NCBI GenBank assembly: GCA_052034935.1 | Contig: JBPOIB010000009.1 | Span: 2,357-66,356 of the forward strand | From: Candidatus Moraniibacteriota bacterium | Lineage (GTDB): Bacteria > Patescibacteriota > Minisyncoccia > Moranbacterales > UBA1568 | Direction of reading: 5' to 3' | DNA length: 64,000 nt | In this document: piece after piece, positions 1 through 64,000 of the stretch | Position numbering within the stretch: position 1 is the first letter of the stretch | Layout of the letters: each line of letters begins with the position of its first letter | The notes under the pieces: generated by a model | The model's input: the letters and a program-made list of their open reading frames with translations, nothing else | Told to the model about the DNA's origin: nothing | Database searches by the model: none | Program-made: the position numbers and the translations under genes

Positions 1-128
1 TGTAGCTTACTCGCTCCTTTCGAATCCGTCCTCTGGCTTGTCCACGAGTTATACTGCAAAAGGAAGTCTCAGCATGTCATCTCCGCCTTATCCTGTCAAT
101 GCACATTGTGGTTAAGGATTCACTATAA

Positions 129-144
129 ATACTATAGGTAGTAT
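129..144. promoter_or_regulatory. perfect inverted repeat ATACTA-TAGG-TAGTAT upstream of peroxiredoxin/SOD genes (candidate operator)
   Basis: 6-bp arms are exact reverse complements with 4-bp spacer; 150 nt upstream of first ATG. Confidence 0.25.
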
Positions 145-200
145 ATGAGCCTATTTTTTATCGTTCACTGACCCTGTTTACTGCTTATTTCCGCATTCAG

Positions 201-229
201 TTGACACGTATTTTTGAGCTCTCTATCAT
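201..229 (+). promoter_or_regulatory. candidate sigma70-like promoter (TTGACA-17 nt-TATCAT)
   Basis: TTGACA 201-206, 17-nt spacer, TATCAT 224-229; 64 nt upstream of ATG 293. Confidence 0.35.
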
Positions 230-292
230 AGTGAAGCGTCACTCAATTTCGAGGTCGCCAAACACAATTTTTTACCCATTTTTACCAACACT

Positions 293-937
293 ATGTACCA
301 ACAAGAAGGGTGCTGCGGGGGCGGATGCTGCGAACAGGAAGAAGTGACAAAGGCACCGGCATTCTTTCCGGTCATCGGCGAGACTGTGCCAAATCTCGAG
401 TTCGATTATTACCACAAAGAATCGTTTCATAAGTCGCACTTTTCTGACTATCGTGGAAAGTGGGTTGTCGTGTTCTTCTACCCGGCCGACTTCACCTTCG
501 TCTGCCCGACCGAGCTCGAGGAGATGCAGAAGAATTACGCGAAGTTTCAAGAGATGGGCGCTGAAGTGCTCTCCGTTTCAACCGACACCAAATTCACGCA
601 CAAGGCCTGGCATGATCATTCACCCGCCATCAAGACGCTCGAGTATCCGATGATTGCTGATCCGTCCGGTGAGATTTCTGATGCGTTCGGTGTACTCATC
701 CATGAAGGTGACGATAAGGGTTTGGCACTCCGCGGTTCCTTCATCATCGATCCAGACGGCATCCTCCAGGCGTATGAGGTTCATGCCAACAATGTCGGCC
801 GAAGCGCCGATGAACTCCTCCGGAAGCTCGAGGCAGCAATCTTCGTCCGTGAGCACCACGGCGAAGTCTGTCCGGCCAACTGGAAGAAGGGCAGCAAAAC
901 GCTGAAGCCCGGTATCGATCTCGTCGGGAAAATCTAA
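293..937 (+). CDS. 2-Cys peroxiredoxin (AhpC/Prx1 family) with unusual N-terminal CCGGGCC extension
   Basis: FVCPTE peroxidatic-Cys motif, C-terminal resolving Cys in EVCP; ATG 293; possible alternative GTG start at ~341 would remove Cys-rich extension. Confidence 0.85.
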   Translation: MYQQEGCCGGGCCEQEEVTKAPAFFPVIGETVPNLEFDYYHKESFHKSHFSDYRGKWVVVFFYPADFTFVCPTELEEMQKNYAKFQEMGAEVLSVSTDTKFTHKAWHDHSPAIKTLEYPMIADPSGEISDAFGVLIHEGDDKGLALRGSFIIDPDGILQAYEVHANNVGRSADELLRKLEAAIFVREHHGEVCPANWKKGSKTLKPGIDLVGKI

Positions 938-948
938 AACAAACACCT

Positions 949-1530
949 ATGCCGTACGGTGCAAAAAACTACTCGCATCTTCTCGGACTGGCCGGTTTTT
1001 CGGAGGCACTCCTCACCAACCACTTCACCCTCTACGAAGGCTACGTAAAGAACACGAACGCTCTTTCCGATAAGCTGAAAGCGCTTGCTGAAAAAGGTGA
1101 GTTCTCGACGCCTGAGTTCGCCGAGTTGAAACGGCGGTTCGGTTGGGAATGGAACGGGATGCGCATGCATGAGCTCTACTTCGGCAATATGACGAAGGAG
1201 TCAACTATGCTCTCCAACGGCGCGCTCAAAGAGAAGCTTGTTCTCGGTTATGGCAGCGTCGAGAATTGGGAAAAGAATTTCGTCGGCACTGGCTCGATGC
1301 GCGGCATCGGCTGGGTCGTTCTCGCTGAAGATAGCGAGTCCGGCAAGCTCTACAACGTCTGGGTGAGCGAGCACGACGGAGGACACCTCATCGGCACAAA
1401 GCCGCTTCTTGTCATGGACGTCTTCGAGCACGCGTTCGTCCTCGACTACGGATTGAAACGGGCGGATTACATCGCGAGCTTCATGAGGGCAATCGATTGG
1501 ACGACCGTTGAAAAGCGCTTCACCGCCTAA
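949..1530 (+). CDS. Fe/Mn superoxide dismutase family protein (diverged)
   Basis: C-terminal DVFEHAFVLDY resembles SOD DVWEHAYY metal-ligand motif; N-terminal His-containing helices; 193 aa. Confidence 0.6.
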   Translation: MPYGAKNYSHLLGLAGFSEALLTNHFTLYEGYVKNTNALSDKLKALAEKGEFSTPEFAELKRRFGWEWNGMRMHELYFGNMTKESTMLSNGALKEKLVLGYGSVENWEKNFVGTGSMRGIGWVVLAEDSESGKLYNVWVSEHDGGHLIGTKPLLVMDVFEHAFVLDYGLKRADYIASFMRAIDWTTVEKRFTA

Positions 1531-1564
1531 CACCACTAACTCCAACTTCCGGAACACAAAAGCT

Positions 1565-4180
1565 ATGACCGTCGAGAAAATCCGCCGCCGCGATGGAGAA
1601 ATAATCCCGTTCGAGCGCGCCCGCATCGAGCGAGCAATCGAGCTTGCCTGCGATTCTATCGGAATGACCGATAAATCCTTCATCCCAACTGTTACCGACG
1701 AGGTCGTGAAAGACCTCGATAACATCTATGGTGAAATCTTTGTCAACCGTGTTCCCACGGTTGAAGATATCCAAGACATCGTCGAGCGGGAGCTCGTCAA
1801 GGCAAATTTTTTCGAACTGGCGAAAAGTTATATCATCTACCGCGAAGAGCGGCGGCGAGAGCGAGCCGAACGGCACGAGCGCCTCGTTCGTGAATTTGAA
1901 GAACGGACGCTCAAGGTTACCAAGGCGGACGGCACAAAGGAGCGGTTTGATGTGAATAAGCTGCGCGCCGTTTTTGACCGAGCCTCCAAAGGTTTCGAGG
2001 AAGAGTGCCGCTTCGAAGACCTCATGGACTCGTTCAAGAAGAATCTCGTCGACGATATCAAAACTTCTGATATTGAGGCGCTCCTCGTCAAGACTTGCAT
2101 CGACCTGGTAACCGTCGAGAATATCGCGTGGCAGAATATCGCCGCCCGCATCCTCCTCGGCGGGCTCTACAAGAAAGCGATCAAGAATCGCGGCATCAAT
2201 CAGAAGGATATCTATTCGCCCGAAGCATACAAAGCACACTTCGACGATTATATCGAGAAAGGCCTCTACTATAAGGACTTTTACCAGTACTATTCCGAAG
2301 CGGATATCGTTGAGGTCGGCCGACATCTTTCCAAGGAGACAGATGAGAGCTACGAGTACACAACCATCGTCTCCTTCATCAAGCGTTATCTCTTGAACCC
2401 GAACAAAGTCGTCCGCGAGCTGCCGCAGGAAATGTACATGTCGGTCGCGCTCTTTCTCGCGATACCGGAGAAGAAGGAGAATCGCGTCGCGCTCGCAATC
2501 AAAATCTATGAACATTGCTCAAAGCAGCGCATTTCGCTCCCGACCCCAACACTTCTCAATGCTCGGACGAACTATCATCAACTCTCCAGCTGCTTCAAAA
2601 TCAACGTCGATGACGATCTCCGCGGCATCTACCATGCCGTCGAGAATATGGCGCAGATCTCAAAGTTCGGCGGCGGTGTCGGCGTCTACCTCGGCAATGT
2701 CCGCGCTCGCGGTGGAGCGATCCGCGGGGTGAAGGGGATGAGCGGCGGTGTGAACCCATGGATCAAGGTGATTAATGACACAGCGGTCGCCGTCAACCAG
2801 CTCGGTAGCCGGCTCGGTGCCATCTCGGTGACACTCGACATGTGGCACCTCGACATCTATGATTTCCTCGACCTCCAGACGGAGACCGGCGACATCCGTT
2901 CCAAGGCCTTTGATATCTTTCCAGCCGTCTCGATTCCCGACCTGTTCATGAAACGCCTCCAGGAGGGGAAGGATTGGACACTCTTTGATCCGAACGAAGT
3001 AAAAAATCTCTACGGGAAGGCGCTCCAGGACCACTTCGGGGAAGAATTCGAAGCGTTTTATGAAATACTCGAGAAGGACGAGCGGCTCGAGATGCGAAAG
3101 ACCGTCAACTCAAAGGAACTCTTCAAGAAATTCCTGAAGACCACTGTCGAGACCGGCATGCCATATGTTTTCTTCCGTGATACCGTGAACCGCCTCAATC
3201 CGAACAAGCATGCCGGCAATATCTACTCAACCCAGCTCTGCACCGAAATCTGCCAGAACACTTCAGCATCGAAATTCATCAAGGAATCAATTGAGAATGG
3301 AGAAATCGTCCTTCGCTACGAACCGGGTGATCTGGTTGTCTGCAATCTCGCATCAATCAATGTCGCCACCGTCCATGAACCGAAGGTGATCGCCGATGTC
3401 TTCCCTGTCCTCATGCGCGTCCTCGACAATGTCATTACGCTCAACTACTACCCAATCCAGGAAGCCAAGCGGACCTCAGAACGCTATCGGTCCGTCGGCG
3501 TCGGCTACCTCGGTCTCGCCGAATACCTCGCCACCCGAAAAATCGCCTACGACACCGAAGAGGCGCGGCAGGAAACCGACCGACTCTTCGAACGCTACGC
3601 CTATCACACCTATCGCGCTTCAATCGACCTCGCCAAGGAACGCGGTACCTACGAGCTCTACCCAGGGAGTGAATACTCCAAAGGAATTCTCCTCGGCCGT
3701 ACTCTCGCCTGGTATGAGAAGAATACGCCGTTCGCGAGTGACTGGCGTACCCTTTTCACTGATATGAAGACTCACGGCGTCCGTTTTGCCTATCACACCG
3801 CTCCAGCACCGAACACTTCGACCGCTGGTGTCGTCGGTACTACCGCCGCCCTCCTCCCGATCTACAAGCGCTACTTCGTCGAGACGAACCTCTCGGCCCC
3901 GACTATCCGTGTCGCCCCGAAGCTCTCCAAGGACAACTTCTGGTTCTACAAAGAGTACACCCACATGGATATGGCCGATGTCATCAGCCTCATCGCTGTC
4001 GTCTACAAATGGGTTGATCAGTCAATCAGCTTCGAATGGATGATTGATCCAGCCAAGGTCTCACCAGCCCAGCTCTATGGCTATTACATCCAGGCCTGGG
4101 AGAAAGAAATCAAGACCGTTTACTATGTCCGGAGTCTCTCTGGCGAAGTAAAGGATGGTTGTGTCTCTTGCAGCGGCTAG
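1565..4180 (+). CDS. nrdA: ribonucleoside-diphosphate reductase alpha subunit (class I) with N-terminal ATP-cone
   Basis: ATP-cone VEKIRRRDGEIIPFERARIERAIELAC; catalytic LCTEI motif; C-terminal CVSCSG Cys pair; followed by nrdB; ATG 1565 chosen over overlapping upstream ATG 1508. Confidence 0.85.
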   Translation: MTVEKIRRRDGEIIPFERARIERAIELACDSIGMTDKSFIPTVTDEVVKDLDNIYGEIFVNRVPTVEDIQDIVERELVKANFFELAKSYIIYREERRRERAERHERLVREFEERTLKVTKADGTKERFDVNKLRAVFDRASKGFEEECRFEDLMDSFKKNLVDDIKTSDIEALLVKTCIDLVTVENIAWQNIAARILLGGLYKKAIKNRGINQKDIYSPEAYKAHFDDYIEKGLYYKDFYQYYSEADIVEVGRHLSKETDESYEYTTIVSFIKRYLLNPNKVVRELPQEMYMSVALFLAIPEKKENRVALAIKIYEHCSKQRISLPTPTLLNARTNYHQLSSCFKINVDDDLRGIYHAVENMAQISKFGGGVGVYLGNVRARGGAIRGVKGMSGGVNPWIKVINDTAVAVNQLGSRLGAISVTLDMWHLDIYDFLDLQTETGDIRSKAFDIFPAVSIPDLFMKRLQEGKDWTLFDPNEVKNLYGKALQDHFGEEFEAFYEILEKDERLEMRKTVNSKELFKKFLKTTVETGMPYVFFRDTVNRLNPNKHAGNIYSTQLCTEICQNTSASKFIKESIENGEIVLRYEPGDLVVCNLASINVATVHEPKVIADVFPVLMRVLDNVITLNYYPIQEAKRTSERYRSVGVGYLGLAEYLATRKIAYDTEEARQETDRLFERYAYHTYRASIDLAKERGTYELYPGSEYSKGILLGRTLAWYEKNTPFASDWRTLFTDMKTHGVRFAYHTAPAPNTSTAGVVGTTAALLPIYKRYFVETNLSAPTIRVAPKLSKDNFWFYKEYTHMDMADVISLIAVVYKWVDQSISFEWMIDPAKVSPAQLYGYYIQAWEKEIKTVYYVRSLSGEVKDGCVSCSG

Positions 4181-4216
4181 TATAACCGCAGAGAGCTGGA
4201 AACTACTAAATTCACC

Positions 4217-5266
4217 ATGTCTATGACCGCTGAAATGCAGAGCAACCGCCTCTTCAACCCTGAAGGAGACGATACCGTCGAACACCGCACTATCATCAAA
4301 GGTGCCACAACCGGCCTCTTCAACCTTAATGTGGTCAAATATCCTTGGGCCAAGTCACTCTACCAGGTCATGGTCGGGAACTTCTGGGTCCCAGAGAAGG
4401 TCTCCGGCCTCAAAGATGATGCGCGTATGTTCCATGGCGAACTCTCCCCTGAAGAGCAACGCGCCTATAAGGGCATCATCTCTTTCCTCACCTTTCTTGA
4501 TTCCCTGCAAACAGTGAACCTCCCGCACTTCTCGGACTATGTGACGAGCCCGGAGGTGAACCTCATCCTCTCGATCCAGGCCTACCAAGAAGCAATCCAC
4601 TCCCAGTCTTACGCAACTATCCTCGAGTCAGTCGTCGATTCGAAGGAGCGCGACGAAATCTACTACTTCTGGCGTACCGATAAGGTCCTCCTTGAGCGCA
4701 ACAAGTACATCGGACAGATCTATCAGGATTTCGTTGATGCACCGACTGACCGCAATTTCTTCCGCGGCATTGTCGCCAACTTTCTCCTCGAATCAATCTA
4801 CTTCTACAATGGTTTCGCCTTCTTCGACACACTGGTCGACCGGATGAAAATGCTCGCCACCGGCCGGATGATCGCCTATATCCGCCGAGACGAACTGACC
4901 CACGTCACGATCTTTTCGAACTTGATCCGCGAGATCAAACGCGAATTCCCAGATCTCTACGACGAAAAACTCATTGTTGAGATGATGAAAACAGCAGTGG
5001 ATCAAGAAGTCGAATGGTCCACCCATATCCTGGGCGACCGCATTCCCGGTATCAATGGAGAGACAACAGTCGGCTACACCAGGTGGCTCGCCAATCGCCG
5101 GCTCGCCATGCTCAATATCGACCCGCTTTACCCGGAAGCCATCAATAACCCCTACAAGCACCTCGACCGGCTCCAGGATGTGAACGGCGACAAGGGCAAT
5201 TTCTTCGAGACGACCGTCGTGAACTACACTCAATCGACCAGCATGAACGGTTCCTGGGAGTTCTAG
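4217..5266 (+). CDS. nrdB: ribonucleoside-diphosphate reductase beta subunit (di-iron R2)
   Basis: EAIHSQSY and iron-ligand E/H motifs typical of R2; adjacent to nrdA. Confidence 0.85.
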   Translation: MSMTAEMQSNRLFNPEGDDTVEHRTIIKGATTGLFNLNVVKYPWAKSLYQVMVGNFWVPEKVSGLKDDARMFHGELSPEEQRAYKGIISFLTFLDSLQTVNLPHFSDYVTSPEVNLILSIQAYQEAIHSQSYATILESVVDSKERDEIYYFWRTDKVLLERNKYIGQIYQDFVDAPTDRNFFRGIVANFLLESIYFYNGFAFFDTLVDRMKMLATGRMIAYIRRDELTHVTIFSNLIREIKREFPDLYDEKLIVEMMKTAVDQEVEWSTHILGDRIPGINGETTVGYTRWLANRRLAMLNIDPLYPEAINNPYKHLDRLQDVNGDKGNFFETTVVNYTQSTSMNGSWEF

Positions 5267-5315
5267 TATTCGACAAGTCGCGAAACAGGTGTCGAGTCCA
5301 CTCCCGATGACACAA

Positions 5316-5347
5316 AGAGTCCCTTTTCGAGGGGACTCTTTTGATTT
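5316..5347 (+). terminator. intrinsic terminator after nrdB
   Basis: 8-bp stem AGAGTCCC/GGGACTCT followed by TTTTGATTT. Confidence 0.7.
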
Positions 5348-5414
5348 ACTGGACGTATCCTGGTTTCTCAGCAGGAGAGAAAGCGGTGTATAATGAAAAA
5401 GCAAAAATCAAACT

Positions 5415-6683
5415 ATGAAAATTAAATTGTTCATTATCGCATTTGGGCTCGCGCTCTCCTTAGGAATTTTATCTCCTACGCAGGGTCTTTATGCCGCTTT
5501 GCCTGTACCACCTGTGGACAATCCAGCTGACTGCAACGCCCTCGGGGGACAATGCCAGGACGATCCTAACTGCTATCAGTATGCCGGGAATAAGCCACCA
5601 GGCAGCGTTGAATTTCTGGGTGTTTGCGATGGAGCTACTCAAAACAAGGCCTGCTGTGGTATCAAACCAATAGCAGCGGCTCCCGGAAGCGATCTCTACT
5701 GCACGAATACACTCAAAGGTAACTGCGTACAGAAAACGCAAACTTGTGGCAGTAAAGCGGTCAAGGTTGGCGACTGTACCACCGATACCGCGGGTGTGCA
5801 GCGCATCTGCTGCCAGACTCTCCCGGGTGCCCAAATCACCGGCCCCATGGTCGCACCATATAGTCTCCTCGAGAAGATTCCCGGTTCATCCAATACCGTC
5901 GGCAGCCTCAATACCTATCTCGAAGATATCTACCGCTTCGCTTTTTGGGCGGTCGGTATCGCAGTTGTCTTCATGCTCACCATCGGCGGTTTCATGTACC
6001 TGACTTCGGCGGGCAATACATCACGCCTCGGCACGGCGAAAACGATCATTTTCGACGCCTTCCTTGGCCTCATCCTCGCTCTCGTCGCTTGGCTATTCCT
6101 CAACCTCATCAATCCCAATCTGGTTGACTTGGCACTGCCAACCACCTCAGTCATTACCCCACCACCACCTCCGACTGATACCGGTGGAACATCCTCTACC
6201 CTCGCAGGAGTACTCAAGACAACACCCGGTGTTACCGTTAGTTCAGCTGGGGACTGCAAACTCGATGCGACCACACCCGTTTCACCCGACCTATCACTTC
6301 AGCAATCTGCTGATGGTGTGCCAGTAAACCATTGTCAGAAAGACTGCCCTTCGACTGGTTACTGCCTTGGGCAAACAACTTTGAGTGCAACCATGCTAAG
6401 TGCGCTCATCGAGGTCGCCAGCCTTTATCCGTTCACTATAACCAGCTTCACGGGTGGCAACCATAGCGGAAACAGCTCCCACTATTCTGGGCGAGCAGTC
6501 GACATCAAGCCTGCTGTTTCAGTTCCAAAGTCGGACTGGCCAAAGATTCAAACCTATCTCAGAAGTCAGGGCACAAATAAGGCGCGGCTTGTTATCTGTG
6601 ACATCTGGGATGCCGTCCAAAAAAAGAATGTTGGCATTAACTGTGACGACCCTCGCACTGACCATATTCATGCTGAGTGGTAG
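5415..6683 (+). CDS. secreted/membrane protein: signal peptide + two Cys-rich repeats + TrbC/VirB2-like pilin-type double-TM segment + C-terminal M15/LAS-type zinc peptidase domain
   Basis: N-terminal hydrophobic signal; repeated Cys patterns; hydrophobic pair YRFAFWAVGIAVVFMLTIGGFMYLTSAGN...IIFDAFLGLILALVAWLFLNLI; C-terminal SSHYSGRAVD (SxHxxGxAxD) and DHIH metal-ligand motifs. Confidence 0.5.
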   Translation: MKIKLFIIAFGLALSLGILSPTQGLYAALPVPPVDNPADCNALGGQCQDDPNCYQYAGNKPPGSVEFLGVCDGATQNKACCGIKPIAAAPGSDLYCTNTLKGNCVQKTQTCGSKAVKVGDCTTDTAGVQRICCQTLPGAQITGPMVAPYSLLEKIPGSSNTVGSLNTYLEDIYRFAFWAVGIAVVFMLTIGGFMYLTSAGNTSRLGTAKTIIFDAFLGLILALVAWLFLNLINPNLVDLALPTTSVITPPPPPTDTGGTSSTLAGVLKTTPGVTVSSAGDCKLDATTPVSPDLSLQQSADGVPVNHCQKDCPSTGYCLGQTTLSATMLSALIEVASLYPFTITSFTGGNHSGNSSHYSGRAVDIKPAVSVPKSDWPKIQTYLRSQGTNKARLVICDIWDAVQKKNVGINCDDPRTDHIHAEW

Positions 6684-6723
6684 AGCATCCGCTGGTGCCG
6701 TTTCTTGATAGCAATACCTGGCA

Positions 6724-7869
6724 ATGAAAAAACTCTTCATCCTCTCCGGATCCTTCTTTCTCTTGGTCCTCGCCTTTCTCGGGGTCTATAACTTTGCCTT
6801 CAAGCATAATACGCTTGATCCGGTCGCTGATCCGAAGAAAAAGGCTGAGGCGGAAGAAAAAAAGCAGGCCGAGATGGTGGAGTCATCGGCACGATCAGTC
6901 GCTTTCGAGCAGATTATCGGAGAAGCCGTTTTCCAACCGGTCATTGGGGAGTACAGCATCTTCTACTACTCCAAACGCGATAACGCCCTGAAGGAGGCTG
7001 GACTTGACGGAAAAGAGATCAAGGTCCGAGTTCCTCGGATCCCAGGCGAGGTGACCCGTGTCGTCTGGTCGCCGAATCGGATCCAGGCCCTCGTGCTGGC
7101 CAAAGTCGATGGTGGCAACCTCTGGCACCTCGCTGATCTCCGTAATCAGACGACGATACCGCTTCGAAACGATATGTCGCGTCTTGCCTGGACCAGCCTC
7201 GGCGACCGCATCCTCTACCAGTTTACAGATCCCGGGACCGGGGAACGGACGCTGAATATCGCCACACCGGACGGGTCGAACTGGAAAAAGCTCGCCGATC
7301 TCGGCCAGGAAGACCATTTCATCGCTGCTATCCCGCGGTCAAGCCTCATCGCCTTTTGGGAAAAAACTGACGCCGCTCGGGAAAGCGTCCTTGAGACGAT
7401 TACCGTGAACGGGGAAAATCGCCAAACTGTTATCACCGCCCGAGCAGGGGCGGATTTCATCTGGTCTCCAGACAATCAACATATCCTGGTTCAGAATACG
7501 AACACCACCGGAGGTAATGCTGTTGTTCTCGGGCTGACCGATGAGGATGGCGCCGGTTATCGCAATCTCTTCGCTCCCACTTTCATCTCAAAAACAGTCT
7601 GGTCAAAGGACAGCGAGACCATTTACTACGCTCTTCCAAGCACATTCCCAGCGGACGCGGTCATTCCGAATGACTACTATGCGAAACCGCTCTACACGAG
7701 CGACACTTTTTGGAAAATGAACATTCGTACTGGGAAAAAAGAGCGATTAGTACCGCTTGCCGAAATGACCGAGGGCTATGATGCGAGCGACATCTTTCTC
7801 TCACCAAGCGAAACCGACCTCTATTTCGTCGACCGCAAGACCGCGAAGTTCTACCGTATCACCCTCTGA
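6724..7869 (+). CDS. membrane-anchored TolB-like beta-propeller (PD40/WD40-like repeat) protein
   Basis: N-terminal TM; repeated WSPN/WSPDNQ-type PD40 motifs. Confidence 0.5.
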   Translation: MKKLFILSGSFFLLVLAFLGVYNFAFKHNTLDPVADPKKKAEAEEKKQAEMVESSARSVAFEQIIGEAVFQPVIGEYSIFYYSKRDNALKEAGLDGKEIKVRVPRIPGEVTRVVWSPNRIQALVLAKVDGGNLWHLADLRNQTTIPLRNDMSRLAWTSLGDRILYQFTDPGTGERTLNIATPDGSNWKKLADLGQEDHFIAAIPRSSLIAFWEKTDAARESVLETITVNGENRQTVITARAGADFIWSPDNQHILVQNTNTTGGNAVVLGLTDEDGAGYRNLFAPTFISKTVWSKDSETIYYALPSTFPADAVIPNDYYAKPLYTSDTFWKMNIRTGKKERLVPLAEMTEGYDASDIFLSPSETDLYFVDRKTAKFYRITL

Positions 7870-9124
7870 TCCGGAGAATTGCCAAGAGTAAGACAATCGA
7901 ACCCCAGACGGCCAGGACGAGGTCGTTTTTCATATATGGTGTATCCACCAGACCGTAGATAAGGTAGAAAAGAATGAGGGAAATGCCAAGAAGCGGCTCA
8001 GAAACAGCAGAATTATCTTGCTTTGACTTTCGCCACCAGCCTAAAAATGAGAACAGTACTGTAACAAGGACGCCAATCCACCCAACAAGAGCGAGGATCC
8101 CGCCCTCGAGAAGGAAATGGAGGGGGAGATTATGCGGTGTCGGCACAGCCCATTCGAGATATGGCGTGTATCTCTCTTGGTATTCCAGATACACGGCCTG
8201 GAAGCGAGCGGTCCCGATGCCGAAAAAAAGGTGCTCGCGAGCGATATCCACCCCGGTTCGCCAGATCATAATCCGCGAGGCAAACGACGAGCGTTCATGA
8301 AGGGAAACAAGTTGTTGCCATTTTTCCGATCCCTGCTCAAAAGAAAAAAAGAGGGAAAAAACAACCACCGGGAGCAGAAAAATAGGGGAAAAGCTTCGAA
8401 AATTCCTCTTTTTCGCGAATATAAGGACGCCGGATATCAATACCACGAGCGACACGGCCAGCCAGGCCGCATACGAACGCGTCAGAATGAGCGCACCGAG
8501 AGAAAGAAGCAAACCGAGAAGTCCAATGGCCCTCTCTCTTTCTCTACGAGCTGTGGCTATGAAGAATACCGAGAGAAGGACTCCGGGAGCAACCAGAAGC
8601 GCAAGGTAGTTAGCAGATTGATAGAGACCGGCCAGGCGGCCGTCGTAAAGGAAAAACCCCTCCAAGCCGGCAATGAGAGCAGCTAGGGCGGCAGCCATTA
8701 CGCCCCAAAGCCAGTTTTGCATTATCCAACGCCACCCACTCTCAGTTCTCACGCTCATGAATACGAAGAGAGCAAGGAGGAGCGGAACGACATAAAAGCC
8801 CTTGAGTCGGCCAAAAGTACTCGTTTCGTGTGGATTCAATAAAGCCGAAAGGACGATCGAAAAAAGGAAAAGTCCGGCGGAAAGAAAAAACCATCGATTT
8901 TCTCTGGCAAGTTCGCGAAAATCTCGAAAAAAACCAATTATGGACCTTTCTTTTAAGAAAATAAATATAGCAAGGATGAGGGGGAGCTCACCGAGGTAGA
9001 GCGGGAGTCCAAAGACTGAAAGGTGAGCGAGTGGAAAAAGGAGGAAAACACCACCCAAAAAAAGGATAGTGGGGCTCGGAAAAGTCGATTTTTCTTCTTT
9101 TTGCTCTTTCGTCAGCATTGCCAT
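7859..9124 (-). CDS. O-antigen ligase/Wzy-like polytopic membrane protein
   Basis: ~10-12 predicted TM helices with large loop, Wzy_C-like; tandem with paralogue. Confidence 0.55.
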   Translation of the reverse strand: MAMLTKEQKEEKSTFPSPTILFLGGVFLLFPLAHLSVFGLPLYLGELPLILAIFIFLKERSIIGFFRDFRELARENRWFFLSAGLFLFSIVLSALLNPHETSTFGRLKGFYVVPLLLALFVFMSVRTESGWRWIMQNWLWGVMAAALAALIAGLEGFFLYDGRLAGLYQSANYLALLVAPGVLLSVFFIATARRERERAIGLLGLLLSLGALILTRSYAAWLAVSLVVLISGVLIFAKKRNFRSFSPIFLLPVVVFSLFFSFEQGSEKWQQLVSLHERSSFASRIMIWRTGVDIAREHLFFGIGTARFQAVYLEYQERYTPYLEWAVPTPHNLPLHFLLEGGILALVGWIGVLVTVLFSFLGWWRKSKQDNSAVSEPLLGISLILFYLIYGLVDTPYMKNDLVLAVWGSIVLLLAILRIRG

Positions 9125-9128
9125 GCCG

Positions 9129-10400
9129 CTATTGTACCAATTCCTGCCGCTTCAGGCTCGGAATGAGCGCTAGAATAAATATGAGAAGGAGACTGATGTG
9201 CAGAGAAAACAAAGCGGTCTCGAATACTGAGTGAGCCAGATACGCCGAAAGTCCGGCAAGAATCGCCGGGGAAAGGGGGTGGGATTTCGAACAGACAACA
9301 GACTGGATCAAGCCGAAAAGAATCCATCCAAAAAAAAGGATAAGTCCCACCAGTCCGAGTTCGGCAGCGACATCGAGAAAGAGATTATGTGCATAGAACG
9401 GGGTCGCTTCCGCAGCAAGCGGATGGTAAAAATTCAGATAATTGCCGATTCCTGTACCGAAAACTGGTTTCTCAGCGATTGCTGATACGGCTCCCTTCCA
9501 GAGAGCTATACGCTCCGTGCTGGACGCATCTTTGAGAGTGAAACTCGTAGAAAATCGTGAAAGTACCGGCTGGCTCAGAATGAGAGCGATAAAAAGCACG
9601 CCGATGAGCAGCGGCAAGTGGCGCTGAAGTGCCGGCCACGGCCGTCTTCGCACCGCTACACCATACATGGCGGCGCCGACTATGAGACCCATATATCCAC
9701 CCCGGGAAAAAGTGAGGATATCTGCCAAGAAAAGCGTCGCCGCGACACTCAAAGCGAGATATTTTGATGTTGATTCGAGGCGAGCAGCACCAAGCGCAAG
9801 AAATCCTGACAAACCGAAGAAAAAAGCAGCCACATGGGGATCGGGAAATACGGCCGTGGTACGCAGCCAGGTTTCGCCACCAATATTGACGAGAAGGCTT
9901 GGGTACTCCGCAACCATGGTAGCAAGCTCTCGCCCTAGAAAGAAGGGGAGGATATTCCCGATAAGGAAGTGGAAAGTCTCGCTTGTCCCGAAAACAAACT
10001 GGGAGAAAAAAATAGTAAGGCCAAGCGTCGCGGCAGCTGTAGCGCCCCAAAGAAGCGACCACAGGCCCTGTCTCATCCGTTTCTTTGACCGAAATTGATA
10101 CTGCCAGATAAAAAATAATGGAAAAAGATTAAAAATGAAGATTATTTTCGGAAAAGCAAGGTCAAATCGGGGCACCCAGAGAAGAGAGGCGGCTACCCAA
10201 AACAGGAATGAGGCAAGTAGCCCCATGGATACCGGGGACGAAAAAGTCCACTCCCGCTTCATGAGTCGCTCGAGGGCAAAGACGATAATAATGCTCAGGG
10301 CGAGACCCCTCGCAAGCGGCAAGTCGAACCCGCCCGGAAAAGGGAGGGCGAATTGAAGCGGAAGACTCGCGATAAGGGCAAGGCTGAGAAAAAAAGACAT
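9129..10400 (-). CDS. O-antigen ligase/Wzy-like polytopic membrane protein (paralogue)
   Basis: polytopic membrane protein similar in architecture to 7859-9124; 4-nt gap to GT2. Confidence 0.55.
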   Translation of the reverse strand: MSFFLSLALIASLPLQFALPFPGGFDLPLARGLALSIIIVFALERLMKREWTFSSPVSMGLLASFLFWVAASLLWVPRFDLAFPKIIFIFNLFPLFFIWQYQFRSKKRMRQGLWSLLWGATAAATLGLTIFFSQFVFGTSETFHFLIGNILPFFLGRELATMVAEYPSLLVNIGGETWLRTTAVFPDPHVAAFFFGLSGFLALGAARLESTSKYLALSVAATLFLADILTFSRGGYMGLIVGAAMYGVAVRRRPWPALQRHLPLLIGVLFIALILSQPVLSRFSTSFTLKDASSTERIALWKGAVSAIAEKPVFGTGIGNYLNFYHPLAAEATPFYAHNLFLDVAAELGLVGLILFFGWILFGLIQSVVCSKSHPLSPAILAGLSAYLAHSVFETALFSLHISLLLIFILALIPSLKRQELVQ

Positions 10401-10403
10401 AGG

Positions 10404-11195
10404 CTATCGGTAACCAAGCACCTTCTGAGCCAAAAGCAAAAGTGCTGACTCGTACCAGGGACGCCATTTTATGAAAAAACGAAGCTGGCTCTTATGAAAA
10501 TGCTTCTTTTGGGCCGGAATCGATCTATGACTCTGGCCGCCGGCATGTAAAAAGCGGAGAAATGGGTAGACGCCGACATAACCACCACGCTCCTTTGCTC
10601 GCCGGGCTAAATCAACGTCTTCAAAATAGAGAAAAAAGTGAGGATCAAAACCATCTAAGGAGTGAAAAAAGTCTTTCTGAATGGCCAGTGCCGCACCGGA
10701 AACCCAGTCTACCGCTTGGACCGCCTTCGCTTCCCAAGGGAAAGGGTGTGGATAAAGTCCAAAATTAGCGCGGAAAAGCGAAGGGAGTCCTGGGTACGCC
10801 CCAGCACTCCACGGTTCACGACTGCCCCCCGGTGTTTCCAGCGCCATTCCATAAATTGCCTTGGGTCGGTAATGGAAGGCGGCGAGAAGGCCGGGGAGAC
10901 TACCCCCCAGAAAAATCGTATCTGGATTGATAAAAAAAAGGAGATTGCCTGCCGCTATCTGACTACCGAGCATATTCGCTCGGCCAAAACCAATATTTCC
11001 CAAAGAATGGACCGTTTTGAGGCGAGGGAAGTCCCGCTTCAACCCTTCAACAAGATCATGCTCAGCACTATCATTATTCACCACGATGTATTCAGCCGAA
11101 AGCCTTGTCTGAGCGAGATATCCTTCCAGACTCGTGAGGCAACGTCGGAGCGATGAAGCACTGCGAAAATTCACTGAAATAAAGCTGATATCCAT
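10404..11195 (-). CDS. glycosyltransferase family 2
   Basis: N-terminal ISVNFRSAS...VVNNDS, DxD-type GT-A fold signature. Confidence 0.7.
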   Translation of the reverse strand: MDISFISVNFRSASSLRRCLTSLEGYLAQTRLSAEYIVVNNDSAEHDLVEGLKRDFPRLKTVHSLGNIGFGRANMLGSQIAAGNLLFFINPDTIFLGGSLPGLLAAFHYRPKAIYGMALETPGGSREPWSAGAYPGLPSLFRANFGLYPHPFPWEAKAVQAVDWVSGAALAIQKDFFHSLDGFDPHFFLYFEDVDLARRAKERGGYVGVYPFLRFLHAGGQSHRSIPAQKKHFHKSQLRFFIKWRPWYESALLLLAQKVLGYR

Positions 11196-11212
11196 GACTT
11201 TTCCCCAATATT

Positions 11213-12064
11213 TTAGAGAGAAACGTCAGTATACGCCCGTTCTACCTCCCGTGCCAAGGGACTGTTTGAAATTATGAGCCGGAGACGATTTTTCACCCTT
11301 CTGAGGAGGTAGTAGCCACGTACCCAGAAGTGCCAGAAGCCGCGGCTCTCCCGAAGGAAAAATTCGGCACTCGAGCGCACCAGCCAGTACAGCTTGGTTG
11401 GGCTTTTTTCGCTCTCTTCGCTGTGATAAACCACGGCCGAAGGAACAATGTACCGCCCAATACCGCAGCGCTTCGCGCGAAGTGAATACTCGGCATCTTC
11501 AGCATAAAGAAAGTACCGCTCGGCGAGAAGGCCAAGTGACCGGATAATTGATGCTGGAATAAAAAGAGCACAGCCAGTAAGAAAATCGGAAGTGAAGGCA
11601 TTTTTTCCCGGAAAACTCTGAAAATGCACTGTTTTCATCCGAAAGAAATCGATTTTCCCACCAGAAAACCAAACTGGCCCACCTGGAGAAGAAAGAATGA
11701 GGGGGGAGAGAATGCTCTTTTCTACATTTGACTGAGCCGCCAATTTAAGTGAGGCGAGGGCCGTCGGAGCGACGATTGTATCATTATTGAGCAACCAGTA
11801 AGCATCACAACTTTTCCCTGTTTCAAAGTAGCGCAGCCCAGCATTCATCCCCCCTGCAAAACCGATATTTTTCGGTAGGCGAAGCGTTTCGATTCTAGGA
11901 AATTTCTCCTTCATCTCTTCTAAGATCTCCGTTTCCCCGCCGTTATCCACAACCAGGATGCGATCTCGTGGTTCAAGCGTCTTTACGAGCGAATCAAGGC
12001 AGGCGGGCAAAACGTGCTCCCCATGGTAGTTCAAGATAATAACCGCGACACGGTACGGGCGCAT
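11213..12064 (-). CDS. glycosyltransferase family 2
   Basis: VAVIILNYHG...VVDNGG GT2 signature. Confidence 0.75.
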   Translation of the reverse strand: MRPYRVAVIILNYHGEHVLPACLDSLVKTLEPRDRILVVDNGGETEILEEMKEKFPRIETLRLPKNIGFAGGMNAGLRYFETGKSCDAYWLLNNDTIVAPTALASLKLAAQSNVEKSILSPLILSSPGGPVWFSGGKIDFFRMKTVHFQSFPGKNAFTSDFLTGCALFIPASIIRSLGLLAERYFLYAEDAEYSLRAKRCGIGRYIVPSAVVYHSEESEKSPTKLYWLVRSSAEFFLRESRGFWHFWVRGYYLLRRVKNRLRLIISNSPLAREVERAYTDVSL

Positions 12065-12070
12065 AGGCCT

Positions 12071-13531
12071 TTAGGCGATAGGGAGAGGATTCGTCGGGGT
12101 TTCATTCTGAGCTTCTTTTGAAGCAAAGACGCTCATCACTTCTGCTGAGGTGACCGCTTTTGTCAGCCAGAGCAGCAAAAGGTATGACACTGCTGCAAGT
12201 ACGAGCGCTACGATGAAGGGGAGGGCTGATGATACAGCAAGAACACCTGCCATTGCACCGGCCGAAAGGAAAATTCTCGGTAATCGATCCGGTTTTGGGA
12301 AAAAACCAAGCGTTTTATAGGCAATCCAGCCCGAGACGATAACGACCAGCATCTCAGTAAAGGCCGAGGAGACCGCTGCGCCAAAGTAAGAGAATTCTCT
12401 GATCAGGAGAGTATTCAGGGTAACGTTGACCACAGCAATAAGTGCAAGCGCCTTGAGGAGCTTCTTTTGAGCGTTACCGACAAGGATGAGCATATTAAAG
12501 TAGTGTCCAAAGAAAATTCCGGCCAGAGAGAAGATGAGGACGCGCAAAACTTCAGCCGAGGCATCGAATCCTGAGCCCGTCACGATTGAAATAATACCTG
12601 GCGAGAGGAAAAGGGTGCCGACAACGATAGGGAGGACGATAGCAATAAAAACTTTCGCTGTTTTTTCTGCAATTTCCCGGAATTCGCGCTCATCGGTCTG
12701 TTTTGCCCGCGAAAGCAGCGGGAGAATAAGCCCAACCAGCATCGCCGGGAAGAAAATAAGATTCTCCATCACTTTATAGGCAACGTTATAGATGCCGACG
12801 TCCGCTGCCGGTTGGAGGAGAGAAAGAATGATCGTATCGAGTTTGAAGTATGCGAAAGTGATGATCGCGGTGAGGCCGAGCGGCCACGCATCATGCATGA
12901 ATATCCGCCAGAAGGCCCGATCAAAGGAGAAGCTGAAGTGAACAAAGGATCGGGAAAGCCAAAGAGAGACAGAAGCATTAAACATCATCGTTAAGAGAAC
13001 AGCGCTTACTATCGCAATAAATCCGAGATCAAATTTCACCGCGAGGTAGATCAGCGTAAACTGGATGATTTTCCCAACAAATTCAACCATCGCCACCCGA
13101 TCCATAGCGAGCCGCTTCTGGAAAATCCCGTTCAAAAGCGTACTGAATTGAGCAAAAAGAAGCGCCACCGTAACGAGCACGATCCCACCCTTCACATGGG
13201 GGGCATAGTGGAAGAACCCGATGATAAGGGGGGCAATCACGATGATCGCAATACTCGCTATCACCCGAAGCCCCGCGACCTTACCGAAGAACTCCGCCTC
13301 GTTCACATCCGGCTTTGCAATCTCGCGAGCCGTAATATTGGCAAGACCGAGATCACCGATTGCACCAAAAAAGGCGAAGAAGGCCAAGACCGTCGCGTAT
13401 TCACCAAAACCCTCCTGTCCGAGGTAGCCGGTAATAAGCCGGATAGAGAGAAGCGCAATGAAAACGGTCGACGTCACCTTGAGCGCCGAGTTAAACACCA
13501 CGTTATAGGCTATTTTTCTCGCCAGCGCCAT
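12071..13531 (-). CDS. polysaccharide/oligosaccharide flippase (Wzx, MOP superfamily)
   Basis: ~12-14 TM helices, Wzx-like; start moved to ATG 13531 (MALARKIAYN) to avoid 68-nt overlap with khpB. Confidence 0.7.
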   Translation of the reverse strand: MALARKIAYNVVFNSALKVTSTVFIALLSIRLITGYLGQEGFGEYATVLAFFAFFGAIGDLGLANITAREIAKPDVNEAEFFGKVAGLRVIASIAIIVIAPLIIGFFHYAPHVKGGIVLVTVALLFAQFSTLLNGIFQKRLAMDRVAMVEFVGKIIQFTLIYLAVKFDLGFIAIVSAVLLTMMFNASVSLWLSRSFVHFSFSFDRAFWRIFMHDAWPLGLTAIITFAYFKLDTIILSLLQPAADVGIYNVAYKVMENLIFFPAMLVGLILPLLSRAKQTDEREFREIAEKTAKVFIAIVLPIVVGTLFLSPGIISIVTGSGFDASAEVLRVLIFSLAGIFFGHYFNMLILVGNAQKKLLKALALIAVVNVTLNTLLIREFSYFGAAVSSAFTEMLVVIVSGWIAYKTLGFFPKPDRLPRIFLSAGAMAGVLAVSSALPFIVALVLAAVSYLLLLWLTKAVTSAEVMSVFASKEAQNETPTNPLPIA

Positions 13532-13541
13532 GTGAAAAACC

Positions 13542-14036
13542 TTAACGGGCTGATTCCTCTTCTTCTGGGCGTTTTTTGATAAGTATCTTCCGCTCCTCAC
13601 CGTTTCCAATACTTTCGGTCGTTACGGTCGGATGAGCCGCAAAAAGGTGATGGATGAGTTTGCGTTCGAATGAAAGCATGGGGCGAAGGGTGGCCGGGAG
13701 TCCTGATTCCTCGACTTCCTTTGCCGCTACGAGAGCCTCACGTTCAAGAAAGACCTTTTTTTCTTGAAAATAGTGATTTACGTCGAGCGAAATTACGCCG
13801 TTCTTGGGCATTTCTTTGCGAACAGCTAATTTCACGATATGGAGCAGCGCCCCGACATTGGCACCATGCTGACCAATCAGGAGGTTTTGCCCATCATGAA
13901 GGGTTATTTCGCCATGATACTCAATTTTTTCATCCGGTAATGCTACTTCGGACACCTTCACCTCTGCATCAAATCCGATCCGTTGAATCAGATCCTTAAT
14001 AGTCACGGTGAGTGTTTGACGAAAGGGCTCATCCAT
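13542..14036 (-). CDS. khpB: RNA-binding protein KhpB/Jag (KH + R3H)
   Basis: KH GxxG (GQHGANVGALL) and C-terminal R3H (RKLIHHLF...GEERK); conserved position after yidC; start at ATG 14036. Confidence 0.7.
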   Translation of the reverse strand: MDEPFRQTLTVTIKDLIQRIGFDAEVKVSEVALPDEKIEYHGEITLHDGQNLLIGQHGANVGALLHIVKLAVRKEMPKNGVISLDVNHYFQEKKVFLEREALVAAKEVEESGLPATLRPMLSFERKLIHHLFAAHPTVTTESIGNGEERKILIKKRPEEEESAR

Positions 14037-14041
14037 AAGTC

Positions 14042-14785
14042 TTACTTCTGGCTTACCAAGGCGTTTTTCGGTTGTTTTGTAAATATCCACTTCTGTTGCG
14101 CCCAGGAAAGGAGCGTCGATACGAACCAATACAGTGAGAGGGCAGCTGGGAACTGAAAGCTGAAGAAGAAAACGAGCGCTGGACCGAGATAGAGCATCTG
14201 CTTTCCCATTATAGCAGCCATATCTGGCATTTCGCCGTCTTTCTTTGGGGTAGCTGCTGTTTGGGGCAGTATCATTTTTGTCTGGAAGTACTGGGCGATT
14301 GCTGCAAGGGCACCGAGAAGCGGACTTGCCTTCAGCATATCGAGAATCCCGAATGCCATATACTTGATTTCTCCCGGATTTTCGACGAAGCCATAGAGGT
14401 CAGCCGCATTGATAATAAGCTTTTTCTCGGAAATATTCATAATCACGTGGTAGAACGTGATGAAAAAAACCAATTGTACGATGAGGGGGAGGCAGCCGGC
14501 AAAGGGGTTCACCTTATTCTCCTTATAGCACTCCATAGTGGCTTTCGTCTGCTTTTCCTTATCCCCCTTATAGCGTTCCTGAATTTCCTTGATTTTCGGC
14601 TGTATTTCCTGCATCCGCTTCTGTTGTTCAATCTGCATGCGGGACAGGGAGAGGAAGGCTCCCTTGATTACCAGTGTGGTCAGAATAATTGCAATACCGA
14701 AGTCTTGAATCGGCAGGTTGGCATAAAAAAATACCACGAGGTTATAGAGTGGCTGATATATGAACGCGTGAAAGACTTCAGTCAT
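14042..14785 (-). CDS. yidC: membrane protein insertase YidC (short form)
   Basis: YidC/Oxa1 TM core; rpmH-rnpA-yidC-jag synteny. Confidence 0.85.
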   Translation of the reverse strand: MTEVFHAFIYQPLYNLVVFFYANLPIQDFGIAIILTTLVIKGAFLSLSRMQIEQQKRMQEIQPKIKEIQERYKGDKEKQTKATMECYKENKVNPFAGCLPLIVQLVFFITFYHVIMNISEKKLIINAADLYGFVENPGEIKYMAFGILDMLKASPLLGALAAIAQYFQTKMILPQTAATPKKDGEMPDMAAIMGKQMLYLGPALVFFFSFQFPAALSLYWFVSTLLSWAQQKWIFTKQPKNALVSQK

Positions 14786-14787
14786 AG

Positions 14788-15135
14788 CTATTTTTTCTCA
14801 TTTTTAAGTCTCAAAACTAGCCCCCTTAATATCTGAGCTAACCCCTCATATGTCGGCCCCGAAGAGAACGGACGCTGGAAAAGAATAATTACCTCCGCTC
14901 CGAATGGGAGTTCGGCGTGCAACTCCCTCATTATCGCACTTCCTTTCCGCTTAAGGAAATGCCGTGAAACCGACCGAGGAAAGGTTTTTTGCTTAAACGC
15001 AAATCCGACCCGGGCCGGCCGATTGCCACCAAGTCGAAAAAAAAGAGCTATTTCTGAGCCAAAAATAGCCTTCCTTGATCGAAAAATGGATTCGAAGCTC
15101 TCTCTCCCTCCCAGGCGGAGGTTTTTTGGGAGCAT
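14788..15135 (-). CDS. rnpA: ribonuclease P protein component
   Basis: basic ~115-aa protein LPKNLRLGGRESFESIFRSRK; immediately downstream of rpmH; start ATG 15135. Confidence 0.75.
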   Translation of the reverse strand: MLPKNLRLGGRESFESIFRSRKAIFGSEIALFFRLGGNRPARVGFAFKQKTFPRSVSRHFLKRKGSAIMRELHAELPFGAEVIILFQRPFSSGPTYEGLAQILRGLVLRLKNEKK

Positions 15136-15139
15136 ACGC

Positions 15140-15280
15140 CTAAACGGAGAGTTTTTTTCTCCCTTGGCGACGACGGCGAGTAATGACGGCCTGGCCGCCC
15201 TTTTCACTCATTCGCTTCAGAAACCCGTGCCGACGGGCTCGACGGCGCTTTTTCGGCTGATAGGTGCGCTTTGTTGCCAT
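15140..15280 (-). CDS. rpmH: 50S ribosomal protein L34
   Basis: [24 protein letters not shown]...GRKKLSV matches L34 consensus; 46 aa. Confidence 0.9.
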
Positions 15281-15482
15281 AGTTACAGAAAAATATGTGT
15301 AGTCCAATTTTATTTGAAACAAGGGAAAAAGTCAATACAGCCACCCTTTTCACCCCTCATCACAAGTCCAGTAACCCAGAAAGATTAAAGTCTACAACTT
15401 TCCCACGCTTTTACAGAACCACTTTATACACCGAGTTTCCACATTTTATGCACGTTTTTGTATCGATAGAACGGGGTCTGCG

Positions 15483-15491
15483 TGATATAAT
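15483..15491 (+). promoter_or_regulatory. extended -10 box (TGaTATAAT) for dnaA
   Basis: TG-n-TATAAT at 15483-15491, ~20 nt upstream of dnaA ATG 15513. Confidence 0.4.
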
Positions 15492-15512
15492 CAGTTTCAC
15501 TTGTCTTTACTT

Positions 15513-16946
15513 ATGACTGATGAAGAGCTCTGGAAGGCGGCCCTGGGACAGATAGAACTTTCTCTCTCTCGGGCCAATTTCATTACCTGGTTCAAAAATA
15601 CAACTATTCTCTCTCGGTCTGATGGGCGAGTTGTTATTGGTGTGCCCAATGGGTTTGCAAAAGAGTGGTTAGAGAACAAATACAACCTCTACATCATCAA
15701 GGCTCTCAAGAGCCTTGATCCGAGTATTCAGGATATTAAGTGCTCTATCTCTCCCAGTAATCGCCAGGCCGTAGTAGCCACAGCACCAACAAAATCAATG
15801 GATGTCGCGCGCCCGGCAAGCCAAAATCAAACTACCCCACCCCCAGTACCAAATGGATTCTCTCGGAAACGGATTTCGGAAACACCCGTCACTAATCCTA
15901 ATAGTGGAGAACTTTTCGCGAGCAACCTCAATAAACGCTACACCTTCGAGAACTTCATCGTTGCAGAGAACAATGAGCTCGCTCGAGCCGCCTGTTTCGC
16001 TATTTCTCAGAACCTCGGACACCTCTACAACCCGCTTTTCATCTATGGCGGCGTCGGACTCGGCAAAACCCATCTCCTCCAAGCTCTCGGAAATGAAATC
16101 AATACGAAACATCCCGAAAAAAAGGTAAAATATATCACTTCCGAGCGATTTACAAGCGAACTCGTCGAATCAATCAAGAATCAGACGGTTGACCAGTTCA
16201 AAACAGCCTATGAGCACATTGATCTCCTCATCATCGATGACGTGCAGTTCCTTTCCGGACGCGAGAAAACCCAGAATGAATTTTTCCATATTTTCAACGC
16301 CCTCTATCAGCTCAATAAGCAGATTGTCATTTCAAGCGACCGAACGCCGAAATCCATCCCTACTCTTGAGGAGCGGCTCCGGTCCCGATTCGAAGGTGGA
16401 ATGATCGCTGATATCAGCAAACCAAGCCTCGAGACGCGCGTCGCTATTCTTCAGACCAAAGCCCAGGAAAAAAACATACCAATCGATCAGCCATCCATCC
16501 AATTCATCGCTGAGCATGTCAAAAATAATGTCCGGGAGCTCGAGGGGGCGCTTTCACGAGTCTTGGCCTATAGCGAATTCCAAAAAGTGCCCATTACCCT
16601 CCCACTTGTTCAAAAAGCACTCTCCGATATGATTATTCAGACAAAAAAATCAGTAAAACTTGATGATATTGTCCAAGTAGTCAGTGATTTTTATGGGATT
16701 GCTATTGAGGAGATGGTGAAGAAGGGCCGAAAGAAAGAAGTCGCCCACCCTCGCCAGATTGCCATGTATCTTCTCCGGACCGAGCTCGACACCCCCTTCT
16801 CAACGATCGGAGATTTTTTCGGTGGACGCGATCACACCACTGTTCTCCATGCTGTGGAAAAAGTCACCAAAACTAAAGAGTCTACTACTCGTGTCCGGGA
16901 AGAACTCCACTCGCTTAAGGAAAAACTCCAGGCAGCAGGTGTATAA
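15513..16946 (+). CDS. dnaA: chromosomal replication initiator protein DnaA
   Basis: Walker A GGVGLGKTHLL, AAA+ and C-terminal HTH; ORF-track start 15501 is TTG, first ATG at 15513. Confidence 0.95.
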   Translation: MTDEELWKAALGQIELSLSRANFITWFKNTTILSRSDGRVVIGVPNGFAKEWLENKYNLYIIKALKSLDPSIQDIKCSISPSNRQAVVATAPTKSMDVARPASQNQTTPPPVPNGFSRKRISETPVTNPNSGELFASNLNKRYTFENFIVAENNELARAACFAISQNLGHLYNPLFIYGGVGLGKTHLLQALGNEINTKHPEKKVKYITSERFTSELVESIKNQTVDQFKTAYEHIDLLIIDDVQFLSGREKTQNEFFHIFNALYQLNKQIVISSDRTPKSIPTLEERLRSRFEGGMIADISKPSLETRVAILQTKAQEKNIPIDQPSIQFIAEHVKNNVRELEGALSRVLAYSEFQKVPITLPLVQKALSDMIIQTKKSVKLDDIVQVVSDFYGIAIEEMVKKGRKKEVAHPRQIAMYLLRTELDTPFSTIGDFFGGRDHTTVLHAVEKVTKTKESTTRVREELHSLKEKLQAAGV

Positions 16947-17159
16947 GGCCTGTATAACTCTGTATTTCCTCGTGCTCGTTTGTGGACAAACACCTTCTTT
17001 ATGGATAATCCATCAGTTCCACACCTACTCCGTACAATCCACTCCACAAACTTATTTTTATAAAAACCTTTATTAGAGCCTCAACACCGTCATTTCCACA
17101 TATACAGTACGCTAATAACAATAATTTTAATAAATAACCTTACTTAATTACTTACCAAT
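16947..17159. promoter_or_regulatory. candidate oriC (dnaA-dnaN spacer with DnaA-box-like 9-mers and AT-rich unwinding stretch)
   Basis: TGTGGACAA, TATGGATAA, TTTCCACAT, CTCCACAAA (8/9 matches to TTATCCACA/TGTGGATAA) plus AT-rich runs 17060-17159. Confidence 0.55.
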
Positions 17160-18284
17160 ATGAAACTCTCATGTACTCAGGAAAATCTTCGGATAGCACT
17201 CTCATCACTCGAACGTATCGTTGGAAAACAAAGTACTCTGCCGATACTAAGCAATATCCTGCTTGAAACAGAGCGGGGTCAACTTCGGCTTTCTGCGACG
17301 AATCTTGAAATCGGGGTTATTACCTCGATTGGTGCAAAAATCGAAGCAGAGGGGAAAATAACCGTACCGGCGAAATTGCTCATAAATTTCATCCAGAATC
17401 TGGCTGGTGATCAGATTGTCGGAATTGAACAAATAGGAACGCAGGTTGTGCTCGAAAGCGGAAATTACCGGGTGAAAATTAATGGTCTTGATAGTAAGGA
17501 TTTTCCCATCATCCCGGAAAAGTCGGGTGGTCATACCTTTACTATTCAGTCGGAACTACTCCGTCAGGGACTCCAGCGAACACTCTTCTGTGTCTCGCTT
17601 AATGAAAGCCGTCCTGAATTGACAGGTGTGTTGATGAATATTAAAGAAGGGGATGTTTTTCTGGTCGCGACAGATAGTTTTCGTCTAGCCGAGTGGCATT
17701 CCCAAGGGGCGGCTCAGTGGGAAGGTGAGGAAATGACTGAGTTGTCTGTCATTATTCCGAACTATACCCTTCAGGAGGTATTGCGCGTCATGTCTCAGCC
17801 GACAGAAGGAGTTCAGGTAACGCTCGAAGAAAATCAGGTCTTCTTCGAATTAGGCAGTACGCGCATTGTTTCTCGTCTCATAAACGGCCGTTTTCCTGAA
17901 TACCAGGCGATTTTGCCGAAGCAATATACAATGGATGTAACCGTCACTCAGGAAGATCTTCAACGTGCACTCAAAATGGCGACGTCCTTCTCGGTCTATA
18001 GTTCCGGCGAAGTCACTTTTCAGCTGAATTCCGAAGAAGGACGACTTGAAATTGCTTCCCAATCCCAGGGTATCGGAGAACAGATAGCCAAAATCCCTTT
18101 TACAGGAACCGTAACGGAACCGCTTCAGATCGTATTCAGCCCGAGATATATCCTCGAAGGAGTCTCAGCACAACGGGGTGAAGAAATCATCCTTTCGATG
18201 AATTCATCAAGCACACCAGTTCGGATATCATCAGATGCTGAACGGGCAAGCTATCTTTACATCGTGATGCCGATTCGGAAATAA
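17160..18284 (+). CDS. dnaN: DNA polymerase III beta sliding clamp
   Basis: N-terminal MKLSCTQENLRIALSSLERIV...LSNILLE; 374 aa; follows dnaA. Confidence 0.9.
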   Translation: MKLSCTQENLRIALSSLERIVGKQSTLPILSNILLETERGQLRLSATNLEIGVITSIGAKIEAEGKITVPAKLLINFIQNLAGDQIVGIEQIGTQVVLESGNYRVKINGLDSKDFPIIPEKSGGHTFTIQSELLRQGLQRTLFCVSLNESRPELTGVLMNIKEGDVFLVATDSFRLAEWHSQGAAQWEGEEMTELSVIIPNYTLQEVLRVMSQPTEGVQVTLEENQVFFELGSTRIVSRLINGRFPEYQAILPKQYTMDVTVTQEDLQRALKMATSFSVYSSGEVTFQLNSEEGRLEIASQSQGIGEQIAKIPFTGTVTEPLQIVFSPRYILEGVSAQRGEEIILSMNSSSTPVRISSDAERASYLYIVMPIRK

Positions 18285-18292
18285 AGGAAAGT

Positions 18293-18592
18293 ATGCGCTC
18301 GCTGCGAGATTTTATCGGGAAGAGAGAGGGTAATTTCCATATTTCCCAACTCGATGATAAGACAGTGTTTTTTCTTTTTCGGAAGATTATCCGTGAAGAA
18401 TACGGGAATCGGGGAGTGAACGAACTGTCACCGGTTATTTTTTCCGAAGGGGTGCTCTCTATTAAAGCGAGTAATCCGCTGTACTCGAACGAGCTCTGGA
18501 TGCGACGTGAGATGCTTATCGAGCAAATGAACCGGGAGCTCGGTGAAGCGGGGATTCTCGAGATACGGCTTGTCCGTTATGACGGTCAATAG
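18293..18592 (+). CDS. small DUF721/DciA-like protein often found after dnaN
   Basis: 99 aa; position and size consistent; weak sequence evidence. Confidence 0.4.
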   Translation: MRSLRDFIGKREGNFHISQLDDKTVFFLFRKIIREEYGNRGVNELSPVIFSEGVLSIKASNPLYSNELWMRREMLIEQMNRELGEAGILEIRLVRYDGQ

Positions 18593-21177
18593 GCGACAGA
18601 GACGCTCCCGCTTGCTTCAGCGGTATTCCCGTTTTTATCCTCGACCGTTACTTTGATATCGAGGGTAGAATTGTTCTGGTCTCCAGGGATGCTGTAGTCA
18701 ATGGTGTAAGGTTTCTCGCTCCTCTCGCCCACGATGTCACCTTCTACTCGGAAAATGACCTTGGCGACCCCGTAAGGGGCATTTACGTTCGTTTTGAGCA
18801 AGAGAGTGCTGGAGTTGGATGAACCAGGGAGGTCGAGACTGATTGATGGGCGGTACTTCTTAAAATCGTCTTCGCTACAGTCCTTTTCAGGTGCTTCTTC
18901 AGCTACAGTCCCTTTCTGTTTCTTGTACCAATCCTTCACCGCCTTCTCCCAGTTCTTATACTGGCTATCACTTTCCGGCTTCTCTGGTTCATCCCCGCGG
19001 GGGTCATCGCGCTTCACATAGTGGAGGATATCGTGCGGTTCGACAAAGTCGCGCTTCTTCACTTCCCCTTCCGGGCAGTATTTGTTCGCGAGGCAGTATT
19101 TATCGTCTTCTCCGGGAATCTCACAAACCTTCAAATCCTTCTTATCTTCAAGTTTTCCACCAACCATTGGCTTGTTGATATCCTCCTTTTCATACTTCGG
19201 AAAGCGCTCAATTGCATAGTTGGTAAGTGTCTTATCAAGAAAGGCACGCCAGATTGGGGCGGCGACCACAACACCGTCAGCCCCCTCGGCCATGGGACTA
19301 TTGTCATTGTTGCCCGCCCAAACACCCACCGCGAGCGACGGTGTAAATCCAAGTGTCCACCCATCGCGGAATTCGTTTGTTGTACCAGTCTTCGCTGCGA
19401 CGTCTCGGTCATCAAAGCGTAAGGGGCTATTTTCCCCGAAGGCAGGGGTGCGATAGCTATTCGTCGACATGATGTGTTCAAGCATTGTTACATACTTTTC
19501 TTCGATCACTCGCTCACCCGGTCCGCTCTGGAATTCTTCGAGGATAGTACCTTTAGAATCTTCAATCCGGAGGATGGCAGAAAGGGGTTGTTTTATTCCT
19601 CCAGTTGCGAGAGTTGCATAGGCGTGGACATGATCGAGCAGTTTCACTTCGCCGCCGCCGAGAACGAGCGAGAGCCCGAGTCGGTCCGGGTCATTGAGTC
19701 CCTGGACACCGAGTCGCTTAGCGGTCTCAATCGAATCTTTCACTCCAGCAAGATAGAGTGTCTTTACTGCTGGAACATTGAGCGACTGGGCAAGTGATTC
19801 AGCCATCGAGAGGGGACCGCGGAATTTCCCATCATAGTTCTGAGGCTTGTAGCTTTTTTTTTCATCAGCAGTCTCGAATTCGGTCTCGACATCATACATG
19901 AGTGTCTCGGGGGTGTAACCCTTGGTAAAGGCCGTCAGGTAAACATAGGGCTTGAAAGATGATCCTGGCTGCCGGTCACGGATAGTCACGTTCACCTGGC
20001 CGTCGATAGCGGTATCAAAATAGTCTTTCGAACCGACCATAGAGAGAATTTGTCCGCTCTTTGGATCGATAGCCACCAGAGCGGCATTCTTCGCTTTTTG
20101 ACGAATATTCTTTTCAGCTCCGCCCCGAACAGCCTCTTCTGCAATCTGTTGCTTATCCCAATCAAGGGTTGTTATAACACGGTAGCCGCCCTCCTCAACT
20201 GCTCGATCACCATATTTCTCCTGGAGATAGTCTTTGATGTACATGACAAAATGGGGTGCAGCAATGATATCTTTCTGTGGAGCGAGCTTGCCGAGCGTAT
20301 CGGCATTGATCGCTTCCTCAGCCTGTTCATCAGTAATATAGCCGAGCCTTGCCATCTGACGAAGGGCGTAACTTTGGCGGCCAGAAAGGGCTTCCGTATG
20401 CGAACCATAGGGAGAATAAAAAGTCGTCGCTTGGGGCAGGGCCGAAAGGAGGGCAGCTTCGTCAAGACCGAGTTCGCGGGCTGATTTTCCGAAGAATGTC
20501 TGCGCGGCTGCCTCAATGCCGTAGGCATTCGAGCCATACGGAATCTCATTCAGATACATCTCGAGAATTTCGTCCTTAGAATATTTTGTTTCGAGCTCGA
20601 TTGCGAGGATAACCTCTTTGATCTTCCGCGAGAGAGCCTTCTCGTTGGTGAGCAGGGTATTCTTGACGAGCTGCTGGGTGATAGTTGACCCGCCCTCGGC
20701 CTTTTCGAGGGTGATGATGTCTTTAAATAAGGCCCGCGCAATCGAAGAGAGCTTTATCCCGAAGTGGTTGTAGAAGTCTTGGTCTTCAAGTGAAATAGTG
20801 GCATATTTCACCACGTCCGGCATCCCGGAGAGAGGAATGACGGTGCGTTTTTCCTCACCATGGACTTCGTAGAGGAGTTGAGTACCAGAGCGGTCGTAAA
20901 TTTTTGTCGATTCGGCCACGAACCGATCTCGGACATTGCCGGGCGAGGGGAGATCTTTAGCGATATAGAGGAAGAGCCCAACGATACCGAGAAAACCGAT
21001 ACCACCAAGAATAGCCAGAACTTTTGCCGCTTTCTTCCAAGGAAACCGTTTTTTCGGCCCCTGATTAGCACTCACAATTTCAATCGCCGGCTTGCGCCGG
21101 AAACTCGGCCGAGAAAATATTGATTTTTGGCTGAAATAAAGCATAAAGAAGATGGTAATCTGTCTCATGTATACCAT
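18586..21177 (-). CDS. class A penicillin-binding protein (PBP1A; glycosyltransferase + transpeptidase) with C-terminal extension
   Basis: GT51 motifs EDQDFYNHFGI and GGSTITQQLVKN; transpeptidase SxxK region; N-terminal TM anchor. Confidence 0.85.
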   Translation of the reverse strand: MVYMRQITIFFMLYFSQKSIFSRPSFRRKPAIEIVSANQGPKKRFPWKKAAKVLAILGGIGFLGIVGLFLYIAKDLPSPGNVRDRFVAESTKIYDRSGTQLLYEVHGEEKRTVIPLSGMPDVVKYATISLEDQDFYNHFGIKLSSIARALFKDIITLEKAEGGSTITQQLVKNTLLTNEKALSRKIKEVILAIELETKYSKDEILEMYLNEIPYGSNAYGIEAAAQTFFGKSARELGLDEAALLSALPQATTFYSPYGSHTEALSGRQSYALRQMARLGYITDEQAEEAINADTLGKLAPQKDIIAAPHFVMYIKDYLQEKYGDRAVEEGGYRVITTLDWDKQQIAEEAVRGGAEKNIRQKAKNAALVAIDPKSGQILSMVGSKDYFDTAIDGQVNVTIRDRQPGSSFKPYVYLTAFTKGYTPETLMYDVETEFETADEKKSYKPQNYDGKFRGPLSMAESLAQSLNVPAVKTLYLAGVKDSIETAKRLGVQGLNDPDRLGLSLVLGGGEVKLLDHVHAYATLATGGIKQPLSAILRIEDSKGTILEEFQSGPGERVIEEKYVTMLEHIMSTNSYRTPAFGENSPLRFDDRDVAAKTGTTNEFRDGWTLGFTPSLAVGVWAGNNDNSPMAEGADGVVVAAPIWRAFLDKTLTNYAIERFPKYEKEDINKPMVGGKLEDKKDLKVCEIPGEDDKYCLANKYCPEGEVKKRDFVEPHDILHYVKRDDPRGDEPEKPESDSQYKNWEKAVKDWYKKQKGTVAEEAPEKDCSEDDFKKYRPSISLDLPGSSNSSTLLLKTNVNAPYGVAKVIFRVEGDIVGERSEKPYTIDYSIPGDQNNSTLDIKVTVEDKNGNTAEASGSVSVAY

Positions 21178-21207
21178 GAAAGAGGGCTCTTCTCAAGGCG
21201 TCTGCCG

Positions 21208-22194
21208 TTATGCTGTCGGCAGACCGAAATAGATGCGGAGGATTTCTTCCGCTGCGTCGAATCCAGGGCGGTTCACCGGATTCTGATGGAGGGAAAGGTC
21301 TGGTCCGCCGTTGATTTCGATGATGACTCCGCCAGTTTCGACGAGCGGCCGGCCGATATCTTCGGTAATGACATCAATGCCGGCGACGTTGAGGTAAATT
21401 GCCTTGGCAGCGTCGAGGAAGACCTTCCGGTTCGCTGGATGGACCTGATCGGTAACATCGATTGCGGCTCCCCCGTGGGAAATCGGTGCGATGAGGTAGA
21501 GGGGAACGCGGATTCCGGGTGCCGGCACCATAGAAAGGGTTAGTTCCTGCTCCCCGAGGATAGAAATAAGCTCCGGTTTGATCGGGATAGGGTAGAGCTC
21601 GGATTCAGAGGTGAGGGTACGGTTATGGGATTCGATCAGCGTGAGTATGGTGTCGCGGCCATTGCCGACCAGTGTCGGTGGGATATATTCAGCAACTGCG
21701 ATGATGTGCCCCTCGAAAACGAGAATTCGGTATTCTTTACCGCGGATCTTTTTTTCCGCCAATACGTAAGTGAATTCTTTTTTGATCGCTTCATAGGCGG
21801 TGACCGCTGATTCGAGCGAGGGGAGCATCCCGTGAACGCCTTTTCCGACCGTGCTCGCGAGCGGCTTCAAGAGGATATCCCCCTTATGCTTTTCGTAAAA
21901 AGCGGCCAGTTCAGTCGAATCGGAGATAAGGAGTTGGTCAGTTGTAGGGAGTTTCTCTTGCCGGAGGATTTCATTGGTACTTGCCTTATCGGCCGCGATC
22001 TTCATCCCAATAAAAGAAGTGGAAAGAATCGTTGCCCCGAGGGTAAAGAGCTCTTTTTCTCCGTTGGAAATGCGGAAGACGGAACGGCGTTTTTCAGTAC
22101 CGCCCTTGATGGAGGCATACGGCGCTACTGTTAGGTCGAGTCGTTTTGCAGCCTGAAAAAACCCAAATTTTGAGGGAGTGTTAGAGTCGGGCAT
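21208..22194 (-). CDS. stand-alone cyanophycin-synthetase-N-domain-like ATP-grasp ligase
   Basis: KEYRILVFEGHIIAVAEYIPPTLVGNGRDTILTLIE and GGAAIDVTDQVHP...IIEINGGPDL closely parallel CphA ATP-grasp motifs; no Mur-ligase-like C-terminal half. Confidence 0.6.
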   Translation of the reverse strand: MPDSNTPSKFGFFQAAKRLDLTVAPYASIKGGTEKRRSVFRISNGEKELFTLGATILSTSFIGMKIAADKASTNEILRQEKLPTTDQLLISDSTELAAFYEKHKGDILLKPLASTVGKGVHGMLPSLESAVTAYEAIKKEFTYVLAEKKIRGKEYRILVFEGHIIAVAEYIPPTLVGNGRDTILTLIESHNRTLTSESELYPIPIKPELISILGEQELTLSMVPAPGIRVPLYLIAPISHGGAAIDVTDQVHPANRKVFLDAAKAIYLNVAGIDVITEDIGRPLVETGGVIIEINGGPDLSLHQNPVNRPGFDAAEEILRIYFGLPTA

Positions 22195-22207
22195 AGGTGT
22201 TTTAGTA

Positions 22208-22236
22208 GAAAAATAAAAAACGCCCAGGAGCGTTTG
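22208..22236 (-). terminator. intrinsic terminator downstream of GT4 gene
   Basis: AAACGC/GCGTTT stem; on minus strand followed by UUUUUUAUUUUU. Confidence 0.45.
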
Positions 22237-22341
22237 GAGAGGATCATCTTAAGCAGGCCTTGAGAGCATCCCTAAACGTCTAAAAAATATATCATAAAAC
22301 AATGAAAATGTAAATAGTTTTAATATGGATGACCAGTATTG

Positions 22342-23370
22342 TTATTGAGGAAGATGTGACTTTATAACAGATGAGTAAAAATCAATGTACGATTGGGCCA
22401 TCTGCTCCGCGCTGAATTTTTCTTCGGCATACCGCCGGCAGGCAGGCCGACTGAGCTGGTCCGTATGTTTGGTTGCCTGGATGAGCTCATTCAGATCATC
22501 TGAGAGAAAAGAGACGGCTGGATCGCTGAGTACTTCAGGGAGCGGATCTACCCGACTGCCGATAACGGGCGTGCCGCAGGCCAGTGCTTCTGCCGAAACT
22601 CGTCCGAATGTTTCTGGGCGGACAATCGGAAAAAGGAGGGCCTCCGAGTGGCGGAGTAAGTCAAGGAGCTCTTGATTGGGGAGATTATCGATAGCCTTGA
22701 TTTGTGAGCCGTCGATAAAAGGCAGGACCTCTTTCTCGTAGTATGCTTGGCGCTCATCCGAATTCCCCACTCGGCCAATAATAGTCAGTGTTTTCCCCGC
22801 TCCTCGAGCAATCGCGATTGCTCGGTGGATGCCCTTCTGCTCAGTGATGCGTCCGACGGTGATCAATCCCTTGCCTGGTGCGTAGGAGGGGGTGATTTTC
22901 GATACCGGAATACCTGGGTGAATGAACGCATCTGCACCAGTGATCTCCTGCTGCTGTTTGGTCAACGCGACAACCCGGACTGGAGTCGTTCGAATGAGTC
23001 GCATGTCTCTCTCGGCTATCTTGTTGTGGAGCGTCAGTACGGTCGGCACGGAAAGGTGTCGAGAAATGCTGTAGGCATAGCGTTGAGATGAGAGATGGAC
23101 GATATCAAACTCATTCTGATGAGAAATCACCTCGAGCTGGCTGCCGATAATCAAATTTGCTCGCTCCTGATCGGTCTGCTCCTTGAAGTCAGGCATGGAC
23201 CAGAGGCTGGTAGGAAGAATGGGATGGATCTTCGCTCGAGTGGGAAAGTTGGCAGGAGCAAACAGTGTGACGTCTACGCCGGCGTCAGTGAGAGCGTCGG
23301 CGAGCTGAATCGTCCCGAGCTCTGGCCCACCCGTCTCCCCAAACACCGGTGAAACAATGGCTACTCGCAT
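22342..23370 (-). CDS. glycosyltransferase family 1 (GT4-type)
   Basis: MRVAIVSPVFGETGGPE N-terminus and C-terminal E-x7-E-type GT-B features. Confidence 0.75.
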   Translation of the reverse strand: MRVAIVSPVFGETGGPELGTIQLADALTDAGVDVTLFAPANFPTRAKIHPILPTSLWSMPDFKEQTDQERANLIIGSQLEVISHQNEFDIVHLSSQRYAYSISRHLSVPTVLTLHNKIAERDMRLIRTTPVRVVALTKQQQEITGADAFIHPGIPVSKITPSYAPGKGLITVGRITEQKGIHRAIAIARGAGKTLTIIGRVGNSDERQAYYEKEVLPFIDGSQIKAIDNLPNQELLDLLRHSEALLFPIVRPETFGRVSAEALACGTPVIGSRVDPLPEVLSDPAVSFLSDDLNELIQATKHTDQLSRPACRRYAEEKFSAEQMAQSYIDFYSSVIKSHLPQ

Positions 23371-24320
23371 AAGGTGAGTAATTTTTTAGCATGGTCCAGA
23401 CGGACTTTTTCTGGAGCGACGAGCCGGAGAAGATCGAACCCCGGAGTTGTGTTCATTTCAATAAAGATAGGCGTGCCCTCTGGAGTGAACATAAAGTCGA
23501 GCGAGTAATGGGCCCTTTCAAAATGTCGTAACGGGGCCATGATGGATTCCGCTGCCTCCATGCAAGCCGCGGGAATCTTCTCATGAGGAACGAGCACGGC
23601 ATTCGCACCCTGATGGAAGTTCGTAAAGAGCGATCCCTTCTTGGCAATTCTTGAGAGCGCGTAGACAAGTCGGTGATTGATGAATACGAGCCGGAGATCG
23701 GCCACCTCCTCTTTTTGGGAAAAGCTGGGAACTCCAGCGGTTGGAATAAATTCTTGGACGATAACGGGAAAAGCGAATGTTTCCTTGAGGAGCTCTGATT
23801 TTTCACCGATGGCCACCTCTTTTCCGCCTGAGCCATAAAGCAGCTTGACCACCACTTTCGATGACCGTATCTTTTCAACCGCACTCATGAACTGTCCTTG
23901 ATTCTCGGCTAGAAAGGAGGTCGGCATCCATTCGCGGAAGATCAAGTACTGATGGAACTTATTATCGAAGAGCGTCCGGAACGTCGGGGAATTGATAAAG
24001 GGTGTCTGCAAAGACATAACCATTTTCTTTTCAAACAGAGCGTAGTCGTATTTCCCGGCGACCTTGTCGAAGAATGCGTTCGGTCGAGGTGGATGTTCTT
24101 TTTTCTCCCAACACCCTGAAGAGAATGTCCAGGCGCGAGAAAACAACCCGGTCGTCTCGTTATACCAGTCGATATGGGCGCGATAGACATCCCATCCTTG
24201 GGTCGCTGAAAAGGTATAGAATTCTTCGAACGAGATGCGCGTTTCGGGCGAGCCCTGAAGCGGAACAATGTCGCCCCAGTCGTCTTCGTTATAGAGAATG
24301 AAGAGCGCTTTCTGAGCCAT
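23361..24320 (-). CDS. ATP-grasp ligase (YheC/YheD- or RimK-like)
   Basis: Lys + Gly-rich loop KLLYGSGGKEV, hinge QEFIP, DLRLVFINHRLVY, Mg-binding FIEMNTTPGF. Confidence 0.55.
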   Translation of the reverse strand: MAQKALFILYNEDDWGDIVPLQGSPETRISFEEFYTFSATQGWDVYRAHIDWYNETTGLFSRAWTFSSGCWEKKEHPPRPNAFFDKVAGKYDYALFEKKMVMSLQTPFINSPTFRTLFDNKFHQYLIFREWMPTSFLAENQGQFMSAVEKIRSSKVVVKLLYGSGGKEVAIGEKSELLKETFAFPVIVQEFIPTAGVPSFSQKEEVADLRLVFINHRLVYALSRIAKKGSLFTNFHQGANAVLVPHEKIPAACMEAAESIMAPLRHFERAHYSLDFMFTPEGTPIFIEMNTTPGFDLLRLVAPEKVRLDHAKKLLTLCE

Positions 24321-24332
24321 AACGAGGAGGTC

Positions 24333-25748
24333 TTATTTTGTTACATCAACCAGGAAATTTCCGAGGTTCCGGCGGCCGATAATGGCGCGGTACTGGAGAC
24401 TGGAACGATCGACAACAGTCGGATTTGCTAAAATTTCCTGCCCGTCGATAAGAAGCTTAAGGCCGACCTTCGGCCGCATACTGACGCCGTTTGAGGCATA
24501 GACGAACACGATATCCTTGAGATCCGGTATATCTGACCGCAGGTACCTCTTTTTGAGGTCTTCCCGGGCTTTTTCCCCAGCCTCTTGGTTCTCTGGCTGC
24601 ACTGGCTCGATGGTATCAAAGTATTCGAGTACCGGCGTGAACCCGAGTTCTTCAGCGAGGGCGCGATCAATCGCACTGGAATCCGCACCAGTGTCGATTT
24701 TCGCTTCGATCTCGACTTCCTTTCCGTCTTTGCCGACGAGTTTTACCTTCTCGACCGAGCCGATGACATGCTTGCCGGAGAGCCCCTCGATGTTCTCTTC
24801 GATTTCTCCGCCGAAGAGATTCATCCCGACGCGCACGCCGTGGTCGACGCTTTTGATCTTCACGCCTTTTACGCGTTCGAGCCGTTCTTTCAGTCCTGCC
24901 ATGTTGGCGAGCTGAATTGAGAGTCCAGGGCGGGCATTGAGCTCGAGGATGACGGGACCAGCGTCACGGTCGATGGCGATATCGGCACCGAGGAAGCCGA
25001 GGCCGGAGACTTCCTGAGCCTTCACAGCCATCGTAAGAATGTCTTTCCAACGAGGAATCTTGATACCAGAGAGGAGAAGCCGGGTCTCGGGAACGTACTC
25101 GAGGAGCCGCCCCTTTCCGACGATAGCGGTCGTCGTCGTCCCGTTGGCCATGTCGATCCCGACACCGATCGCTCCCTGGTGGAGGTTCGCTTTACCGCCG
25201 GAATCCTTGGTTGGGAGGCGAAGCATCGCCATCACTGGTACGCGATTGAAAGTGATGATGCGGATATCAGGGATACCCTTCCAGGTGTAGGGCTTGAAGA
25301 GCTTGAGGAGCTTGAGCCGTTCTTCGAAAAAAGCGACGTCCGGCTTATTGGAAAGGGAGAAGGATCCATCAAGGATGTTCTGGATGTGGCTCTTAATATC
25401 AGCAACCGTGATGAGACTACCATCAGCCTTTACCCAGGCATCATCGCGCCCCTTTTTACGCGCGTAGACAACCACAATGCCTTCGCCTCCGAAGCCACGA
25501 TTTGGTTTCAGGGCGAAACTGTCGGGCAGCGTCTGCCAGTTGAACACTTCAAGTTCTTCAGCTGACTTGATCTTCGCAATGAGCGCGGAGACCGGCAACC
25601 CATTCTTTTTCAATACGACTTTACAACGGAGTTTCTGATCTGCCATCCGCCGACCACGGGCATGATTATACCGCCGTACATAATCGAGGTTGCGGGCGTT
25701 CATCCCGAGGAGAGTGCGGCTTTGAGCGAGCCAGTCGAAAAAAGACAT
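24333..25748 (-). CDS. alpha-L-glutamate-ligase-like (RimK-family) ATP-grasp fused to C-terminal retropepsin-like DUF785 (RimB-like) domain
   Basis: ATP-grasp: KVVLKKNGLPVS, FALKPNRGFGGEGIVVV, ILELNARPGL; C-terminal EAKIDTGADSSAID ... RAIIGRRNLGNFLVDV matches DUF785 pattern. Confidence 0.6.
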   Translation of the reverse strand: MSFFDWLAQSRTLLGMNARNLDYVRRYNHARGRRMADQKLRCKVVLKKNGLPVSALIAKIKSAEELEVFNWQTLPDSFALKPNRGFGGEGIVVVYARKKGRDDAWVKADGSLITVADIKSHIQNILDGSFSLSNKPDVAFFEERLKLLKLFKPYTWKGIPDIRIITFNRVPVMAMLRLPTKDSGGKANLHQGAIGVGIDMANGTTTTAIVGKGRLLEYVPETRLLLSGIKIPRWKDILTMAVKAQEVSGLGFLGADIAIDRDAGPVILELNARPGLSIQLANMAGLKERLERVKGVKIKSVDHGVRVGMNLFGGEIEENIEGLSGKHVIGSVEKVKLVGKDGKEVEIEAKIDTGADSSAIDRALAEELGFTPVLEYFDTIEPVQPENQEAGEKAREDLKKRYLRSDIPDLKDIVFVYASNGVSMRPKVGLKLLIDGQEILANPTVVDRSSLQYRAIIGRRNLGNFLVDVTK

Positions 25749-25766
25749 AGAAAAAGCGAAAAAGGA

Positions 25767-26426
25767 CTAGGACTCCTGTTTCAAGATATGGCGGAAGCGG
25801 AAAAGCTCCACGAGCCGCAGTCCCGTCCATTTGCCGAGACCGATGTTGATGACAAAGGTAACGAGAATTGCCCAAGGGTAGTGGAGGAAGAATTCTCGGA
25901 GCGCCGGCCAGCCGATGACGAAGTAACCAACGATGGAAATGATGAGTGTTTCACCAGCGAGGATGAGGGCAGTTTTTGACCCCTGCTCGATTTGGGTTGC
26001 GATGAATTTCTCGGCGAGGGTAATCATGATGAGGAGCGGAAAGATGTCGACCGCTGCGAGGCCGGTCCGTTTCAGTGAGGCACCGAGTGCGAGGATGCCA
26101 AGAATCATGAGCGAGATAATCGAGAGCGTGATGGCGACGCGAGGGAGGTAGAGGAGGCGGAAGGCACGGAGAAGGTAACGCGAGAGAATACCCATGCCGA
26201 TGACCGCAAAAAATATCGCGATGCCGTACTTCAACCCCTTTTCTCCAAAGGCAAGAAAGGCGAACGTGATGATTGATGGCGTGTAGATGCCGAAAGCCTT
26301 GATCCCAACGATTTGCCGAAAGAAGGCGACGAGGGTCGCGATAACTGGCAGCATGAGGAGGAGATAAACCGTTTCGAGCGGCACGCCTTCAGTCACAAAG
26401 TAATTGATGATGGGATGATAGTTCAT
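25767..26426 (-). CDS. 7-TM membrane protein (7TM_transglut-like, typical partner of alpha-L-glutamate-ligase-like ATP-grasp)
   Basis: seven hydrophobic helices in 219 aa; 18-nt gap to downstream ATP-grasp gene. Confidence 0.5.
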   Translation of the reverse strand: MNYHPIINYFVTEGVPLETVYLLLMLPVIATLVAFFRQIVGIKAFGIYTPSIITFAFLAFGEKGLKYGIAIFFAVIGMGILSRYLLRAFRLLYLPRVAITLSIISLMILGILALGASLKRTGLAAVDIFPLLIMITLAEKFIATQIEQGSKTALILAGETLIISIVGYFVIGWPALREFFLHYPWAILVTFVINIGLGKWTGLRLVELFRFRHILKQES

Positions 26427-26435
26427 ATATCTACA

Positions 26436-26924
26436 TTATACTCGCCGTTTCGCAAAAGAGGCATGGTGGAGATGGCAGAGCGCGATCGCGAGCGCATCGG
26501 CGACGTCATCTGGTTTCGGGATTTCTTTCAAGTGGAGAATTTCTTTGGCCATGCGCTGCACCTGCTGCTTGTCAGCCTTGCCGTAACCAGTGAGTGCCTG
26601 CTTCACTTCGAGCGGGGTGTAACCAGCTAGGGTAAGCCCAAAATCGGCCAAAGTCAAGAGGAGGGCTCCCCGTGATTGAGCGACTGAGATGGCCGTCTTT
26701 TGGTTATTGAAGAAGAAGAGCTCTTCGAGTGCGGCCGCATCGGGTTTGTATTCCTTTACGATTTCTGTCACATCGTCGCGGATTTCTTGAAGGCGTTTCT
26801 CGAGGGGCAGGTCTTTGCTCGTCGAGATATGGCCGTAGGCAATCGCGACTGTTGTGCCCTTCACATTTTCGACGACCGCCCAGCCGACGGTCGCGGTGCC
26901 TGGATCGATACCGAGGACTTTCAT
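26436..26924 (-). CDS. ruvC: crossover junction endodeoxyribonuclease RuvC
   Basis: MKVLGIDPGTATVGWAVVE RNase-H-like N-terminus; start at ATG 26924. Confidence 0.85.
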   Translation of the reverse strand: MKVLGIDPGTATVGWAVVENVKGTTVAIAYGHISTSKDLPLEKRLQEIRDDVTEIVKEYKPDAAALEELFFFNNQKTAISVAQSRGALLLTLADFGLTLAGYTPLEVKQALTGYGKADKQQVQRMAKEILHLKEIPKPDDVADALAIALCHLHHASFAKRRV

Positions 26925-27700
26925 AGTTTGTTTGAGAATGATTGAGTCGGAGCGAGCTGCCACAGTGCCTTGAAAAGCTCACGTTGATTGCGGGCGAGAA
27001 CAGCGTCGTGGATTTCTACCAGATAGTGTGGGCGAGTTCGCGTTTGGGCCATAAGAATGTAGTCTCCGGCCACCCAATAGCTCGTGTCAAAGGCAACTCC
27101 TTTGGGCATAACTTTCATTTTTCGCATGGTGAGGGAGGCATCCATCTCATGCTCAAGGGGGATATCGTTGAAAAATGACCTGATTTCAATCGAGGCAGAC
27201 CCATTTTTTGCTGCCCACAATAGCCACTCCATGTAGTTGGTAGTAAACGAATCATCTTGATACCCCCACCAAATATTCCCGTAACTTAAGACGCTTTCCT
27301 CCCATCGGGGATAGGCTTCGTAAAGGTGGGTTTTAAGATCAGTCTCCTCCACGAATCGGATCCGTGGGACAGAGTAGTGTTTCTCACTAACGAGGCTGCT
27401 GAGTTCTTTGGCGAGAGTTTTTGCTACCCTTTTTTTCTCAACTATTTTTTTTTCTTCTCGCTCAAAGAGAGCAACGAGTTTTTCTGGGGGAGTAGCGACG
27501 AGATAGGCGACTTTCTGCCCCAGATCCTGAGTCATCAGTCCCATTTTCCCCAATTTTTTGGCCACCGAGTAAACCGTGGTCCGGTTGACGCTGGTAATTT
27601 TTGCTACCTCATTCGGAGCAATTTTCCCCGACCTTAAAACGGCGAGGTAGGTCTCTCGCTCGTTTTCATTCAGGCCAAGTTTTCGGAATAGTTCTTCCAT
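26921..27700 (-). CDS. TrmB-family transcriptional regulator
   Basis: N-terminal wHTH; 259 aa with C-terminal effector-like domain. Confidence 0.6.
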   Translation of the reverse strand: MEELFRKLGLNENERETYLAVLRSGKIAPNEVAKITSVNRTTVYSVAKKLGKMGLMTQDLGQKVAYLVATPPEKLVALFEREEKKIVEKKRVAKTLAKELSSLVSEKHYSVPRIRFVEETDLKTHLYEAYPRWEESVLSYGNIWWGYQDDSFTTNYMEWLLWAAKNGSASIEIRSFFNDIPLEHEMDASLTMRKMKVMPKGVAFDTSYWVAGDYILMAQTRTRPHYLVEIHDAVLARNQRELFKALWQLAPTQSFSNKL

Positions 27701-27728
27701 AACACCTTTCTTGGCTTATTCTAGCATG

Positions 27729-27749
27729 TTGTTGATATATAGTCAACAA
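27729..27749. promoter_or_regulatory. perfect palindrome TTGTTGA-N7-TCAACAA (candidate TrmB-family operator in divergent promoter region)
   Basis: 7-bp arms exact reverse complements, AT-rich 7-nt spacer; sits between regulator start (27700) and plus-strand promoter. Confidence 0.45.
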
Positions 27750-27796
27750 AATATAAATTATATCAATATATTACTTTAAATAAAACATAAAAACAG

Positions 27797-27825
27797 TTGA
27801 CAAACTATAAACAATAGAGTATATT
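27797..27825 (+). promoter_or_regulatory. sigma70-like promoter TTGACA-17 nt-TATATT
   Basis: TTGACA 27797-27802, 17-nt spacer, TATATT 27820-27825; upstream of ORF 27892. Confidence 0.5.
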
Positions 27826-27891
27826 AGGACGTTCCTTAACAACTGAGCTCTCGCTCAACCGTTGCCGGCGGTAACCGGACGAGGAGGCTTT

Positions 27892-28293
27892 ATGTCTTAT
27901 GGAAGTGGCGGCCCCATTGAAAAGCATGGGCGCAAACTGGGCAACTACTTCGTTTGTCACCAAGAGGGTAATCGTCGTCGAGAGACTCTTTCCATTGTTG
28001 CGACAGGCGACGAGAGCATCGGCGCTACGCTGAGCAATATTGGGCTCCTAGAAGTGTGGTGTGGTGGCAGCGCAGCTCACGAATGCGAACAGAAAAGAGC
28101 TATTCAGCCCCCTGTGTTCTGCCTGAAAAGCATCGTGGTATCAATTCGTGACAGGCAAACCGAACTCAGGGTATGGATGTGGTGCAATGACCAGTCGTTG
28201 CATCAGGAAACCTTCATCTTTGATAGGCTGGTCAGTCCCGTGACAAACAGCCTAGAAATGCCGAAAGACAGTTATACCAAGAGGAGGGTATGA
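27892..28293 (+). CDS. hypothetical Cys/His-containing protein (133 aa)
   Basis: strong SD GAGGAGG 5 nt before ATG 27892; several Cys/His (VCHQEG, WCGGSAAHEC). Confidence 0.45.
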   Translation: MSYGSGGPIEKHGRKLGNYFVCHQEGNRRRETLSIVATGDESIGATLSNIGLLEVWCGGSAAHECEQKRAIQPPVFCLKSIVVSIRDRQTELRVWMWCNDQSLHQETFIFDRLVSPVTNSLEMPKDSYTKRRV

Positions 28294-28685
28294 TGAGCGT
28301 GAAGATCAAGGAAGGAGTTTGCTCTCGATTGGAGCAAGACGTTCGGCCGGCAGTTGCGGTGTTTCCCATCGTGGCACGTGGCGTGTTTGGTCCATCGCCA
28401 GGGGAGGTGCTGGAAAATACGAAGGGGAAGGTGGGCCACTTCTACTACCTCTTCATGCTGGTTCAGTACGTCTTCGCCCTGTTTTTCTACTGGCTTGTTC
28501 CGGAGAACATGGACCCGCCAATCAGAGACTTCCTCATCACGCATCTCGGATACGACACAGGAAATTGGCTTGCTGGGGCTTTGCTTTTGATGCTATGTGC
28601 CGAACTTGTAATTGCAGTCAGTCTTCGTGTGCTCCTGTTCCCGGTTGGTTCGAATGGCAAGGCAGATTGGCGATGGAAGAGGTGA
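28290..28685 (+). CDS. hypothetical 2-TM membrane protein (131 aa), translationally coupled to upstream ORF
   Basis: ATGA overlap with upstream stop, SD GAGGAGGG; two hydrophobic helices. Confidence 0.4.
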   Translation: MMSVKIKEGVCSRLEQDVRPAVAVFPIVARGVFGPSPGEVLENTKGKVGHFYYLFMLVQYVFALFFYWLVPENMDPPIRDFLITHLGYDTGNWLAGALLLMLCAELVIAVSLRVLLFPVGSNGKADWRWKR

Positions 28686-28693
28686 GGTCCGTT

Positions 28694-28735
28694 AAAAAAG
28701 CGTCGTAGGAAATCCTGCGACGCTTCTTCTTTTTG
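28694..28735. terminator. bidirectional intrinsic terminator
   Basis: A-run, GCGTCG/CGACGC stem with 12-nt loop, then TTCTTCTTTTT; between convergent genes. Confidence 0.6.
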
Positions 28736-28748
28736 ATTTGCGCTTTGC

Positions 28749-29468
28749 TTAGCCGAGATTGTCCCAGACGCGTTGGACATCTGGGTGATCGTCGAGCGTC
28801 TCCATGAGTTTTTCGAGCGCGGGACGATCGATGTCGCTCAGGGTTGCGGTCTGAACGGGAACATAGCCGAGACTTGCATTTTCGGCCGTCAGATTTTTCG
28901 AACGGAAGTACTCCTCGACCGCTTGGAGTTTGTCGACGGCGGTGACGACAACGAAAACTTCGTCCGTCGTGAAGAAATCATCGGCACCGGATTCGAGGAC
29001 TTCAAGCTCAAGCGTCTCGGCCGAATTCCTTTCGAGCGAAAAAGTGATGAGTCCCGCGCGGCGGAACATAAAGCTGACGGATCCAGTGGGGACAAACTTT
29101 CCACCACCTTTGGTGAGAATAGACTTCACTTCGCTGACCGTCCGGTTCTTGTTATCGGTCGCCGTCTCGATGAGAAGAGCAACTTGGCCAGGGCCATAGG
29201 CTTCGTAGGTGAGTTCCTCGATCTTGTTCTCATCCTTCAGCTCACCGGTGCCGCGCTTGATGGCTCGTTCGATATTATCTTTCGGCATGTTGAGCGCCCG
29301 CGCTTCCGAGATAGCAATCTTCAAAAGATAGTTGGCATCGGGATTGCCGCCGCCGCGGTTCGCCGCGAGGATGATGTTACGTCCGGCTTTGGTGAAGATG
29401 GCAGCGCGCTTGGCATCGTTGACGCCTTTGGCACGATGGGTGGTAGCCCAGTGGGAGTGTCCGGACAT
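28749..29468 (-). CDS. yebC: YebC/PmpR-family DNA-binding regulator
   Basis: MSGHSHWATTHRAKGVNDAKRAAIFTK... YebC signature. Confidence 0.85.
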   Translation of the reverse strand: MSGHSHWATTHRAKGVNDAKRAAIFTKAGRNIILAANRGGGNPDANYLLKIAISEARALNMPKDNIERAIKRGTGELKDENKIEELTYEAYGPGQVALLIETATDNKNRTVSEVKSILTKGGGKFVPTGSVSFMFRRAGLITFSLERNSAETLELEVLESGADDFFTTDEVFVVVTAVDKLQAVEEYFRSKNLTAENASLGYVPVQTATLSDIDRPALEKLMETLDDHPDVQRVWDNLG

Positions 29469-29576
29469 AGAACGGGGGAATAGTGGTTAATGTATAGATG
29501 ATAGCAAACAGCAGAGGAAAGAAAAAAGCGAGGTTCTGCCTCACTTTCTTATCACATCTCGCAGGAAAAAGGAACT

Positions 29577-30170
29577 CTAGGTGCTTTCCACTTTTCGGCC
29601 GGTACGAGAAGCTTCGACGATGCGGTTGATCTCGTCGTCACGCTCGGTCCGGAGGCGTTCCATGATGACGTCTTTCACGTGGTATGGATCCGGCACACGG
29701 CGGAAGAGAAAAAAATCTTCTTCGGAAGCGGTTTGCACCTTTACATCGCCGAAGTTGAGAATGGTCGGGAGCATGCCGCTCACTTCCGAAGTCACATCCT
29801 GGATGCGCGAGAATTTCAGCTCGCTGACCGAACGGACGAAAAGCCCCTTCTGTTCGATGTTCACGACGCGCTCATTGGTGATAATCCAGACATCGAAGAA
29901 GTAGTCGATCCAGACGAGGAAAGCGTAGAGCCAGAGCATGAGAATGATTGAACTGTTGATGAAAGTGACGAACTGCTCACCTTCTGATCCGAGCCAATCA
30001 GGGAACATTATCGGCATGATTGAGAAGCTGCCAAACAAGACAGCGAGGAAGAGGATGATGACAAAGAAATGGGTCGCAATATCGAACCAGTGCCGGTGAA
30101 CGATGCGCAGCACGACTTCGCTCTCGCGTTGTCCCTGGAAATGGTACCGGCTGAAATCGTGTTTCTGCAT
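29577..30170 (-). CDS. membrane protein with bacterial PH (bPH_2/YdbS-like) domain
   Basis: two N-terminal TM helices then PH-like region. Confidence 0.45.
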   Translation of the reverse strand: MQKHDFSRYHFQGQRESEVVLRIVHRHWFDIATHFFVIILFLAVLFGSFSIMPIMFPDWLGSEGEQFVTFINSSIILMLWLYAFLVWIDYFFDVWIITNERVVNIEQKGLFVRSVSELKFSRIQDVTSEVSGMLPTILNFGDVKVQTASEEDFFLFRRVPDPYHVKDVIMERLRTERDDEINRIVEASRTGRKVEST

Positions 30171-30173
30171 ACG

Positions 30174-30395
30174 CTAGAGCTGAATGGGAAGGAGGAGGGA
30201 GTCAACAGGGAGGGTAAGGAAAAGCATGCTATTCGAGAAAAGGAGGATCGAAGTCACGACGACGAAGAGGATAGTCATGCCGGTCGCAAGACGGCGATTG
30301 ATGGCATAGCGCGAGAGATGAAACATGATAAACAGGCTCGCGATGACAATGCCAGCGAAGAAAACGAGATAGGCGACACCAAAAAAAAGCTGCAT
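30174..30395 (-). CDS. small 2-TM membrane protein
   Basis: 73 aa highly hydrophobic; 4-nt gap to upstream gene. Confidence 0.3.
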   Translation of the reverse strand: MQLFFGVAYLVFFAGIVIASLFIMFHLSRYAINRRLATGMTILFVVVTSILLFSNSMLFLTLPVDSLLLPIQL

Positions 30396-30441
30396 GCGTT
30401 TTTATTTTTGATTGACTTCAGTATATCACTGCAACCGAAGA

Positions 30442-31473
30442 CTAGAGGAGCTTTTCTTCGAGTCCGAATGGTGGCTTTAGCCCAAGATGACGATAGCCTT
30501 CGGGTGTGACGATACGACCACGCGGTGTTCTCGCGAGAAATCCGATTTGGATGAGGTAGGGTTCAATCACATCTTCGATGGTGTGCATTTCTTCGCTCGT
30601 AATGGCGGCGATTGCCTGGAGTCCGGCCGGTCCGCCCTTGAACTTGTCGATGATAGTTTGGAGCACGACTCGGTCCGCTGGCTCGAGGCCGAGCTTGTCG
30701 ACTTCGAAAAGCGCGAGCGCCTTGTTCGCGACATCCTGGGTAATAATGCCGTTGTGATGAACTTCAGCATAGTCGCGGACACGCTTCAGGATACGGTTGG
30801 CGACACGGGGCGTCCGTCGGCTCGCCCCCGCGATTTCCTGAGCGCCGAGTTCGTCGAGCGTGACACCAAGGATTCCGGCTGAACGTTGAACGATGGTCTG
30901 AATTTCGTCAGCGGTATAGAACTCGAGCCGGTGGATAGAGCCGAAGCGATTGCGGAGGGGATTAGTGAGAGCACCGAGCCGCGTCGTCGCGCCAATGAGT
31001 GTGAAGCGAGGCAGGTCGAGCTGGATGGTGCGTGCAGCTGGCCCCTTACCGATGATGATATCGAGTTTGTAGTCCTCCATCGCCGGGTAGAGCACTTCCT
31101 CAATCGATTTGTTCAAACGGTGGATTTCGTCGATGAAGAGCACATCGCCCGGCTCGAGGTTAGTGAGGATGCTGCCGAGATCACCGACACGTTCGATGGC
31201 CGGTCCGCTTGTCACTTTGATACCGGCACCCATCTCGCGCGCGATGATGTGAGCGAGTGTTGTCTTGCCGAGACCGGCTGGTCCATAAAGGAGGACATGG
31301 TCGATTGCTTCACCGCGCTGTTTTGCTGCCTGGATGAAGATTTCGAGGTTTCGTTTCGCCTTTTCTTGACCGATGTATTCGGCAAAAGCTTTCGGCCGAA
31401 GGGTATTTTCGATGACGACATCTTCCTCGTTGTGTTCGGTAGTGGTGAGCATATTTTGCTTTTGTAGAGCCAC
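30442..31473 (-). CDS. ruvB: Holliday junction branch migration ATPase RuvB
   Basis: [15 protein letters not shown] Walker A, RuvB N/C domains; ORF start is GTG 31473, alternative ATG at 31452. Confidence 0.9.
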
Positions 31474-31611
31474 GTTGTCTCGCTCTTATGCGTGTATTTT
31501 AACACGCTTCTTGCATCAAATATAGGTAGTTTTTTTAGTCATTTCATGTCCTTTGATGAGCTCAAAAGGTAGATGCTAGTAAAAAAGCTTTAGATAAGCC
31601 ATTATAGAGAG

Positions 31612-31640
31612 TTGACAATGATTTCTCGTTGTGCTATCCT
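31612..31640 (+). promoter_or_regulatory. sigma70-like promoter TTGACA-17 nt-TATCCT
   Basis: TTGACA 31612-31617, 17-nt spacer, TATCCT 31635-31640. Confidence 0.45.
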
Positions 31641-31647
31641 ATTTCTT

Positions 31648-31899
31648 CGAAACAAATAGCAAAAAACCAGTTTCGGCCCAGCGAGTGCCGATTTTATTTC
31701 TCCTGAAGTTCCTTCGAAAATTCCTCACATGTAGACAATCTCGAGAGTCCTATCTTTTCTCTTGAGACTCGGAGAGGTCTATGCTTCGGCATAAAGTCAA
31801 GATCGGGTAGGGTGGTTCCGGCTGCGCTATACCTCGACACTTCTCCATTCCCTGGGCTCCCATGCCTAGGGCCTTGTCTACAGGTGAGGGATTTTTTGT
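31648..31899 (+). ncRNA. candidate structured small RNA or structured leader
   Basis: 16-bp long-range helix (31723-31738 with 31874-31889, 15/16 pairs) enclosing ~135 nt, including a UUCG-tetraloop hairpin (31780-31793), followed by U-run GAUUUUUUG 31890-31899; promoter upstream. Confidence 0.3.
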
Positions 31900-31943
31900 A
31901 TCTTTTACAACCAACGCGCACATGCGCAGAAAGTGAGTGAATC

Positions 31944-32291
31944 ATGAATGGACAACCAGTTACCCTTTTGGCGTGGTACCGAAACCATGCCCTGCCGCAA
32001 GGCGAGGATCTCTGCTTCTCCCTTGAGTTGGCGGGAGATCCGAAGGTGGTGGCAGCCCAGATTGCCGATATGCATGCGAGCGGTACGACACTGAGCAGCG
32101 ATGTTTCGGTGGTACTTCTCGGTCAGGTCTTCCTGCCGAAAGAAGTTGCGCTCATGAACCAGCTCATCGCCCTCGGCGACATGGTTCTTGACGAGCAGGA
32201 CCGCTCCATCAACCCCATCCGCGACCTCTTCCAGACTTTGATGGAGAGGGGCGCCGAAATTGCGCTCCGCCATCAGGCCGCCGGCCGCTGA
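31944..32291 (+). CDS. hypothetical protein (115 aa); strand assignment uncertain
   Basis: protein-like ORF but a comparably long antisense ORF (31905-32273) exists; no strong SD. Confidence 0.3.
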   Translation: MNGQPVTLLAWYRNHALPQGEDLCFSLELAGDPKVVAAQIADMHASGTTLSSDVSVVLLGQVFLPKEVALMNQLIALGDMVLDEQDRSINPIRDLFQTLMERGAEIALRHQAAGR

Positions 32292-32354
32292 ATTCTCATC
32301 AATCCACCAAAAGGTGGCCGATCTTCCCCGGTAGCGGAAGGAGGAGAACTTTCA

Positions 32355-32468
32355 ATGAAACGGAAGAGAAAGAAACCTGAAACCAGGAAGGCTCGGCTCC
32401 GGCGTCTCGGCCCCCGCTACTACTCACGACTCACCGTGAAGTGCTGGGGCTTCTGTGTCCTCTGGTGA
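32355..32468 (+). CDS. putative small basic peptide (37 aa)
   Basis: strong SD GGAAGGAGGAG 8 nt upstream of ATG; sequence MKRKRKKPETRKARLRRLGPRYYSRLTVKCWGFCVLW; followed by terminator. Confidence 0.2.
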   Translation: MKRKRKKPETRKARLRRLGPRYYSRLTVKCWGFCVLW

Positions 32469-32483
32469 ATGGAGGTTCCCCGC

Positions 32484-32530
32484 AAAAGAAAGCCCGGATG
32501 GTCTCGCAACCATCCGGGCTCAAATTTTTT
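32484..32530. terminator. bidirectional intrinsic terminator
   Basis: 10-bp stem GCCCGGATGG/CCATCCGGGC, 8-nt loop, flanked by A-run and T-run. Confidence 0.75.
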
Positions 32531-32548
32531 ATACGAATTGTTTCCCTC

Positions 32549-34366
32549 CTATGCACGAGGTGGTTCGGCCGGGCCGTCAGTGGTTTCTTCCTGAACGGTT
32601 GCCTCTCCGACACCGCCTGCATTTTCATCATCAAGCTCCTTGTCGTCGAAGGTCGCGTAGAGCTCGGCGAGACTATCTTCTTTGCCCGATGCACTCCAGA
32701 CCTCATCCATCGTCGTGTAGCCCTCGAGCACTTTGATGAGTCCATCCTGAGCCATGGTAAGCATACCCTCTTTGACCGCACAGTCGAAGATTTCTTTCTC
32801 AGTCGCCATCTCACCAATCAGATCACGCACGGTTTGAGTCATTGTGAGGACTTCGAAGATACCCTTGCGTCCATGATAGCCGCTGAAGTTGCACTCGATG
32901 CAGCCTTTCGGCCGATAGAGAACCTCGATTTTCGGAAACCTCTTCGCTTTTGCTGCTTCCGGAATCATAGCGAGCAATTTCTGGATGGCTACGACTGTGC
33001 TCTCAGCCGGGAGGTATGGTTCTTTGCAGTGTTCACAGAGGATACGTACCAGACGCTGCGCGATGATGGTGTTCATCGCTGAAGCGATGAGTGATGGTTT
33101 CACACCGAGCTCGAGGAGCCGCGAGACCGTTGCGACGGCGTTATTCGTGTGCAGGGTTGAGAGGACAAGATGGCCGGTCAGCGATGCGGATACGGCGACA
33201 TCCGCCGTCTCATCATCGCGGATTTCGCCGACGAGGACGACATCGGGATCTTGCCGAACAATAGCCCGTAAGGCGGCCGCGAAAGTGTAGTTACGGTCTT
33301 TGGAGACTTCAGTCTGGACGATGCCCGCGAGATTGTATTCGATTGGATCTTCGACCGTAATAACTTTGATTGATGGATTGTTAATTTTGTTGATGAGGCT
33401 GTAGAGCGTCGTCGTTTTTCCGGATCCGGTCGGACCGGTGTTCAGGATCATGCCGTTCGGACGCTCAATCGCTTTCTGAACTTCTTCAAAAGCTTTTCCG
33501 TAGATGCCGAGATTCGTCATATCGACATTGACGTCCTCGCTATTCAGGAGACGCATGTTGATGTTCTCGCCGTGGTTTCCGGGAATGAGCGAAATACGGA
33601 TATCGATGCGGCTGTCGCCGTTCTCTATTGAGAAATGCCCATCCTGCGCTCGATCGCGGACATTGATGCGCATACCACCGAGCATCTTGATACGTGAGAG
33701 AGCGAGCTGATACATATGCTGCGGCAAGTCTCCGATGTCCTGGAGTAGTCCGTCGATGCGGTAACGAAGTCTCGCGGTTTTCTCACCCGGCTCGATATGC
33801 ACATCACTCCCGCGCATCTTTGACGCACCGGCAAGAATGATCTCGATGATTTGTGAGGTAGAGACGGTGTTGTCGTCTTTGCCAAGGGCCAAGAGATCGC
33901 CGAAATTCTTTTCGAAGTGTTCGAGATCGTCGCCTTTGAGCGAGACGCGGAGAATATCGAGACTTTCGAGGAGCGGCTTGTTTGAGTAACTCGCCCAGAC
34001 CTTCTCGAGGGACTGGCGTGACACGACCGAAAGTGTCATCCGCCAGGCGTTCTTATTCGAGAGCTTCTGAAGGTAGTCGAGCGCTTCAGGATCCTCTGGA
34101 TTCTCGAGGCCGACGTAGACGTGGGCGCCGTTCTTTCGGAAGAGCGCGCAGTGAAACCGCTCAGCATCTTCTTTCGGCAGCAGTGCGACATCTTTCGGAT
34201 CAGCTGGAAAGAGATGGAGATCGAGGTAGGGGAGTCCGAGCTTCTCGCCGAGAGCATGGGCGCGGTCTTCCATGGACTGTTCGCGGAGCTTCTTCAACGT
34301 ATCTTCGGCTCGCTGGGTTTTTTCGTTGACGGCCGTCGGGATGATGCGCCTGCTGACTTTGGGCAT
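32549..34366 (-). CDS. type II/IV secretion-system ATPase (GspE/PilB family) with N-terminal T2SSE_N domain
   Basis: Walker A GPTGSGKTTTLYS; Asp box, His box; N-terminal GspE_N-like region; 605 aa. Confidence 0.85.
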   Translation of the reverse strand: MPKVSRRIIPTAVNEKTQRAEDTLKKLREQSMEDRAHALGEKLGLPYLDLHLFPADPKDVALLPKEDAERFHCALFRKNGAHVYVGLENPEDPEALDYLQKLSNKNAWRMTLSVVSRQSLEKVWASYSNKPLLESLDILRVSLKGDDLEHFEKNFGDLLALGKDDNTVSTSQIIEIILAGASKMRGSDVHIEPGEKTARLRYRIDGLLQDIGDLPQHMYQLALSRIKMLGGMRINVRDRAQDGHFSIENGDSRIDIRISLIPGNHGENINMRLLNSEDVNVDMTNLGIYGKAFEEVQKAIERPNGMILNTGPTGSGKTTTLYSLINKINNPSIKVITVEDPIEYNLAGIVQTEVSKDRNYTFAAALRAIVRQDPDVVLVGEIRDDETADVAVSASLTGHLVLSTLHTNNAVATVSRLLELGVKPSLIASAMNTIIAQRLVRILCEHCKEPYLPAESTVVAIQKLLAMIPEAAKAKRFPKIEVLYRPKGCIECNFSGYHGRKGIFEVLTMTQTVRDLIGEMATEKEIFDCAVKEGMLTMAQDGLIKVLEGYTTMDEVWSASGKEDSLAELYATFDDKELDDENAGGVGEATVQEETTDGPAEPPRA

Positions 34367-34438
34367 AGGAAAAATAAGAAAAGTTCACCCTCATTCTAGC
34401 ATCACTGCACCATCTCTGTAGACACTCGGTTTGTTTCT

Positions 34439-34471
34439 CTAAAAATAAAAAACCGCAGCCGTCGCTGCGGG
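34439..34471 (-). terminator. intrinsic terminator downstream of DHH phosphoesterase gene
   Basis: CCGCAG/CTGCGG stem; on minus strand followed by UUUUUUAUUUUU. Confidence 0.65.
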
Positions 34472-34501
34472 GTATTTGCCATTGGGAGCGGTCGTTCTCT
34501 T

Positions 34502-35647
34502 TTATGCTGGCAGGCTTGCAAGCCAGTTTCGGACGATTCGTTCAGCGGTATCGAGGTCGCTGGCCGAGAGACTGCCTTCCAGCATGTCGCCCGTAATTCG
34601 GCCGTTGGTAAAGACAGCGAGGAGCTGCTCGAGGTGTTCGTCCTGCTGGGCCTTCAGAAAAAGTCGGACAGAACCAGCGCTTTCTTTGAAGAAAAGGGCG
34701 AAGACGGTGGCGCCGGCATAGTTGCTACGGATCTTGTCGAGTACGGTCGGGAGATCTTCAGTCTTCGAATGCGATTCAACGAGGTCTTCGATCGTGACCG
34801 GCGCCCACATGAACTTGAGCGTATCATCAGAGCGGATATTGCCCATGACGCGACCCCACAGCTTTAGAATATGGAGCGGTTGGGTCTTGTAGAGATTCTT
34901 CACGATTTTCTGCTGGTCGGCACCGTGTCCCATGAGAGCGGAGGCGAGCTGGAGCGTCCTTGGGGTAGTGTTCTTCTTCTGGAACGATTCAGTCGCGGAC
35001 ATGATGCCTGCCAGGAGCGCCTCGGCAATGGTGGTGTCGATGAATTCTTTACCAGTGGTTTCGATGAAGTGAGCAATGATCTCGGCCGATGATGAGGCGG
35101 TGACATCGATGAGATTGAGCTGGCCGTACTGTTCATTGTTCGAGTGGTGGTCGATATTAATGATCGGCACCTCGTAAAAAATATCCGGATTAACTTCGTA
35201 CAGCTTACCGAGGCTTTCCTTATCTGGCGCATCGATTGCAAGCACACAGTCAAACTTGTATTTGGCGAGGATAAAAGAAAAATCACGCGGATCAATCGTC
35301 CCATGTTCTGGTGTGAGATGGATGCGAAGCTCGTTGTTGAGCCGCTCGGTCCGGACATCGAGAATATGGTTGTGCTCGGTATTGAATGAGAGAACAAAGT
35401 CCCGCGCACCGGAAATAGCCGAAACGACAGCGATGGTTTCGGGTTGAGGAAGGAATGGAAGCTCTCCAAGGCGTTCTTCGATCCGATCAGCAGCCAATGT
35501 TGGTTTTTTCCCGAGGGCAACCAAGAAATGTGCGAGCGCTAAGCCCGCGGCGAGTGTATCGCGACCGGGGAGCGGCGGCAGGAGGATGAGCGGATGTTCG
35601 GCGGGCTTTAGAAGCTCGAGGAATTGCGCTTCTTTTGTGAGCGACAT
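34502..35647 (-). CDS. DHH-family phosphoesterase (NrnA-like oligoribonuclease/pAp phosphatase)
   Basis: DHH motif NIDHHSNN, DHHA1-like C-terminus; ORF-track start 35740 is TTG, first ATG 35647. Confidence 0.7.
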   Translation of the reverse strand: MSLTKEAQFLELLKPAEHPLILLPPLPGRDTLAAGLALAHFLVALGKKPTLAADRIEERLGELPFLPQPETIAVVSAISGARDFVLSFNTEHNHILDVRTERLNNELRIHLTPEHGTIDPRDFSFILAKYKFDCVLAIDAPDKESLGKLYEVNPDIFYEVPIINIDHHSNNEQYGQLNLIDVTASSSAEIIAHFIETTGKEFIDTTIAEALLAGIMSATESFQKKNTTPRTLQLASALMGHGADQQKIVKNLYKTQPLHILKLWGRVMGNIRSDDTLKFMWAPVTIEDLVESHSKTEDLPTVLDKIRSNYAGATVFALFFKESAGSVRLFLKAQQDEHLEQLLAVFTNGRITGDMLEGSLSASDLDTAERIVRNWLASLPA

Positions 35648-35978
35648 AAGGGAGGAGACAACTGAAAAGAGAGTAGAGATAAGGAATGTCGGAAACCAGG
35701 ATGTCTTCGAGAGGAAGAGAGGATAGACTAACAGAGCCAAGAGAGGGCGTCAAACCATGTTACAGATGAAAAATACATGAAAGAAACCCTTCCTATCTGT
35801 AGTCTCGAAGGCCTTGTTTTATACTAAGTGCCCTCGTTTGGAGCCGGTTTGTAACATGATCAAACCCTGCTTCTCAATCGAGAGAAAGGTGATTGGAACC
35901 GTTCTCTTGGTAAGTTCCCGCCCAGTACGACCTCTCCTCAAAGGGGTTTATTTCCGCTAAAATAAAGGAAACTTTCGT

Positions 35979-36416
35979 ATGACTACCATAATTACTCACT
36001 CCAAAGAAGCGACTCAAGAATGGGGAAAAATCCTGGCGAAAAAGCTTCGGCCGGGCGTGGCTCTTACCCTTAAGGGGGACCTTGGAGCGGGGAAGACGAC
36101 TCTCGTTCAGGGTCTACTCGAGGGTCTTGGTGCTACGGCACCCTACCCATCTCCGACATTTGTTCTCATGAATCAATATGATTTGCCGCAGCCGACAACG
36201 GCCGGTATCTGGCGCGTATATCATGCTGATGCCTACCGTGTCGGCCGGGATGATTTCGAAAAACTGGGTTTTCTCGAGTGGTGTGCTGATCCAGCGGGCC
36301 TCGTGATTCTTGAGTGGCCGGAACGGCTCGGCGATCTCGTGCCGGAAAAACGCATCGAAATCAGTATCCGTTCGCTTTCAGAAACTGAACGCGAACTCAC
36401 CGCGACCGAACATTAA
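35979..36416 (+). CDS. tsaE: tRNA threonylcarbamoyladenosine biosynthesis protein TsaE
   Basis: P-loop GDLGAGKTTLVQGL; 145 aa. Confidence 0.8.
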   Translation: MTTIITHSKEATQEWGKILAKKLRPGVALTLKGDLGAGKTTLVQGLLEGLGATAPYPSPTFVLMNQYDLPQPTTAGIWRVYHADAYRVGRDDFEKLGFLEWCADPAGLVILEWPERLGDLVPEKRIEISIRSLSETERELTATEH

Positions 36417-36428
36417 TCCAGCAATATT

Positions 36429-39068
36429 ATGTCACCGAAGAAAAAGCTCCTTGTCCTCCTCGATGGCAATGCAATTATTCATCGGTCATACCATGCTTTG
36501 CCACCAATGGCGACGAAGACGGGGGAATCGGTGCATGCTGTCTATGGTTTCGCGATGACCTTGTTTTCAGTGATTGAGAAATTCAAGCCGGACTATATCG
36601 CGGCGTCATTTGATCTGCCGGGCGGAACCTTTCGTGACGAACTCTATGCGGACTACAAGGCGACCCGGACCGCCGCTCCAGATGATTTGTATGCGCAGAT
36701 TCCGAAAGTGAAGGAACTCGTCCAAGCGATGAATATCCCGATTTATGAACTACCCGGATTTGAGGCTGATGATTGTGTCGGAACGCTTGCCCGGCAAGGA
36801 GAAGCATCCGGTGTCGATGTCGTGATCGTGACCGGGGACGCAGACACGCTTCAGCTGGTGACCGATCACGTGAAAGTGTATGCGCTCCGAAAGGGAATGA
36901 AGGATTTGGTACTGTATGGCATTCCGGAAGTAACTGAGAAGTACGGTTTCCCACCGGAGCGACTCGTTGACTACAAGGGACTCCGCGGTGATTCATCCGA
37001 CAATATTCCCGGGGTGAAGGGGATTGGCGAAAAAGGCGCGACGGACCTCATTCAGGAATTTGGTTCGCTGGAAGACATCTATGCGGCGCTCGAAAAAGTG
37101 AAACCAAAAGTGCGTGAGAAACTTGAAGCCGATCGCGAGATGGCGTTCCTTTCGAAGAAGCTCGGCACGATTGATACTACGGCACCCGTCATGCTCATGC
37201 TCGCCGATGCCGTGACACGTGATTTTGATCAGCTGAAGATTGAGCAGTTTCTCCGAGCACTTGATTTCTACAGTCTGATCAATCGTATCCCGGGAAGCGG
37301 TGAAAAGAAAAATGGTGTCGAAAAATCGCTTGAAAGGACAAAAAAACAGGCCAAAAAAACGAAACGGATCGAGACGGAGGCTGATACGAAGGAGTGTCTC
37401 GAACGCTTCAGCAGCGAGTCCGTAGCCGTTGTTGTGAACGAGAAAGAGGCATCGCTTTTCGGCAGTGCCGGCATTGAGTCAGTCGGTCTCGCGGGTGTGA
37501 GTGAGGCAGTGGAGATCATTTGGAACGGTGTGACTGAGAAACAGCTCGCCGCATTTCTTTCTGATGCGAACCGAAAAAAAATCGCGGTCGACAGTAAAGC
37601 GATCATGCATGCACTTCTTCCACTCGGGGTTTCGTTTGCTGGCGTCGTCGAAGATATTTTGCTCGCCGTCTATATCCTTCACGCTGGCCGCCGGTCGGAT
37701 ATCGAATCACTCATCATGGAACATGAGGGCACCGTCTGGACCGAGCTTTCTGCTCGTGAAAAGGCAATGGCCGTCCGGAAACTAGCACTCGCGCTCCGTG
37801 CCGATCTCGAGGCGCTTGCGAAAGAACAGGGGGGCGAGGAGACGGTCGTGACGCTCTTGGATCGGATCGAACTTCCACTCGTGTCTGTCTTGTTCAATAT
37901 GGAAAAGGCCGGCATCCTTCTCGATCCGAAGATTTTTCAGACACTTTCAAAAGAGATTGACGCTTCAGTGCAGTCGCTCGAAAAAGAAATTCATAAATTG
38001 GCTGGCAAAGAGTTTAATCTGAATTCACCAAAACAACTCGCTGATATACTATTTGTTGATCTCGCTATTCCGACGGCGGGGATTAAGAAAAACAAAACTG
38101 GCTATTCGACCGCCTCGCCAGAGCTCGAGAAACTGCGCGCTGATTTCCCAATCGTGAAATTCATCGAAGATTATCGGGAGCTCTTCAAATTGAAGACGAC
38201 GTATATCGATGTGCTGCCTGGTCTCGTGAAGCCCGATGGACGACTCCATACGACCTTCCGCCAAGACATCGCTTCTACCGGTCGGTTGTCTTCGGCTGAC
38301 CCGAACTTGCAGAACATTCCGATCCGGACCGAGTGGGGTGCGCGGATCCGTGATGGCTTCGTGGCGGCTCCTGGAAAAAAGCTTGTCGGTGCTGACTACT
38401 CACAGATCGAGCTTCGCATCGCCGCCCATCTCTCAGGCGATGAAAATATGACGATGGCCTTCATCGAGGGCGAGGACATCCATCGGGCGACGGCTGCACT
38501 CGTCCATGGGCTGAAGCCCGAAGAAGTGAGCGATAGTCTCCGGCGCGAGGCGAAGGCGCTCAATTTCGGTATCATCTACGGGATGGGGGCGTTCGGGCTT
38601 GCGCAGGCGACCGATATGGACCAGAAAAAAGCGGCTCAGTTTATCAAGGACTATCTGGCGAAGTTTTCGGGCGTGGCCAAGTATATGGACGAGATGCGGA
38701 AGCAGGCTCACGAAAAAGGCTATGTCGAGACAGCACTCGGCCGAAGGCGGACATTGCCGGAAATCCAATCGACCAACCAGGCCTTGGTGCGTGGAGCGGA
38801 GCGGATGGCCATCAATATGCCGATTCAGGGCTTGGCGGCAGACATCATGAAGCTCGCGATGCTCGCGGCCGAGGAACTGGTCAAAACAAAATACGCTGGT
38901 TCTGCAAAACTCCTTCTCCAAATCCATGACGAACTCATCGCTGAAGTGGATGAAAGCGTTGCTGAAGCCTTCGCGAAAGACCTGAAACAATCGATGGAGG
39001 GCGTCTATACGCTCTCCGTACCACTCGCAGTATCAGTTGAAATTGGTGATAATTGGGGAGAAATCTAA
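36429..39068 (+). CDS. polA: DNA polymerase I
   Basis: 5'-3' exonuclease N-terminus; polymerase motifs incl. QIELRIAAHLS, YG motif; 879 aa. Confidence 0.9.
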   Translation: MSPKKKLLVLLDGNAIIHRSYHALPPMATKTGESVHAVYGFAMTLFSVIEKFKPDYIAASFDLPGGTFRDELYADYKATRTAAPDDLYAQIPKVKELVQAMNIPIYELPGFEADDCVGTLARQGEASGVDVVIVTGDADTLQLVTDHVKVYALRKGMKDLVLYGIPEVTEKYGFPPERLVDYKGLRGDSSDNIPGVKGIGEKGATDLIQEFGSLEDIYAALEKVKPKVREKLEADREMAFLSKKLGTIDTTAPVMLMLADAVTRDFDQLKIEQFLRALDFYSLINRIPGSGEKKNGVEKSLERTKKQAKKTKRIETEADTKECLERFSSESVAVVVNEKEASLFGSAGIESVGLAGVSEAVEIIWNGVTEKQLAAFLSDANRKKIAVDSKAIMHALLPLGVSFAGVVEDILLAVYILHAGRRSDIESLIMEHEGTVWTELSAREKAMAVRKLALALRADLEALAKEQGGEETVVTLLDRIELPLVSVLFNMEKAGILLDPKIFQTLSKEIDASVQSLEKEIHKLAGKEFNLNSPKQLADILFVDLAIPTAGIKKNKTGYSTASPELEKLRADFPIVKFIEDYRELFKLKTTYIDVLPGLVKPDGRLHTTFRQDIASTGRLSSADPNLQNIPIRTEWGARIRDGFVAAPGKKLVGADYSQIELRIAAHLSGDENMTMAFIEGEDIHRATAALVHGLKPEEVSDSLRREAKALNFGIIYGMGAFGLAQATDMDQKKAAQFIKDYLAKFSGVAKYMDEMRKQAHEKGYVETALGRRRTLPEIQSTNQALVRGAERMAINMPIQGLAADIMKLAMLAAEELVKTKYAGSAKLLLQIHDELIAEVDESVAEAFAKDLKQSMEGVYTLSVPLAVSVEIGDNWGEI

Positions 39069-39094
39069 CTTAGCTGCCATCAGAATAAAACTAA

Positions 39095-39120
39095 AACCGG
39101 CCCTTCGGCCGGTTTTTTCT
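39095..39120 (+). terminator. intrinsic terminator after polA
   Basis: 8-bp stem AACCGGCC/GGCCGGTT with CUUC loop then TTTTTTCT. Confidence 0.8.
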
Positions 39121-39128
39121 ATTTCCCC

Positions 39129-39392
39129 TTAGTTCTGGCCTTTTTGAATCAGGCCATCAAGTCGGGCGCGGACCCGAGCGAGTGCTGTAAGAGTATCAGC
39201 ATCTCCCGGCTTCTGCTGGAGCCGACCTTCCATTCGATCAACGGCATCTTCGAGTTCGCTCATTTCAGCACCCTCGATTGCAGTATCTCGGACTACCTGC
39301 TCAAACGCAGAGTCTTCGCCTACCTTCTTCGGATCGAGATGGAAATCAGCAGTCGGCCTCTTCCACTCTTCTGTTGGCAGTTCTAGCGACAT
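39129..39392 (-). CDS. small acidic helical hypothetical protein (87 aa)
   Basis: protein-like composition; opposite-strand ORF looks non-coding. Confidence 0.35.
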   Translation of the reverse strand: MSLELPTEEWKRPTADFHLDPKKVGEDSAFEQVVRDTAIEGAEMSELEDAVDRMEGRLQQKPGDADTLTALARVRARLDGLIQKGQN

Positions 39393-39549
39393 ATTTTTTT
39401 GTTGCTACGGGTTAATTAAATAAAAAAGACCGGTCACCCGGTTCTTTTACCTTCACAGTATAGCAGAAAAAAAGGCCAGAGTCAATCATTTTTTGGCGCT
39501 CGCAGTGAATGAGAAAAGCGATTACAATGGCTGTACAAAACTTTCCTTT

Positions 39550-40398
39550 ATGCCCGAACTTCCCGAGGTCCAAACCGTGGTCAGTCAGCTGGCGAAGAAA
39601 ATCATTGGCAAGACCGTGGCTAGTTTTTGGTCGGATTGGGAGAAACAAGTGAAGCCGGGACTCCGGAAGCTTTCAAAAATGGCAATCGGCGGGACGGTGC
39701 TCGGGACACGGCGAATCGGGAAGCACATTATCATTGATCTCGATAATGAAGTCTCGCTCGTTGTCCATTTGAAAATGTCAGGGCATCTCCTCTATAAGGA
39801 GCCGGCCAACAAGGATGCGGCGGAGTGGTTGGATCCGATGAACCGCTTCGTCCATCACCGGATTGATTTCACCGATGGGTCCTGGGTAGATTTCTCCGAT
39901 CTCCGGAAGTTCGGCTGGATCGATGGTGTCGCGACCGCTGAGGTCGAAACGATGAAATCAATTGCTTTCCTCGGCTGCGACGCACTGGCCGGCGAGTGTG
40001 ATTTCGATTTCTTTGATGCTCTGCTCAAGAAAAGCGTACGAAAAAAGATCGCGACGCTTCTTCTGGAACAGGACAAGATCGCCGGTATCGGCAATATCTA
40101 TCGGAGCGAAATGCTCTATCGAGCCGGCATCCGTCCGCTTCGGCTTGTGGGGAAAATCACCAAGGCCGAACGGGCGAAACTATTCCAATCGATGAAAGAT
40201 GTTCTGCGCGAGGCGGTGCGACTGCGCGGGACAACCGATGGAGATTTCCGTGATACGGCTGGCTTGCCGGGCGGCTTTCAAAAGACACTCTTCGTCTATG
40301 GCCGGGAAGGGCTTCCCTGCAAGCACTGTGATACAATAGTGGTGCGAAAAAAACTTGGTAGCCGGAGCATCTTTTACTGTCCGGCCTGTCAAAAATAA
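39550..40398 (+). CDS. mutM: formamidopyrimidine-DNA glycosylase
   Basis: N-terminal MPELPEV catalytic Pro; C-terminal CxxC-x16-CxxC zinc finger; start at ATG 39550. Confidence 0.85.
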   Translation: MPELPEVQTVVSQLAKKIIGKTVASFWSDWEKQVKPGLRKLSKMAIGGTVLGTRRIGKHIIIDLDNEVSLVVHLKMSGHLLYKEPANKDAAEWLDPMNRFVHHRIDFTDGSWVDFSDLRKFGWIDGVATAEVETMKSIAFLGCDALAGECDFDFFDALLKKSVRKKIATLLLEQDKIAGIGNIYRSEMLYRAGIRPLRLVGKITKAERAKLFQSMKDVLREAVRLRGTTDGDFRDTAGLPGGFQKTLFVYGREGLPCKHCDTIVVRKKLGSRSIFYCPACQK

Positions 40399-40413
40399 TT
40401 CTGAAACATCACT

Positions 40414-41523
40414 ATGCAAACGCGGCAGAAAGTCGTCATTGTCGTCATCTTGCTCCTTCTCGGGGGCGCTGGGTATGTGTATTTCTTCGGCGGAGACTCG
40501 AAGAAGTCCGAGAAGCAAATCGATATCAATAATACGCCGAAAGCCGGGACGGCCGCCGATGCGAAGCCGAGGAACCCGGAGAATATGAGCTCCATCGCTG
40601 GTCTCGGCTGCGCGGATTGGAAGCGCCGGCCGGTCGCGGTCATGCAGCCAGCCGATGCGACGGCTCGCCCGGCGGCCGGGTTCTCGGAAGCCGACATGGT
40701 CTTCGAGATGCCGGTTATCACTGCGACCATCAATCGTCTCATGGGTGTCTACCAGTGCAATCAGCCGAAAGAAGTCGGCGCGGTTCGCTCCTCTCGGCAT
40801 GACTTCCTCCCGATCGCCAAAAGCCTCGGCGCGATTTATGTCCATTGGGGTGGATCACACTTTGCACTCGATAAGATTAAGGAAGGAATTCTCGACAATA
40901 TCGATTGCACCGGTGCAGCGGGTAATGGTGCTGGAACGGAAGTCTGCTACCGAGCGGAACGGGTTGGCACGATGAAGCTTGAAGATTCGAGTCGGGTGAA
41001 TGTCCAGACTGCTTTCGAACGCGCGAAGGCATTGGGCTACGGTCTCGAGGATACGTTCGCTGGTTATCCGCATCAGGACGAAGCGCCGCTGGAAGCCCGT
41101 CCGACGGGCAGTCATATCCGTATCGGCTATCCGGGAACAGGGGAAGTGGAGTACTACTATGACAAGGAAACGAATACCTGGAAGCGACTCTGGGGAAATG
41201 CCGCCGATACCGATCGAAACAACGGTACCCGTATCGCTCCGAAGAATGTCGCCGTCGTCTACTCACGTTCCGAACAGATCGAGGGGCAGTACAATAATAT
41301 GCAGCTCGGTGATCCCTGGTATGACCAGACGGACTCTGGCGAGGCTTCGTACTACATGAATGGCAAAGAGACGAAGGGCTCGTGGAAAAAGGATAAGAGT
41401 AATCTCGGGAGCAAGTTCATGTTCCTCGATCAGGCGGGAAATGAAATCAAGTTCGTCCCGGGCCAAATCTGGGTAAATGTTGTGGAGCCAGGCACCGCGT
41501 TTGTCTGGGAGCCGGGTACATAA
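40414..41523 (+). CDS. membrane-anchored DUF3048 (YerB-like) domain protein
   Basis: N-terminal TM; RPVAVMQPADATARPAAGFSEADMVFEMPV resembles DUF3048 N-domain. Confidence 0.5.
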   Translation: MQTRQKVVIVVILLLLGGAGYVYFFGGDSKKSEKQIDINNTPKAGTAADAKPRNPENMSSIAGLGCADWKRRPVAVMQPADATARPAAGFSEADMVFEMPVITATINRLMGVYQCNQPKEVGAVRSSRHDFLPIAKSLGAIYVHWGGSHFALDKIKEGILDNIDCTGAAGNGAGTEVCYRAERVGTMKLEDSSRVNVQTAFERAKALGYGLEDTFAGYPHQDEAPLEARPTGSHIRIGYPGTGEVEYYYDKETNTWKRLWGNAADTDRNNGTRIAPKNVAVVYSRSEQIEGQYNNMQLGDPWYDQTDSGEASYYMNGKETKGSWKKDKSNLGSKFMFLDQAGNEIKFVPGQIWVNVVEPGTAFVWEPGT

Positions 41524-41538
41524 GAGAAACATTTCGCT

Positions 41539-42543
41539 ATGAAAAACCCGCTCTGGAAGCGGGTTTTTGCTATACTAGTGGATATGCTGATGTATCTTTT
41601 CGGGAGCGACCATTTTCGTCTGCGGCTTCGCGAACGCGCGCTTGTGGCGGAGTTTCAGGGTACGCACTCTGCTTCTGAGGAGCGGATTTTCGACGGCCGC
41701 GATACTGATGACCACATTCTTTCGAGTTTACAAGAGAGCTTCTCGGGCGGATTGTTTGCGAATCCGAGAGTTGTCCTCATTCGACATGTCGAGCTCTTCG
41801 ATGAGAAGCTGTGCGGCGCCATCATCGACCTGTTGGCGCGTGAAATCTCTGAAGAGGTTTGTGTTATCATGAGCGCCGAACCAGTGGGTCGAGCGAAGAA
41901 GGGGAATTCGCTCCAGCTTTGGGTCATCAAAAATGCTCAAGCAGAAGAAGTGAATGTACTGACGGGACGACAACTCTCTCAATTGATTACGAGCTTGCTC
42001 TGTGACATCGATCCGAAATCGACTATCGAGCTGCGAGCAATTGAACTACTCGCTTTTCGGACAGCCGGAGCGACGGGCCATATCTATCACGATCTCTTGA
42101 AACTCGTCCTCGCGACCGAGGGGCGAACTATCACCGAATCAGATGTCCGCAATCTTGTCGATGAACCGGCCGGAGAAAGCGTCTCCTTCGTGCTCCTCGA
42201 ACAGATTGTGCGAGGAAACCGGGAGCAGGCGGTTTCACTTCTCCGTCAGGAGGAATCGAACGAGGACGCAGTCTTCAAACTCCTGGGACTTTTCGCCTGG
42301 CAAGTGAGGCAGGCGCTCATGGTCCGGGATGAATATGACCGTGGCATGACTTCTCCCGAAAGTATTGCTGCTGCAATTGGTGCCAAGCCGTTTTCTGTGC
42401 GAAAGCTTTTGCCGCTCATCTCGAGACTGTCTCTCGCTCGTTTGAAGCGCTCGCTCGCGTACCTCGCCGACCTCGACCGTGAAATAAAGACCGGTCAGAC
42501 TCGCCCAGGCGTCGCCCTCGACCTTTTCATCTGGAAGTTCTAG
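41539..42543 (+). CDS. holA: DNA polymerase III delta subunit-like protein
   Basis: AAA+-like fold without Walker A, delta-like N-terminus (YLFGSD...); weak. Confidence 0.45.
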   Translation: MKNPLWKRVFAILVDMLMYLFGSDHFRLRLRERALVAEFQGTHSASEERIFDGRDTDDHILSSLQESFSGGLFANPRVVLIRHVELFDEKLCGAIIDLLAREISEEVCVIMSAEPVGRAKKGNSLQLWVIKNAQAEEVNVLTGRQLSQLITSLLCDIDPKSTIELRAIELLAFRTAGATGHIYHDLLKLVLATEGRTITESDVRNLVDEPAGESVSFVLLEQIVRGNREQAVSLLRQEESNEDAVFKLLGLFAWQVRQALMVRDEYDRGMTSPESIAAAIGAKPFSVRKLLPLISRLSLARLKRSLAYLADLDREIKTGQTRPGVALDLFIWKF

Positions 42544-42545
42544 TA

Positions 42546-42578
42546 ACAAAAAACTCCCCGCAAGGGGAGTTTTTATTT
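42546..42578. terminator. bidirectional intrinsic terminator between holA-like gene and rpsT
   Basis: ACTCCCC/GGGGAGT stem, GCAA loop, A-run and T-run on either side. Confidence 0.8.
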
Positions 42579-42592
42579 CACTTGGAAGCAAG

Positions 42593-42862
42593 TTACTTTG
42601 TTGTGAGTTTCTTCACAGCAGCATTGAGGCGAGACTTGCGGCGGGCGGCATTGTTCTTCTTGATGACGTTCTTCTCAGCGGCCTTGTCGAGCGCCTTCTG
42701 TGCTTTCAGGAACCACTCCTTCGCACCGGCGGCATCGGCCTTGGCGATAGCCTCGCGCGTCCCTTTGACTGTGCTCTTGATCACACCTTTGATGGAGCGA
42801 TTGCGGAGCGTGTTCTTGGCGGTGACGCGCATGTACTTCTTGGCGGACTCTTTGATCGGCAT
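42593..42862 (-). CDS. rpsT: 30S ribosomal protein S20
   Basis: MPIKESAKKYMRVTAKNTLRNRS... S20 signature, 89 aa. Confidence 0.9.
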   Translation of the reverse strand: MPIKESAKKYMRVTAKNTLRNRSIKGVIKSTVKGTREAIAKADAAGAKEWFLKAQKALDKAAEKNVIKKNNAARRKSRLNAAVKKLTTK

Positions 42863-43001
42863 ATTCTTTACTCAAAACTAAAATCGGATGAAAAAACACA
42901 CAAAAGCGACAGAACAGAGAAACCTGAGACGTCTCCATTTTTAGCACAACTTCGCCGTTTAGGCAAGCCATTTCCCTGCATGGTAAAATAGGGGCACTTC
43001 T

Positions 43002-43574
43002 ATGATTCGAGCTCTCAAAGGAACGGTTGGTTCCATCCATCCTCAATATGCCATCATCTTTGTTGGCGGCATTGGCTACCAGGTCTATGTCTCGGCGTAT
43101 ACCTCAGGCAAGCTCGCTGGCATGAGTGGTGTGGAACTTCATATCCATACCCATGTCAGGGAGGATCAATTTAATCTCTTCGGTTTCATCACCGAGGATG
43201 AGCTTTCGATGTTTGAGCTCCTCATCTCCGTCTCAGGTGTGGGGCCGAAGGCCGCGCTCGGCATCTTGGCCATCGCGGAACCGAAGACGATTCGAACCGC
43301 CATCGTGAACAAGGATCCGTCAATCCTCACTCGAGTCTCGGGTGTCGGGAAGAAAACGGCAGAAAAAGTCATTGTCGAACTGCAGAATAAGGTTTCAGCC
43401 GCTGACGTGACGGATCAAGCCGGTGCTTTGGCCGAACAGGAATCGATTGAGGCGCTGACCGCTCTCGGCTACACGGTTTCTGAAGCGCGCGATGCGCTCA
43501 AGAGTGTCCCGATCGATATCACGAGTGTCGGGGAGCGGCTCAAGCAGGCGCTCAAAAGCCTCGGCAAGAAATAA
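43002..43574 (+). CDS. ruvA: Holliday junction DNA helicase RuvA
   Basis: MIRALKGTV...GIGYQVYVS OB-fold N-terminus, HhH motifs, C-terminal domain III. Confidence 0.9.
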   Translation: MIRALKGTVGSIHPQYAIIFVGGIGYQVYVSAYTSGKLAGMSGVELHIHTHVREDQFNLFGFITEDELSMFELLISVSGVGPKAALGILAIAEPKTIRTAIVNKDPSILTRVSGVGKKTAEKVIVELQNKVSAADVTDQAGALAEQESIEALTALGYTVSEARDALKSVPIDITSVGERLKQALKSLGKK

Positions 43575-43578
43575 CCTT

Positions 43579-44586
43579 GTGGCCTCACCATCCTTCCTCA
43601 CCACTCATGCGCCAGACGGTGGCCTCCTCCAATCGGAGGAATGGGCGAAGCTTCAGACTGCTTCGGGTCGCGAGGCGATACCTTTTCAGGGGACTGGTTT
43701 CGAAGGAGTTGCCTTTCGACAGGTGTCGCACTTCTTTGGTCGCTACCTTTTTATTCCGCGAGGACCGGTTACTGACAGTGTGAATCTCGATGCTGAGGTC
43801 TTGAAGAAAGAGCTCATGCGTATCGCTCTGGAACGTCGGACACACTGGTTGCGGGTCGAGCCTCAAACGGAGGCCTGTCTTCAGTTGCTCCGGCAGGTCT
43901 TTGGTGAAGACAAAATCGTTCCAGCACCGCGCGATATCAATCCACGCGAGATATTTTTCGTCTCGCTCGAGGGCGAGGTATTGATGTGGTTCGAACGAAT
44001 GAAGCCAAAGACGCGGTACAATGTCCGACTGGCCGAGAAGCACGGTGTGGCCATTCGTTTCTCGCGAACGACGGAAGATATTGAGGTATTCATCGACCTC
44101 ATCTATGCCACTACGAATCGCAAAGCCATCGCGCCGCATCCGAAGAAATACTACCGAAGATTTTTTACGACAATGCCAGAAGAAATGTGTACGATTGCAC
44201 TGGCCGAACATGAAGGCCAGGTAATCGCCGCAAGTCTACTCGTTTTCTTTGGCGGCACAGCGTACTATCTCCATGGTGGATCGGCGGGGATGAAACGAGA
44301 ACTGATGGCGCCGTTTCTTCTCCACTTCAAAAGCATGGAAGAAGCAAAGTGCCGTGGCTGTTCGCGTTATGACTTTGGTGGTGTTCGAATTCTTTCCAAG
44401 AAGGGACCAGCCGATTCAGATTGGGACGGCATTACCCGTTTCAAACAAGGCTTCGATCCGAAAGCCGAGACACTCCTTTTTCCGGGCACTTATGATATTA
44501 TCCTGTCGCCATTCCGCTATGCGCTCTATCGACACTTGCGGCGAGCTACCGGTGTACGACGGATTATGAGGAGCTGGTTCAAATAG
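43579..44586 (+). CDS. FemAB-family peptidoglycan interpeptide-bridge aminoacyltransferase
   Basis: FemAB/GNAT-like fold; probable GTG start at 43579 just after ruvA stop (ORF-track start 43492 overlaps ruvA). Confidence 0.6.
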   Translation: MASPSFLTTHAPDGGLLQSEEWAKLQTASGREAIPFQGTGFEGVAFRQVSHFFGRYLFIPRGPVTDSVNLDAEVLKKELMRIALERRTHWLRVEPQTEACLQLLRQVFGEDKIVPAPRDINPREIFFVSLEGEVLMWFERMKPKTRYNVRLAEKHGVAIRFSRTTEDIEVFIDLIYATTNRKAIAPHPKKYYRRFFTTMPEEMCTIALAEHEGQVIAASLLVFFGGTAYYLHGGSAGMKRELMAPFLLHFKSMEEAKCRGCSRYDFGGVRILSKKGPADSDWDGITRFKQGFDPKAETLLFPGTYDIILSPFRYALYRHLRRATGVRRIMRSWFK

Positions 44587-44601
44587 TAGTTATCTATACC
44601 T

Positions 44602-45873
44602 ATGAAAGAGATAAGGCGCTTTGTCTCACAACTCTTGCCCCAGGTCGTAAAGAACTACGCCTATCACTGGCCGCTCGCGATCACCGCTAACCTCGCTTTC
44701 GGTTTTCCGTCGCGCGGCATGACCGTTATCGGTGTGACGGGGACAAACGGGAAGACCACCACCACCAAGCTCATCGCGGTGATTCTCACCGAGAGTGGGA
44801 AGAAAACTGCCTATGCCTCGACCATCGAATATGGTATCGGCGACAAACATTGGGTGAATGCGTCTAAATTCACTACTTCTTCCGCTTGGCAGCTTCAGAA
44901 ATTCCTGAGTGAGGCGAAGCAGGCGGGCTGTACCCATGTCGTCCTCGAGACCTCATCGCACGCCCTCGACCAGCTTCGAGTCTGGGGCATATCGTACACC
45001 GTCGCTGTCATGACGAATGTCACGCGTGAGCACCTTGATTATCATGTGACCATGGAGGCGTATCGGCGAGCCAAGCGAAAGCTTTTCGACGGTGTGAAGT
45101 ATGCGGTCGTGAATACTGACATGGAACATCCAGAAGAATATTTTATTCCCGAACCAGGTGAGACTATCACCTATAGCACGAAAAATCCGGACGCTAGTAT
45201 CACGGCCAGCGAGATTGAACTTGACCTTTCCGGGACGCGTTTTCTGGCACTGGGAACATCGTTCCGTCTCCGGCTCCCGGGACTCTTCAATGTCGAAAAC
45301 GCGCTTGCAGCCATTGCGACCGGCAGGACACTCGGTATCGATACCGAGACGATGAAACGAGCGCTCGGAAATATCACCGGCATACCAGGTCGGATGGAAA
45401 TGGTCGCCAACGACCGGCAGATCGATATCCTCATCGACTATGCGGTGACGCCAGACTCTTTCGAAAAGCTCTACCACGTAGTGACACCGATGCGGATTCC
45501 GGGAACGAAAATCATCCACGTATTTGGTGCGTGCGGTGAGCGCGACCGGGGGAAACGGCCAGTGATGGGAAAGATTGCTTCTGAAAACGCTGATGTCGTT
45601 ATCCTAACGAATGAGGATCCCTACCACGAGGACCCGGAGCGGATTATCGATGAAATCGCAGCGGGTGTGGATCGGAAGAACAGCGAGCGGTATTTTCGGA
45701 TTTTCGATCGGCGTGAAGCAATCGCCAAGGCGATTTCATTGGCGGAGGCCGGGGATATTATCCTCACTACCGGTAAGGGTGCCGAAGAAACGATGGCCTT
45801 GGGCGATAAACGGGTCCCGTGGAAGGAGCAGAAAGTGATTCAGGAAATTCTCCAAGAAAAAAGCAGTGAATAA
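44602..45873 (+). CDS. murE: Mur ligase (MurE-like UDP-MurNAc-tripeptide synthetase)
   Basis: GVTGTNGKTTTT P-loop, VLETSSHAL, TNVTREHLDYH; short (423 aa) C-terminus. Confidence 0.7.
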   Translation: MKEIRRFVSQLLPQVVKNYAYHWPLAITANLAFGFPSRGMTVIGVTGTNGKTTTTKLIAVILTESGKKTAYASTIEYGIGDKHWVNASKFTTSSAWQLQKFLSEAKQAGCTHVVLETSSHALDQLRVWGISYTVAVMTNVTREHLDYHVTMEAYRRAKRKLFDGVKYAVVNTDMEHPEEYFIPEPGETITYSTKNPDASITASEIELDLSGTRFLALGTSFRLRLPGLFNVENALAAIATGRTLGIDTETMKRALGNITGIPGRMEMVANDRQIDILIDYAVTPDSFEKLYHVVTPMRIPGTKIIHVFGACGERDRGKRPVMGKIASENADVVILTNEDPYHEDPERIIDEIAAGVDRKNSERYFRIFDRREAIAKAISLAEAGDIILTTGKGAEETMALGDKRVPWKEQKVIQEILQEKSSE

Positions 45874-45877
45874 GCTA

Positions 45878-45906
45878 AAGAGCGAGGCACGAGGGCCCCG
45901 CTCTTT
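45878..45906. terminator. hairpin between convergent murE and PAP2 genes
   Basis: 8-bp stem AAAGAGCG/CGCTCTTT with 14-nt loop; weak U-tract. Confidence 0.4.
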
Positions 45907-45921
45907 ATTATGTGGCGACTC

Positions 45922-46371
45922 CTAGCCGAATATCCGGATGAGTATAGTCGAGAGGAAGAAACCGATAAAGCCACCAACGATAACTTCACTCGTGCGGTGA
46001 CCAACACGCTCCTTGAGGCGGGGGAACTCGCTCGAAGAGAGCTTCAGGGTTTGGATAAGCGTATTCAGATAACGCCCCTGATCGCCGAGGTACATGCGAA
46101 GCCGGACCGCGTCGTCGATGATGAGAAAGGCAATGGCGACCGCGACCGCGAAAGCACCGGATCCGATACCCTCGTAGTAACCGATCGAGGTGAGGAGAGA
46201 GATTGCGAAGGCAGTGTGGGCGCTCGGCATGTGGCCGTGGGTGGCGATGTATTCGAGTTTCCAGCCGTGCTTCATGCTGTACATGACGAACTTCATGATT
46301 TGCGTGATGACACTCACGATAATCGGGATGAGGAAGACGGCGTGTTCTTGAAAAAATTGGTTGGGTATCAT
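45922..46371 (-). CDS. divergent PAP2-family membrane protein (YuiD-like)
   Basis: HGHMPSAHTAF and RLRMYLGDQG motifs characteristic of divergent PAP2 family. Confidence 0.65.
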   Translation of the reverse strand: MIPNQFFQEHAVFLIPIIVSVITQIMKFVMYSMKHGWKLEYIATHGHMPSAHTAFAISLLTSIGYYEGIGSGAFAVAVAIAFLIIDDAVRLRMYLGDQGRYLNTLIQTLKLSSSEFPRLKERVGHRTSEVIVGGFIGFFLSTILIRIFG

Positions 46372-46477
46372 GTCGCCAGTATATCACCAGGGTCGGTAAT
46401 CGGACGAGTGCAGGCGGCTTTTCGGTGCTCAGGATTCTGTTATAATCAAGCTACAGAAATCCTCTAATTTTATCCCT

Positions 46478-47032
46478 ATGCTGAGTCTCCCGCTCATTCT
46501 CATCGGTGCTGCTGTAGTCGTGCTGCTTTACGGCGTTGCTCTCTATAATGGTTTTGTGAAGCTCGCGACCCGGGTCGAAGAAGCCTGGAGCGATATCGAT
46601 GTCCAGTTGAAGCGCCGCTACGATCTCATCCCGAACCTCATCAATACGGTGAAGGGTTATGCGGCTCATGAGAGCGGGCTCCTCCAGAAGGTGACTGAGG
46701 CCCGGAGTCAGGCGATGCAGGCCGGGTCGGTCGCAGATCACGGAGCAGCAGAAAATATGCTGACCGGTGCTCTGAAGAGCCTGTTTGCGGTCGCCGAGAA
46801 CTACCCAGACTTGAAAGCGAATACGAATTTCCTCGAGTTGCAGCGCGAACTGTCCGACACGGAGAATAAGATTCAGGCTTCGCGCCGATTCTATAACGGT
46901 ACGGTGATGGAACTCAATACGAAAGTCGATATGTTCCCGTCGAATATCGTCGCTAATATGTTCAAGTTTGCGAAACGCGAATTCTTCGAGATCGAAGAAG
47001 GAGAGAAAGAGCCGGTGAAAGTCGAGTTCTAA
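46478..47032 (+). CDS. lemA: LemA-family membrane protein
   Basis: N-terminal TM + LemA helical domain (YNGFVKLATRVEEAWSDIDVQLKRRYDLIPNL). Confidence 0.8.
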   Translation: MLSLPLILIGAAVVVLLYGVALYNGFVKLATRVEEAWSDIDVQLKRRYDLIPNLINTVKGYAAHESGLLQKVTEARSQAMQAGSVADHGAAENMLTGALKSLFAVAENYPDLKANTNFLELQRELSDTENKIQASRRFYNGTVMELNTKVDMFPSNIVANMFKFAKREFFEIEEGEKEPVKVEF

Positions 47033-47039
47033 CCGTCGT

Positions 47040-48905
47040 ATGATGTTCAATCGGAACAGGTGGGCGTTCGCGCTTACCTGTTTTCTTTTGTTAGCCTTTC
47101 CCCCCATTCTCGCATTGGCACAGGCCCCGGCGGATATGGGCGCAACCGAGCTGATCGAACAGTTTGATGTGGAGATTGTCATCGGGAAGAGTGGGGATAT
47201 CGATGTGACGGAAACCATTCGCTATCGCTTCGGTCCTAGTGAAAAACACGGCATCTACCGCGATATCCCGGAAGACTATGTCACTCCTCTCGGCACGCGC
47301 GAATCGATTTCGCTCTCGATAGAGAGTATCAAAGACGGCGAGGGGAAAAGTGTGTCCTATGAAGAAAGTCATTCAGGAGGAAATCTCCGCATCAAGATCG
47401 GCGATCCAGATCGGCTCGTCTCAGGTGTGAAGACCTATGTTATCCGGTATCGAGCTATTGGGGCCGTCACATTCTTCGAAGACTTCGACGAGTTATATTG
47501 GGATGCAATCGGCACTGATTGGATTGTCCCGATTCAGTCATCTTCAGTCATCGTGCGGACGCTCGAATCGACGACGGATGCACGCTTTGTCTGCTATGTT
47601 GGATCGTACGGAAGTGGAGAACGCTGCGATGTGGGAATTCCACAGCCGCTCGATACGAAGCGCGGGATACGGGCGGCCTGGAATGAACCGCTTCCTGCTG
47701 GTTCCGGTCTTACAGTAGCGCTCGGATTTGCCAAAGGCTTCGTGGTTGAGCCGATGATATTCGTGCGATTAATCCATTTTTTGTCGAACAATCCACTCAT
47801 TCTTCTGCCGTTTGTGGTTTTTGTCTTCATGTTCCGTCGCTGGCGGCGGGAAGGTCGAGATCCCGAGGGTCGCGGCACTATCATGCCGGAGTATGATGTT
47901 CCGTCCGGTCTCACCCCGCTCCATATGGCTGCTCTCCAGGATGGTCGGGTGACCGGGAAAGCGATTCCTTCAGCCATTATTGATCTCGCGGTCAAGGGGT
48001 ATCTCCGCATCGAGCGGATTGCCAAGGATGGTTTCATTTTCGACGCAACGGATTACCGGTTTACTGAAAGTGAGCGGCGACCAGCGACCGGAACGATTGA
48101 GGCTGAACTCATCGAAGCGCTTTTCGGCACGGCCAATCAGAATGTAACCAGTATCAAACAGGTGCTTTCTTCCTCACTAGTGAAATTTCTCCCGAGCACG
48201 CTGAAACAATCAATGGAGGTAATGCTCCTGAAAGAAAATAACAACAGAAAAGAAGACGCTCGGACCGTTGCTGTCGCCGAGCTGAAGAATAAGTTCTATG
48301 CAAAGATACCTGGCCTCCAGAAGCGAGCTATCGCCGACCTGGTCGCACAGAAACTCTATGAAGCCAGCCCGCAGGATGTCTGGGGGAAATACACACTTGC
48401 GGGAGCGGTTATCTTTTTTGGTGCTTTCTTTCTCATTCCCATCCTCAATCTTCAGGGTGCGAGTATCGTAGCCCTCTTCGCCACGATCCCGATCTACGCT
48501 GTCTTTGTCTATCTGATGCCGCGCGTGACTCGTGCTGGCGCGCTGGTGAAGGAGCAGTTGCTCGGACTGAAAGACTATCTCCAGATTGCTGAGAAGAATC
48601 GGCTTGAATTCCACAATGCGCCAGAAAAGACCCCTGAGCTTTTTGAGCGGCTTCTCCCGGCCGCCCTCCTCCTTGGTGTCTCTGACATCTGGGCCAAAGA
48701 ATTCGCTGATATCTCGCTCTCGGAACCGGAGTGGTACCGGAGTGGGAATGGAGCATCATTCTCAGCTGCATCTTTTGCGACTGATCTTGGTGGCTTCAAT
48801 GCCGCTGCGGAATCCTCCCTGGCGTCAGCACCATCGGGCAGCGGCTCGGGTGGCGGTGGATTTTCTGGTGGCGGTGGCGGTGGTGGGGGTGGTGGAAGCT
48901 GGTAA
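47040..48905 (+). CDS. DUF2207-family membrane protein with C-terminal poly-Gly tail
   Basis: signal peptide, DUF2207 architecture, ends GSGSGGGGFSGGGGGGGGGGSW; conserved partner of LemA. Confidence 0.7.
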   Translation: MMFNRNRWAFALTCFLLLAFPPILALAQAPADMGATELIEQFDVEIVIGKSGDIDVTETIRYRFGPSEKHGIYRDIPEDYVTPLGTRESISLSIESIKDGEGKSVSYEESHSGGNLRIKIGDPDRLVSGVKTYVIRYRAIGAVTFFEDFDELYWDAIGTDWIVPIQSSSVIVRTLESTTDARFVCYVGSYGSGERCDVGIPQPLDTKRGIRAAWNEPLPAGSGLTVALGFAKGFVVEPMIFVRLIHFLSNNPLILLPFVVFVFMFRRWRREGRDPEGRGTIMPEYDVPSGLTPLHMAALQDGRVTGKAIPSAIIDLAVKGYLRIERIAKDGFIFDATDYRFTESERRPATGTIEAELIEALFGTANQNVTSIKQVLSSSLVKFLPSTLKQSMEVMLLKENNNRKEDARTVAVAELKNKFYAKIPGLQKRAIADLVAQKLYEASPQDVWGKYTLAGAVIFFGAFFLIPILNLQGASIVALFATIPIYAVFVYLMPRVTRAGALVKEQLLGLKDYLQIAEKNRLEFHNAPEKTPELFERLLPAALLLGVSDIWAKEFADISLSEPEWYRSGNGASFSAASFATDLGGFNAAAESSLASAPSGSGSGGGGFSGGGGGGGGGGSW

Positions 48906-48998
48906 ACAACCCTCGACAGAGGAGAAAACCTGGATTATAATGGGCGGGCACCTCCGGTGCGTGCCTATTCTTTTCTTATCACTTCATATCAAAAACAT

Positions 48999-49886
48999 AT
49001 GGCAACCGCCTATTCGCATAGTACAAAAAACATCGAGCTCACCTGGCTCTACCTCAGCATTTTTTTTATCGGTGTCATCGGAATCGGCTACCTCTTCGCT
49101 CAAATCTACGGCAATAGCGGTATCCTTTATATTGCCGTCGGCTTCTCGGTCATCACCAGCTTCGTTTCGTACTGGTGGAGCGACCGGATCGTCCTTTCCA
49201 TGGCGCACGCGACTCCGGTTGATCGCGAGAGTAATCGGGAAATCTACAATCTCGTCGAGAATCTCTGTATCGCTGCTGGTCTCCCAGTCCCGAAAATCTA
49301 CATCACCGAGGATGCCGCTCTGAATGCATTCGCGACTGGTCGCAATCCGGAGCATGGCGTCATTTGCCTCACAACGGGGCTCTTGGCCCGTCTCGATAAG
49401 GCGGAACTCGAAGGAGTCATCGCTCATGAGCTCTCGCATATAAAGAACCGTGATACGCTCGTCTCAACCATTGTCGTCATCCTCGCCGGCTTCATCTCCA
49501 TTCTCGCTGACATGTTCCAGCACTCGCTCATTTTCCGCGGCCGGGATAATGATAATCGCGGCGGCGGGGCGATGATTATTGTCGGACTTCTGCTTTCCAT
49601 CCTCGCGCCGCTTGCAGCAGTGCTTATCCGGATGGCGATTTCAAGGAAGCGCGAGTTCCTTGCCGACGCCTCAGGAGCACTCCTCACTCGTTATCCGGAG
49701 GGCCTCGCTTCAGCACTCGAAAAGATCTCTGGTGATCCACGTCCGGTCGCAACGGCGAGCGGCGCGACGGCCCATCTCTATATCTCCAATCCATTCAAGT
49801 CGGGGAGTGTCATGAAGCTTTTCATGACCCATCCTCCGGTCGAAGAGCGGCTCGCCGCACTCCGCAACATGAATCTATCGAGATAA
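48999..49886 (+). CDS. htpX: M48-family zinc protease HtpX
   Basis: HELSHIKNRD (HExxH) and downstream Glu; TM N-terminus; ORF-track start 48957 is GTG, first ATG 48999. Confidence 0.8.
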   Translation: MATAYSHSTKNIELTWLYLSIFFIGVIGIGYLFAQIYGNSGILYIAVGFSVITSFVSYWWSDRIVLSMAHATPVDRESNREIYNLVENLCIAAGLPVPKIYITEDAALNAFATGRNPEHGVICLTTGLLARLDKAELEGVIAHELSHIKNRDTLVSTIVVILAGFISILADMFQHSLIFRGRDNDNRGGGAMIIVGLLLSILAPLAAVLIRMAISRKREFLADASGALLTRYPEGLASALEKISGDPRPVATASGATAHLYISNPFKSGSVMKLFMTHPPVEERLAALRNMNLSR

Positions 49887-49943
49887 CCGTCTCCGCACTC
49901 TTTAGAATCCTTTCTTGTCCTGATTCGCTCCCCTTCGCATCCT

Positions 49944-50378
49944 ATGGCCTGGTCAACATTTGGACAGAAGAAAAAGCCGACCACACTCAAAGCGGGGAAA
50001 AGCGGTCGTTATCAGTTCACGCTCCATTCCGAGTACAAGATGCGCGAGTATCATCTGTCCCGCCAGCGAGTGATCCGTATCATCCGCGCGCCGCATCGGA
50101 CTGAAGTGGGTATCGTCGAGAACACGGTCGCGGTCATGCAGCCGGCTTCGACGAAACGCGTCGCCGACAAAGAAACCTGGTCTCAGGAGCTTTGGGTCAT
50201 GTACAAAGTCATGGGCCAAGGAAAGCTGACAAAGTCAAAACTCGAGAAGGCACTCAATCAGTCCGAACTCAAGATCATCTCGGCCTGGCGGTACCCGGGT
50301 GTTTCACCGGAGCGTGACCCCATCCCGGCCGAGATTTTGCAGGAGATAGAGGCCCGAGGTGAAGAAGAAAGAGAGTAG
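49944..50378 (+). CDS. hypothetical protein (144 aa)
   Basis: no recognisable motif; segment RVIRIIRAPHRTE faintly RelE/BrnT-like. Confidence 0.3.
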   Translation: MAWSTFGQKKKPTTLKAGKSGRYQFTLHSEYKMREYHLSRQRVIRIIRAPHRTEVGIVENTVAVMQPASTKRVADKETWSQELWVMYKVMGQGKLTKSKLEKALNQSELKIISAWRYPGVSPERDPIPAEILQEIEARGEEERE

Positions 50379-50514
50379 TTTTGTCATGTAGATTAGTCGG
50401 GTTTACGAACTGGCGCACGGATGGTATATTCGGGATGCCTCAACCGTTGGGACACGCCTGTCTCTTTGGGTAAACCGAGGCAATTTGGGCACAAAGTGCC
50501 TGGGAGAAAGTACC

Positions 50515-50724
50515 ATGGGTTGGTTCTCTACCCCCACCAACGCCGACCATCACAACGATGGCCAGCGTGACGCATCGGATGGCAAGCCGTCCACGCCGCC
50601 GAACAGCGGTTTGGCCGGTGCGGCTGTGCGTTTCGTCCTCGGATCGAGCGATACGGTCCGCGAGATGAACGCCGAAGACCGTGCCTACGAGAAGGGCTAC
50701 AACAATGCCGAGGGCCAGAAGTAG
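50515..50724 (+). CDS. hypothetical small protein (69 aa)
   Basis: SD-like GGGAGA upstream of ATG 50515. Confidence 0.25.
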   Translation: MGWFSTPTNADHHNDGQRDASDGKPSTPPNSGLAGAAVRFVLGSSDTVREMNAEDRAYEKGYNNAEGQK

Positions 50725-50790
50725 GCGTCCTGACGCCCCTTCGAAAGACTGAACCCTACGGCAGCACAGAGAAGTGCTAGGAGGAATCGA

Positions 50791-50883
50791 ATGAAAACAA
50801 CCAAGGAAGAGATTTTCCGAGAGTGGCCCAATGGCGCCCTCGGCTTTTATTTTTCGGCGTTGCTGGAGTTTGTGGCTTGTTAG
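50791..50883 (+). CDS. putative 30-aa peptide
   Basis: strong SD AGGAGG 6 nt before ATG; MKTTKEEIFREWPNGALGFYFSALLEFVAC; followed by terminator. Confidence 0.2.
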   Translation: MKTTKEEIFREWPNGALGFYFSALLEFVAC

Positions 50884-50907
50884 AGCCAATAAATGAATAT
50901 TGTATTA

Positions 50908-50936
50908 AGAAAAGGCTGCGATAAGCCTTTTCTTTT
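50908..50936 (+). terminator. intrinsic terminator
   Basis: AAAGGCT/AGCCTTT stem, 6-nt loop, TTTTCTTTTG. Confidence 0.7.
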
Positions 50937-50970
50937 GGCTTGAATGAGCCATAAACAGCATACTTTATCA

Positions 50971-50999
50971 TTGACGGATATGCTGTTTTGGTGTATACT
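50971..50999 (+). promoter_or_regulatory. sigma70-like promoter TTGACG-17 nt-TATACT (with upstream TG)
   Basis: TTGACG 50971-50976, 17-nt spacer, gTGTATACT 50991-50999. Confidence 0.55.
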
Positions 51000-51054
51000 G
51001 TACTTTCAGTTCCTTAAACGTTTCTTTCACCACCACCCACGAAAGGGGTCTCTC

Positions 51055-51405
51055 GTGACTGTGCAAATCACCCTCGCGATCATGTGCTTCGTCTTCGGCG
51101 CCGTGATCGGCCTCGGCTTCCTCGACCGTTACAGCAACCTCCAACTTCGCAAGATGCCGGGGTCGGTGAAGCAGAAGTGGGCGGCGACCATTCTGGTCGA
51201 AATCATCTTCTTGTTTCCCTATCTGGGACTGCTCTGGATGATGTATGACCCGAAGACCCCACCCCTTGGCAATGTCGGTATGACAGGTTCCTTCATCGCC
51301 ATGGTGATGCTCGCCATGTTCTGCCAGACTGGCGCATGCATGGGCATCTACGCCTTCCTTCACCGGTGGACGTACCAAGAAAACCGCCCAACCTCGGCCG
51401 TCTAG
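51055..51405 (+). CDS. small polytopic membrane protein (116 aa)
   Basis: GTG start 6 nt after GAAAGGGG; 3-4 hydrophobic helices; shares 14-nt pre-start motif ACCCACGAAAGGGG with next ORF. Confidence 0.35.
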   Translation: MTVQITLAIMCFVFGAVIGLGFLDRYSNLQLRKMPGSVKQKWAATILVEIIFLFPYLGLLWMMYDPKTPPLGNVGMTGSFIAMVMLAMFCQTGACMGIYAFLHRWTYQENRPTSAV

Positions 51406-51416
51406 GCCACTTGGCG

Positions 51417-51507
51417 GTTGGGGGATGAATGTCACTGACAAACATCTCCCCTCAACTGGATTTCGAATGAAGCAATTTATTCGAAATCCTGAGAGTTACC
51501 AGTAGCA
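51417..51507 (+). repeat. double-hairpin intergenic repeat, copy 1
   Basis: hairpin A GGGGATG...CATCTCCCC, then CTCAACT, hairpin B GGATTTCGAAT-10 nt-ATTCGAAATCC (11-bp perfect stem), then TGAGAGTTACCAGTAG; ~90% identical to copy 2 over core. Confidence 0.75.
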
Positions 51508-51560
51508 CCTTCCAACCAGTCGGGCCTATCGCCCATCTACACCCACGAAAGGGGAAAAAC

Positions 51561-51896
51561 ATGCCGGCCTATTACAAACTGGCGAACCAGCGCTACTTCC
51601 GGATCGGCGCTCTCGTAGTTGCCATACTTACCAGCATCCTCCTTCTCTGGTTCCTCATCCATCTTTCGAACAAGTGGGCGATGGAGCAGGGAATGACCCG
51701 TGATGCCGCGCTTCGCGAAATCGGATGCATTTCGGAGGAGTTGCACACGTATCACTCGGTGATGCTCGGCCAGGCGGCAGCAACCATCTGGCGCTGTGAC
51801 GGCAAACTGGTCTATGACCAATTCGCCAATGTACTGGTCCGAGCAAACGAAGATGGCGATCCCACCTACTGGCAGAAGCTTCAGGCCAAGAAGTAG
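51561..51896 (+). CDS. small single-TM membrane protein (111 aa)
   Basis: ATG preceded by ACCCACGAAAGGGG motif; N-terminal TM. Confidence 0.35.
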   Translation: MPAYYKLANQRYFRIGALVVAILTSILLLWFLIHLSNKWAMEQGMTRDAALREIGCISEELHTYHSVMLGQAAATIWRCDGKLVYDQFANVLVRANEDGDPTYWQKLQAKK

Positions 51897-51900
51897 CGTC

Positions 51901-51990
51901 ATCGGGAGATGCAATTACAAAGATAACAACATCTCCCCTCAACTGGATTTCGAATGAAGCGATTTATTCGAAATCCTGAGAGTCTCAGTA
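51901..51990 (+). repeat. double-hairpin intergenic repeat, copy 2
   Basis: hairpin A GGGAGATG-18 nt-CATCTCCC; hairpin B GGATTTCGAAT-10 nt-ATTCGAAATCC; trailing TGAGAGTCTCAGTAG. Confidence 0.75.
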
Positions 51991-52038
51991 GTAAACTTTA
52001 CAACCCAATCCTCTCTTCTTTGGCTGGAGACCATCATC

Positions 52039-52944
52039 ATGAACGTGTTCATTCGCACCTCCATCGTTCTTGTTGCCATTGGCCTGTCGGCCTGTGGTAG
52101 TATCCCGCCCGACCCCTACGGCTATGGTGGCTATCACCGTCCAGTCGTGGTCCCTGACCGCCTGGGCTATCAGGTGGAAACCATGCCAGGCGGCCGCTCC
52201 TACGTGGCGGTGCTGAATCCTGATCGCACCTGGACCGTCGATACTGACCGTCCGCTTGCCCCGGGTGTCGCTGCGCCCACCGGCTTCCTGACCGCCTACC
52301 GGGGTCGTGACCAACAATGGCGCATCAACGGCAATGCGGTCCCTGACCGCCTAGTGGTGATGAATCGAGTCCCACAAGGGTTCGATGGTGTCTACCAGCC
52401 CCAGGCTGGTCTGCAGTCGGGCGTTGGTGTCTCGTCTGTCGCTGGCATCAGCGCAGAATCAGCCGCCATGTTGCTCCGTGAGCTCGAAACCGGCGGCAAT
52501 CCGTGCACGGCCAAGAGCCACAACTCGCGCTTGACGGTTGGCAGCGTCATTGGCGGTCTCGTCGGTGTGGTGCTGACGGGCGATCTCCGCGGCCTTGCCT
52601 TTGGTGCCCTCATCGGCGCTTCGGGCGGCTCCAGCGAAGCCAAGTGGAACTGCATGTCGTACACGAGGACCCGCATGGCGCTGCTGTCGGTCATCGACGC
52701 CGCTAAAGCCCGTTGTGAGAGCACGCTCTCGCAACGCGAAGTCAATGGTGTGCTCAGCACTACGAAGACGAAGGAGTGCAAGGCCATCGAGGCCATGGAC
52801 TTCGAACGTATCGGCCAAGGCCAAGCGCAGGCAACGGCGGCCGCTCCGACTCCCGCACCGGCCGCGCCGGTACCGCGTCGCGTTGCCCCAGCTGCCGCTC
52901 GCTCCTGGGATGGGACCGGCACGCCCCCGAGCTGGGTGAAGTGA
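52039..52944 (+). CDS. lipoprotein with glycine-zipper segment and Ala/Pro-rich C-terminus
   Basis: lipobox LSAC after signal peptide; GSVIGGLVGVVLTGDLRGLAFGALIGASGG glycine zipper; locally GC-rich. Confidence 0.5.
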   Translation: MNVFIRTSIVLVAIGLSACGSIPPDPYGYGGYHRPVVVPDRLGYQVETMPGGRSYVAVLNPDRTWTVDTDRPLAPGVAAPTGFLTAYRGRDQQWRINGNAVPDRLVVMNRVPQGFDGVYQPQAGLQSGVGVSSVAGISAESAAMLLRELETGGNPCTAKSHNSRLTVGSVIGGLVGVVLTGDLRGLAFGALIGASGGSSEAKWNCMSYTRTRMALLSVIDAAKARCESTLSQREVNGVLSTTKTKECKAIEAMDFERIGQGQAQATAAAPTPAPAAPVPRRVAPAAARSWDGTGTPPSWVK

Positions 52945-53077
52945 TCCGCTGATCACACCACCGGCCCAATCAACGGCGATTATCAGTACCCCTGACAATC
53001 GTCGTTTTCTTTTTCTCAATTCTTGCAAGAAGAACTTTGTTATACTGAGGGTATTCACTGCATTCGCAATCATACAC

Positions 53078-54502
53078 ATGAAACATACAAAAATTGTCGC
53101 GACGCTCGGACCGGTATCGGGAAACGCAGAAATGATACTTGCCCTCGCTACGGCCGGAGTGAATGTTTTTCGGCTCAATTTTTCGCATGGCGATACGGCT
53201 TGGCGTCTCGCTGCGATCAAAGCAATCCGCGAGACTTCCAGCCGACTCGAACGGCCGATTGCGATCCTCGCCGACCTTCAGGGTCCGCGCATCCGAACCG
53301 AAGTAACCTTTCCGACTGATATCAAAAAAGGCTTTTCCCTCAGGGTCTGTGATCTAGCTGAGCGGCATCGATTTTCGTCCGAGGAGCCAGTCGTTGCACT
53401 CGATACACCAGGAATTCTTGAACGGGTCGCGGTCGGCCATCGAATCCTCATCGAAGACGGACTCATTGGCCTCTCAGTGACGAAAATCGATGGAACAATC
53501 ATCGAGGCACAGGCGGAGAATGATGGCACGATTAAGAATCGCAAAGGGGTTATCCTCCCTGATACGCCGCTTGAACTCCCGGTTCTTTCAGCGAAAGACA
53601 AAGAGGATCTCGCGTTCATTGTCGAACAGGGGATAGAGTATCTCGGTCTTTCTTTTGTCGGTTCGGTAGCCGATATCGAGAGCGTGAAAAAAGAGATGGA
53701 AACACTTGTCGGCCCGGATATGAAGAAGCCCCTCATTTGTTCAAAGATTGAGCGCAAGGTCGCGCTCGAGCATCTCAGCGACATTATTCGAGCAAGCGAC
53801 TCAGTCATGGTGGCGCGTGGCGATCTCGGCATCGAGATGCCGGAAAGCGAAATCGCGATTTTGCAGAAACAGATCATCGCCGAGAGTCTTCGTGAGATGC
53901 GCCCGGTCATTGTCGCGACGCAGATGATGCAAAGTATGGTGAATAACCCGCGCCCGACCCGCGCCGAGGTATCCGATGTCTCGAACGCAGTCATCGATCA
54001 TGCTGATGCGGTGATGCTGTCGGAGGAGACGGCAGCTGGGAAGTACCCGGTTGAGACAGTGGCAACCATGCGGGAAATCATTGAGAAGACCGAAGAGTCG
54101 CCCTTCGATGACCTCTACCAGGCGCTCGCGCTCAATCATCAGTCCGAATACGCGGTGATGGTTCGGAGTGTGTACGAGCTCTCGCAGAGCTTCAAAGTAA
54201 AGGCCGTGCTTGTGCTTTCGGTGAGTGGCTTCACGGCGCGTCTCCTTTCACATTTCCGGCCGGATGCGCGGCTCTTGGTGGCGACGAGTTCGGTCGAGAC
54301 GTGGCGTGAGCTCGCTCTGGTTTGGGGAGTAGAATCGTATCTTTTTGAAGGTGATCAGAATTTCGATACATTGATTGAGCGTTTTATCGAGCACCTCAAG
54401 AAAAAAGAAGTCCTGACTACCGATGATCAAGTGGCGATTTTCTACGGCCGGACACCGGCGCAGGCGACCATGAAACTTGTCGGTATCCGGACTATCCACT
54501 GA
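53078..54502 (+). CDS. pyk: pyruvate kinase
   Basis: MKHTKIVATLGPVS...FRLNFSHGD and downstream PK motifs; 474 aa. Confidence 0.9.
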   Translation: MKHTKIVATLGPVSGNAEMILALATAGVNVFRLNFSHGDTAWRLAAIKAIRETSSRLERPIAILADLQGPRIRTEVTFPTDIKKGFSLRVCDLAERHRFSSEEPVVALDTPGILERVAVGHRILIEDGLIGLSVTKIDGTIIEAQAENDGTIKNRKGVILPDTPLELPVLSAKDKEDLAFIVEQGIEYLGLSFVGSVADIESVKKEMETLVGPDMKKPLICSKIERKVALEHLSDIIRASDSVMVARGDLGIEMPESEIAILQKQIIAESLREMRPVIVATQMMQSMVNNPRPTRAEVSDVSNAVIDHADAVMLSEETAAGKYPVETVATMREIIEKTEESPFDDLYQALALNHQSEYAVMVRSVYELSQSFKVKAVLVLSVSGFTARLLSHFRPDARLLVATSSVETWRELALVWGVESYLFEGDQNFDTLIERFIEHLKKKEVLTTDDQVAIFYGRTPAQATMKLVGIRTIH

Positions 54503-54666
54503 TTGTTACTGGATCCCCCCACGTTCTTTACCGTGATGGAATGCCTCGCGTTTACGAGTGCGATTTATCTCTCTTTTCTCCCTCGCAAAGTACGCTCGTG
54601 GACATCATTTTTTCGGGTGTATACTGGTAGCAGGTAATTAGTAGGCTTTTTAAAGAGTTATTCTCT

Positions 54667-55191
54667 ATGGAAGAAAATGCATCAGCGGGCGCACCTCAGT
54701 CAGAAAATCCGGGTGCTCCGAAGCAAGAAGAAGTGAAGGCGCAAGTCCTCGGTTTCGTCGAAAAGTTTGAGGCGTGGCTCGACGAATACATGGTGGTGAA
54801 GGCCCCGTTCCAGATTCCGATGGGCGGCAAAGAATTCCTGGCGACCATCGCGCCGTATCTCATCATCATCGGCATTGTCCTCTTTGTCCTTTCTCTCCCG
54901 GTACTTCTTGGTTTTGGTGCTATGACCGCTGGTATGGGAATGATGGCAGGGAGCAGCTGGGGATATGTCGCCCTCATCTCGCTTGTTTCGGGTGCGATCG
55001 CGGTCGTACTAGAAGCAAAGGCCGTACCCGGACTCTTCAAGCGGACGCGTGCCTCTTGGCGCCTCGTGTTTTACGCGACCCTGGTTACTTGTGCCGGGAG
55101 CATTCTCTCATTCAACTTCATCGGGGCGGTTATCGGCGGCATCATCGGCTGGTATATCCTTTTCCAGATGAAAGAGCTCTACAAAAACTAG
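54667..55191 (+). CDS. hypothetical polytopic membrane protein
   Basis: 4 hydrophobic helices; preceded by TATACT -10 box at 54620. Confidence 0.4.
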   Translation: MEENASAGAPQSENPGAPKQEEVKAQVLGFVEKFEAWLDEYMVVKAPFQIPMGGKEFLATIAPYLIIIGIVLFVLSLPVLLGFGAMTAGMGMMAGSSWGYVALISLVSGAIAVVLEAKAVPGLFKRTRASWRLVFYATLVTCAGSILSFNFIGAVIGGIIGWYILFQMKELYKN

Positions 55192-55208
55192 TTCGCCTTC
55201 CGTCGGTG

Positions 55209-55243
55209 AAACCCCCCGCTTCTGAAGCGGGGGTTTTCTTTTC
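55209..55243 (+). terminator. intrinsic terminator
   Basis: ACCCCCCGC/GCGGGGGTT stem then TTTTCTTTTCT. Confidence 0.8.
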
Positions 55244-55287
55244 TCCGAAAGTCGGCTAGAATGCTTCCGTTTTCACTCATCACAAAT

Positions 55288-55374
55288 GGAAAGGTGGCCG
55301 AGTGGTTGAAGGCACCGCTCTCGAAAAGCGGCATACCCGAAAGGGTATCGAGAGTTCGAATCTCTCCCTTTCCG
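55288..55374 (+). tRNA. tRNA-Ser (anticodon CGA), class II with long variable arm
   Basis: acceptor GGAAAGG/CCTTTCC, D-arm GCC-GAGTGGTTGAA-GGC, anticodon loop CUCGAAA, variable stem ATACCC-GAAA-GGGTAT, T-arm GAGAG-TTCGAAT-CTCTC, discriminator G; CCA not encoded. Confidence 0.85.
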
Positions 55375-55520
55375 CAGTGAAAGAAGCAGTCGAAGAAAAG
55401 GAGAGGATACCTGACAGCCCTTTCGTGAGGTGCTTATAGGTAGCCCTAGGGAAATTTTCAAAACAGGGTATCCGAAATGGCTTGCTCGTCCGGGTACGGC
55501 TCGAAAAAAGTGCATTAGCT

Positions 55521-56432
55521 ATGAATAGAAAAAAGCTCGCATTGCTCGTAGTCGCCGGGTTAGCGGTGATTTTTGCTTTTTTGGTCGACCAAAAAAAACT
55601 GTCGGAGCCTCAGTTGTCGACTGCGTTTACAAACGAACAGATCGTGGCCATTATCGGGTATGCGGGCGACGCCATGGAGCCTTCGATTTCAAGGGATGGA
55701 CAGTATTTATTCTGGAATAGCCTGAACGACGCCATCAGTACGGGTGTTTATTATGCTAAGCGAATCGATGATGCGAACTTCCAGTTTGTTGGGGAGGTTG
55801 CCAATGTAAACGGAGTTCCGCCTCGCCTTGACGCCGTAGCAAGTATGGATAGTGATGGAAATTTCTACTGGGTTTCGCTACGAAACTACCCGGATATATT
55901 TGAGAATTACCAGCGCGGAAAATTCAGCGATGGTACGGTGACAGACATCGCTCCTGTGAAGGGGGACTTCTACAAAAGAAGTCCCGGGTGGCTTATCATG
56001 GATGCCGAAGTAAGTTCCGATGGTGAACTTCTTTTTTTTGTGAATGCGAAATTTGAAGGAGGAGTATTGCCTGTGGAGTCGATCATCGGCTTTGCACGCC
56101 GGGTTAATGGGGAATTTATCCGAGATGCAAACTCTGACCAGCTATTGCGGAATATTAATACCGAAAAGCATCTCGAGTACGCGCCCTCGCTTTCGGCCGA
56201 TGGAATGGAACTGTTTTTTACCCGAGCCCGAGGAACCGGGATATTCATGAAAACCCATATCTATAGTTCTCGTCGGAACAGCCTTACTGAAGCATTTGGA
56301 AAACCGGAGCCTATCGACATCCGTGGCAATGGTATCGAGGGTCCATCGATTAGTTCTGATGGGCGAACATTGTACTACCACAAGAAAGACGGACAGCATT
56401 TCAGAATTTTCAAAATGACGAGGGATCGGTAG
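55521..56432 (+). CDS. secreted TolB-like PD40 beta-propeller repeat protein
   Basis: signal/TM N-terminus; repeated S-x-S-x-DG-x-x-L-x-F motifs (SISRDGQYLFW, SLSADGMELFF, SISSDGRTLYY). Confidence 0.5.
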   Translation: MNRKKLALLVVAGLAVIFAFLVDQKKLSEPQLSTAFTNEQIVAIIGYAGDAMEPSISRDGQYLFWNSLNDAISTGVYYAKRIDDANFQFVGEVANVNGVPPRLDAVASMDSDGNFYWVSLRNYPDIFENYQRGKFSDGTVTDIAPVKGDFYKRSPGWLIMDAEVSSDGELLFFVNAKFEGGVLPVESIIGFARRVNGEFIRDANSDQLLRNINTEKHLEYAPSLSADGMELFFTRARGTGIFMKTHIYSSRRNSLTEAFGKPEPIDIRGNGIEGPSISSDGRTLYYHKKDGQHFRIFKMTRDR

Positions 56433-56530
56433 TTTTTCCAGGTTTCCTTATCGGAAAACAGAGACCTGTCGTTTTAGAGAAATCGAATGGTGTAAAATAG
56501 AAATCATAATCGACTAAATGAAAGCATAGT

Positions 56531-56836
56531 ATGGCTGGATTCATGGAGTTTATCAGGAATCAGGGAGTCGTCGGTCTCGCGGTCGGATTCATTCTCGGCG
56601 GTGCGGTTTCGAAAGTAGTAACAGCACTCGTGACCGATATCATCAACCCAATTCTCGGTGTTGCGCTCGGTGCCGTCGACGGATTGAAGTCGGCCAAGTT
56701 CTCAATTGGTTCGGCCGATATTCTGATCGGAGATTTTCTCAGCGTAACGATCGACTTTCTTGTCATTGCCGCGGTCGTCTACTACGGTGTCAAAGGCCTC
56801 GGTCTCGATCGGCTCGACAAGAAAAAAGAAAACTAA
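56531..56836 (+). CDS. mscL: large-conductance mechanosensitive channel
   Basis: MAGFMEFIRNQGVVGLAVGFILGGA... matches MscL TM1 consensus; 101 aa. Confidence 0.8.
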   Translation: MAGFMEFIRNQGVVGLAVGFILGGAVSKVVTALVTDIINPILGVALGAVDGLKSAKFSIGSADILIGDFLSVTIDFLVIAAVVYYGVKGLGLDRLDKKKEN

Positions 56837-56844
56837 TGTGAACC

Positions 56845-56871
56845 AAAAAAGCGCCGCTGGGCGCTTTTTTC
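56845..56871 (+). terminator. intrinsic terminator after mscL
   Basis: AGCGCC/GGCGCT stem, GCTG loop, TTTTTTCT. Confidence 0.8.
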
Positions 56872-56918
56872 TATGCTAAAATAAAGAAGATTTCGATAAT
56901 TTCAAATCACTTACACAT

Positions 56919-57467
56919 ATGGAAACGCCTCTCGAAACGACTCCCGCCATGAAAAACTCTTCGCCCGTAGTTGTAAAGTGGTCATTTGTTTTCGGTATCA
57001 TGCTTTTAGCGAATCTCTTCGTTGCTTATCTCGTTCAGGCTTTGTATCCGACGCCCGAATACGAAAACTTTTGCTCAATGGATCTTTCTGCCAAGTTGAT
57101 AGAGTCTGAAAGCGTCTGTCGGGAGATCCGTGGCCAGTGGAATGCTGATCAGAGCGGAATGAATCCGAAAGGCGGCTACTGTGATGCGACCGTCGAGTGC
57201 CGAGGAAAATACGAAGCTGCGACGGCACTACATGACAGGAATGTCTTTGTCGTCTTTGTCGTCTTCGGTGCCCTGCTTCTTGCAGCGAGCGCCTATCTCG
57301 GAGTGGCTGAAGTGATCGCGCTCGGACTTTCCTTCGCTGGAGTGCTCGCACTGGTCATCGGATCGTTCTGGCACTGGTCTACCATGCAGGAGTGGCTGCG
57401 CGTCATCGTCCTGGGAGTCGCACTCCTGGCGGTAATCGCGATCGCGGCCAGAAAATTTAAAGCTTAG
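56919..57467 (+). CDS. hypothetical membrane protein
   Basis: N-terminal TM, Cys-containing ectodomain, C-terminal multi-TM. Confidence 0.35.
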   Translation: METPLETTPAMKNSSPVVVKWSFVFGIMLLANLFVAYLVQALYPTPEYENFCSMDLSAKLIESESVCREIRGQWNADQSGMNPKGGYCDATVECRGKYEAATALHDRNVFVVFVVFGALLLAASAYLGVAEVIALGLSFAGVLALVIGSFWHWSTMQEWLRVIVLGVALLAVIAIAARKFKA

Positions 57468-57477
57468 ACGACCGAAT

Positions 57478-58113
57478 ATGTCTGAAAAAAATAAAGAGAT
57501 ACCAGAAACAGTCGTCGGCGATGAGAAAGAGAAAAATGCTAATCGTCCTGCTATCGCCCCTGAGACCATTAAGGAGGCTGCTGAGCCGAACGAGGCATTT
57601 TTCGGAACGGTTCTCATTGGTTGTCTCGCACTCTCGCTCATCGCCGCCGTGGGCTACTTCGGATTCTCTGGTTATCGCTACTTCAAGGCAGTGAAGAACG
57701 AGAAGGCAGTTCCGTCGATCGCTGCACTACCCGTCCTAGAAAAAAAAGACGAATCATCAGAATCGGCCGAGAGGGGAGAGGGGGAGAAGGAGACCGAAAA
57801 GCTTGCCGCTGAAGTGGCTGCGGTGGATAAGAAAACGCTTGAAGTGAAAGTGCTGAATGGTGGTGCAGCGAAAGGTGTGGCCGGGACGTATGCAGAAAAG
57901 CTCAAGAAAGAAGGTTTCGTGAAAACCACTGTCGGCAATACGTTCGGAAGCTACACCGGAGCAGTCATCTACTATGCTCAGGGGCAAGAGGCAGGACTGG
58001 CTGCCTTGAAAGAAGTGGTGCTCAAGGATTATCCCAAGCTTACAGCTAAAGAAGCAGAATCAGGGAATAAGGACACGACGGCCGCCGCTCTGACTCTTAT
58101 CCTGGGCCGATAG
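57478..58113 (+). CDS. membrane-anchored LytR_C (LytR/CpsA/Psr C-terminal) domain protein
   Basis: TM then VKVLNGGAAKGVAGTYAEKLKKEGF...VGN typical LytR_C. Confidence 0.55.
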   Translation: MSEKNKEIPETVVGDEKEKNANRPAIAPETIKEAAEPNEAFFGTVLIGCLALSLIAAVGYFGFSGYRYFKAVKNEKAVPSIAALPVLEKKDESSESAERGEGEKETEKLAAEVAAVDKKTLEVKVLNGGAAKGVAGTYAEKLKKEGFVKTTVGNTFGSYTGAVIYYAQGQEAGLAALKEVVLKDYPKLTAKEAESGNKDTTAAALTLILGR

Positions 58114-58125
58114 CCAACGTCAGCA

Positions 58126-59214
58126 ATGTTTCCTTTCGTGATGCGTTTTAGTAGACTCCTTCATCGTTTAGCAGTTTTGCCGTTCGGGGCATCCGTGCTC
58201 TTCGCGTTTCCGGCGAGCACGAATTTTCAGCTGAAGGACTACGGCTACGGTGGGGGCGGAGTAGCGAATGGCACATCGTCGAGTTACGCGATCGAGGGGA
58301 TTGCTGGAGAACAGAATGCGCCGCGGCTCGACGGTACGACGTATGATCTTGGGCCGGGACTCCAATTTACTAATCAAGCCAACGTTCCGTCAGCCCCAGC
58401 GTTTACGAATCCGGCGAATTACTACAATAAGCTCGAACTGGTGATTAGTACTGGCTCCAATCCGAGCGATACGCTTTTTGCGATCGCTATCAGTACGGAT
58501 GATTTTGTTACGACGAATTATGTTCAGAGTGATTCTACAGTCGGCCCAGTACTCGGACTGGAAGATTATCAGACTTATGCAGCTTGGGGTGGCGCGAGTG
58601 GCTTCAATATTATTGGCCTTCTCCCGAGCACAATCTATAAAGTGAAGGTAAAATCCTGGCAGGGGAAATTTACCGAAACCGGATACGGGCCAGAAAGCTC
58701 GGCTGCGACCGTCGGCGCGACGCTTACCTTTGACATCGATGTCTCGGCATCCGACACGGATACGAATGCTCCGTATGCGACGAATATCGGCGATCTTCTC
58801 GCTGGTACGGTTACGAGCAGTCCAGAGAAAATCTGGGTCGATTTCGATACCAATGGCGAAAGTGGCGGCCGCGTGTATATCGTCGCCAGTAACGCCGGAC
58901 TCCAGAGTAGTCGGGCGAGCTATACAATTAGCTCGGTCACGGGTAATTTGACTGCTCTTCCTGAGGGCTTCGGCGCTCAAGGGTCGACAGCGACCCAGTC
59001 ATCGGGCGGGCCGTTCACCGTTGCGGCGGCCTATGCGCTTGCCTCGGACAATGTAGCGATCACTGATACGACAATCCGCGAAATTTTTGCGACGAGTGGT
59101 CCAGTGACGAGTGGTCGTGGTTCATTTCTTCTCAAGGCAAAGAGTTCGGCAGTGACTCCAGCAGCCGGAGACTATGCCGAGACTCTAACCGTCATCGCCT
59201 CGGCCAGTTTTTGA
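58126..59214 (+). CDS. secreted Thr/Ser-rich surface protein with WxL-like C-terminal motif
   Basis: signal peptide; C-terminus GDYAETLTVIASASF resembles distal WxL motif (DYxxTLTW) with W->V. Confidence 0.4.
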   Translation: MFPFVMRFSRLLHRLAVLPFGASVLFAFPASTNFQLKDYGYGGGGVANGTSSSYAIEGIAGEQNAPRLDGTTYDLGPGLQFTNQANVPSAPAFTNPANYYNKLELVISTGSNPSDTLFAIAISTDDFVTTNYVQSDSTVGPVLGLEDYQTYAAWGGASGFNIIGLLPSTIYKVKVKSWQGKFTETGYGPESSAATVGATLTFDIDVSASDTDTNAPYATNIGDLLAGTVTSSPEKIWVDFDTNGESGGRVYIVASNAGLQSSRASYTISSVTGNLTALPEGFGAQGSTATQSSGGPFTVAAAYALASDNVAITDTTIREIFATSGPVTSGRGSFLLKAKSSAVTPAAGDYAETLTVIASASF

Positions 59215-59287
59215 AGAGAGCGAGTCTTGACGGAGGGATTTTTTCACATCTGGACTCATGTTAGAATAAGAAGGTAAAAGAATTCCC

Positions 59288-59316
59288 TTGACCAAGCCGT
59301 TTTTTTCGTGTATACT
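59288..59316 (+). promoter_or_regulatory. sigma70-like promoter TTGACC-17 nt-TATACT
   Basis: TTGACC 59288-59293, 17-nt spacer, TATACT 59311-59316. Confidence 0.55.
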
Positions 59317-59334
59317 GGATGCATGAAGCTGAAG

Positions 59335-59369
59335 AACGGGTGGCCCGGTGGGTGCCCGTTTCTTTTTTT
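59335..59369 (+). promoter_or_regulatory. leader hairpin + U-run between promoter and start codon (possible attenuator)
   Basis: AACGGG...CCCGTT stem with GC-rich interior followed by TCTTTTTTT; lies after -10 box and before ATG 59384. Confidence 0.35.
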
Positions 59370-59383
59370 GGGAAAATAAAAGT

Positions 59384-60433
59384 ATGTCCGTGAAAGTAAT
59401 CCGTCCAATCAGTCTCCTTAATCTCGCTGCGCTTATCGCAGTGGGAATCTTGCCGGTTGTTTTCATTACTCTGACAGCACAGGCTGGAAATCTTGAACAA
59501 GTCTATATCAGACTTGATCGGCTTAAGGCTTCGACAACCACCGGCGGCACGGTCTGTGCTCAAGCGGATACCGTCGCGACGGAAGCGGATGTACAGGTGG
59601 TCTTCCCGACCGGCTTCACAGTCAACAGTACGCCCGCCAACTGGACCGTCACAACGACCAATCTGCCTAGTGGTGCAACTGCCTGGCCAGGAATCAACAC
59701 TGCGACAGCTGTGTCCGGACAGACGGTCACTTTTCCCTCAGGTGATCTGACGGTGAGTACGCTCTACTGCTTCAATTTCTCCGGGACGAGTACGCTGACC
59801 AATGCGACGGCCGGCAATGATAAGACCGGGACGGTCACGACACGGGCCAGTGGTCCGACCACTATCGATTCCTCCGGATACGCGCTTGCTATCGTCTCCG
59901 ATGATCAGATTGTCGTGACGGCGACGGTTCCAGCAACCTTTTCTTTTGCTCTTTCAGGGAATACCGATACCTTCACCGGCAACCTTTCGACTACGACGGT
60001 TTCGACATCTGGGCGGACAGTGACCATTGCGACGAATGCCGCTTCTGGTTGGGTCGCGTGGGTGAAAAGTGCTAACGCCGCCCTGAACTCGGCCTCCACC
60101 GGTGCTTCAATCGCGACCGCCGGATCAGTTGACAACTCGCCGACCGATCTCGCCTCGGCCACGGGCTATGTCCTCGATGTGAATGTTACGACCGACTCGG
60201 CCACGGGTACGGGTACGGTTTCTCAGGCTTCAAACTACGGCGCCGAATATAATGGTACGAACGTGACATCGGGCGGTACGCTTTCGACAGCATTCCAACC
60301 AATTGCCGCCTCAGATGGTACGACCGACGGCGACGTGCTGACACTTATTGAACGCGCAAAAATCACGGCCGTTCAGGCGGCAGCGACTGATTACACGGAT
60401 ACGTTGACGGTGGTCGCAGCCGGGCGCTTCTAA
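59384..60433 (+). CDS. secreted Thr/Ser-rich surface protein with WxL-like C-terminal motif (paralogue)
   Basis: signal peptide MSVKVIRPISLLNLAALIAVG...; C-terminus TDYTDTLTVVAAGRF; ORF-track start 59348 is GTG. Confidence 0.4.
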   Translation: MSVKVIRPISLLNLAALIAVGILPVVFITLTAQAGNLEQVYIRLDRLKASTTTGGTVCAQADTVATEADVQVVFPTGFTVNSTPANWTVTTTNLPSGATAWPGINTATAVSGQTVTFPSGDLTVSTLYCFNFSGTSTLTNATAGNDKTGTVTTRASGPTTIDSSGYALAIVSDDQIVVTATVPATFSFALSGNTDTFTGNLSTTTVSTSGRTVTIATNAASGWVAWVKSANAALNSASTGASIATAGSVDNSPTDLASATGYVLDVNVTTDSATGTGTVSQASNYGAEYNGTNVTSGGTLSTAFQPIAASDGTTDGDVLTLIERAKITAVQAAATDYTDTLTVVAAGRF

Positions 60434-60451
60434 CAGCCCCGCTAAATCAGA

Positions 60452-60480
60452 GAAATAGTCCCTGAAAAGGGATTTTTTCT
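60452..60480 (+). terminator. intrinsic terminator
   Basis: TCCCT-GAAA-AGGGA hairpin followed by TTTTTTCTT. Confidence 0.6.
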
Positions 60481-60550
60481 TGGTTGGGACTTTTGCATCG
60501 CTTTCGGATATACTGGGGGAAGCTCTCGGCTTGCCTGTCTCATACTATAT

Positions 60551-61585
60551 ATGAAACTCCTCTTTTTCCTGGTTATTCTCCTCGCTCTCCCGTCGGCAGC
60601 TTTTGCTCAGGATGGATCGTTGCGTCTTGTTACCTCGCCCCTCCCGATTTCCCTTATCGCTGAGCCTGGGACGAGTGTGACCGCCGAGCTTAAGGTGAAG
60701 AACGCGGGCACGGAAGCAGAAAACCTGAAAATTGAGATTCTCAAATTCAAGGCTTATGAAGATACGGGAAAGCCGGCACTCCAGGATATCGAACCGACCG
60801 ACGAATTTGTGAAATGGGTCAGCTTTTCTGAACCGACAGTCACTGTTCTCCCGGAGGAATGGAAGACGGTTACGGCTACCTTCAATGTGCCGAAAGAGGC
60901 CTCTTTTGGCTATTACTACGCTTTTGTCTTCAGTCGTGTGAAAGACAAAGAGGATCTCGCGCCTCAGGAGACGGCAGTTGTTGGTGGCACCGCCACGCTG
61001 GTGCTCCTTGAAGCTCGCGTCCCGGATGCTAAGCGGACGATTGAGGTTACGGAGTTCTCGACGGATAAGACCGTCTATGAGTTCCTTCCGGTCCGCTTCA
61101 CGGTCTCTCTCAGGAATACGGGCAATGTCCATGTCGCACCGCGCGGTAATCTTTTCCTCAGCCAGGGTGACGATAAGGATATTGCTCTTTTGGAGATCAA
61201 TCCCGGCAAGGGGAGTATTCTCCCAGAATCGACCCGGATCTTTGATTCCGAATGGAAGGATGGCTTCCCGGTTTATGAAGAGACGGTCGAAGACGGTAAA
61301 GTCGTCCTTGATGAGCTGGGACAACAGACCCATCACCTCACTTGGAATTTTGAGAACACTTCGCATCTTCGGATGGGCAAGTACACCGCCAAGATGCTGC
61401 TTGTCTACGACGATGGAACACGCGATATCCCGATTGAGGGGGTGGTATCCTTCTGGGTGATGCCGTGGAGATTACTCGCAGCAGCAGTCTTTATCGTAAT
61501 CTTCTTTTTGATTGGTATGAAATCAAGTGTGATGAGAGTATGGCGTGTCCTGCGCTCCGAAAAAAACGAAGCTCGTCCAGCATGA
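60551..61585 (+). CDS. DUF916-like cell-surface protein with C-terminal TM anchor (CscA-like)
   Basis: signal peptide, Ig-like beta-rich ectodomain (LRLVTSPLPISLIAEPGTSVTAELKVKNAG), C-terminal TM + basic tail. Confidence 0.5.
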   Translation: MKLLFFLVILLALPSAAFAQDGSLRLVTSPLPISLIAEPGTSVTAELKVKNAGTEAENLKIEILKFKAYEDTGKPALQDIEPTDEFVKWVSFSEPTVTVLPEEWKTVTATFNVPKEASFGYYYAFVFSRVKDKEDLAPQETAVVGGTATLVLLEARVPDAKRTIEVTEFSTDKTVYEFLPVRFTVSLRNTGNVHVAPRGNLFLSQGDDKDIALLEINPGKGSILPESTRIFDSEWKDGFPVYEETVEDGKVVLDELGQQTHHLTWNFENTSHLRMGKYTAKMLLVYDDGTRDIPIEGVVSFWVMPWRLLAAAVFIVIFFLIGMKSSVMRVWRVLRSEKNEARPA

Positions 61586-62499
61586 GGGCTTTTTGGATAG
61601 TTCTTGGACTCATGCTCATTCCCCGGGCAGTGTTCGGTGCTGGTTTTAGTATCACGCCCATGCTTCAAGAGGTTTCGCTCGATGGAAACTCGGGCGCTGA
61701 ATCCAGTGTAGCAATCCGCAACGAGACTACAGTAAGCGCAACATTCGAGATTTCGACAATCGATTTCAAGGGGCTTGATCAGTCCGGTGGCATCGCCTTT
61801 CTCGGGGCGAGTGACATTGCTAATACCTATTCGCTGGCGCCCTGGCTCGTCCCAGAGGTGTCACAAGTGACGCTTTCACCCCTGGAAACCCGTGAGATTC
61901 GAGTGAAGCTTAACAATGATGAAACGCTTTCGCCGGGAGGTCATTATGGTGCGCTTGTCTTCAGACAAGTAAGTCTATCTGGTCCAGTAGACGTTCCGAA
62001 AGTCGCGCTGCAACAGCTCTTTACCTCACTTTTTTTCGTTAAAAAGATCAGCGGAGCGAAATATGGTATGGAGCTCGAGTCTTGGGGGGCAAAACGACAT
62101 ATGTTCCAGCCTTTCTCTGCTCAAAAAGTGACATTCCGTGCCACTGGCAATGTCCATATCGTGCCAAGGGGGGAAATCAGCGTTTCAGACCCATTTGGGA
62201 GACTTATCGCCAAAGCGAGTCTGAATGAGTCCTCAGCTATCGTTCTTCCGGGAATGATTCGCGAGTTTCCCATAGTGCTTCACTCTGTCCTGATAGCCTG
62301 GATTCCTGGGAAATACCGGCTCACACTCCAATACCGATCAGACGATATCTCGGTACCGCAGATCAGTGAACGTGATGAGATTTTTATCCCGTTCCGTTTC
62401 CTTCTCTCCCTGGCTGTTTTCCCACTCCTCTTTTTTACCTTTAGGCTATTTTTTCGCTTCCGTACTGCTCGAAGCACTTCACCAAGCAAATCTCTATGA
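61582..62499 (+). CDS. DUF916-like cell-surface protein paralogue with C-terminal TM
   Basis: ATGA overlap with upstream gene; signal peptide; GFSITPMLQEVSLDGNSGAESSVAIRNETTVSATFEIS; C-terminal TM. Confidence 0.45.
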   Translation: MRAFWIVLGLMLIPRAVFGAGFSITPMLQEVSLDGNSGAESSVAIRNETTVSATFEISTIDFKGLDQSGGIAFLGASDIANTYSLAPWLVPEVSQVTLSPLETREIRVKLNNDETLSPGGHYGALVFRQVSLSGPVDVPKVALQQLFTSLFFVKKISGAKYGMELESWGAKRHMFQPFSAQKVTFRATGNVHIVPRGEISVSDPFGRLIAKASLNESSAIVLPGMIREFPIVLHSVLIAWIPGKYRLTLQYRSDDISVPQISERDEIFIPFRFLLSLAVFPLLFFTFRLFFRFRTARSTSPSKSL

Positions 62500-63107
62500 A
62501 TTCTGTGGTAGAAGGTGTGAAAATAGAAGGGCAAAGAGTAAAAATCAAGAAACGAGTTCTTTGGATCGGGGCAGTGTCGCTGATTGTTTCAATCGTTATA
62601 TTTCTTAACTGGCTTTTCGGACAGAAATCGTATGGAAACATCGCGTCTTTGGATCCGGTGACCGAAACCAAGGCCAAAGAACTGGTTGGCCAGTCTGTTT
62701 ATGACGGAAAATATATCACTTTCACCTACCCGTCGGATTTCAAGCGCCAAGTCGAGAGTGAATCTGTCAAATATCCCTTGCTTGAGCGCGCATATTTCAC
62801 CCAGGGTGATATTGCCGGGAGAAAGATTGCTGTGACTATCCAGGATAATACGGGCTATAGTCTCGAAGAATATTCGAGTTATCGTATCCGGACAGCTGAA
62901 CCGAACACGTATCAGCAGAAAACTTTTGAGGAAGCCAGCCTTAGAGCGACTGTTTTCGTGAAAGAAACGAATGGACCAGAAGTAGCACTCTTTTTCGAAG
63001 AAAAGAACCGGGTTGCGAGCATTGTCCTATCGTCGTTGACGACTCCTGAGGGGCTCGAAGGGGAGGCGCGTACACTTCTCCGGTCATTTCGTTGGAAGAA
63101 TGAATAG
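62496..63107 (+). CDS. N-terminally anchored hypothetical surface-locus protein
   Basis: ATGA overlap with upstream gene; single N-terminal TM; 203 aa. Confidence 0.35.
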   Translation: MNSVVEGVKIEGQRVKIKKRVLWIGAVSLIVSIVIFLNWLFGQKSYGNIASLDPVTETKAKELVGQSVYDGKYITFTYPSDFKRQVESESVKYPLLERAYFTQGDIAGRKIAVTIQDNTGYSLEEYSSYRIRTAEPNTYQQKTFEEASLRATVFVKETNGPEVALFFEEKNRVASIVLSSLTTPEGLEGEARTLLRSFRWKNE

Positions 63108-63258
63108 AGACTCCCGTTTTCCCTTGACGCCTATCGGACTTTTTCTTTTGTTAGAGCCATCGCTTTGATATACTGATAACGTGCCATAATTCTTGCTTCG
63201 ACGGGTGAACCGAAGCAGGTAGTTTCTCTTTGTCCGATAAAAAAATCGGGCTTGTGTA

Positions 63259-64000
63259 TATGTCGTCACCCCGAAAACACAATCTAACATCAAAATACAG
63301 GTTATTTCTGTCCCGGCGATCCGTCATCGGATTTTTCAGTTTTTCTCTCTGTATTCTTTCAGTTTTTTCTCTCGGTAGCCCGGCTGATGCGGCGACTGGT
63401 ATCAATGAGCAGATTAGTTTCCAGGGAAAGGTAGTCAATACCGACGGAACCAATGTCGCCAATGGGAGTTATAATTTTCTTTTTTGTCTCTACACCACTG
63501 CTAGTCCGGCGACACCTTGTACTGGAGTTGCGGACAATGACGCTGTTTGGCGCGAATCAAAGAGTGTGACGGTGACTGATGGTATTTTCCAGTCGAATCT
63601 CGGCGATACCACTACCCTCCCAGGATCGGTGGATTTCAATACCGACAATATTTACCTTGGCATCAATTTTAATAGTGATGGTCAGATGACACCATTAGTA
63701 CGATTCACTGCGGCGCCGTATGCCCTGAATGCCGCCAAGGTGGGTGGACTCACCGTGACTGACACGACCGGTACGCTGACGATTCCGAATAGCGAAACGA
63801 TTTCTTTTGGCGGATCATTTTCGACCACAGCCTCTAACGATATTGCTTTGACGACCTCGGGCGCGACGACACTGACATTACCCACGACCGGTACGCTCGC
63901 TACCTTAGCTGGGACAGAGGTGTTGACGAATAAAACCATTGGCTCGACGGGGCTGGTATTTTCTGGCGCAACGACCGACATTACCACCACTTCGGGTGAA
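63259..64000 (+). CDS. partial (5' portion) large secreted repetitive surface protein; continues beyond window
   Basis: ATG 63259, open frame to window end (not in ORF track because no stop); signal peptide then Thr/Gly-rich repeats (TLTIP, TLTLP, GTLATLAG). Confidence 0.4.

What the first reader, a model, noticed from the sequence alone, without database searches (positions are those of the whole stretch)
5415..6683. Fusion of Cys-rich secreted repeats, pilin-like TM hairpin and M15-type zinc peptidase
The protein has four parts in order:
- a signal peptide;
- two Cys-rich repeat modules of the form CxxxGGxCQ...CCG;
- a TrbC/VirB2-like pilin-type double hydrophobic segment with a short Gly/Ser turn, of the kind common in type-IV-secretion-like pilins of uncultivated monoderms;
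- a C-terminal LAS/M15 metallopeptidase signature (SSHYSGRAVD and DHIH).

A pilin-anchored cell-wall hydrolase would be an unusual architecture. It could serve local peptidoglycan remodelling for pilus or secretion-channel assembly, or attack on a host or partner cell. A GspE/PilB-family ATPase lies at 32549-34366.
Basis: partly seen in the sequence, partly recalled or inferred. Interest (0 to 1): 0.65.

Follow-up and report, generated by a model that had tools for sequence, protein, structure and literature searches.

The report
Pilin-hairpin protein carrying a wall peptidase
An uncultivated ultra-small bacterium (Moranbacteria type) encodes a surface protein whose membrane anchor looks like a secretion-system pilin and holds outside the cell a Hedgehog-like zinc peptidase domain and two beta-defensin-like modules; the combination has not been described and probably acts on a bacterial cell wall.

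Summary
ORF 5415-6683 (+, 422 aa) has:
- a signal peptide;
- two 6-Cys modules;
- a two-helix hydrophobic hairpin that passes Pfam's threshold for PF18895 T4SS_pilin;
- a C-terminal domain with invariant H-x6-D and H-x-H zinc motifs.

The C-domain model is confident (pLDDT 94). Its best fold and profile matches are Hedgehog N-domains, M15A/M15C peptidases and phage lysins. Each match is marginal, but all point the same way. Charge and cysteine distribution put both end domains outside the cell.

New findings:
- The gene is a single-copy, syntenic core gene (nrdA-nrdB-gene-ORF381-Wzy_C ... dnaA) in 53 species-level genomes, about half titled Moranbacteria. It is not in a T4SS cluster.
- The hairpin is the most conserved part.
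- The C-terminal ectodomain changes type between lineages: several zinc-motif variants, and one with weak lytic-transglycosylase matches.
- The Cys modules match beta-defensins specifically.

The PilB-type ATPase at 32549-34366 is real but belongs to type IV pili, a different machine.

Best reading: an extracytoplasmic peptidoglycan peptidase tethered by a VirB2-like hairpin. Enzyme activity, substrate and polymerisation are untested.

Verdict: new variant of known kinds, moderately to highly interesting.

The parts
5365..5394 (+). Promoter-like site (TTCTCA-18-TATAAT) 20 nt upstream of the ATG. A terminator-like hairpin at 5320-5334 follows nrdB.
   Evidence: These are consensus matches only (2 found, 2.1 expected by chance), so they are weak evidence.
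5415..6683 (+). Complete ORF, 422 aa: signal peptide, two 6-Cys modules, pilin-like hairpin, Pro/Thr linker, LAS-type zinc domain.
   Evidence: An identical protein, P0001, is in public data.
5415..5495 (+). Signal peptide (residues 1-27).
   Evidence: Hydropathy above 1.5 over residues 1-25, with MKIK at the N-terminus. The cleavage site was not predicted with a dedicated tool.
5520..5666 (+). 6-Cys module 1 (residues 36-84), beta-defensin-like framework C-x6-C-x5-C-x17-C-x8-CC.
   Evidence: The module profile hits only beta-defensin-fold chains in the PDB. Pfam Defensin_beta is hit by 5 of 31 modules. Shuffle control. The AF2 model gives a short helix plus three strands, with pLDDT 78-91.
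5688..5822 (+). 6-Cys module 2 (residues 92-136), framework C-x7-C-x6-C-x9-C-x10-CC.
   Evidence: Same evidence as module 1. pLDDT is 87-93.
5859..5885 (+). Conserved pre-hairpin motif YSLLEKIPG (residues 149-157). Y149, L152, E153 and P156 are invariant.
5898..6110 (+). PF18895 T4SS_pilin match (residues 162-232). TM1 is 175-197 (nt 5937-6005), the cytoplasmic loop 198-208 (nt 6006-6038) and TM2 209-232 (nt 6039-6110).
   Evidence: Pfam 27.9 bits against a gathering score of 26.6. Hydropathy. AF2 helices 165-198 and 202-232. The loop carries +2 and each flank -1. This is the most conserved region of the protein.
6129..6191 (+). Flexible Pro/Thr-rich linker (residues 239-259, includes PPPPP).
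   Evidence: pLDDT below 50 for residues 241-257. Low conservation.
6192..6680 (+). C-terminal LAS-type (Hedgehog/DD-peptidase-like) zinc domain, residues 260-422, with six conserved Cys (281, 307, 311, 317, 395, 410).
   Evidence: AF2 pLDDT 94, pTM 0.89. Foldseek results. PDB profile search. hhalign. Invariant residues.
6474..6503 (+). SSHYSGRAVD: the H-x6-D zinc-ligand motif (H356, D363). The near-invariant H350 lies just upstream (nt 6462-6464).
   Evidence: It aligns with Shh 'SLHYEGRAVD'.
6663..6671 (+). HIH: the H-x-H motif (H417, H419), six residues from the C-terminus.
   Evidence: Invariant in 68 sequences. Shh has the same 'HIH' tripeptide (the ShhN sequence used and displayed; also visible).
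6724..7869 (+). ORF381: membrane-anchored protein of unknown family. It is always the next gene downstream of the pilin-like gene, so it may share an operon.
   Evidence: Adjacent in almost all of the 53 genomes (not detected or not adjacent in L022, L047 and L051). No Pfam hit at E<=0.001. One faint beta-propeller hit, E=0.0075.

Best explanation
The gene encodes a surface protein of a Moranbacteria-type patescibacterium (a monoderm).

**Export and topology.** It is exported through Sec. A VirB2-like two-helix hairpin of the PF18895 family holds it in the cytoplasmic membrane. The short positive loop faces the cytoplasm, so both end domains are outside the cell.

**Domains.** The C-terminal domain sits on a flexible linker of about 20 residues. 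It is a disulfide-stabilised zinc peptidase of the LAS type. H356, D363 and H419 are the predicted zinc ligands. H350, H417 and D396 are candidate catalytic helpers. It most likely cuts a peptide bond in peptidoglycan stem peptides or cross-links. The two N-terminal beta-defensin-like 6-Cys modules most likely act as binding or targeting modules.

**Role.** The protein would give membrane-proximal wall-cutting activity. That role falls to VirB1-type hydrolases in other type IV secretion systems. The target is either the cell's own wall or the wall of the host cell it sits on.

**What is shown and what is inferred.**
- Shown: the domain composition, the conserved motifs, the fold similarity, the conserved synteny, and the pattern of a conserved hairpin with variable ectodomains.
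- Inferred: the topology, zinc binding, peptidase activity, peptidoglycan as substrate, and the biological role.
For: **Architecture and motifs.**

**LAS fold and sequence similarity.**
- The C-domain model has pLDDT 94.
- The 27 best PDB Foldseek hits are all Hedgehog N-domains (E from 4.6e-3, probability up to 0.97). The Streptomyces albus Zn DD-peptidase 1lbu follows directly; an RB49 L-Ala-D-Glu peptidase is at rank 30, after one unrelated chain.
- The best viral hits are 'Peptidase', 'Peptidase M15A' and lytic domains of tape-measure and Gp5 proteins, with probability up to 1.00.
- The C-domain profile hits Shh-N at E=1.6e-4, with weak M15C hits.
- hhalign gives 91%.
- Of 68 family members, 20 weakly hit Peptidase_M15_4, 10 HH_signal and 6 Peptidase_M15_3.
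- H-x6-D plus H-x-H is the defining DD-peptidase/LAS motif (PMC6027127). Both are invariant here.

**Extracellular placement.** All 18 Cys are in the end domains. The loop carries +2 and each flank -1.

**Wall-hydrolase role.**
- At the same syntenic position, one relative (P0104) carries a C-domain with weak SLT/transglycosylase hits from three models.
- Other relatives carry different domains with the same zinc motifs.
- The neighbourhood is rich in envelope genes: Wzy_C x2, GT2 x2, a flippase, PBP1, FemAB and a Mur ligase.
- PMC12102498 notes that most Patescibacteria with VirB2-like pilins lack a VirB1 homologue.

**Link between the two domains.** Of 138 further cluster representatives that carry this C-domain, 107 also have the hairpin.
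Against: - No peptidase family reaches a curated threshold. Peptidase_M15_4 scores 12.6 bits against a cut-off of 25.
- No Foldseek hit reaches E<=1e-3, and TM-scores are only 0.33-0.43.
- The general-base residue is not securely identified. D396 is only a candidate.
- The closest structural relatives, Hedgehog proteins, are themselves disputed as enzymes (PMC6027127).
- The gene is not next to any T4SS gene, and none is in the 64-kb window. The link to secretion is therefore indirect.
- The hairpin is far more conserved than a simple anchor needs to be. This hints at a function that this explanation does not capture.
Confidence: 0.6

Rival explanations
1. It is a true VirB2-type pilus subunit. 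A T4SS encoded elsewhere in the genome extracts the hairpins and polymerises them into a filament. In known VirB2/TraA pili both termini point outward. Every subunit would therefore display a zinc peptidase and defensin-like modules, giving an enzymatically armed pilus that contacts and opens the host cell wall.
For: - The hairpin passes PF18895's threshold and is the most conserved part of the protein: 95-97% identity where the ectodomains are 65-70%.
- The loop (YLTSAGNT...AK) and the pre-hairpin motif are invariant, as expected if the hairpin docks to an assembly machine.
- Two Moranbacteria genomes are listed with VirB4 in Table S1 of PMC12102498.
- Pilin arrays are essential in a cultivated saccharibacterium (PMC10633639, PMC12857230).
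- The flexible linkers, with pLDDT below 50, could let bulky domains sit outside a filament.
- The fast-changing ectodomains fit a host-contact surface.
Against: - There is no VirB4, VirB6 or VirD4 in the window or within 10 kb in three related genomes.
- The gene is single-copy at a housekeeping locus, not in a pilin array.
- Known VirB2 pilins are small. No pilus with about 280 extra residues per subunit is known (my own knowledge).
- No similarity to solved VirB2/TraA chains was found with the family profile.
- No patescibacterial T4SS pilus has yet been seen (PMC12857230 calls it a possibility).
Confidence: 0.15
2. The precursor is a carrier that is cut. Processing near the invariant motifs before and after the hairpin (YxLLExIPG and NP[DN]LV) releases the defensin-like modules and/or the peptidase as soluble secreted factors. 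VirB2 and TrbC pilins are likewise trimmed at both ends. The released factors would act on neighbouring cells.
For: - Invariant short motifs lie exactly at both hairpin borders.
- Disordered linkers separate the three parts.
- VirB2 and TrbC maturation involves N- and C-terminal cleavage (my own knowledge of RP4 TrbC and Ti VirB2).
- Module copy number and C-domain type vary freely around a constant core.
Against: - No processing protease gene was identified nearby.
- The same motifs occur in short relatives that lack N-terminal modules, where there is nothing to release (consensus).
- The motifs can equally be structural caps of the hairpin.
Confidence: 0.1
3. The zinc domain is a non-catalytic binding domain, as is often argued for Hedgehog. 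The protein would then be an adhesin or sensor that recognises a wall or surface ligand, with the hairpin as its anchor.
For: - The closest solved relatives are Hedgehog ligands.
- No secure general base was identified.
- Both ectodomains diverge fast, as is typical of recognition surfaces.
- The defensin-like modules are not cationic (net -2 and +2), which fits binding better than killing.
Against: - The complete set of LAS residues is invariant or nearly so across 68 sequences, although the rest of the domain diverges to 24-50% identity: H350, H356, D363, H417, H419 and an acidic residue after C395. Such conservation usually marks catalysis.
- A relative appears to carry a transglycosylase-like domain in the same position.
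Confidence: 0.12

Closest known systems
PF18895 T4SS_pilin: VirB2-like pilins of Patescibacteria (for example the essential pilin array of Ca. Southlakia epibionticum; PMC12102498, PMC10633639)
   Same: Signal peptide plus two long hydrophobic helices joined by a short conserved loop. The Pfam model is matched above threshold. Same phylum.
   Different: Typical members are 125-157 aa with almost nothing after the hairpin. They often sit in tandem arrays (L067, L068, L072), and 1135 of 1948 assemblies have the pilin gene near virB4 (PMC12102498). This one is 422 aa and single-copy. It sits at a housekeeping locus away from any T4SS gene and carries about 120 extra residues before the hairpin and about 185 after it.
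LAS / clan MD zinc peptidases: Hedgehog N-domain and bacterial 'bacHh', M15A Zn D-Ala-D-Ala carboxypeptidase (1lbu), M15C phage L-Ala-D-Glu peptidases
   Same: H-x6-D and H-x-H motifs, down to 'HYxGRAVD' and 'HIH' as in Sonic hedgehog. The fold hits are consistent. Some rhizobial bacHh proteins are also predicted to have three membrane segments before a C-terminal Hh/DD-peptidase domain (PMC6027127).
   Different: - Identity to Hedgehog is only 16-21% over the fold; bacHh are over 50% identical to ShhN (PMC6027127).
- The domain is below every Pfam threshold.
- It has an extra N-terminal subdomain of about 60 residues, three conserved disulfides and a hairpin insertion before the HIH strand.
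- Hedgehog's calcium-site residues were not examined.
T4SS-associated wall hydrolases (VirB1 lytic transglycosylase, PrgK, TcpG, CD419 NlpC/P60)
   Same: The proposed job is the same: local opening of peptidoglycan at the membrane for an envelope-spanning machine. One relative may carry an SLT-like domain in place of the zinc domain.
   Different: The catalytic fold differs (LAS zinc peptidase). The enzyme is fused to the pilin-like hairpin rather than being a separate or single-pass protein. It is not encoded in a T4SS cluster.
Beta-defensins (trans-defensins of animals; Pfam PF00711)
   Same: Six-Cys framework ending in CC, GGxC before the second Cys and GxC at the fourth. Some modules read 'CVSSGGACLYAC', against 'CVSSGGQCLYSAC' in human beta-defensin 1. 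The predicted topology is a helix plus three strands. Searches in both directions are specific.
   Different: - The modules are bacterial.
- They are embedded as 0-3 tandem modules in a membrane protein rather than being free peptides.
- They are not cationic.
- The loops between C3 and C4 and between C4 and C5 are longer.
- All scores are below curated thresholds, and disulfide pairing is unknown.
- In the paper consulted (PMC11561630) trans-defensins are described only from animals.

Membership tests
PF18895 T4SS_pilin (patescibacterial VirB2-like pilin) | Match to the Pfam model at or above the gathering score | tested here: met
   27.9 bits against 26.6, residues 162-232. All 68 aligned homologues match, best E=5.7e-9.
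PF18895 T4SS_pilin (patescibacterial VirB2-like pilin) | Signal peptide followed by two hydrophobic helices with a short loop | tested here: met
   Hydropathy. AF2 helices 165-198 and 202-232. The loop carries +2.
PF18895 T4SS_pilin (patescibacterial VirB2-like pilin) | Encoded with T4SS genes (VirB4, VirB6, VirB3 and others) | tested here: not met
   No such gene in the 64-kb window or within 10 kb in L001-L003. The same synteny holds in 53 genomes. The rest of the genome was not available.
PF18895 T4SS_pilin (patescibacterial VirB2-like pilin) | Polymerises into an extracellular pilus | not testable with these tools
   Needs microscopy or biochemistry.
Classical TrbC/VirB2 (PF04956) and solved VirB2/TraA pilins | Detectable sequence similarity | tested here: not met
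   No PF04956 hit at E<=10. No pilin chain appears among the PDB hits of the family profile. Foldseek with the full model gave only generic helical hairpins.
LAS / clan MD zinc peptidases (M15, Hedgehog-N) | H-x6-D and H-x-H zinc motifs, conserved | tested here: met
   H356-x6-D363 and H417-I-H419, invariant in 68 sequences. The motif definition is taken from PMC6027127.
LAS / clan MD zinc peptidases (M15, Hedgehog-N) | DD-peptidase fold (central antiparallel sheet with helices on one side) | tested here: inconclusive
LAS / clan MD zinc peptidases (M15, Hedgehog-N) | Match to a curated family model at threshold | tested here: not met
   Peptidase_M15_4 scores 12.6 bits against a cut-off of 25. 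Best values in the family: M15_4 E=0.015, HH_signal 8e-4, M15_3 3e-3. PHROGs gave nothing.
LAS / clan MD zinc peptidases (M15, Hedgehog-N) | Zinc binding and peptidase activity | not testable with these tools
Beta-defensin (PF00711) | Six-Cys framework C-x(4-8)-C-x(3-5)-C-x(9-13)-C-x(4-7)-CC (framework recalled from my own knowledge) | tested here: inconclusive
   The order and the terminal CC are met. Several spacings exceed the usual ranges (x17 and x8 in module 1; x6 and x10 in module 2).
Beta-defensin (PF00711) | Sequence similarity to the family beyond the cysteines | tested here: inconclusive
   - The module profile's top 21 PDB hits are all beta-defensin-fold chains, with E from 0.0015.
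- 5 of 31 modules hit Defensin_beta, best E=0.001.
- hBD-1 scores 20.2 bits, and none of 1000 cysteine-preserving shuffles reaches that score.
- All values are below curated thresholds.
Beta-defensin (PF00711) | Disulfide pairing C1-C5, C2-C4, C3-C6 | not testable with these tools

The most novel reading that the evidence does not exclude
Moranbacteria assemble this protein into a VirB2-type filament in which every subunit displays a Hedgehog-like zinc peptidase and beta-defensin-like modules. This would be an enzymatically armed pilus for breaching or feeding on a host cell wall. In addition, the 6-Cys modules would be true homologues of animal beta-defensins. That would extend the trans-defensin superfamily to bacteria, much as bacterial relatives were found for the Hedgehog N-domain.
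Probability: 0.12. Interest if true: 0.88.

Novelty: new variant of a known kind. Interest (0 to 1): 0.62.

Why it matters
How Patescibacteria attach to and draw resources from host cells is largely unknown. Their T4SS and VirB2-like pilins are essential in the one system tested. Yet no pilus has been seen, and most genomes that have VirB2-like pilins lack a VirB1 wall hydrolase (PMC12102498, PMC12857230).

This is a lineage-wide core gene that welds a wall-hydrolase-type domain to the pilin hairpin. It gives a concrete candidate for the missing wall-opening activity. It also suggests that the 'pilin' hairpin is a general platform for displaying changeable ectodomains.

The domain is small, folds with high predicted confidence and could be expressed and assayed directly.

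Separately, if the modules prove to be homologous to beta-defensins, this would bear on the origin of animal defensins.

Tried and rejected
- **PDB search with the full protein (phmmer):** no hits.
- **Foldseek with the full-length model:** only generic helical hairpins, nothing significant. A C-domain-only model was needed.
- **PHROGs scan of the C-domain and of variants B, C and D:** nothing useful except for P0104.
- **hhalign of variants B, C and D against the window's C-domain family:** probabilities of only 51%, 30% and 3%, although the zinc motifs line up. Their LAS assignment therefore rests on motifs alone.
- **Homologue search with the N-terminal module region alone:** nothing.
- **Cluster look-up:** returned no source names. 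The organism is inferred from the titles of homologous records.
- **Second pilin-like or LAS-like gene in the window:** none found.
- **Solved relative or Pfam family for the neighbour ORF381:** none.
- **Rejected: part of a T4SS or conjugative island.** The locus is housekeeping and syntenic in 53 genomes.
- **Rejected: the PilB ATPase at 32549-34366 is the partner.** It is a T2SS/T4P-type ATPase, 26 kb away on the other strand, with no PilC beside it.
Full report
**1. The observation**

The ORF at 5415-6683 (+) is real and encodes 422 aa.
- A hydrophobic N-terminus, residues 1-27.
- Twelve cysteines in two groups of six: C40/47/53/71/80/81 and C96/104/111/121/132/133.
- Two hydrophobic stretches, 175-197 and 209-232, joined by TSAGNTSRLGTAK.
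- A PPPPP-containing linker.
- A C-terminal part with six more cysteines, SSHYSGRAVD at 354-363 and HIH at 417-419.

**2. The hairpin**

Pfam PF18895 (T4SS_pilin) matches residues 162-232 at 27.9 bits against a gathering score of 26.6. All 68 aligned relatives match the same model. NCBIfam gives only a sub-threshold hit to a mycoplasma ICE pilin-like family.

No similarity to classical TrbC/VirB2 or to solved pilins was detectable. The 'VirB2-like' label therefore rests on the Pfam family and on published work that treats PF18895 as VirB2-like (PMC12102498, PMC12857230).

AlphaFold2 models two long helices, 165-198 and 202-232. The loop carries +2 and the two flanks -1 each. All 18 cysteines lie outside the hairpin. 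This argues for a topology with the N-terminus out, the loop in the cytoplasm and the C-terminus out. It is an inference; no dedicated topology predictor was available.

**3. The C-terminal domain**

*Conservation.* In an alignment of 68 homologues, H356, G359, D363, H417, H419 and four cysteines are invariant. H350 and two further cysteines are nearly so. The residue after C395 is Asp or Glu in all but one subgroup. That makes D396 a candidate general base, but I could not confirm this.

*Motifs.* H-x6-D plus H-x-H is the signature of DD-peptidase/LAS zinc enzymes. In Sonic hedgehog the ligands are H141, D148 and H183, with E177 as the base (PMC6027127).

*Sequence searches.*
- The full-family profile hits Sonic hedgehog N-domain in the PDB at E=2.8e-3.
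- The C-domain-only profile hits it at E=1.6e-4. Weak hits to M15C L-Ala-D-Glu peptidases follow.
- hhalign against human ShhN gives 91% probability over 38 columns.
- Across the family, 20, 10 and 6 of 68 members weakly hit Peptidase_M15_4, HH_signal and Peptidase_M15_3. None is at threshold.

*Fold searches.* The domain alone is modelled with pLDDT 94 and pTM 0.89.
- Against the PDB, the first 27 Foldseek hits are all Hedgehog N-domains (E 4.6e-3 to 8e-2). The Streptomyces albus Zn DD-peptidase 1lbu follows at rank 28 and a phage RB49 L-Ala-D-Glu peptidase at rank 30, after one unrelated chain.
- Against viral models, the top hits are 'Peptidase', 'Peptidase M15A' and lytic modules of tape-measure and Gp5 proteins.

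No single hit is statistically strong, but every line points to the same fold. I conclude that this is a divergent LAS-type zinc domain that current family libraries miss. Whether it is catalytically active is inferred from the conservation of the full residue set.

**4. The Cys modules**

A regular expression for the six-Cys frame finds 0, 1, 2 or 3 modules before the hairpin in 75, 27, 17 and 1 of 120 relatives.

I built a profile from 31 modules and searched it against all PDB sequences. The top 21 hits were all chains with the beta-defensin fold: human beta-defensin 1 (E=0.0015), gallinacins, bovine BNBD-12, platypus DLP-1 and crotamine.

In the reverse direction, 5 of 31 single modules hit Pfam Defensin_beta (best E=0.001) and 2 hit Defensin_beta_2. 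These are the families hit most often.

Human beta-defensin 1 scores 20.2 bits against the module profile. None of 1000 shuffles that keep its cysteines in place reaches that score (mean 2.3, sd 4.4, max 18.8). The similarity therefore goes beyond cysteine spacing.

The model shows a short helix followed by three strands in each module. The modules are not cationic.

A 2024 survey of bacterial defensins reports only cis-defensins from bacteria and describes trans-defensins as animal proteins (PMC11561630). Homology and convergence cannot be told apart here.

**5. Family, organism and locus**

The 120 listed relatives are named, where they have names, 'pilin' from Candidatus Moranbacteria/Moraniibacteriota or Patescibacteria.

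A scan of one genome per species found 67 loci. In 53 of them (L006-L058) the hairpin is 49-82% identical. About half of these records are titled Moranbacteria/Moraniibacteriota. Most of the rest are titled 'uncultured Bdellovibrionales'; I think these titles are mislabels but did not verify that. In most of the 53 the gene order is nrdA, nrdB, this gene, ORF381, then Wzy_C on the other strand. dnaA lies about 9.6 kb downstream where the locus reaches that far.

The neighbours in the window are ribonucleotide reductase, envelope polysaccharide genes, YidC, DnaA, DnaN and PBP1. No VirB4, VirD4 or VirB6 is present in the 64 kb. There is no second pilin-like gene in the window.

So this is a single-copy core gene near the replication origin, not part of a secretion cluster or a mobile element. 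Two Moranbacteria genomes are listed as VirB4-positive in Table S1 of PMC12102498. A T4SS elsewhere in this genome is therefore possible but unknown.

**6. Conservation pattern**

Identity to the window protein, by region:

| Relatives | Hairpin | N-terminal modules | C-domain |
|---|---|---|---|
| Closest | 95-97% | 65-67% | 66-70% |
| More distant | 78-84% | 23-46% | 44-59% |

In the genome of P0006, NrdA, NrdB and DnaA are 91%, 93% and 85% identical to the window's proteins. The C-domain is only 51% identical.

In 35 of 120 relatives the same hairpin is followed by a different Cys-rich domain.
- Three recurrent types carry H-x(6-7)-D-like and HxH or FHV motifs that line up with the LAS motifs. 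Profile probabilities are low, at 51%, 30% and 3%.
- One of these types (P0094) sits at the same syntenic locus.
- One relative, P0104, has weak hits to SLT and to phage transglycosylase families (E=0.02, 0.013 and 0.018).

A search of 1.84 billion cluster representatives with the C-domain found only 184 at E<=1e-3. Of the 138 new ones, 107 have the hairpin. Many of the rest are fragments or have a comparable arrangement of hydrophobic segments.

In other patescibacterial lineages the pilins are short (125-157 aa) and arranged in tandem. A few lineages have 620-780 aa hairpin proteins with other large Cys-rich ectodomains.

The picture is of a constant, strongly constrained hairpin that carries interchangeable extracellular domains. 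In Moranbacteria most of these appear to be wall-hydrolase-type domains.

**7. Mechanism**

My preferred reading (confidence about 0.6) is a membrane-tethered extracytoplasmic peptidoglycan peptidase with defensin-like targeting modules. It would act on the cell's own wall or on the wall of the host cell at the contact site. It could supply the VirB1-type function that most VirB2-carrying Patescibacteria lack (PMC12102498).

Rival readings:
- A true pilus subunit that forms an enzyme-decorated filament (0.15).
- A precursor cut at the hairpin borders to release soluble factors (0.10).
- A non-catalytic, Hedgehog-like binding domain (0.12).

The very high conservation of the hairpin and its loop is the strongest point for the pilus rival. 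My preferred model does not explain it.

**8. Comparison with known systems and novelty**

The protein is a member of PF18895 by model score. It fails the genomic-context criterion for a T4SS pilin.

It has the defining motifs of LAS peptidases and a consistent fold signal, but reaches no curated family threshold. It is not a bacHh in Roelink's sense (over 50% identity to ShhN).

I found no paper describing a pilin-hairpin/peptidase fusion or Moranbacteria pilins. Public annotation calls the relatives 'pilin' or hypothetical, with only PF18895 recorded.

I rate it a new variant of known kinds.

**9.

The ORF at 32549-34366 (-) is a T2SSE/MshEN ATPase. It belongs to the type IV pilus / type II secretion family. 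Its pilins are unrelated to VirB2-type pilins, so it does not bear on this gene.

Noticed in passing
window 6724-7869 (+): ORF381 is a membrane-anchored 381-aa protein with no family assignment. It follows the pilin-like gene by 40 nt and is adjacent to it in almost all of the 53 related genomes. It has WSP(N/D)-type repeats and one faint beta-propeller hit (E=0.0075), so it may be a functional partner.
   Followed up: partly
L060 9770-12118; L062 7427-9544, 9548-11587 and 15094-17130; L069 9548-11440 and 12955-14979: Other patescibacterial lineages, including Uhrbacteria, encode 620-780 aa proteins. These have the same kind of hairpin followed by 370-630 residues that are rich in Cys (up to 38). 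Some sit in tandem. The pilin hairpin may be a general display platform.
   Followed up: no
P0104 (relative; 2.7-kb contig), residues about 175-282: One relative carries, after the same hairpin, a domain with weak SLT/transglycosylase hits from Pfam and two PHROG families. This suggests swapping between kinds of wall hydrolase.
   Followed up: partly
window 32549-34366 (-): PilB/GspE-type ATPase (T2SSE E=2.9e-113, plus an MshEN domain) with no PilC next to it. The neighbouring ORFs are a DHH-family protein and, further away, RuvB.
   Followed up: partly
window 21208-26426 (-): A run of three ATP-grasp proteins (RimK-like, ATPgrasp_ST), a GT4 glycosyltransferase and a 7TM_transglut membrane protein lies next to PBP1. 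It looks like a peptide- or sugar-modifying envelope cluster.
   Followed up: no
L007, L012-L014, L016, L019-L022 and others (record titles): Many records that carry the syntenic Moranbacteria-type locus are titled 'uncultured Bdellovibrionales bacterium' (TPA assemblies). The titles look like taxonomic mislabels. One relative is also named from an 'Undibacterium sp.' MAG.
   Followed up: no
L008 9896-10717 and 10764-12350: In one Moranbacteria genome two hairpin ORFs lie head to tail at the locus: a 254-aa one ending 12 residues after the hairpin, and a 491-aa one. This could be a duplication or a frameshift.
   Followed up: no

Follow-up and report, generated by a model that had tools for sequence, protein, structure and literature searches.

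A Patescibacteria gene block related to the Rlo ATP-grasp system: candidate enzymes for making and trimming an acidic peptide

What might be made by a gene block that combines three ATP-grasp ligases, a glycosyltransferase, and a polytopic membrane protein next to a class A penicillin-binding protein (PBP1A)? The block lies in a 64,000-nucleotide stretch of a Candidatus Moraniibacteriota contig (JBPOIB010000009.1), referred to below as the window. A preliminary description of this DNA had suggested an envelope-directed peptide-tailing or poly-amino-acid pathway. We compared the encoded proteins with sequence and structure families, with related loci, and with known systems.

Layout of the locus and its downstream genes

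Six co-directional genes occupy positions 18586–26426 on the minus strand, and the coordinates and strand reported earlier were all borne out. In gene order, the features are as follows.

25767..26426, minus strand: 7TM membrane protein, 219 aa, matching PF14402 and the RloB model
24333..25748, minus strand: fusion of an RloC-type ATP-grasp ligase and an RloA/RimB-type retropepsin, 471 aa
24867..25694, minus strand: ligase domain of the fusion, aa 19–294 (PF14397, TIGR02291)
24336..24776, minus strand: retropepsin-like domain of the fusion, aa 325–471 (profile matches to solved structures)
23361..24320, minus strand: AG2, second ATP-grasp ligase, 319 aa, RimK/GshB/TTL/YheCD type
22342..23370, minus strand: GT4 glycosyltransferase, 342 aa, soluble (Glycos_transf_1 and Glyco_transf_4)
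22208..22235, minus strand: terminator-like hairpin and T-run (stem of 7 pairs, −6.6 kcal/mol)
21208..22194, minus strand: AG3, stand-alone ATP-grasp, 328 aa, homologue of the CphA1 G domain
18586..21177, minus strand: class A penicillin-binding protein, 863 aa (Transgly and Transpeptidase)

The block is not isolated, which corrects the earlier account: it continues the ruvC run, with the 7TM gene starting 9 nt downstream of ruvC. The operon-like spacing of the next genes was confirmed, since gaps of 18 nt (7TM to fusion) and 12 nt (fusion to AG2) are followed by a 10-nt overlap of the GT4 start with the AG2 stop. A gap of 147 nt (22195–22341) separates GT4 from AG3, and 30 nt separate AG3 from PBP1A. 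The hairpin reported between GT4 and AG3 is present (22235–22208, then a T-run) and matched no Rfam family; a promoter-like site is located upstream of it, at 22314–22286. Because the hairpin is terminator-like, co-transcription of AG3 with the upstream genes is in doubt. In a 96% identical relative (L164), the hairpin position is taken by a 262-aa divergent ATP-grasp gene.

Family and structure comparisons supported every domain assignment of the preliminary description except the "N-domain" label of AG3. The class A PBP has both its transglycosylase (2.9e-59, 199.9 bits) and transpeptidase (1.3e-21, 77.5 bits) domains, and a TM segment at residues 49–74 forms an N-terminal anchor. Both family domains of the GT4 protein score above their cut-offs (Glycos_transf_1, 54.8 bits against 26.4, 1.1e-14; Glyco_transf_4, 33.1 bits against 28.5, 7e-8), in agreement with its assignment. 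Its closest solved relative is glucosylsucrose synthase 7fg9 (1e-35, full length), and tetrahydrobiopterin glucosyltransferase and BshA come next. The window GT4 is equal in size to TeGSS (the glucosylsucrose synthase just named), BshA, and tetrahydrobiopterin glucosyltransferase and, like them, has no membrane segment; it differs from such small-acceptor enzymes in that its gene is translationally coupled to that of an ATP-grasp ligase.

AG2, correctly called a second ATP-grasp, matches RimK (1.1e-12), ATPgrasp_ST (8e-8), YheCD (7e-7), GSH-S_ATP (1e-6), and TTL (8e-4), as well as RimK structures (6.6e-5), and carries an E-M-N motif at residue 288. AG3, with an E-I-N motif at residue 293, matches the cyanophycin synthetase model NF010623 (1.6e-65; 221.8 bits, with a cut-off of 877) over positions 182–469 of 871, CphA1 structures (6e-40), N-acetylglutaminylglutamine synthetase (1.5e-33), and the GshAB ATP-grasp (1.8e-32). 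Its description as a stand-alone ATP-grasp resembling cyanophycin synthetase thus holds, but the part matched is the entire ATP-grasp G domain, the one responsible for peptide-backbone extension, and not the N domain. Neither the primer-anchoring N domain nor the Mur-ligase-like M domain of CphA1 was found in AG3, which would be unable to make cyanophycin alone. All three ligases of the block retain the D...E-x-N metal site, and no TM segment or signal peptide is predicted in the fusion, AG2, GT4, or AG3.

The membrane protein and the ligase–protease fusion

The 7-helix membrane protein proposed earlier is supported by seven hydrophobic segments, by a wholly helical AF2 model (pLDDT 84.4), and by a match to PF14402 (7TM_transglut; 101.9 bits, cut-off 25, 5.2e-29, positions 57–247). 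The RloB model NF052267 is matched at positions 305–507 of 508 (4.1e-23; 81.9 bits, below the cut-off of 900). By homology, the protein corresponds to the 7-helix half of RloB and lacks the inactive transglutaminase domain. Its cytoplasmic tail carries a conserved GLRxxE(Y/L)xRFR motif, while the extreme C-terminus varies.

The next gene had been described as a RimK-type ligase fused to a retropepsin. The fusion itself stands: the AF2 model has a pLDDT of 82.6, and full-length homologues number in the thousands. The ligase half, however, is of the RloC/ATPgrasp_ST type. It matches PF14397 (ATPgrasp_ST) over residues 19–294 with 227 bits (cut-off 31.4, 3.5e-67) and TIGR02291 with 288.8 bits (4.4e-86), just below the cut-off of 314.2; true TIGR02291 members score 321–440 bits and are 40–43% identical to the fusion. 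By motif, its Mg-binding residues are D256, E269, and N271, and its closest structural matches are ArgX/LysX, RimK, and CphA1. With 34.2 bits against the RimK family model TIGR00768 (cut-off 143.4), identification of this half as RimK proper was ruled out; AG2 (51.3 bits) and AG3 (39.5 bits) also fall below this cut-off.

Single-sequence searches with the C-terminal domain of the fusion gave weak matches to RloA3 (7.7e-7), PF05618 (4.3e-5), and Asp_protease_2 (1.3e-4). PF05618 scores 23.9 bits on the fusion against a cut-off of 27, and 38.1 and 37.3 bits on more distant fusions; the RloA model NF052264 gives 29 bits (cut-off 210). The position of the fusion under the curated cut-offs of the TIGR02291, RloA, and RloB models was counted against the explanation that we prefer below. 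A profile of the domain matched the RloA-type structures 9g58 (1.8e-9) and 9g59 (2e-8), followed by 2pma (7.7e-7), DDI1, and ApRick, which supports its assignment as a retropepsin-like, DUF785/RimB-like domain with a DTGA motif. The DTGA motif is at residues 352–355 (24684–24695), and the domain also carries K350, R425, R448, and an IIGRRN motif. DTGA and the three basic residues are invariant among 39 fusion homologues, and D352, R425, and R448 are also invariant among 15 more distant sequences. In the alignment with RloA (9g58/9g59), D352, K350, R425, and R448 correspond to D48, K46, R114, and R137, the last three being the basic residues of RloA that bind poly-Glu. Neither a signal peptide nor a hydrophobic segment was found in the retropepsin, and the fusion is therefore predicted to be cytoplasmic.

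On this sequence evidence, the 7TM protein and the fusion together are a Patescibacteria variant of RloB/RloC/RloA, a three-part core that was named RloABC in Pseudomonas aeruginosa in 2025 (Lormand et al., mBio, PMC12239564). The earlier statement that the fusion and its pairing with a GT and two further ligases are not a described system therefore no longer fully holds, while our literature search found no paper describing the fused and expanded Patescibacteria form. RloA and RimB cut poly-Glu of at least 8 residues. In Pseudomonas, mutants that lack the proteases are relieved of their defects when rloB or rloC is also lost, from which it follows that the target of RloA is a product of RloB and RloC; the system has a role in tolerance of hypo-osmotic stress, rlo mutants have cell-shape and beta-lactam phenotypes, Vibrio orthologues belong to the VxrAB cell-wall regulon, and 96% of RloB matches are from Proteobacteria (PMC12239564). 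Overall, Rlo in Pseudomonas affects osmotic tolerance, antibiotic sensitivity, biofilm, and cell shape.

The window shares with RloABC an ATPgrasp_ST/TIGR02291-type ligase (~40% identical to true members), a PF14402 7TM protein, and a DTGA retropepsin in one locus, and its retropepsin keeps the K/R/R residues that bind poly-Glu. There are also clear differences. RloA is a stand-alone protein secreted with an N-terminal signal peptide, whereas the window protease forms the C-terminal part of a ligase fusion and lacks a signal peptide; RloB has a periplasmic inactive transglutaminase domain that the window 7TM protein lacks; in Patescibacteria, the core is followed by between one and four additional ligases and, in some loci, by GT4, YdjC, or MATCAP; the host here is a Patescibacterium; and the ligase, 7TM protein, and retropepsin all score under the NCBIfam cut-offs. 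The RimK–RimB pair likewise consists of two cytoplasmic proteins, an ATP-grasp and a retropepsin by which poly-Glu is trimmed; the product of RimK is poly-alpha-Glu. Unlike the window proteins, RimK and RimB are separate, have no membrane partner, and act on ribosomal protein S6, a target not indicated here; the window ligases lie far under the TIGR00768 cut-off (34 and 51 vs. 143 bits). The enzymes of tubulin tails offer another parallel, in that TTL/TTLL-type ATP-grasp ligases build or cap Glu-rich tails and a MATCAP-family carboxypeptidase removes Tyr or Glu; here, however, MATCAP occurs only in relatives, the TTL likeness of AG2 is weak (8e-4), and there is no tubulin-like substrate.

Conservation of the core and exchange of the cassette

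About 160 related loci were compared, and the counts given here refer to 104 loci (61 from Moranbacteria and 43 distant). The linkage of the core is conserved: wherever upstream sequence is present, the gene immediately 5' of the fusion is, almost without exception, that of the 7TM protein, and at least one further ATP-grasp follows the fusion in 56 of the 61 Moranbacteria loci and 39 of the 43 distant ones (95/104 in total). The ligase linkage is kept also where ruvC/PBP1A synteny is broken. The contents of the slot after the fusion, on the other hand, change. GT4 is present in only 8 of the 104 loci, always after an AG2-type ligase, and, like YdjC and MATCAP, is an occasional accessory. In one related locus (L095), this slot holds a CphA-like gene of full length, and in some relatives the 7TM protein has a PKD domain in place of the transglutaminase domain. 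Enzymes of the MATCAP/TMCP kind act as deglutamylases too (PMC10499314). Relatives carry MATCAP either as a gene of this slot or joined to the ligase-protease; no match to MATCAP or TIGR02421 was found anywhere in the window. Fusions of the ligase-protease with MATCAP, YdjC, or a second ATP-grasp, and of 7TM with ligase, occur naturally and support a functional unit.

In one strain, the flanks are 96% identical to those of the window, while AG2 and GT4 are only 42–45% identical (AG2, 42%), and this divergence implies that the cassette has been exchanged between strains. The 7TM protein and the fusion form a constant core, and the slot after it houses a recombining cassette of accessory genes (ligase, GT4, YdjC, MATCAP). 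The grouping of GT4 with these two ligases as one set, as originally suggested, is not upheld. Recombination of the cassette suggests a strain-variable, probably surface-exposed product.

PBP1A lies within 7 genes of the module in 61/61 Moranbacteria loci but in 17/43 distant loci, and is also found near it in other Patescibacteria, including a Gracilibacteria genome. The ruvB-yebC-ruvC...PBP1A-dnaN region is syntenic across Moranbacteria. PBP1A is a conserved neighbour whose adjacency reflects lineage synteny and is not a constant of the module. Among other neighbours, mreB is found beside the module in some loci, and rplJ/rplL often adjoin it in distant loci.

Proposed function and alternative explanations

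The reading that we prefer, and to which we give an even chance, is that the block represents, in Patescibacteria (CPR), an ATP-grasp peptide system of the Rlo/Rim type with "writer plus eraser" enzymes, by which an acidic, poly-Glu-like, possibly glycosylated peptide would be made and trimmed in association with the membrane. The RloC-like half of the fusion would act in the cytoplasm, activating a terminal carboxylate and adding acidic residues, most likely L-Glu, to give an oligo- or poly-alpha-amino-acid chain. The fused retropepsin half may cleave long acidic chains, controlling their length or releasing them. AG2 (RimK/TTL-like) and AG3 (CphA G-domain-like) would add other residues; the CphA G domain extends a peptide C-terminus with Asp. 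The soluble GT4 may place a sugar onto the product or its primer, and the 7TM protein would keep the ligase membrane-bound and would, most likely, pass the product to the outside face. The domain identities, the retained D...E-x-N sites, DTGA, IIGR, and three basic residues, the lack of TM segments and signal peptides in the four enzymes, the 7TM–fusion linkage, extra ATP-grasps, natural fusions, and cassette swapping support this explanation, as do the activities of RloA, RimB, RimK, and MATCAP/TMCP and the rlo suppressor genetics described above. The export step is weakened by the setting of the protease, which, in contrast to secreted RloA, is joined to a cytoplasmic enzyme and would trim in the cytoplasm. 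Envelope-directed peptide tailing or poly-amino-acid synthesis, as first suggested, remains the best reading of these sequences, though not with the GT and ligases as a fixed system.

The predicted cytoplasmic location of the protease also speaks for a rather unlikely alternative, modification of proteins in the manner of RimK/RimB or the tubulin code: a Glu-rich tail and cap would be placed on the C-terminus of a cellular protein, e.g., a ribosomal one, the retropepsin or MATCAP would remove them, and the 7TM protein would anchor or regulate. The protease lacks a signal peptide and is joined to a cytoplasmic ligase, like RimB with RimK; MATCAP and TTL-like matches are to protein-tail enzymes; RimK with RpsF and LysX/ArgX, which act on the LysW tail, are among the best structural matches; and rplJ/rplL are common neighbours in distant loci. 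This adjacency, however, concerns part of the loci only and is housekeeping synteny, the locus has no conserved gene for a candidate substrate, and the extreme C-terminus of the 7TM protein is not conserved. RimK systems have no counterpart of the constant 7TM partner, which is ligase-fused in some lineages, and cassette swapping between near-identical strains would be unusual for housekeeping protein modification. Less probable still is modification of a peptidoglycan precursor, where ligases docked at the membrane would add amino acids, and GT4/YdjC would alter the sugar, on lipid II or another lipid-linked wall precursor at the inner face, the adjacent PBP1A would polymerise it, and the peptidases would edit the added tails. 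ATP-grasp ligases that decorate stem peptides exist, e.g., D-aspartate ligase, and the proximity of PBP1A in all Moranbacteria loci and other Patescibacteria, the MreB neighbour, the cell-shape and beta-lactam phenotypes in Pseudomonas, and the VxrAB regulon in Vibrio are all consistent with this view. Yet PBP1A is not in the neighbourhood of 26/43 distant loci, so its adjacency may be synteny inherited beside ruvC and dnaN; the conserved module contains no Mur, MraY, or flippase gene, and no action on stem peptides is known for peptidases of the poly-Glu type.

A small soluble compound in place of a polymer (e.g., an osmolyte or a thiol-like glyco-peptide comparable to NAGGN, glutathione, or bacillithiol) would fit the AG3 matches to N-acetylglutaminylglutamine synthetase and GshAB, the AG2 match to GSH-S_ATP, the small soluble acceptors of solved GT4 relatives (sucrose, tetrahydrobiopterin, malate), and the tie of Rlo to osmotic stress. 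It is nevertheless improbable, as it leaves unexplained the constant 7TM partner, an endopeptidase that in RloA needs at least 8 Glu, and the MATCAP fusions, and most loci do without GT4 and AG3. That the genes are unrelated and linked only by synteny near the replication origin, as the syntenic Moranbacteria region and the hairpin that parts AG3 from the upstream genes might suggest, is very improbable: component domains are fused in other lineages, the 7TM–fusion–ligase linkage outlasts loss of flanking synteny, and the core has a homologue in the rlo operon, which has been validated genetically. A more specific form of our preferred explanation is held tentatively, as possible though less probable than its general form: the constant 7TM and ligase-protease core and the recombining ligase/GT4/YdjC/MATCAP cassette may serve to write and erase an acidic (glyco)peptide that differs between strains and is carried by the cell envelope or by wall precursors passed on to the adjacent PBP1A.

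For the product of the Rlo system in Pseudomonas, the Patescibacteria form provides independent comparative clues. The joining of ligase, endopeptidase, and deglutamylase-type carboxypeptidase in one polypeptide in relatives points to a Glu-rich chain; the partner that stays constant is just the 7TM protein, with no transglutaminase domain; and a class A PBP often lies nearby. The compact fused enzymes are also handy material for biochemistry. That very small CPR genomes keep 3–6 ATP-dependent ligases by the replication origin implies an important function, and a surface trait that matters in interactions with a host or with phages is suggested by cassette exchange among near-identical strains. 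If true, the (glyco)peptide explanation would identify the Rlo product of Pseudomonas and Vibrio, and would amount to a non-ribosomal "peptide code" built from tubulin-code enzyme families.

Gene block beside the replication origin

All long ORFs between positions 18586 and 26426 of the window are on the minus strand, as seen from an ORF listing. The genes of this block, and the replication genes just past it, are the following.

Genes of the minus-strand block and adjacent replication genes
25767-26426, minus strand: 7TM membrane protein, 219 aa
24333-25748, minus strand: ligase-protease fusion, 471 aa
23361-24320, minus strand: AG2, ATP-grasp ligase, 319 aa
22342-23370, minus strand: GT4, glycosyltransferase, 342 aa
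21208-22194, minus strand: AG3, ATP-grasp ligase, 328 aa
18586-21177, minus strand: PBP1A, class A penicillin-binding protein, 863 aa
18293-18592, plus strand: dciA
17160-18284, plus strand: dnaN
15501-16946, plus strand: dnaA

The spacings between consecutive genes, from 7TM to PBP1A, are 18, 12, -10, 147, and 30 nt, and 9 nt separate ruvC from the 7TM gene, the first of the block. The dnaA, dnaN, and dciA genes are convergent with PBP1A, and the cumulative GC skew reaches its minimum at ~16-20 kb of the window. Thus, the block is located beside the replication origin, with its genes running toward it. The block is as the preliminary description had observed it; the interpretation offered there, an undescribed envelope-directed peptide-tailing or poly-amino-acid pathway, held only in part.

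A series of minus-strand genes beyond dnaA (7859-14785) includes one for a Wzx/MurJ-like polysaccharide flippase (12071-13609) and may be a surface-polysaccharide cluster. Genes for RuvA, a FemAB-family peptidyltransferase (43492-44586), and a Mur ligase (44602-45873) are grouped at 43002-45873; in some related genomes (L003, L022, L033) these genes directly follow PBP1A. A single tRNA (55288-55374, plus strand) is the sole Rfam match above the gathering score in the 64-kb window.

Core proteins, accessory enzymes, and the Rlo system

Residues 19-294 of the fusion matched PF14397 (ATPgrasp_ST) with 227 bits and TIGR02291 with 288.8 bits, slightly below the cut-off of 314.2; the ligase region is ~40% identical to true TIGR02291 members. 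The closest structures to the AF2 model of the fusion (pLDDT 82.6) were ArgX/LysX, RimK, and CphA1. Residues 325-471 searched alone gave weak matches only (RloA3, 7.7e-7; PF05618, 4.3e-5), and the whole fusion, used as a single sequence, had no protease match in the PDB, so that a domain profile was required. Such a profile, built from 15 diverse copies, matched the RloA-type structures 9g58 (1.8e-9) and 9g59 (2e-8), followed by 2pma, DDI1, and ApRick. The D352-T-G-A motif, IIGRRN, K350, R425, and R448 are invariant across 39 closer homologues, and D352, R425, and R448 also across 15 more distant sequences. By alignment to 9g58 and published numbering (PMC12239564), D352, K350, R425, and R448 correspond to RloA D48, K46, R114, and R137, the last three of which hold the poly-Glu substrate (PMC12239564).

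The 7TM protein matched PF14402 (7TM_transglut) with 101.9 bits and aligned with the C-terminal 200 positions of the RloB model. The protein contains seven hydrophobic segments and no transglutaminase domain. Its AF2 model is all-helical and confident (pLDDT 84.4); a Foldseek comparison of this fold with known structures yielded nothing below E 0.28. The fold has no informative solved relative and is not assigned to transporters. A cytoplasmic helix, GLRxxEYxRFR, is conserved, while the extreme C-terminus that follows is variable and basic. This C-terminus was considered as a tail acceptor and was ruled out, since only the preceding helix is conserved; the sequence suggests that the helix is a docking site, not an acceptor. 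Some Patescibacteria have 7TM proteins of ~515 aa (L093, 8476-10029; L167, 3436-4980), in which an N-terminal PKD domain replaces the transglutaminase domain of RloB, suggesting that the outward-facing domain is interchangeable.

AG2 is an ATP-grasp protein of the RimK/GshB/TTL/YheCD-like kind. AG3, previously likened to the N domain of cyanophycin synthetase, is instead homologous to its G (ATP-grasp) domain (positions 182-469, 1.6e-65; 6e-40 against solved CphA1). The D...E-x-N metal site is kept in all three ligases. Both GT4 domains are present in the glycosyltransferase. Among solved structures, it is nearest to glucosylsucrose synthase (1e-35 over the full length), then to tetrahydrobiopterin glucosyltransferase and BshA, three soluble enzymes that act on small acceptors. 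None of the four enzymes (fusion, AG2, GT4, and AG3) contains a membrane segment, and all are predicted to be cytoplasmic.

The three-part core of the block corresponds to the RloABC system of P. aeruginosa, in which RloA is a secreted retropepsin cleaving at least 8 Glu, RloB is an inactive transglutaminase joined to a 7TM part, and RloC is an ATP-grasp protein (PMC12239564). In the mutant lacking all three proteases, the hypo-osmotic, antibiotic, biofilm, and shape defects are suppressed once rloB or rloC is deleted (PMC12239564). Unlike in RloABC, the protease of the window is fused and predicted to be cytoplasmic, the 7TM protein has no transglutaminase domain, and extra ligases are added. 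Since all three core proteins score under the NCBIfam cut-offs, the system is described here as Rlo-like in mechanism rather than as belonging to the RloABC equivalog families. RimK-RimB is a cytoplasmic analogue that has no membrane partner.

Literature searches returned no paper describing the fused, expanded Patescibacteria form. The families PF14397 and PF14402 reportedly go back to Iyer et al. 2009 (Mol Biosyst), a paper in which such associations may already be mentioned. Homologous sequences are abundant in databases, with more than 421 species loci, and there they are automatically annotated as "sugar-transfer associated ATP-grasp" and "7TM domain-containing protein". No database record was identical to the fusion protein of the window; the nearest homologues, at most 96% identical, are in Candidatus Moranbacteria MAGs.

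Conservation of the core and exchange of the cassette

Two sets of loci were compared. In 80 species-representative Moranbacteria loci (fusion 58-89% identical), the order is always ruvB-bPH-yebC-(trmB)-ruvC-7TM-fusion-[slot]-PBP1A, the slot holding from none to about six genes. The latter include AG2-type ligases (one copy, two copies, or a 630-aa tandem fusion), AG3-type and RimK-proper ligases, GT4, YdjC deacetylase, and MATCAP/TIGR02421 carboxypeptidase; neither MATCAP nor YdjC was found anywhere in the window itself. Where enough downstream sequence was available, PBP1A was present in 61/61 loci and at least one extra ATP-grasp in 56. Greedy gene calling under-counted the 7TM gene (60/76); a direct ORF search revealed it in every locus having upstream sequence. 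In 80 more distant metagenomic loci (38-48% identity to a distant fusion), the 7TM gene was immediately upstream of the fusion in 58/62 cases and at least one extra ATP-grasp was downstream in 39/43, while ruvC was upstream in only 27/62 and PBP1A was within seven genes in only 17/43. Additional slot occupants here were genes for 500-aa ATP-grasp_3 proteins, a full-length CphA-like protein, a Mur-ligase-like protein, and a methyltransferase. The CphA-like gene of L095 (13331-15892), which encodes an ATP-grasp together with Mur-ligase M and C domains, adjoins two more ATP-grasps and a MATCAP. GT4 occurred in 8/104 loci, each time right after an AG2-type gene.

Two small ORFs adjoining ligase genes were considered as substrate candidates and discarded: that of L003 (66 aa) is a split GT4 N-terminus, and that of L001 (90 aa) has no family match and is not conserved. 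Many MAGs with a Moranbacteria-type locus (L004-L083) are titled "uncultured Bdellovibrionales bacterium", a label at odds with their gene content and nearest relatives.

Natural fusions were surveyed among 50%-identity representatives (2013 matches). The ligase-protease on its own (~470 aa) was found down to 38% identity; it was also fused to MATCAP (~790 aa, many clusters), YdjC (688 aa), or a second ATP-grasp (926 aa), and a 538-aa protein contained the 7TM module followed by the ligase. The triple fusions were found in Gracilibacteria, Dojkabacteria, and other Patescibacteria; RimK-like ligases were again seen in their neighbourhoods, two of three of which had a 7TM gene, with PBP1A or MreB nearby. 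Given these domain fusions and the linkage conserved across genomes, it is very unlikely that the genes form no functional unit.

Locus L164 comes from a strain that shares 96% identity with the window in both fusion and PBP1A; its gene order is fusion-AG2-GT4-(262-aa weak ATP-grasp)-AG3-PBP1A. Identity between the two is 84% for AG3 but only 42% for AG2 and 45% for GT4. A comparison with L164, L018, and L051 showed that the window's AG2 and GT4 are nearest (55-59%) to those of genomes with only 66%-identical cores; in relatives whose cores are 86-89% identical, a tandem AG2 fusion and YdjC take their place. Judged from these identities, low within nearly identical flanks and higher to distant genomes, the AG2-GT4 sub-module (22342-24320) is replaced by recombination.

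The 147-nt gap between GT4 and AG3 (22195-22341, minus strand) contains two candidate elements.

Elements of the GT4-AG3 gap
22314-22286, minus strand: promoter-like site
22235-22208, minus strand: terminator-like hairpin, 7 bp, GC-containing, followed by a T-run

The hairpin is ~50 nt after the promoter-like site and only ~13 nt ahead of the AG3 start; no Rfam family, riboswitch or other, matched the gap. At the position of this gap, L164 (3787-4575) carries the gene of the 262-aa divergent ATP-grasp. Because of this ligase gene, and of the two elements near AG3, the gap may have been left by a deletion or may act as a leader regulating AG3.

Proposed pathway

We propose that the fusion would build, and then trim, an acidic chain, to which AG2 and AG3 would add further residues, while GT4 would glycosylate the product or its primer. 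The 7TM protein would dock the ligase and pass the product outward, an export step suggested by Pseudomonas genetics, where the protease is periplasmic and the ligase cytoplasmic, and by the 7TM-ligase fusions. Besides removing C-terminal Tyr, MATCAP/TMCP enzymes shorten poly-Glu chains (PMC10499314), which fits a Glu-rich product. Ranked behind the exported acidic chain are, in this order, cytoplasmic protein tailing, modification of a peptidoglycan precursor, and a small soluble peptide. The block is a variant, as yet uncharacterised and found across Patescibacteria, of the recently named Rlo system (Lormand et al. 2025), and it carries a variable accessory cassette.

Follow-up and report, generated by a model that had tools for sequence, protein, structure and literature searches.

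Exchangeable small ORFs and a covarying two-hairpin element in an operon between htpX and pyk

Results

Layout of the locus

The window, a stretch of 64 kb, carries between htpX and pyk an operon for which a consensus scan and folds predict one promoter and one terminator, and in which promoter, leader with RBS motif, small orphan ORF, structured element, lipoprotein gene and terminator follow one another in this order. Leader, ORF and element form a slot; the window has two slots, most relatives one. The host of the operon is a rare, uncultured wastewater bacterium.

The upstream unit is closed by a predicted intrinsic terminator (50910..50936 (+); hairpin AAAAGGCT/AGCCTTTT and then a T-run; ViennaRNA fold −16.8 kcal/mol), which is kept in the related loci L005, L030, L032, L033, L034 and L024. 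The σ70-like promoter TTGACG-17-TATACT, placed at 50971-50999 by an earlier sequence-only reading of this DNA, is present there on the forward strand (10/12 matches in the consensus scan), and its −35 and −10 hexamers are conserved in all related loci. The slot-1 leader/RBS motif, CACCCACGAAAGGGG, lies at 51034..51048 (+) and is the left breakpoint of the ORF exchange described below; it occurs exactly twice in the window (at 51034 and 51540, vs. 0.1 expected) and solely ahead of slot ORFs. The same reading had reported an identical 14-nt motif before both ORFs: identity and position hold for both, but the length is 15 nt. Upstream of the slots it had also listed two tiny ORFs with strong Shine-Dalgarno sequences; the 69-aa ORF is kept in relatives, and the 30-aa ORF is interrupted by an in-frame stop in two related contigs. 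The operon ends at a predicted intrinsic terminator (52972..53017 (+); stem ACGGCGATT/AATCGTCGT plus TTTTCTTTTT; fold −16.4 kcal/mol), after which a promoter-like site for pyk, TTGCAA-17-TATACT, is found at 53023-53050.

All three ORFs previously called in the operon (51055-51405, 51561-51896 and 52039-52944) are present. ORF A, in slot 1 (51055..51405 (+)), encodes an orphan protein of 116 aa whose sequence, judged by eye, appears hydrophobic and membrane-spanning; it starts with GTG in the window and with ATG in relatives, and its dN/dS of 0.18–0.27 indicates a real coding gene. ORF B, in slot 2 (51561..51896 (+)), encodes 111 aa that begin with a long helix and end in a small domain; its similarity to ORF A is not detectable, and its sole homologue, in L006, shares 82% amino-acid identity (dN/dS 0.19). 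The lipoprotein gene (52039..52944 (+); 301 aa, lipobox LSAC) is the last in the operon, and in L021, L022, L030, L032 and L034 an orthologue follows the element. Its description as a GC-rich Gly-zipper lipoprotein gene is borne out as to the gene and its GC content (64%), but the Gly-zipper label depends on sub-threshold Pfam matches to residues 167–199 (E 0.2–0.9). The proposed check of composition did find the slot ORFs and the lipoprotein gene odd: their GC3 is 0.71–0.80 vs. 0.56–0.64 in housekeeping genes.

Sequence and structure of the element

Each copy of the element follows one small ORF. Copy 1 spans 51417..51506 (+), as defined by a covariance-model match of 99.4 bits, a single-sequence fold and pair counts, and copy 2 spans 51901..51992 (+) (covariance-model match of 93.6 bits). 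The sequence-only reading was right about two copies of ~90 nt but overstated their likeness at ~90%: a 56-nt core (51441-51496 and 51928-51983) is 98% identical, whereas the full ~90 nt are 83% identical (77/93), because the distal part of hairpin A is wholly different between the copies.

Hairpin A, or P1 (51420-51450 in copy 1 and 51904-51937 in copy 2), has an 8-bp stem, GGGRGATG/CATCTCCC, and its distal loop in copy 2 is of a different (beta) type. Hairpin B, or P3 (51458-51489 and 51945-51976), contains the 11 perfect base pairs reported for it and is longer still, at 14 bp including one G·U; its loops in the window are the GNRA tetraloops GCAA and GCGA. A short helix, P2, joins the linker CTCA to TGAG 3′ of hairpin B (51451-51454 with 51490-51493 in copy 1). 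The hairpin B pattern, allowing up to three mismatches, matches exactly two sites in 64 kb vs. none expected, and the sense-strand fold z-scores of the window copies are −5.5 and −5.2.

Hairpin A begins 14 nt after the stop codon in copy 1 and 7 nt after it in copy 2 (6–14 nt across relatives), so the claim that the elements stand within 10 nt of the stops is correct for copy 2 but not for copy 1; the next start codon is always 43–54 nt downstream of the element. Copy 1 is followed by the unit-1 tail and the duplicated slot-2 leader (51507..51560 (+)), which includes a mini-hairpin, GGGCCTATCGCCC (51522-51534 (+)), and the second RBS motif (51540-51554), identical to the first.

Covariation in nine copies

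A structure alignment of nine distinct element copies, which are related to one another, gives 96.4% paired positions over 26 pairs, compared with 32–51% when the 3′ partners are slid by one to three columns. Four pairs show compensatory changes: G-C to A-U in P1; and A-U to G-C, A-U to C-G and G-C/G·U/A-U in P3. The G·U wobbles occupy six cells in four pairs, and the antisense strand would read A·C mismatches at these positions. In shuffle controls, 2–13 of 500 shuffles reach the observed covariation values, figures that are inflated by the kinship of the copies. Orthologues folded singly yield P1 and P3 each time (z −2.5 to −6.3; folds of −24 to −45 kcal/mol, and of −33 to −45 kcal/mol for the element with short flanks), and the distal part of P1, which occurs as three unrelated sequences, contains an inner stem of 3–4 bp in all of them. 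The P3 loop is usually GNRA, and conservation extends to the single-stranded CUCAACU and GAGAGU. P2 is only 4 bp long and faces a rival: UGAG can instead pair with CUCAG further downstream, and in two orthologues this hairpin has the lowest energy. In L024 and L033, P3 is interrupted by internal mismatches. The identity of the element between lineages (73–89%) is not above that of neighbouring coding DNA. The folding and covariation analysis that had been suggested as a check found both hairpins kept in nine copies; the four compensatory pairs, together with G·U pairs that favour the sense strand, point to a structured RNA within the operon transcript.

A single, old locus

Relatives were recovered through the proteins, and between htpX and pyk they have this operon too, as a rule with a single element. 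A third copy of the element is absent from both the 64-kb window and ~79 kb of related contigs: our covariance model R1, run with filters off, returned the known copies only in the window, and likewise in 143 kb overall, which, for the sequence covered, leaves the repeat confined to the slot locus and speaks against a dispersed one. Taken to GTDB species genomes, JGI metagenomes, viral contigs, phages and plasmids, the proposed search for further copies and contexts yielded no homologue of the element. At Rfam 15 gathering thresholds the sole match in the whole window is a tRNA-Ser, with the element unmatched, and a permissive scan of 50880-53090 (E ≤5) gave two chance-level matches, neither of them at the element. 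A Pfam search of 56 long window ORFs (51 across the window plus five in 47.0–56.4 kb), which took up the suggestion to look for an integrase on the contig, detected no integrase, Phage_integrase, resolvase, transposase or other recombinase.

In L023–L026, the contigs that contain both flanks, htpX, upstream gene U, slot operon and pyk follow one another in this order; L030 and L031+L021 each contain one flank. Wherever a contig has both flanks the operon lies between htpX and pyk, including in relatives that are saturated at synonymous sites; only the slot contents and a ~500-bp upstream segment vary. This synteny across saturated relatives indicates that the operon is old in the lineage and is no recent island, contrary to the earlier view of an accessory island inserted between the two housekeeping genes.

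Exchange of slot ORFs

The slot ORFs have been swapped between strains and species. Three slot-1 alleles (A, A′ and A″) share 24–27% amino-acid identity inside flanks that are 91–99% identical. The window and L031 agree at 97.7% in htpX and at 98.6% in the upstream gene, but their slot ORFs have only 24% amino-acid identity. Between L030 and L034 the flanks are 91–100% and the slot ORFs 26% identical, with breakpoints at the RBS and in the 3′ arm of P1. Several of the related loci are short Logan contigs from mixed communities, and in single-contig cases such as L034 the assembly may have switched strains at conserved segments. The reverse pattern is seen between the window and L024: ORF A is 92% identical in nucleotide sequence (dS 0.24) in backgrounds where pyk is 65% and htpX 72% identical, the dS of htpX is 3.8, and the synonymous sites of pyk and of the 144-aa gene upstream are saturated; identity rises from ~55% to >85% at the RBS motif and steps a second time at the stop codon. 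The L024-type arrangement was found in eight contigs, seven of them shown to come from independent samples. Left breakpoints differ by pair over ~90 nt.

The window has two slots because a whole unit was duplicated: unit 2 (leader, ORF B and element) is a duplicated slot. About 40 nt of the spacer ahead of ORF B can be aligned with the 5′ leaders of L006 and L024, which are of the long type, and the tail of element copy 2 is nearly identical to that of the single element in L032. This L032 element is a hybrid, its 5′ half as in window copy 1 and its 3′ half as in window copy 2, and the ORF B unit is present in some genomes and absent from others. The cassette-like organisation proposed for the region is thus real in its leader/RBS-ORF-element units, its wholesale ORF replacement and the presence or absence of the ORF B unit; its likening to integrons fares otherwise, as discussed below.

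Discussion

Our analysis describes a repeat restricted to a single locus, with a covarying structure, modular duplication and exchange of the adjoining ORFs. We propose, with moderate confidence, that the element is a locus-specific structured RNA with a role in processing or stability and that the slot ORFs beside it are exchanged homologously. The duplicated unit comprises ~40 nt of leader that include the RBS motif, one ORF, one element and a ~30-nt tail, and now carries the unrelated ORF B; the conserved leader and element may serve as homology arms for ORF exchange, as in the minimal mobile elements of Neisseria, and a crossover between the two element copies could lose or gain the ORF B unit. 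We infer that the exchange proceeds by homologous rather than site-specific recombination, and the locus is best read as resembling a minimal mobile element. Given its position and structure, the RNA probably acts in processing or stability: as a putative intercistronic signal in the operon RNA, it may follow an endonucleolytic cut as a stable 3′ stem-loop that shields the upstream small-ORF segment, which would uncouple small-ORF expression from that of the lipoprotein gene. The earlier suggestion of a processing or termination signal fits the covarying sense-strand RNA structure in its first half, but the elements have no T-run. We also considered the element as an intrinsic terminator and rejected it: UGAGAGU follows P3, the terminator scan is empty at the elements, and both ends of the operon, unlike the elements, have canonical hairpin-plus-T-run terminators.

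The same features could be read as a regulatory leader or attenuator of the downstream gene (ORF B or the lipoprotein gene), i.e. a switch worked by a protein, sRNA or ligand, or a factor-dependent partial terminator. The constant 43–54 nt to the next start codon, the two mutually exclusive pairings of UGAG (in P2 or in the downstream CUCAG hairpin) and the conserved single-stranded CUCAACU and GAGAGU are what such a leader would show. However, the two downstream genes are unrelated and their RBS contexts differ, window copy 1 lacks the alternative hairpin and L024 and L033 have a weak one, a T-run is missing, and Rfam gives no match at E ≤5; moreover, the element sits much nearer the upstream stop (6–14 nt) and was duplicated along with an upstream-type unit. 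We regard a leader or attenuator as rather unlikely. Lower still is our estimate for a functionless by-product of a recent segmental duplication, homogenised by gene conversion, whose hairpins are incidental: there are just two copies, which are adjacent, and their core identity of 98%, set beside 73–89% for orthologous copies, is as recent duplication or conversion predicts, but the element keeps its position in lineages where synonymous changes in htpX, pyk and the upstream gene have reached saturation, compensatory and wobble changes preserve both stems, and three unrelated distal P1 sequences fold alike.

Equally doubtful is an attC-like DNA site at which an unlinked recombinase would take up small-ORF cassettes, stack them behind a fixed promoter and cut them out again, in a non-canonical integron-like system. 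Tandem RBS-ORF-element units with unrelated ORFs A and B after one promoter, exchange breakpoints at unit borders and an ORF B unit present or absent by genome would all be expected of it; RCTCAAC in five of nine copies fits the RYYYAAC half of the attC R box (PMC5027507), and the structure could form in single-stranded DNA too. An attC site, however, is one imperfect hairpin with R″/R′ boxes (RYYYAAC ... GTTRRRY) whose conserved AAC pairs with GTT, a central spacer that stays unpaired and, on the bottom strand, extrahelical bases (PMC5027507), whereas the element has two separate hairpins, no conserved GTT opposite AAC (GAGAGTT alternates with GAGAGTC) and, although CTCAAC is present in alignment A7, only CTCA is paired (with TGAG). 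Its wobbles and an ACU bulge belong to the top (sense) strand, unlike attC, which folds on the bottom strand (PMC5027507); left breakpoints scatter over ~90 nt between pairs; a locus has two units at most, and a single locus accounts for all of them; and none of the 56 long window ORFs encodes a tyrosine or serine recombinase by Pfam. The lack of a recombinase among these ORFs, the two hairpins, the missing GTT and the sense-strand wobbles lead us to set aside the integron (attC) identity put forward earlier. Least probable by far is a dispersed mobile repeat family, whether REP/BIME, MITE or Correia-like, or a palindrome-associated element of the IS200/IS605 type: a short structured intergenic repeat in direct orientation flanks an ORF, and Logan assemblies break at the element, but we found no more copies in the window or related contigs with filters off, no terminal inverted repeats spanning the element, no target duplications, no RAYT, Y1 transposase or TnpB among the ORFs given to Pfam, and nothing alike in the scanned public collections.

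Comparison with known systems

Stem-loops for processing or stabilisation are known from the REP hairpins between malE and malF, and RNase III sites lie between the early genes of phage T7. The element is a stable sense-strand stem-loop between cistrons of one predicted transcript; like these signals it recurs after successive ORFs and has no T-run, and its P2 plus P3, a helix of ~18 bp, is near the size of RNase III substrates. It differs from intercistronic stabilisers in its fixed two-hairpin architecture with conserved single-stranded linkers. REP and Correia elements come in hundreds of scattered copies, whereas this element is found at one locus. In selective RNA processing and stabilisation (SRPS), intercistronic stem-loops determine the relative abundance of upstream operon segments (PMC10667835), and RNase III cleaves or protects Correia elements (PMC2649163).

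The locus shares with integron cassettes, and with attC clusters that lack an integrase, apparently promoterless small ORFs, each with a structured repeat after it, stacked behind one predicted promoter, repeats that are much alike within one array and an ORF content that varies between strains. It differs from integrons in having no IntI among the window ORFs and no AAC/GTT R box, in units that carry a conserved RBS leader, and in its one or two units at always the same syntenic locus.

In our best reading, the locus resembles the minimal mobile elements of Neisseria, as defined in PMC3082526 (Saunders & Snyder 2002; Snyder et al. 2007). In both cases the site lies between conserved chromosomal genes (here htpX and pyk) and holds strain-varying cassettes, mobility genes of its own are absent (none were found in the window), and the ancestry of the cassette is decoupled from that of the flanks (here a dS of 0.24 for ORF A vs. 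>3 for htpX). Exchange in Neisseria is attributed to homologous recombination in conserved flanks, and the breakpoints here fall in conserved non-coding blocks. There are also differences: one ORF, of ~350 bp, makes up the exchanged unit here; its homology arms would be short conserved non-coding blocks (leader/RBS motif and element) rather than flanking genes; the three slot-1 alleles, instead of being unrelated genes, are homologous, if very remotely; and the units can be stacked in tandem.

Results

Two structured elements within the htpX–pyk operon

Reading the sequence of 49500–53400 alongside a repeat finder located two copies of a two-hairpin element in the window, one trailing each of the small ORFs at 51055–51405 (ORF A) and 51561–51896 (ORF B), as the sequence-only reading had described. 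A 56-nt core (51441–51496 and 51928–51983) is 98% identical between the copies, and the full ~90 nt (51417–51506 and 51901–51992) just 83%, because the distal part of hairpin A is wholly different; the full-length figure falls short of the ~90% identity claimed earlier. Three helices are present in each copy: hairpin A (P1), with an 8-bp stem, GGGRGATG/CATCTCCC; a short CTCA/TGAG helix (P2); and hairpin B (P3), which has a stem of 11 perfect bp, or 14 bp when extended with one G·U pair, and a GNRA tetraloop (GCAA or GCGA). The hairpin B pattern, with three mismatches allowed, matches two sites in 64 kb, both of them element copies, against 0 expected. Sense-strand folds of the copies have z = −5.5 and −5.2 relative to shuffled sequences. 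The GC content of the element is only 40–45%, between GC3-rich slot and lipoprotein genes.

ORF A, ORF B and a lipoprotein gene (52039–52944) form one operon, since there is one promoter and there are canonical terminators, hairpin plus T-run, at 50910–50936 and 52972–53017. The promoter (TTGACG-17-TATACT, 50971–50999), already read as strong, was confirmed by a promoter scan. Both elements are internal to the operon and carry no T-run. The 15-nt motif CACCCACGAAAGGGG is present exactly twice, each time 6 nt 5′ of a start codon, which bears out the earlier claim of an identical motif containing the RBS ahead of both ORFs (then given as 14 nt); across the window and the related contigs, it occurs nowhere except ahead of such ORFs. 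We call the place occupied by leader/RBS motif, small ORF and element a slot, ORF A filling slot 1 and ORF B slot 2.

Upstream of this operon, a ~500-bp segment (50379–50936) has its own promoter-like site (50402–50430), a 69-aa ORF (50515–50724, GC3 0.77) and the terminator at 50910–50936. It is shared by the window, L005 and L031 and is missing from L030, L032, L033, L034 and L024 (L numbers denote related contigs); it is a second small promoter–ORF–terminator indel of the htpX–pyk interval. A 30-aa ORF at 50791–50883 is probably no gene, as a TGG codon is replaced by TAG in L005 and L031.

The operon is an old resident of a rare lineage

Scanning for hairpin B as GGATTTCGAAT-N6-14-ATTCGAAATCC gave 4 matches in GTDB species genomes, 14 in JGI metagenomes and 0 in viral contigs, and all the GTDB and JGI matches proved to be TTCGAAAT-type simple repeats or unrelated palindromes without flanking CTCAACT/TGAGAGT. 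The element had no blastn match among phage or plasmid records. At gathering thresholds, the one Rfam match in the window was a tRNA-Ser; the elements matched no model, even with permissive E-values. R1, a covariance model built from eight element copies, found no extra copy in the window with filters off or in 143 kb that included all related contigs. By these searches, the element belongs to no known family and is not a dispersed repeat.

Relatives were reached via proteins only; the contigs encoding them, from ENA and Logan assemblies, yielded 14 useful loci, one of them from a winery wastewater lagoon (SRR10961543; PMC7387413). The source of SRR22388173 is a further wastewater sample with this lineage. 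All 14 keep part or whole of one order: htpX, gene U (144–157 aa), terminator, promoter, leader and RBS motif, small orphan ORF, element, lipoprotein gene and pyk. This common order indicates that the operon is an old htpX–pyk resident of the lineage and not a recent island, contrary to the accessory insertion suggested before. The element/slot system is restricted to one rare, uncultured lineage from wastewater.

A single element is found in L023–L028, L030, L032, L033 and L034, and L006 resembles the window, with an ORF, an element, ORF B and the beginning of a second element. Four independent Logan contigs break within the element (L005 and L031 at their ends, L021 and L022 at their starts), as expected where the repeat is present twice. 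These breaks fit a repeat of at least 31 nt with at least two copies in those genomes, and the source sample of L021 and L031 probably also has two elements.

No significant family was assigned by Pfam, PADLOC or PHROGs to ORF A, ORF B and the divergent slot-1 alleles A′ and A″, to the upstream 69-aa and 144-aa (U) proteins, or to either lipoprotein, that of the window or the 196-aa one of L024. The window lipoprotein had no sequence match in the PDB either. An ORF A profile matched two of 1.84 billion cluster representatives, its own family and one remote relative; ORF B matched one other cluster only, among 5.8 billion. AlphaFold models were poor (pLDDT 61 for ORF B, 38 for the lipoprotein). 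By these searches, the products of all three operon genes are orphans.

Base pairing is conserved on the sense strand

Aligned to the model, nine distinct copies, which are related to one another and make up the whole covariation sample, are 96.4% paired over 26 pairs, against only 32–51% when the 3′ partners are slid by 1–3 columns as a control. Both sides have changed in four pairs: P1 position 3 (G-C to A-U in L030), P3 position 3 (A-U to G-C in L034), P3 position 13 (A-U to C-G in L030 and L034) and P3 position 12, which alternates among G·U, G-C and A-U. G·U occurs in six cells of four pairs, where the opposite strand would give A·C mismatches. P1 and P3 are recovered in every orthologue folded singly, and each of three unrelated distal P1 sequence types forms a 3–4-bp inner stem; P3 of L024 and L033 has internal mismatches. 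The folding and covariation analysis suggested by the sequence-only reading thus came out in favour of both stems, and the pattern favours an element that folds as sense-strand nucleic acid, most simply as the operon mRNA.

P2 is 4 bp only and competes with an alternative hairpin: the UGAG 3′ of hairpin B has two possible partners, the CUCA on its 5′ side (P2) and a CUCAG further 3′, with which it would form a small hairpin (51490–51505 and 51977–51991 in the window, and also in the L032 and L034 elements). The minimum-energy fold chooses the latter in L032 and L034; the alternative pairing could be a switch or a coincidence.

Slot ORFs are exchanged between diverged backgrounds

Between the window and the L024 type, nucleotide identity is 72% in htpX (dS 3.8), 65% in pyk (dS saturated) and 61–64% in U; it is 92% in ORF A, with dS 0.24 and third positions 86% identical. 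The identity profile rises at the RBS motif (about 51025) and drops at the stop codon. The L024-type arrangement is no assembly chimera, as it recurs in eight contigs, seven of them shown to be from independent samples. The converse is seen between the window and L031, which differ little in htpX (97.7% identity) and U (98.6%) and are effectively one species: ORF A occupies the slot of the former and a 121-aa A′ that of the latter, with 24% amino-acid identity. L030 and L034 likewise agree in U (91%), the lipoprotein gene (93%) and the spacer (100%), one carrying ORF A and the other A″ (26% amino-acid identity), with breakpoints at the RBS and the P1 3′ arm. The kinship of A with A′ (pairwise E = 9e-4) and with A″ (profile E = 8e-4) is remote. 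The cassette-like organisation perceived earlier is borne out by the swapped slot ORF in all three comparisons.

A dN/dS of 0.16–0.27 marks all slot ORFs as real coding genes, on which constraint is weaker than on housekeeping genes (0.03–0.05). GC3 is raised to 0.65–0.87 in slot ORFs and lipoprotein genes (window 51055–52944; L024 10001–11086), in both backgrounds, relative to housekeeping genes (0.56–0.64 in the window, 0.41–0.56 in L024), so the compositional difference anticipated for the region is present; it is compatible with foreign origin, frequent recombination, or a recombination hot spot with GC-biased conversion. The lipoprotein encoded 3′ of the element has 196 aa in the L024 type (10496–11086) and 301 aa in the window (52039–52944), and the two share only 26% of amino acids where they align, so high variability extends to the final gene of the operon. 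The small orphan protein and the lipoprotein stand out as a fast-evolving pair, probably located at the cell surface and likely under diversifying selection.

The second slot arose by duplication

About 40 nt of the spacer between copy 1 and ORF B can be aligned with the long-type slot-ORF leaders of L006 and L024, including a small hairpin in which GGGC/GCCC is exchanged for GGCC/GGCC, and the sequence after copy 1 matches that after copy 2 over about 30 nt. The repeated unit therefore comprises leader/RBS, ORF, element and tail, that is, a duplicated slot, whose present occupant, ORF B, shows no similarity to ORF A that could be detected. In L032, the one element has a 5′ half like window copy 1 and a 3′ half and tail like window copy 2; from its sequence, this hybrid is the product expected of a direct-repeat crossover, which would delete ORF B.

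Chromosomal setting

The window is ordinary chromosome. Minus-strand rnpA–yidC faces plus-strand dnaA–dnaN at 14042–18284 and cumulative GC skew is lowest near 17–18 kb, so the window includes the chromosomal replication origin region; it contains no rRNA. Its gene content (5415–6683, 32549–34366 and 43492–44586) includes T4SS_pilin (PF18895), PilB, FemAB, DUF3048 and LemA–DUF2207, and L024 encodes a ComM-like gene (1279–2793). This repertoire hints at an organism of Patescibacteria-like type, with a cell wall like that of Gram-positives, which may be naturally transformable. Downstream of pyk lies tRNA-Ser(CGA) (55288–55375). In L023 and L024 (13546–15138), a gene for a large serine recombinase (Resolvase, Recombinase and Zn_ribbon_recom domains) overlaps the 3′ end of the same tRNA-Ser, and HTH and EamA genes follow it in L023; the arrangement resembles an integrated element, which is missing from the window.

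Discussion

The sequence-only reading had compared the repeats to integron attC sites. By definition, such a site folds as one imperfect hairpin, pairs a conserved AAC with GTT and bears unpaired features on its bottom strand (PMC5027507). The element has none of these, and Pfam found no integrase, resolvase or transposase domain in the 56 long window ORFs submitted. That the element is nevertheless a DNA-level, attC-like site served by an unlinked recombinase seems improbable to us. We give an equally low chance to a broader version, in which a new kind of minimal gene cassette has the conserved leader/RBS block as its left end and the two-hairpin element as its right end. Single small ORFs with standard ends would then be captured, stacked in tandem and exchanged behind a fixed promoter, and could pass between species without an integron integrase, by homologous recombination of the host or by an unlinked, undescribed recombinase that recognises the folded element; if true, this uncultured lineage would have a cassette system functionally analogous to integrons.

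Several further roles are rejected. The element is not a canonical terminator, as it has no T-run, and the promoter scan showed no antisense promoter within it. The region gives no match of the kind expected of tRNA-like punctuation, and two copies in 64 kb are too few for a DNA uptake sequence. A dif/Xer-type core site or palindromic operator is rejected because the centre of the palindrome changes length and sequence yet stays self-complementary, and is also disfavoured by the asymmetric G·U states. REP-, MITE- and IS200-like repeats are rejected because the element has no dispersed copies in the 143 kb searched and no terminal repeats, and Pfam found no transposase in the window ORFs submitted.

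On our favoured reading, the element is an RNA module, structured and intercistronic, that would end each slot unit. Intercistronic stabiliser stem-loops have counterparts in the malE–malF REP hairpins and in the RNase III sites that separate early genes of phage T7. Selective RNA processing and stabilisation provides the general scheme, in which, once an endonuclease has cut, stable stem-loops shield the upstream segment (PMC10667835). By analogy, it is most likely the element that fixes how strongly the small ORF is expressed relative to the lipoprotein. The compact two-hairpin motif is a new RNA motif, outside Rfam, with covariation that we call clear for nine related sequences. Beyond the structural, comparative and recombination findings reported here, which cover the window (a fraction of the genome) and related loci, some of them short metagenomic contigs, we infer this RNA function and a homologous mechanism of slot exchange, in which element and conserved leader would act as the homology blocks through which slot ORFs get replaced.

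Our comparisons indicate that a 350-bp single gene is transferable between bacteria whose housekeeping genes have diverged to saturation, with breakpoints at the RBS and shortly 3′ of the stop codon, the smallest useful scale for gene exchange; a conserved leader plus a conserved structured RNA makes a natural socket for ORFs. The finding is more than a simple duplication, and the locus is neither an integron nor an inserted island. It combines an undescribed structured intercistronic RNA motif with the exchange of single small ORFs, and would work like a very small version of the minimal mobile elements of Neisseria (PMC3082526).
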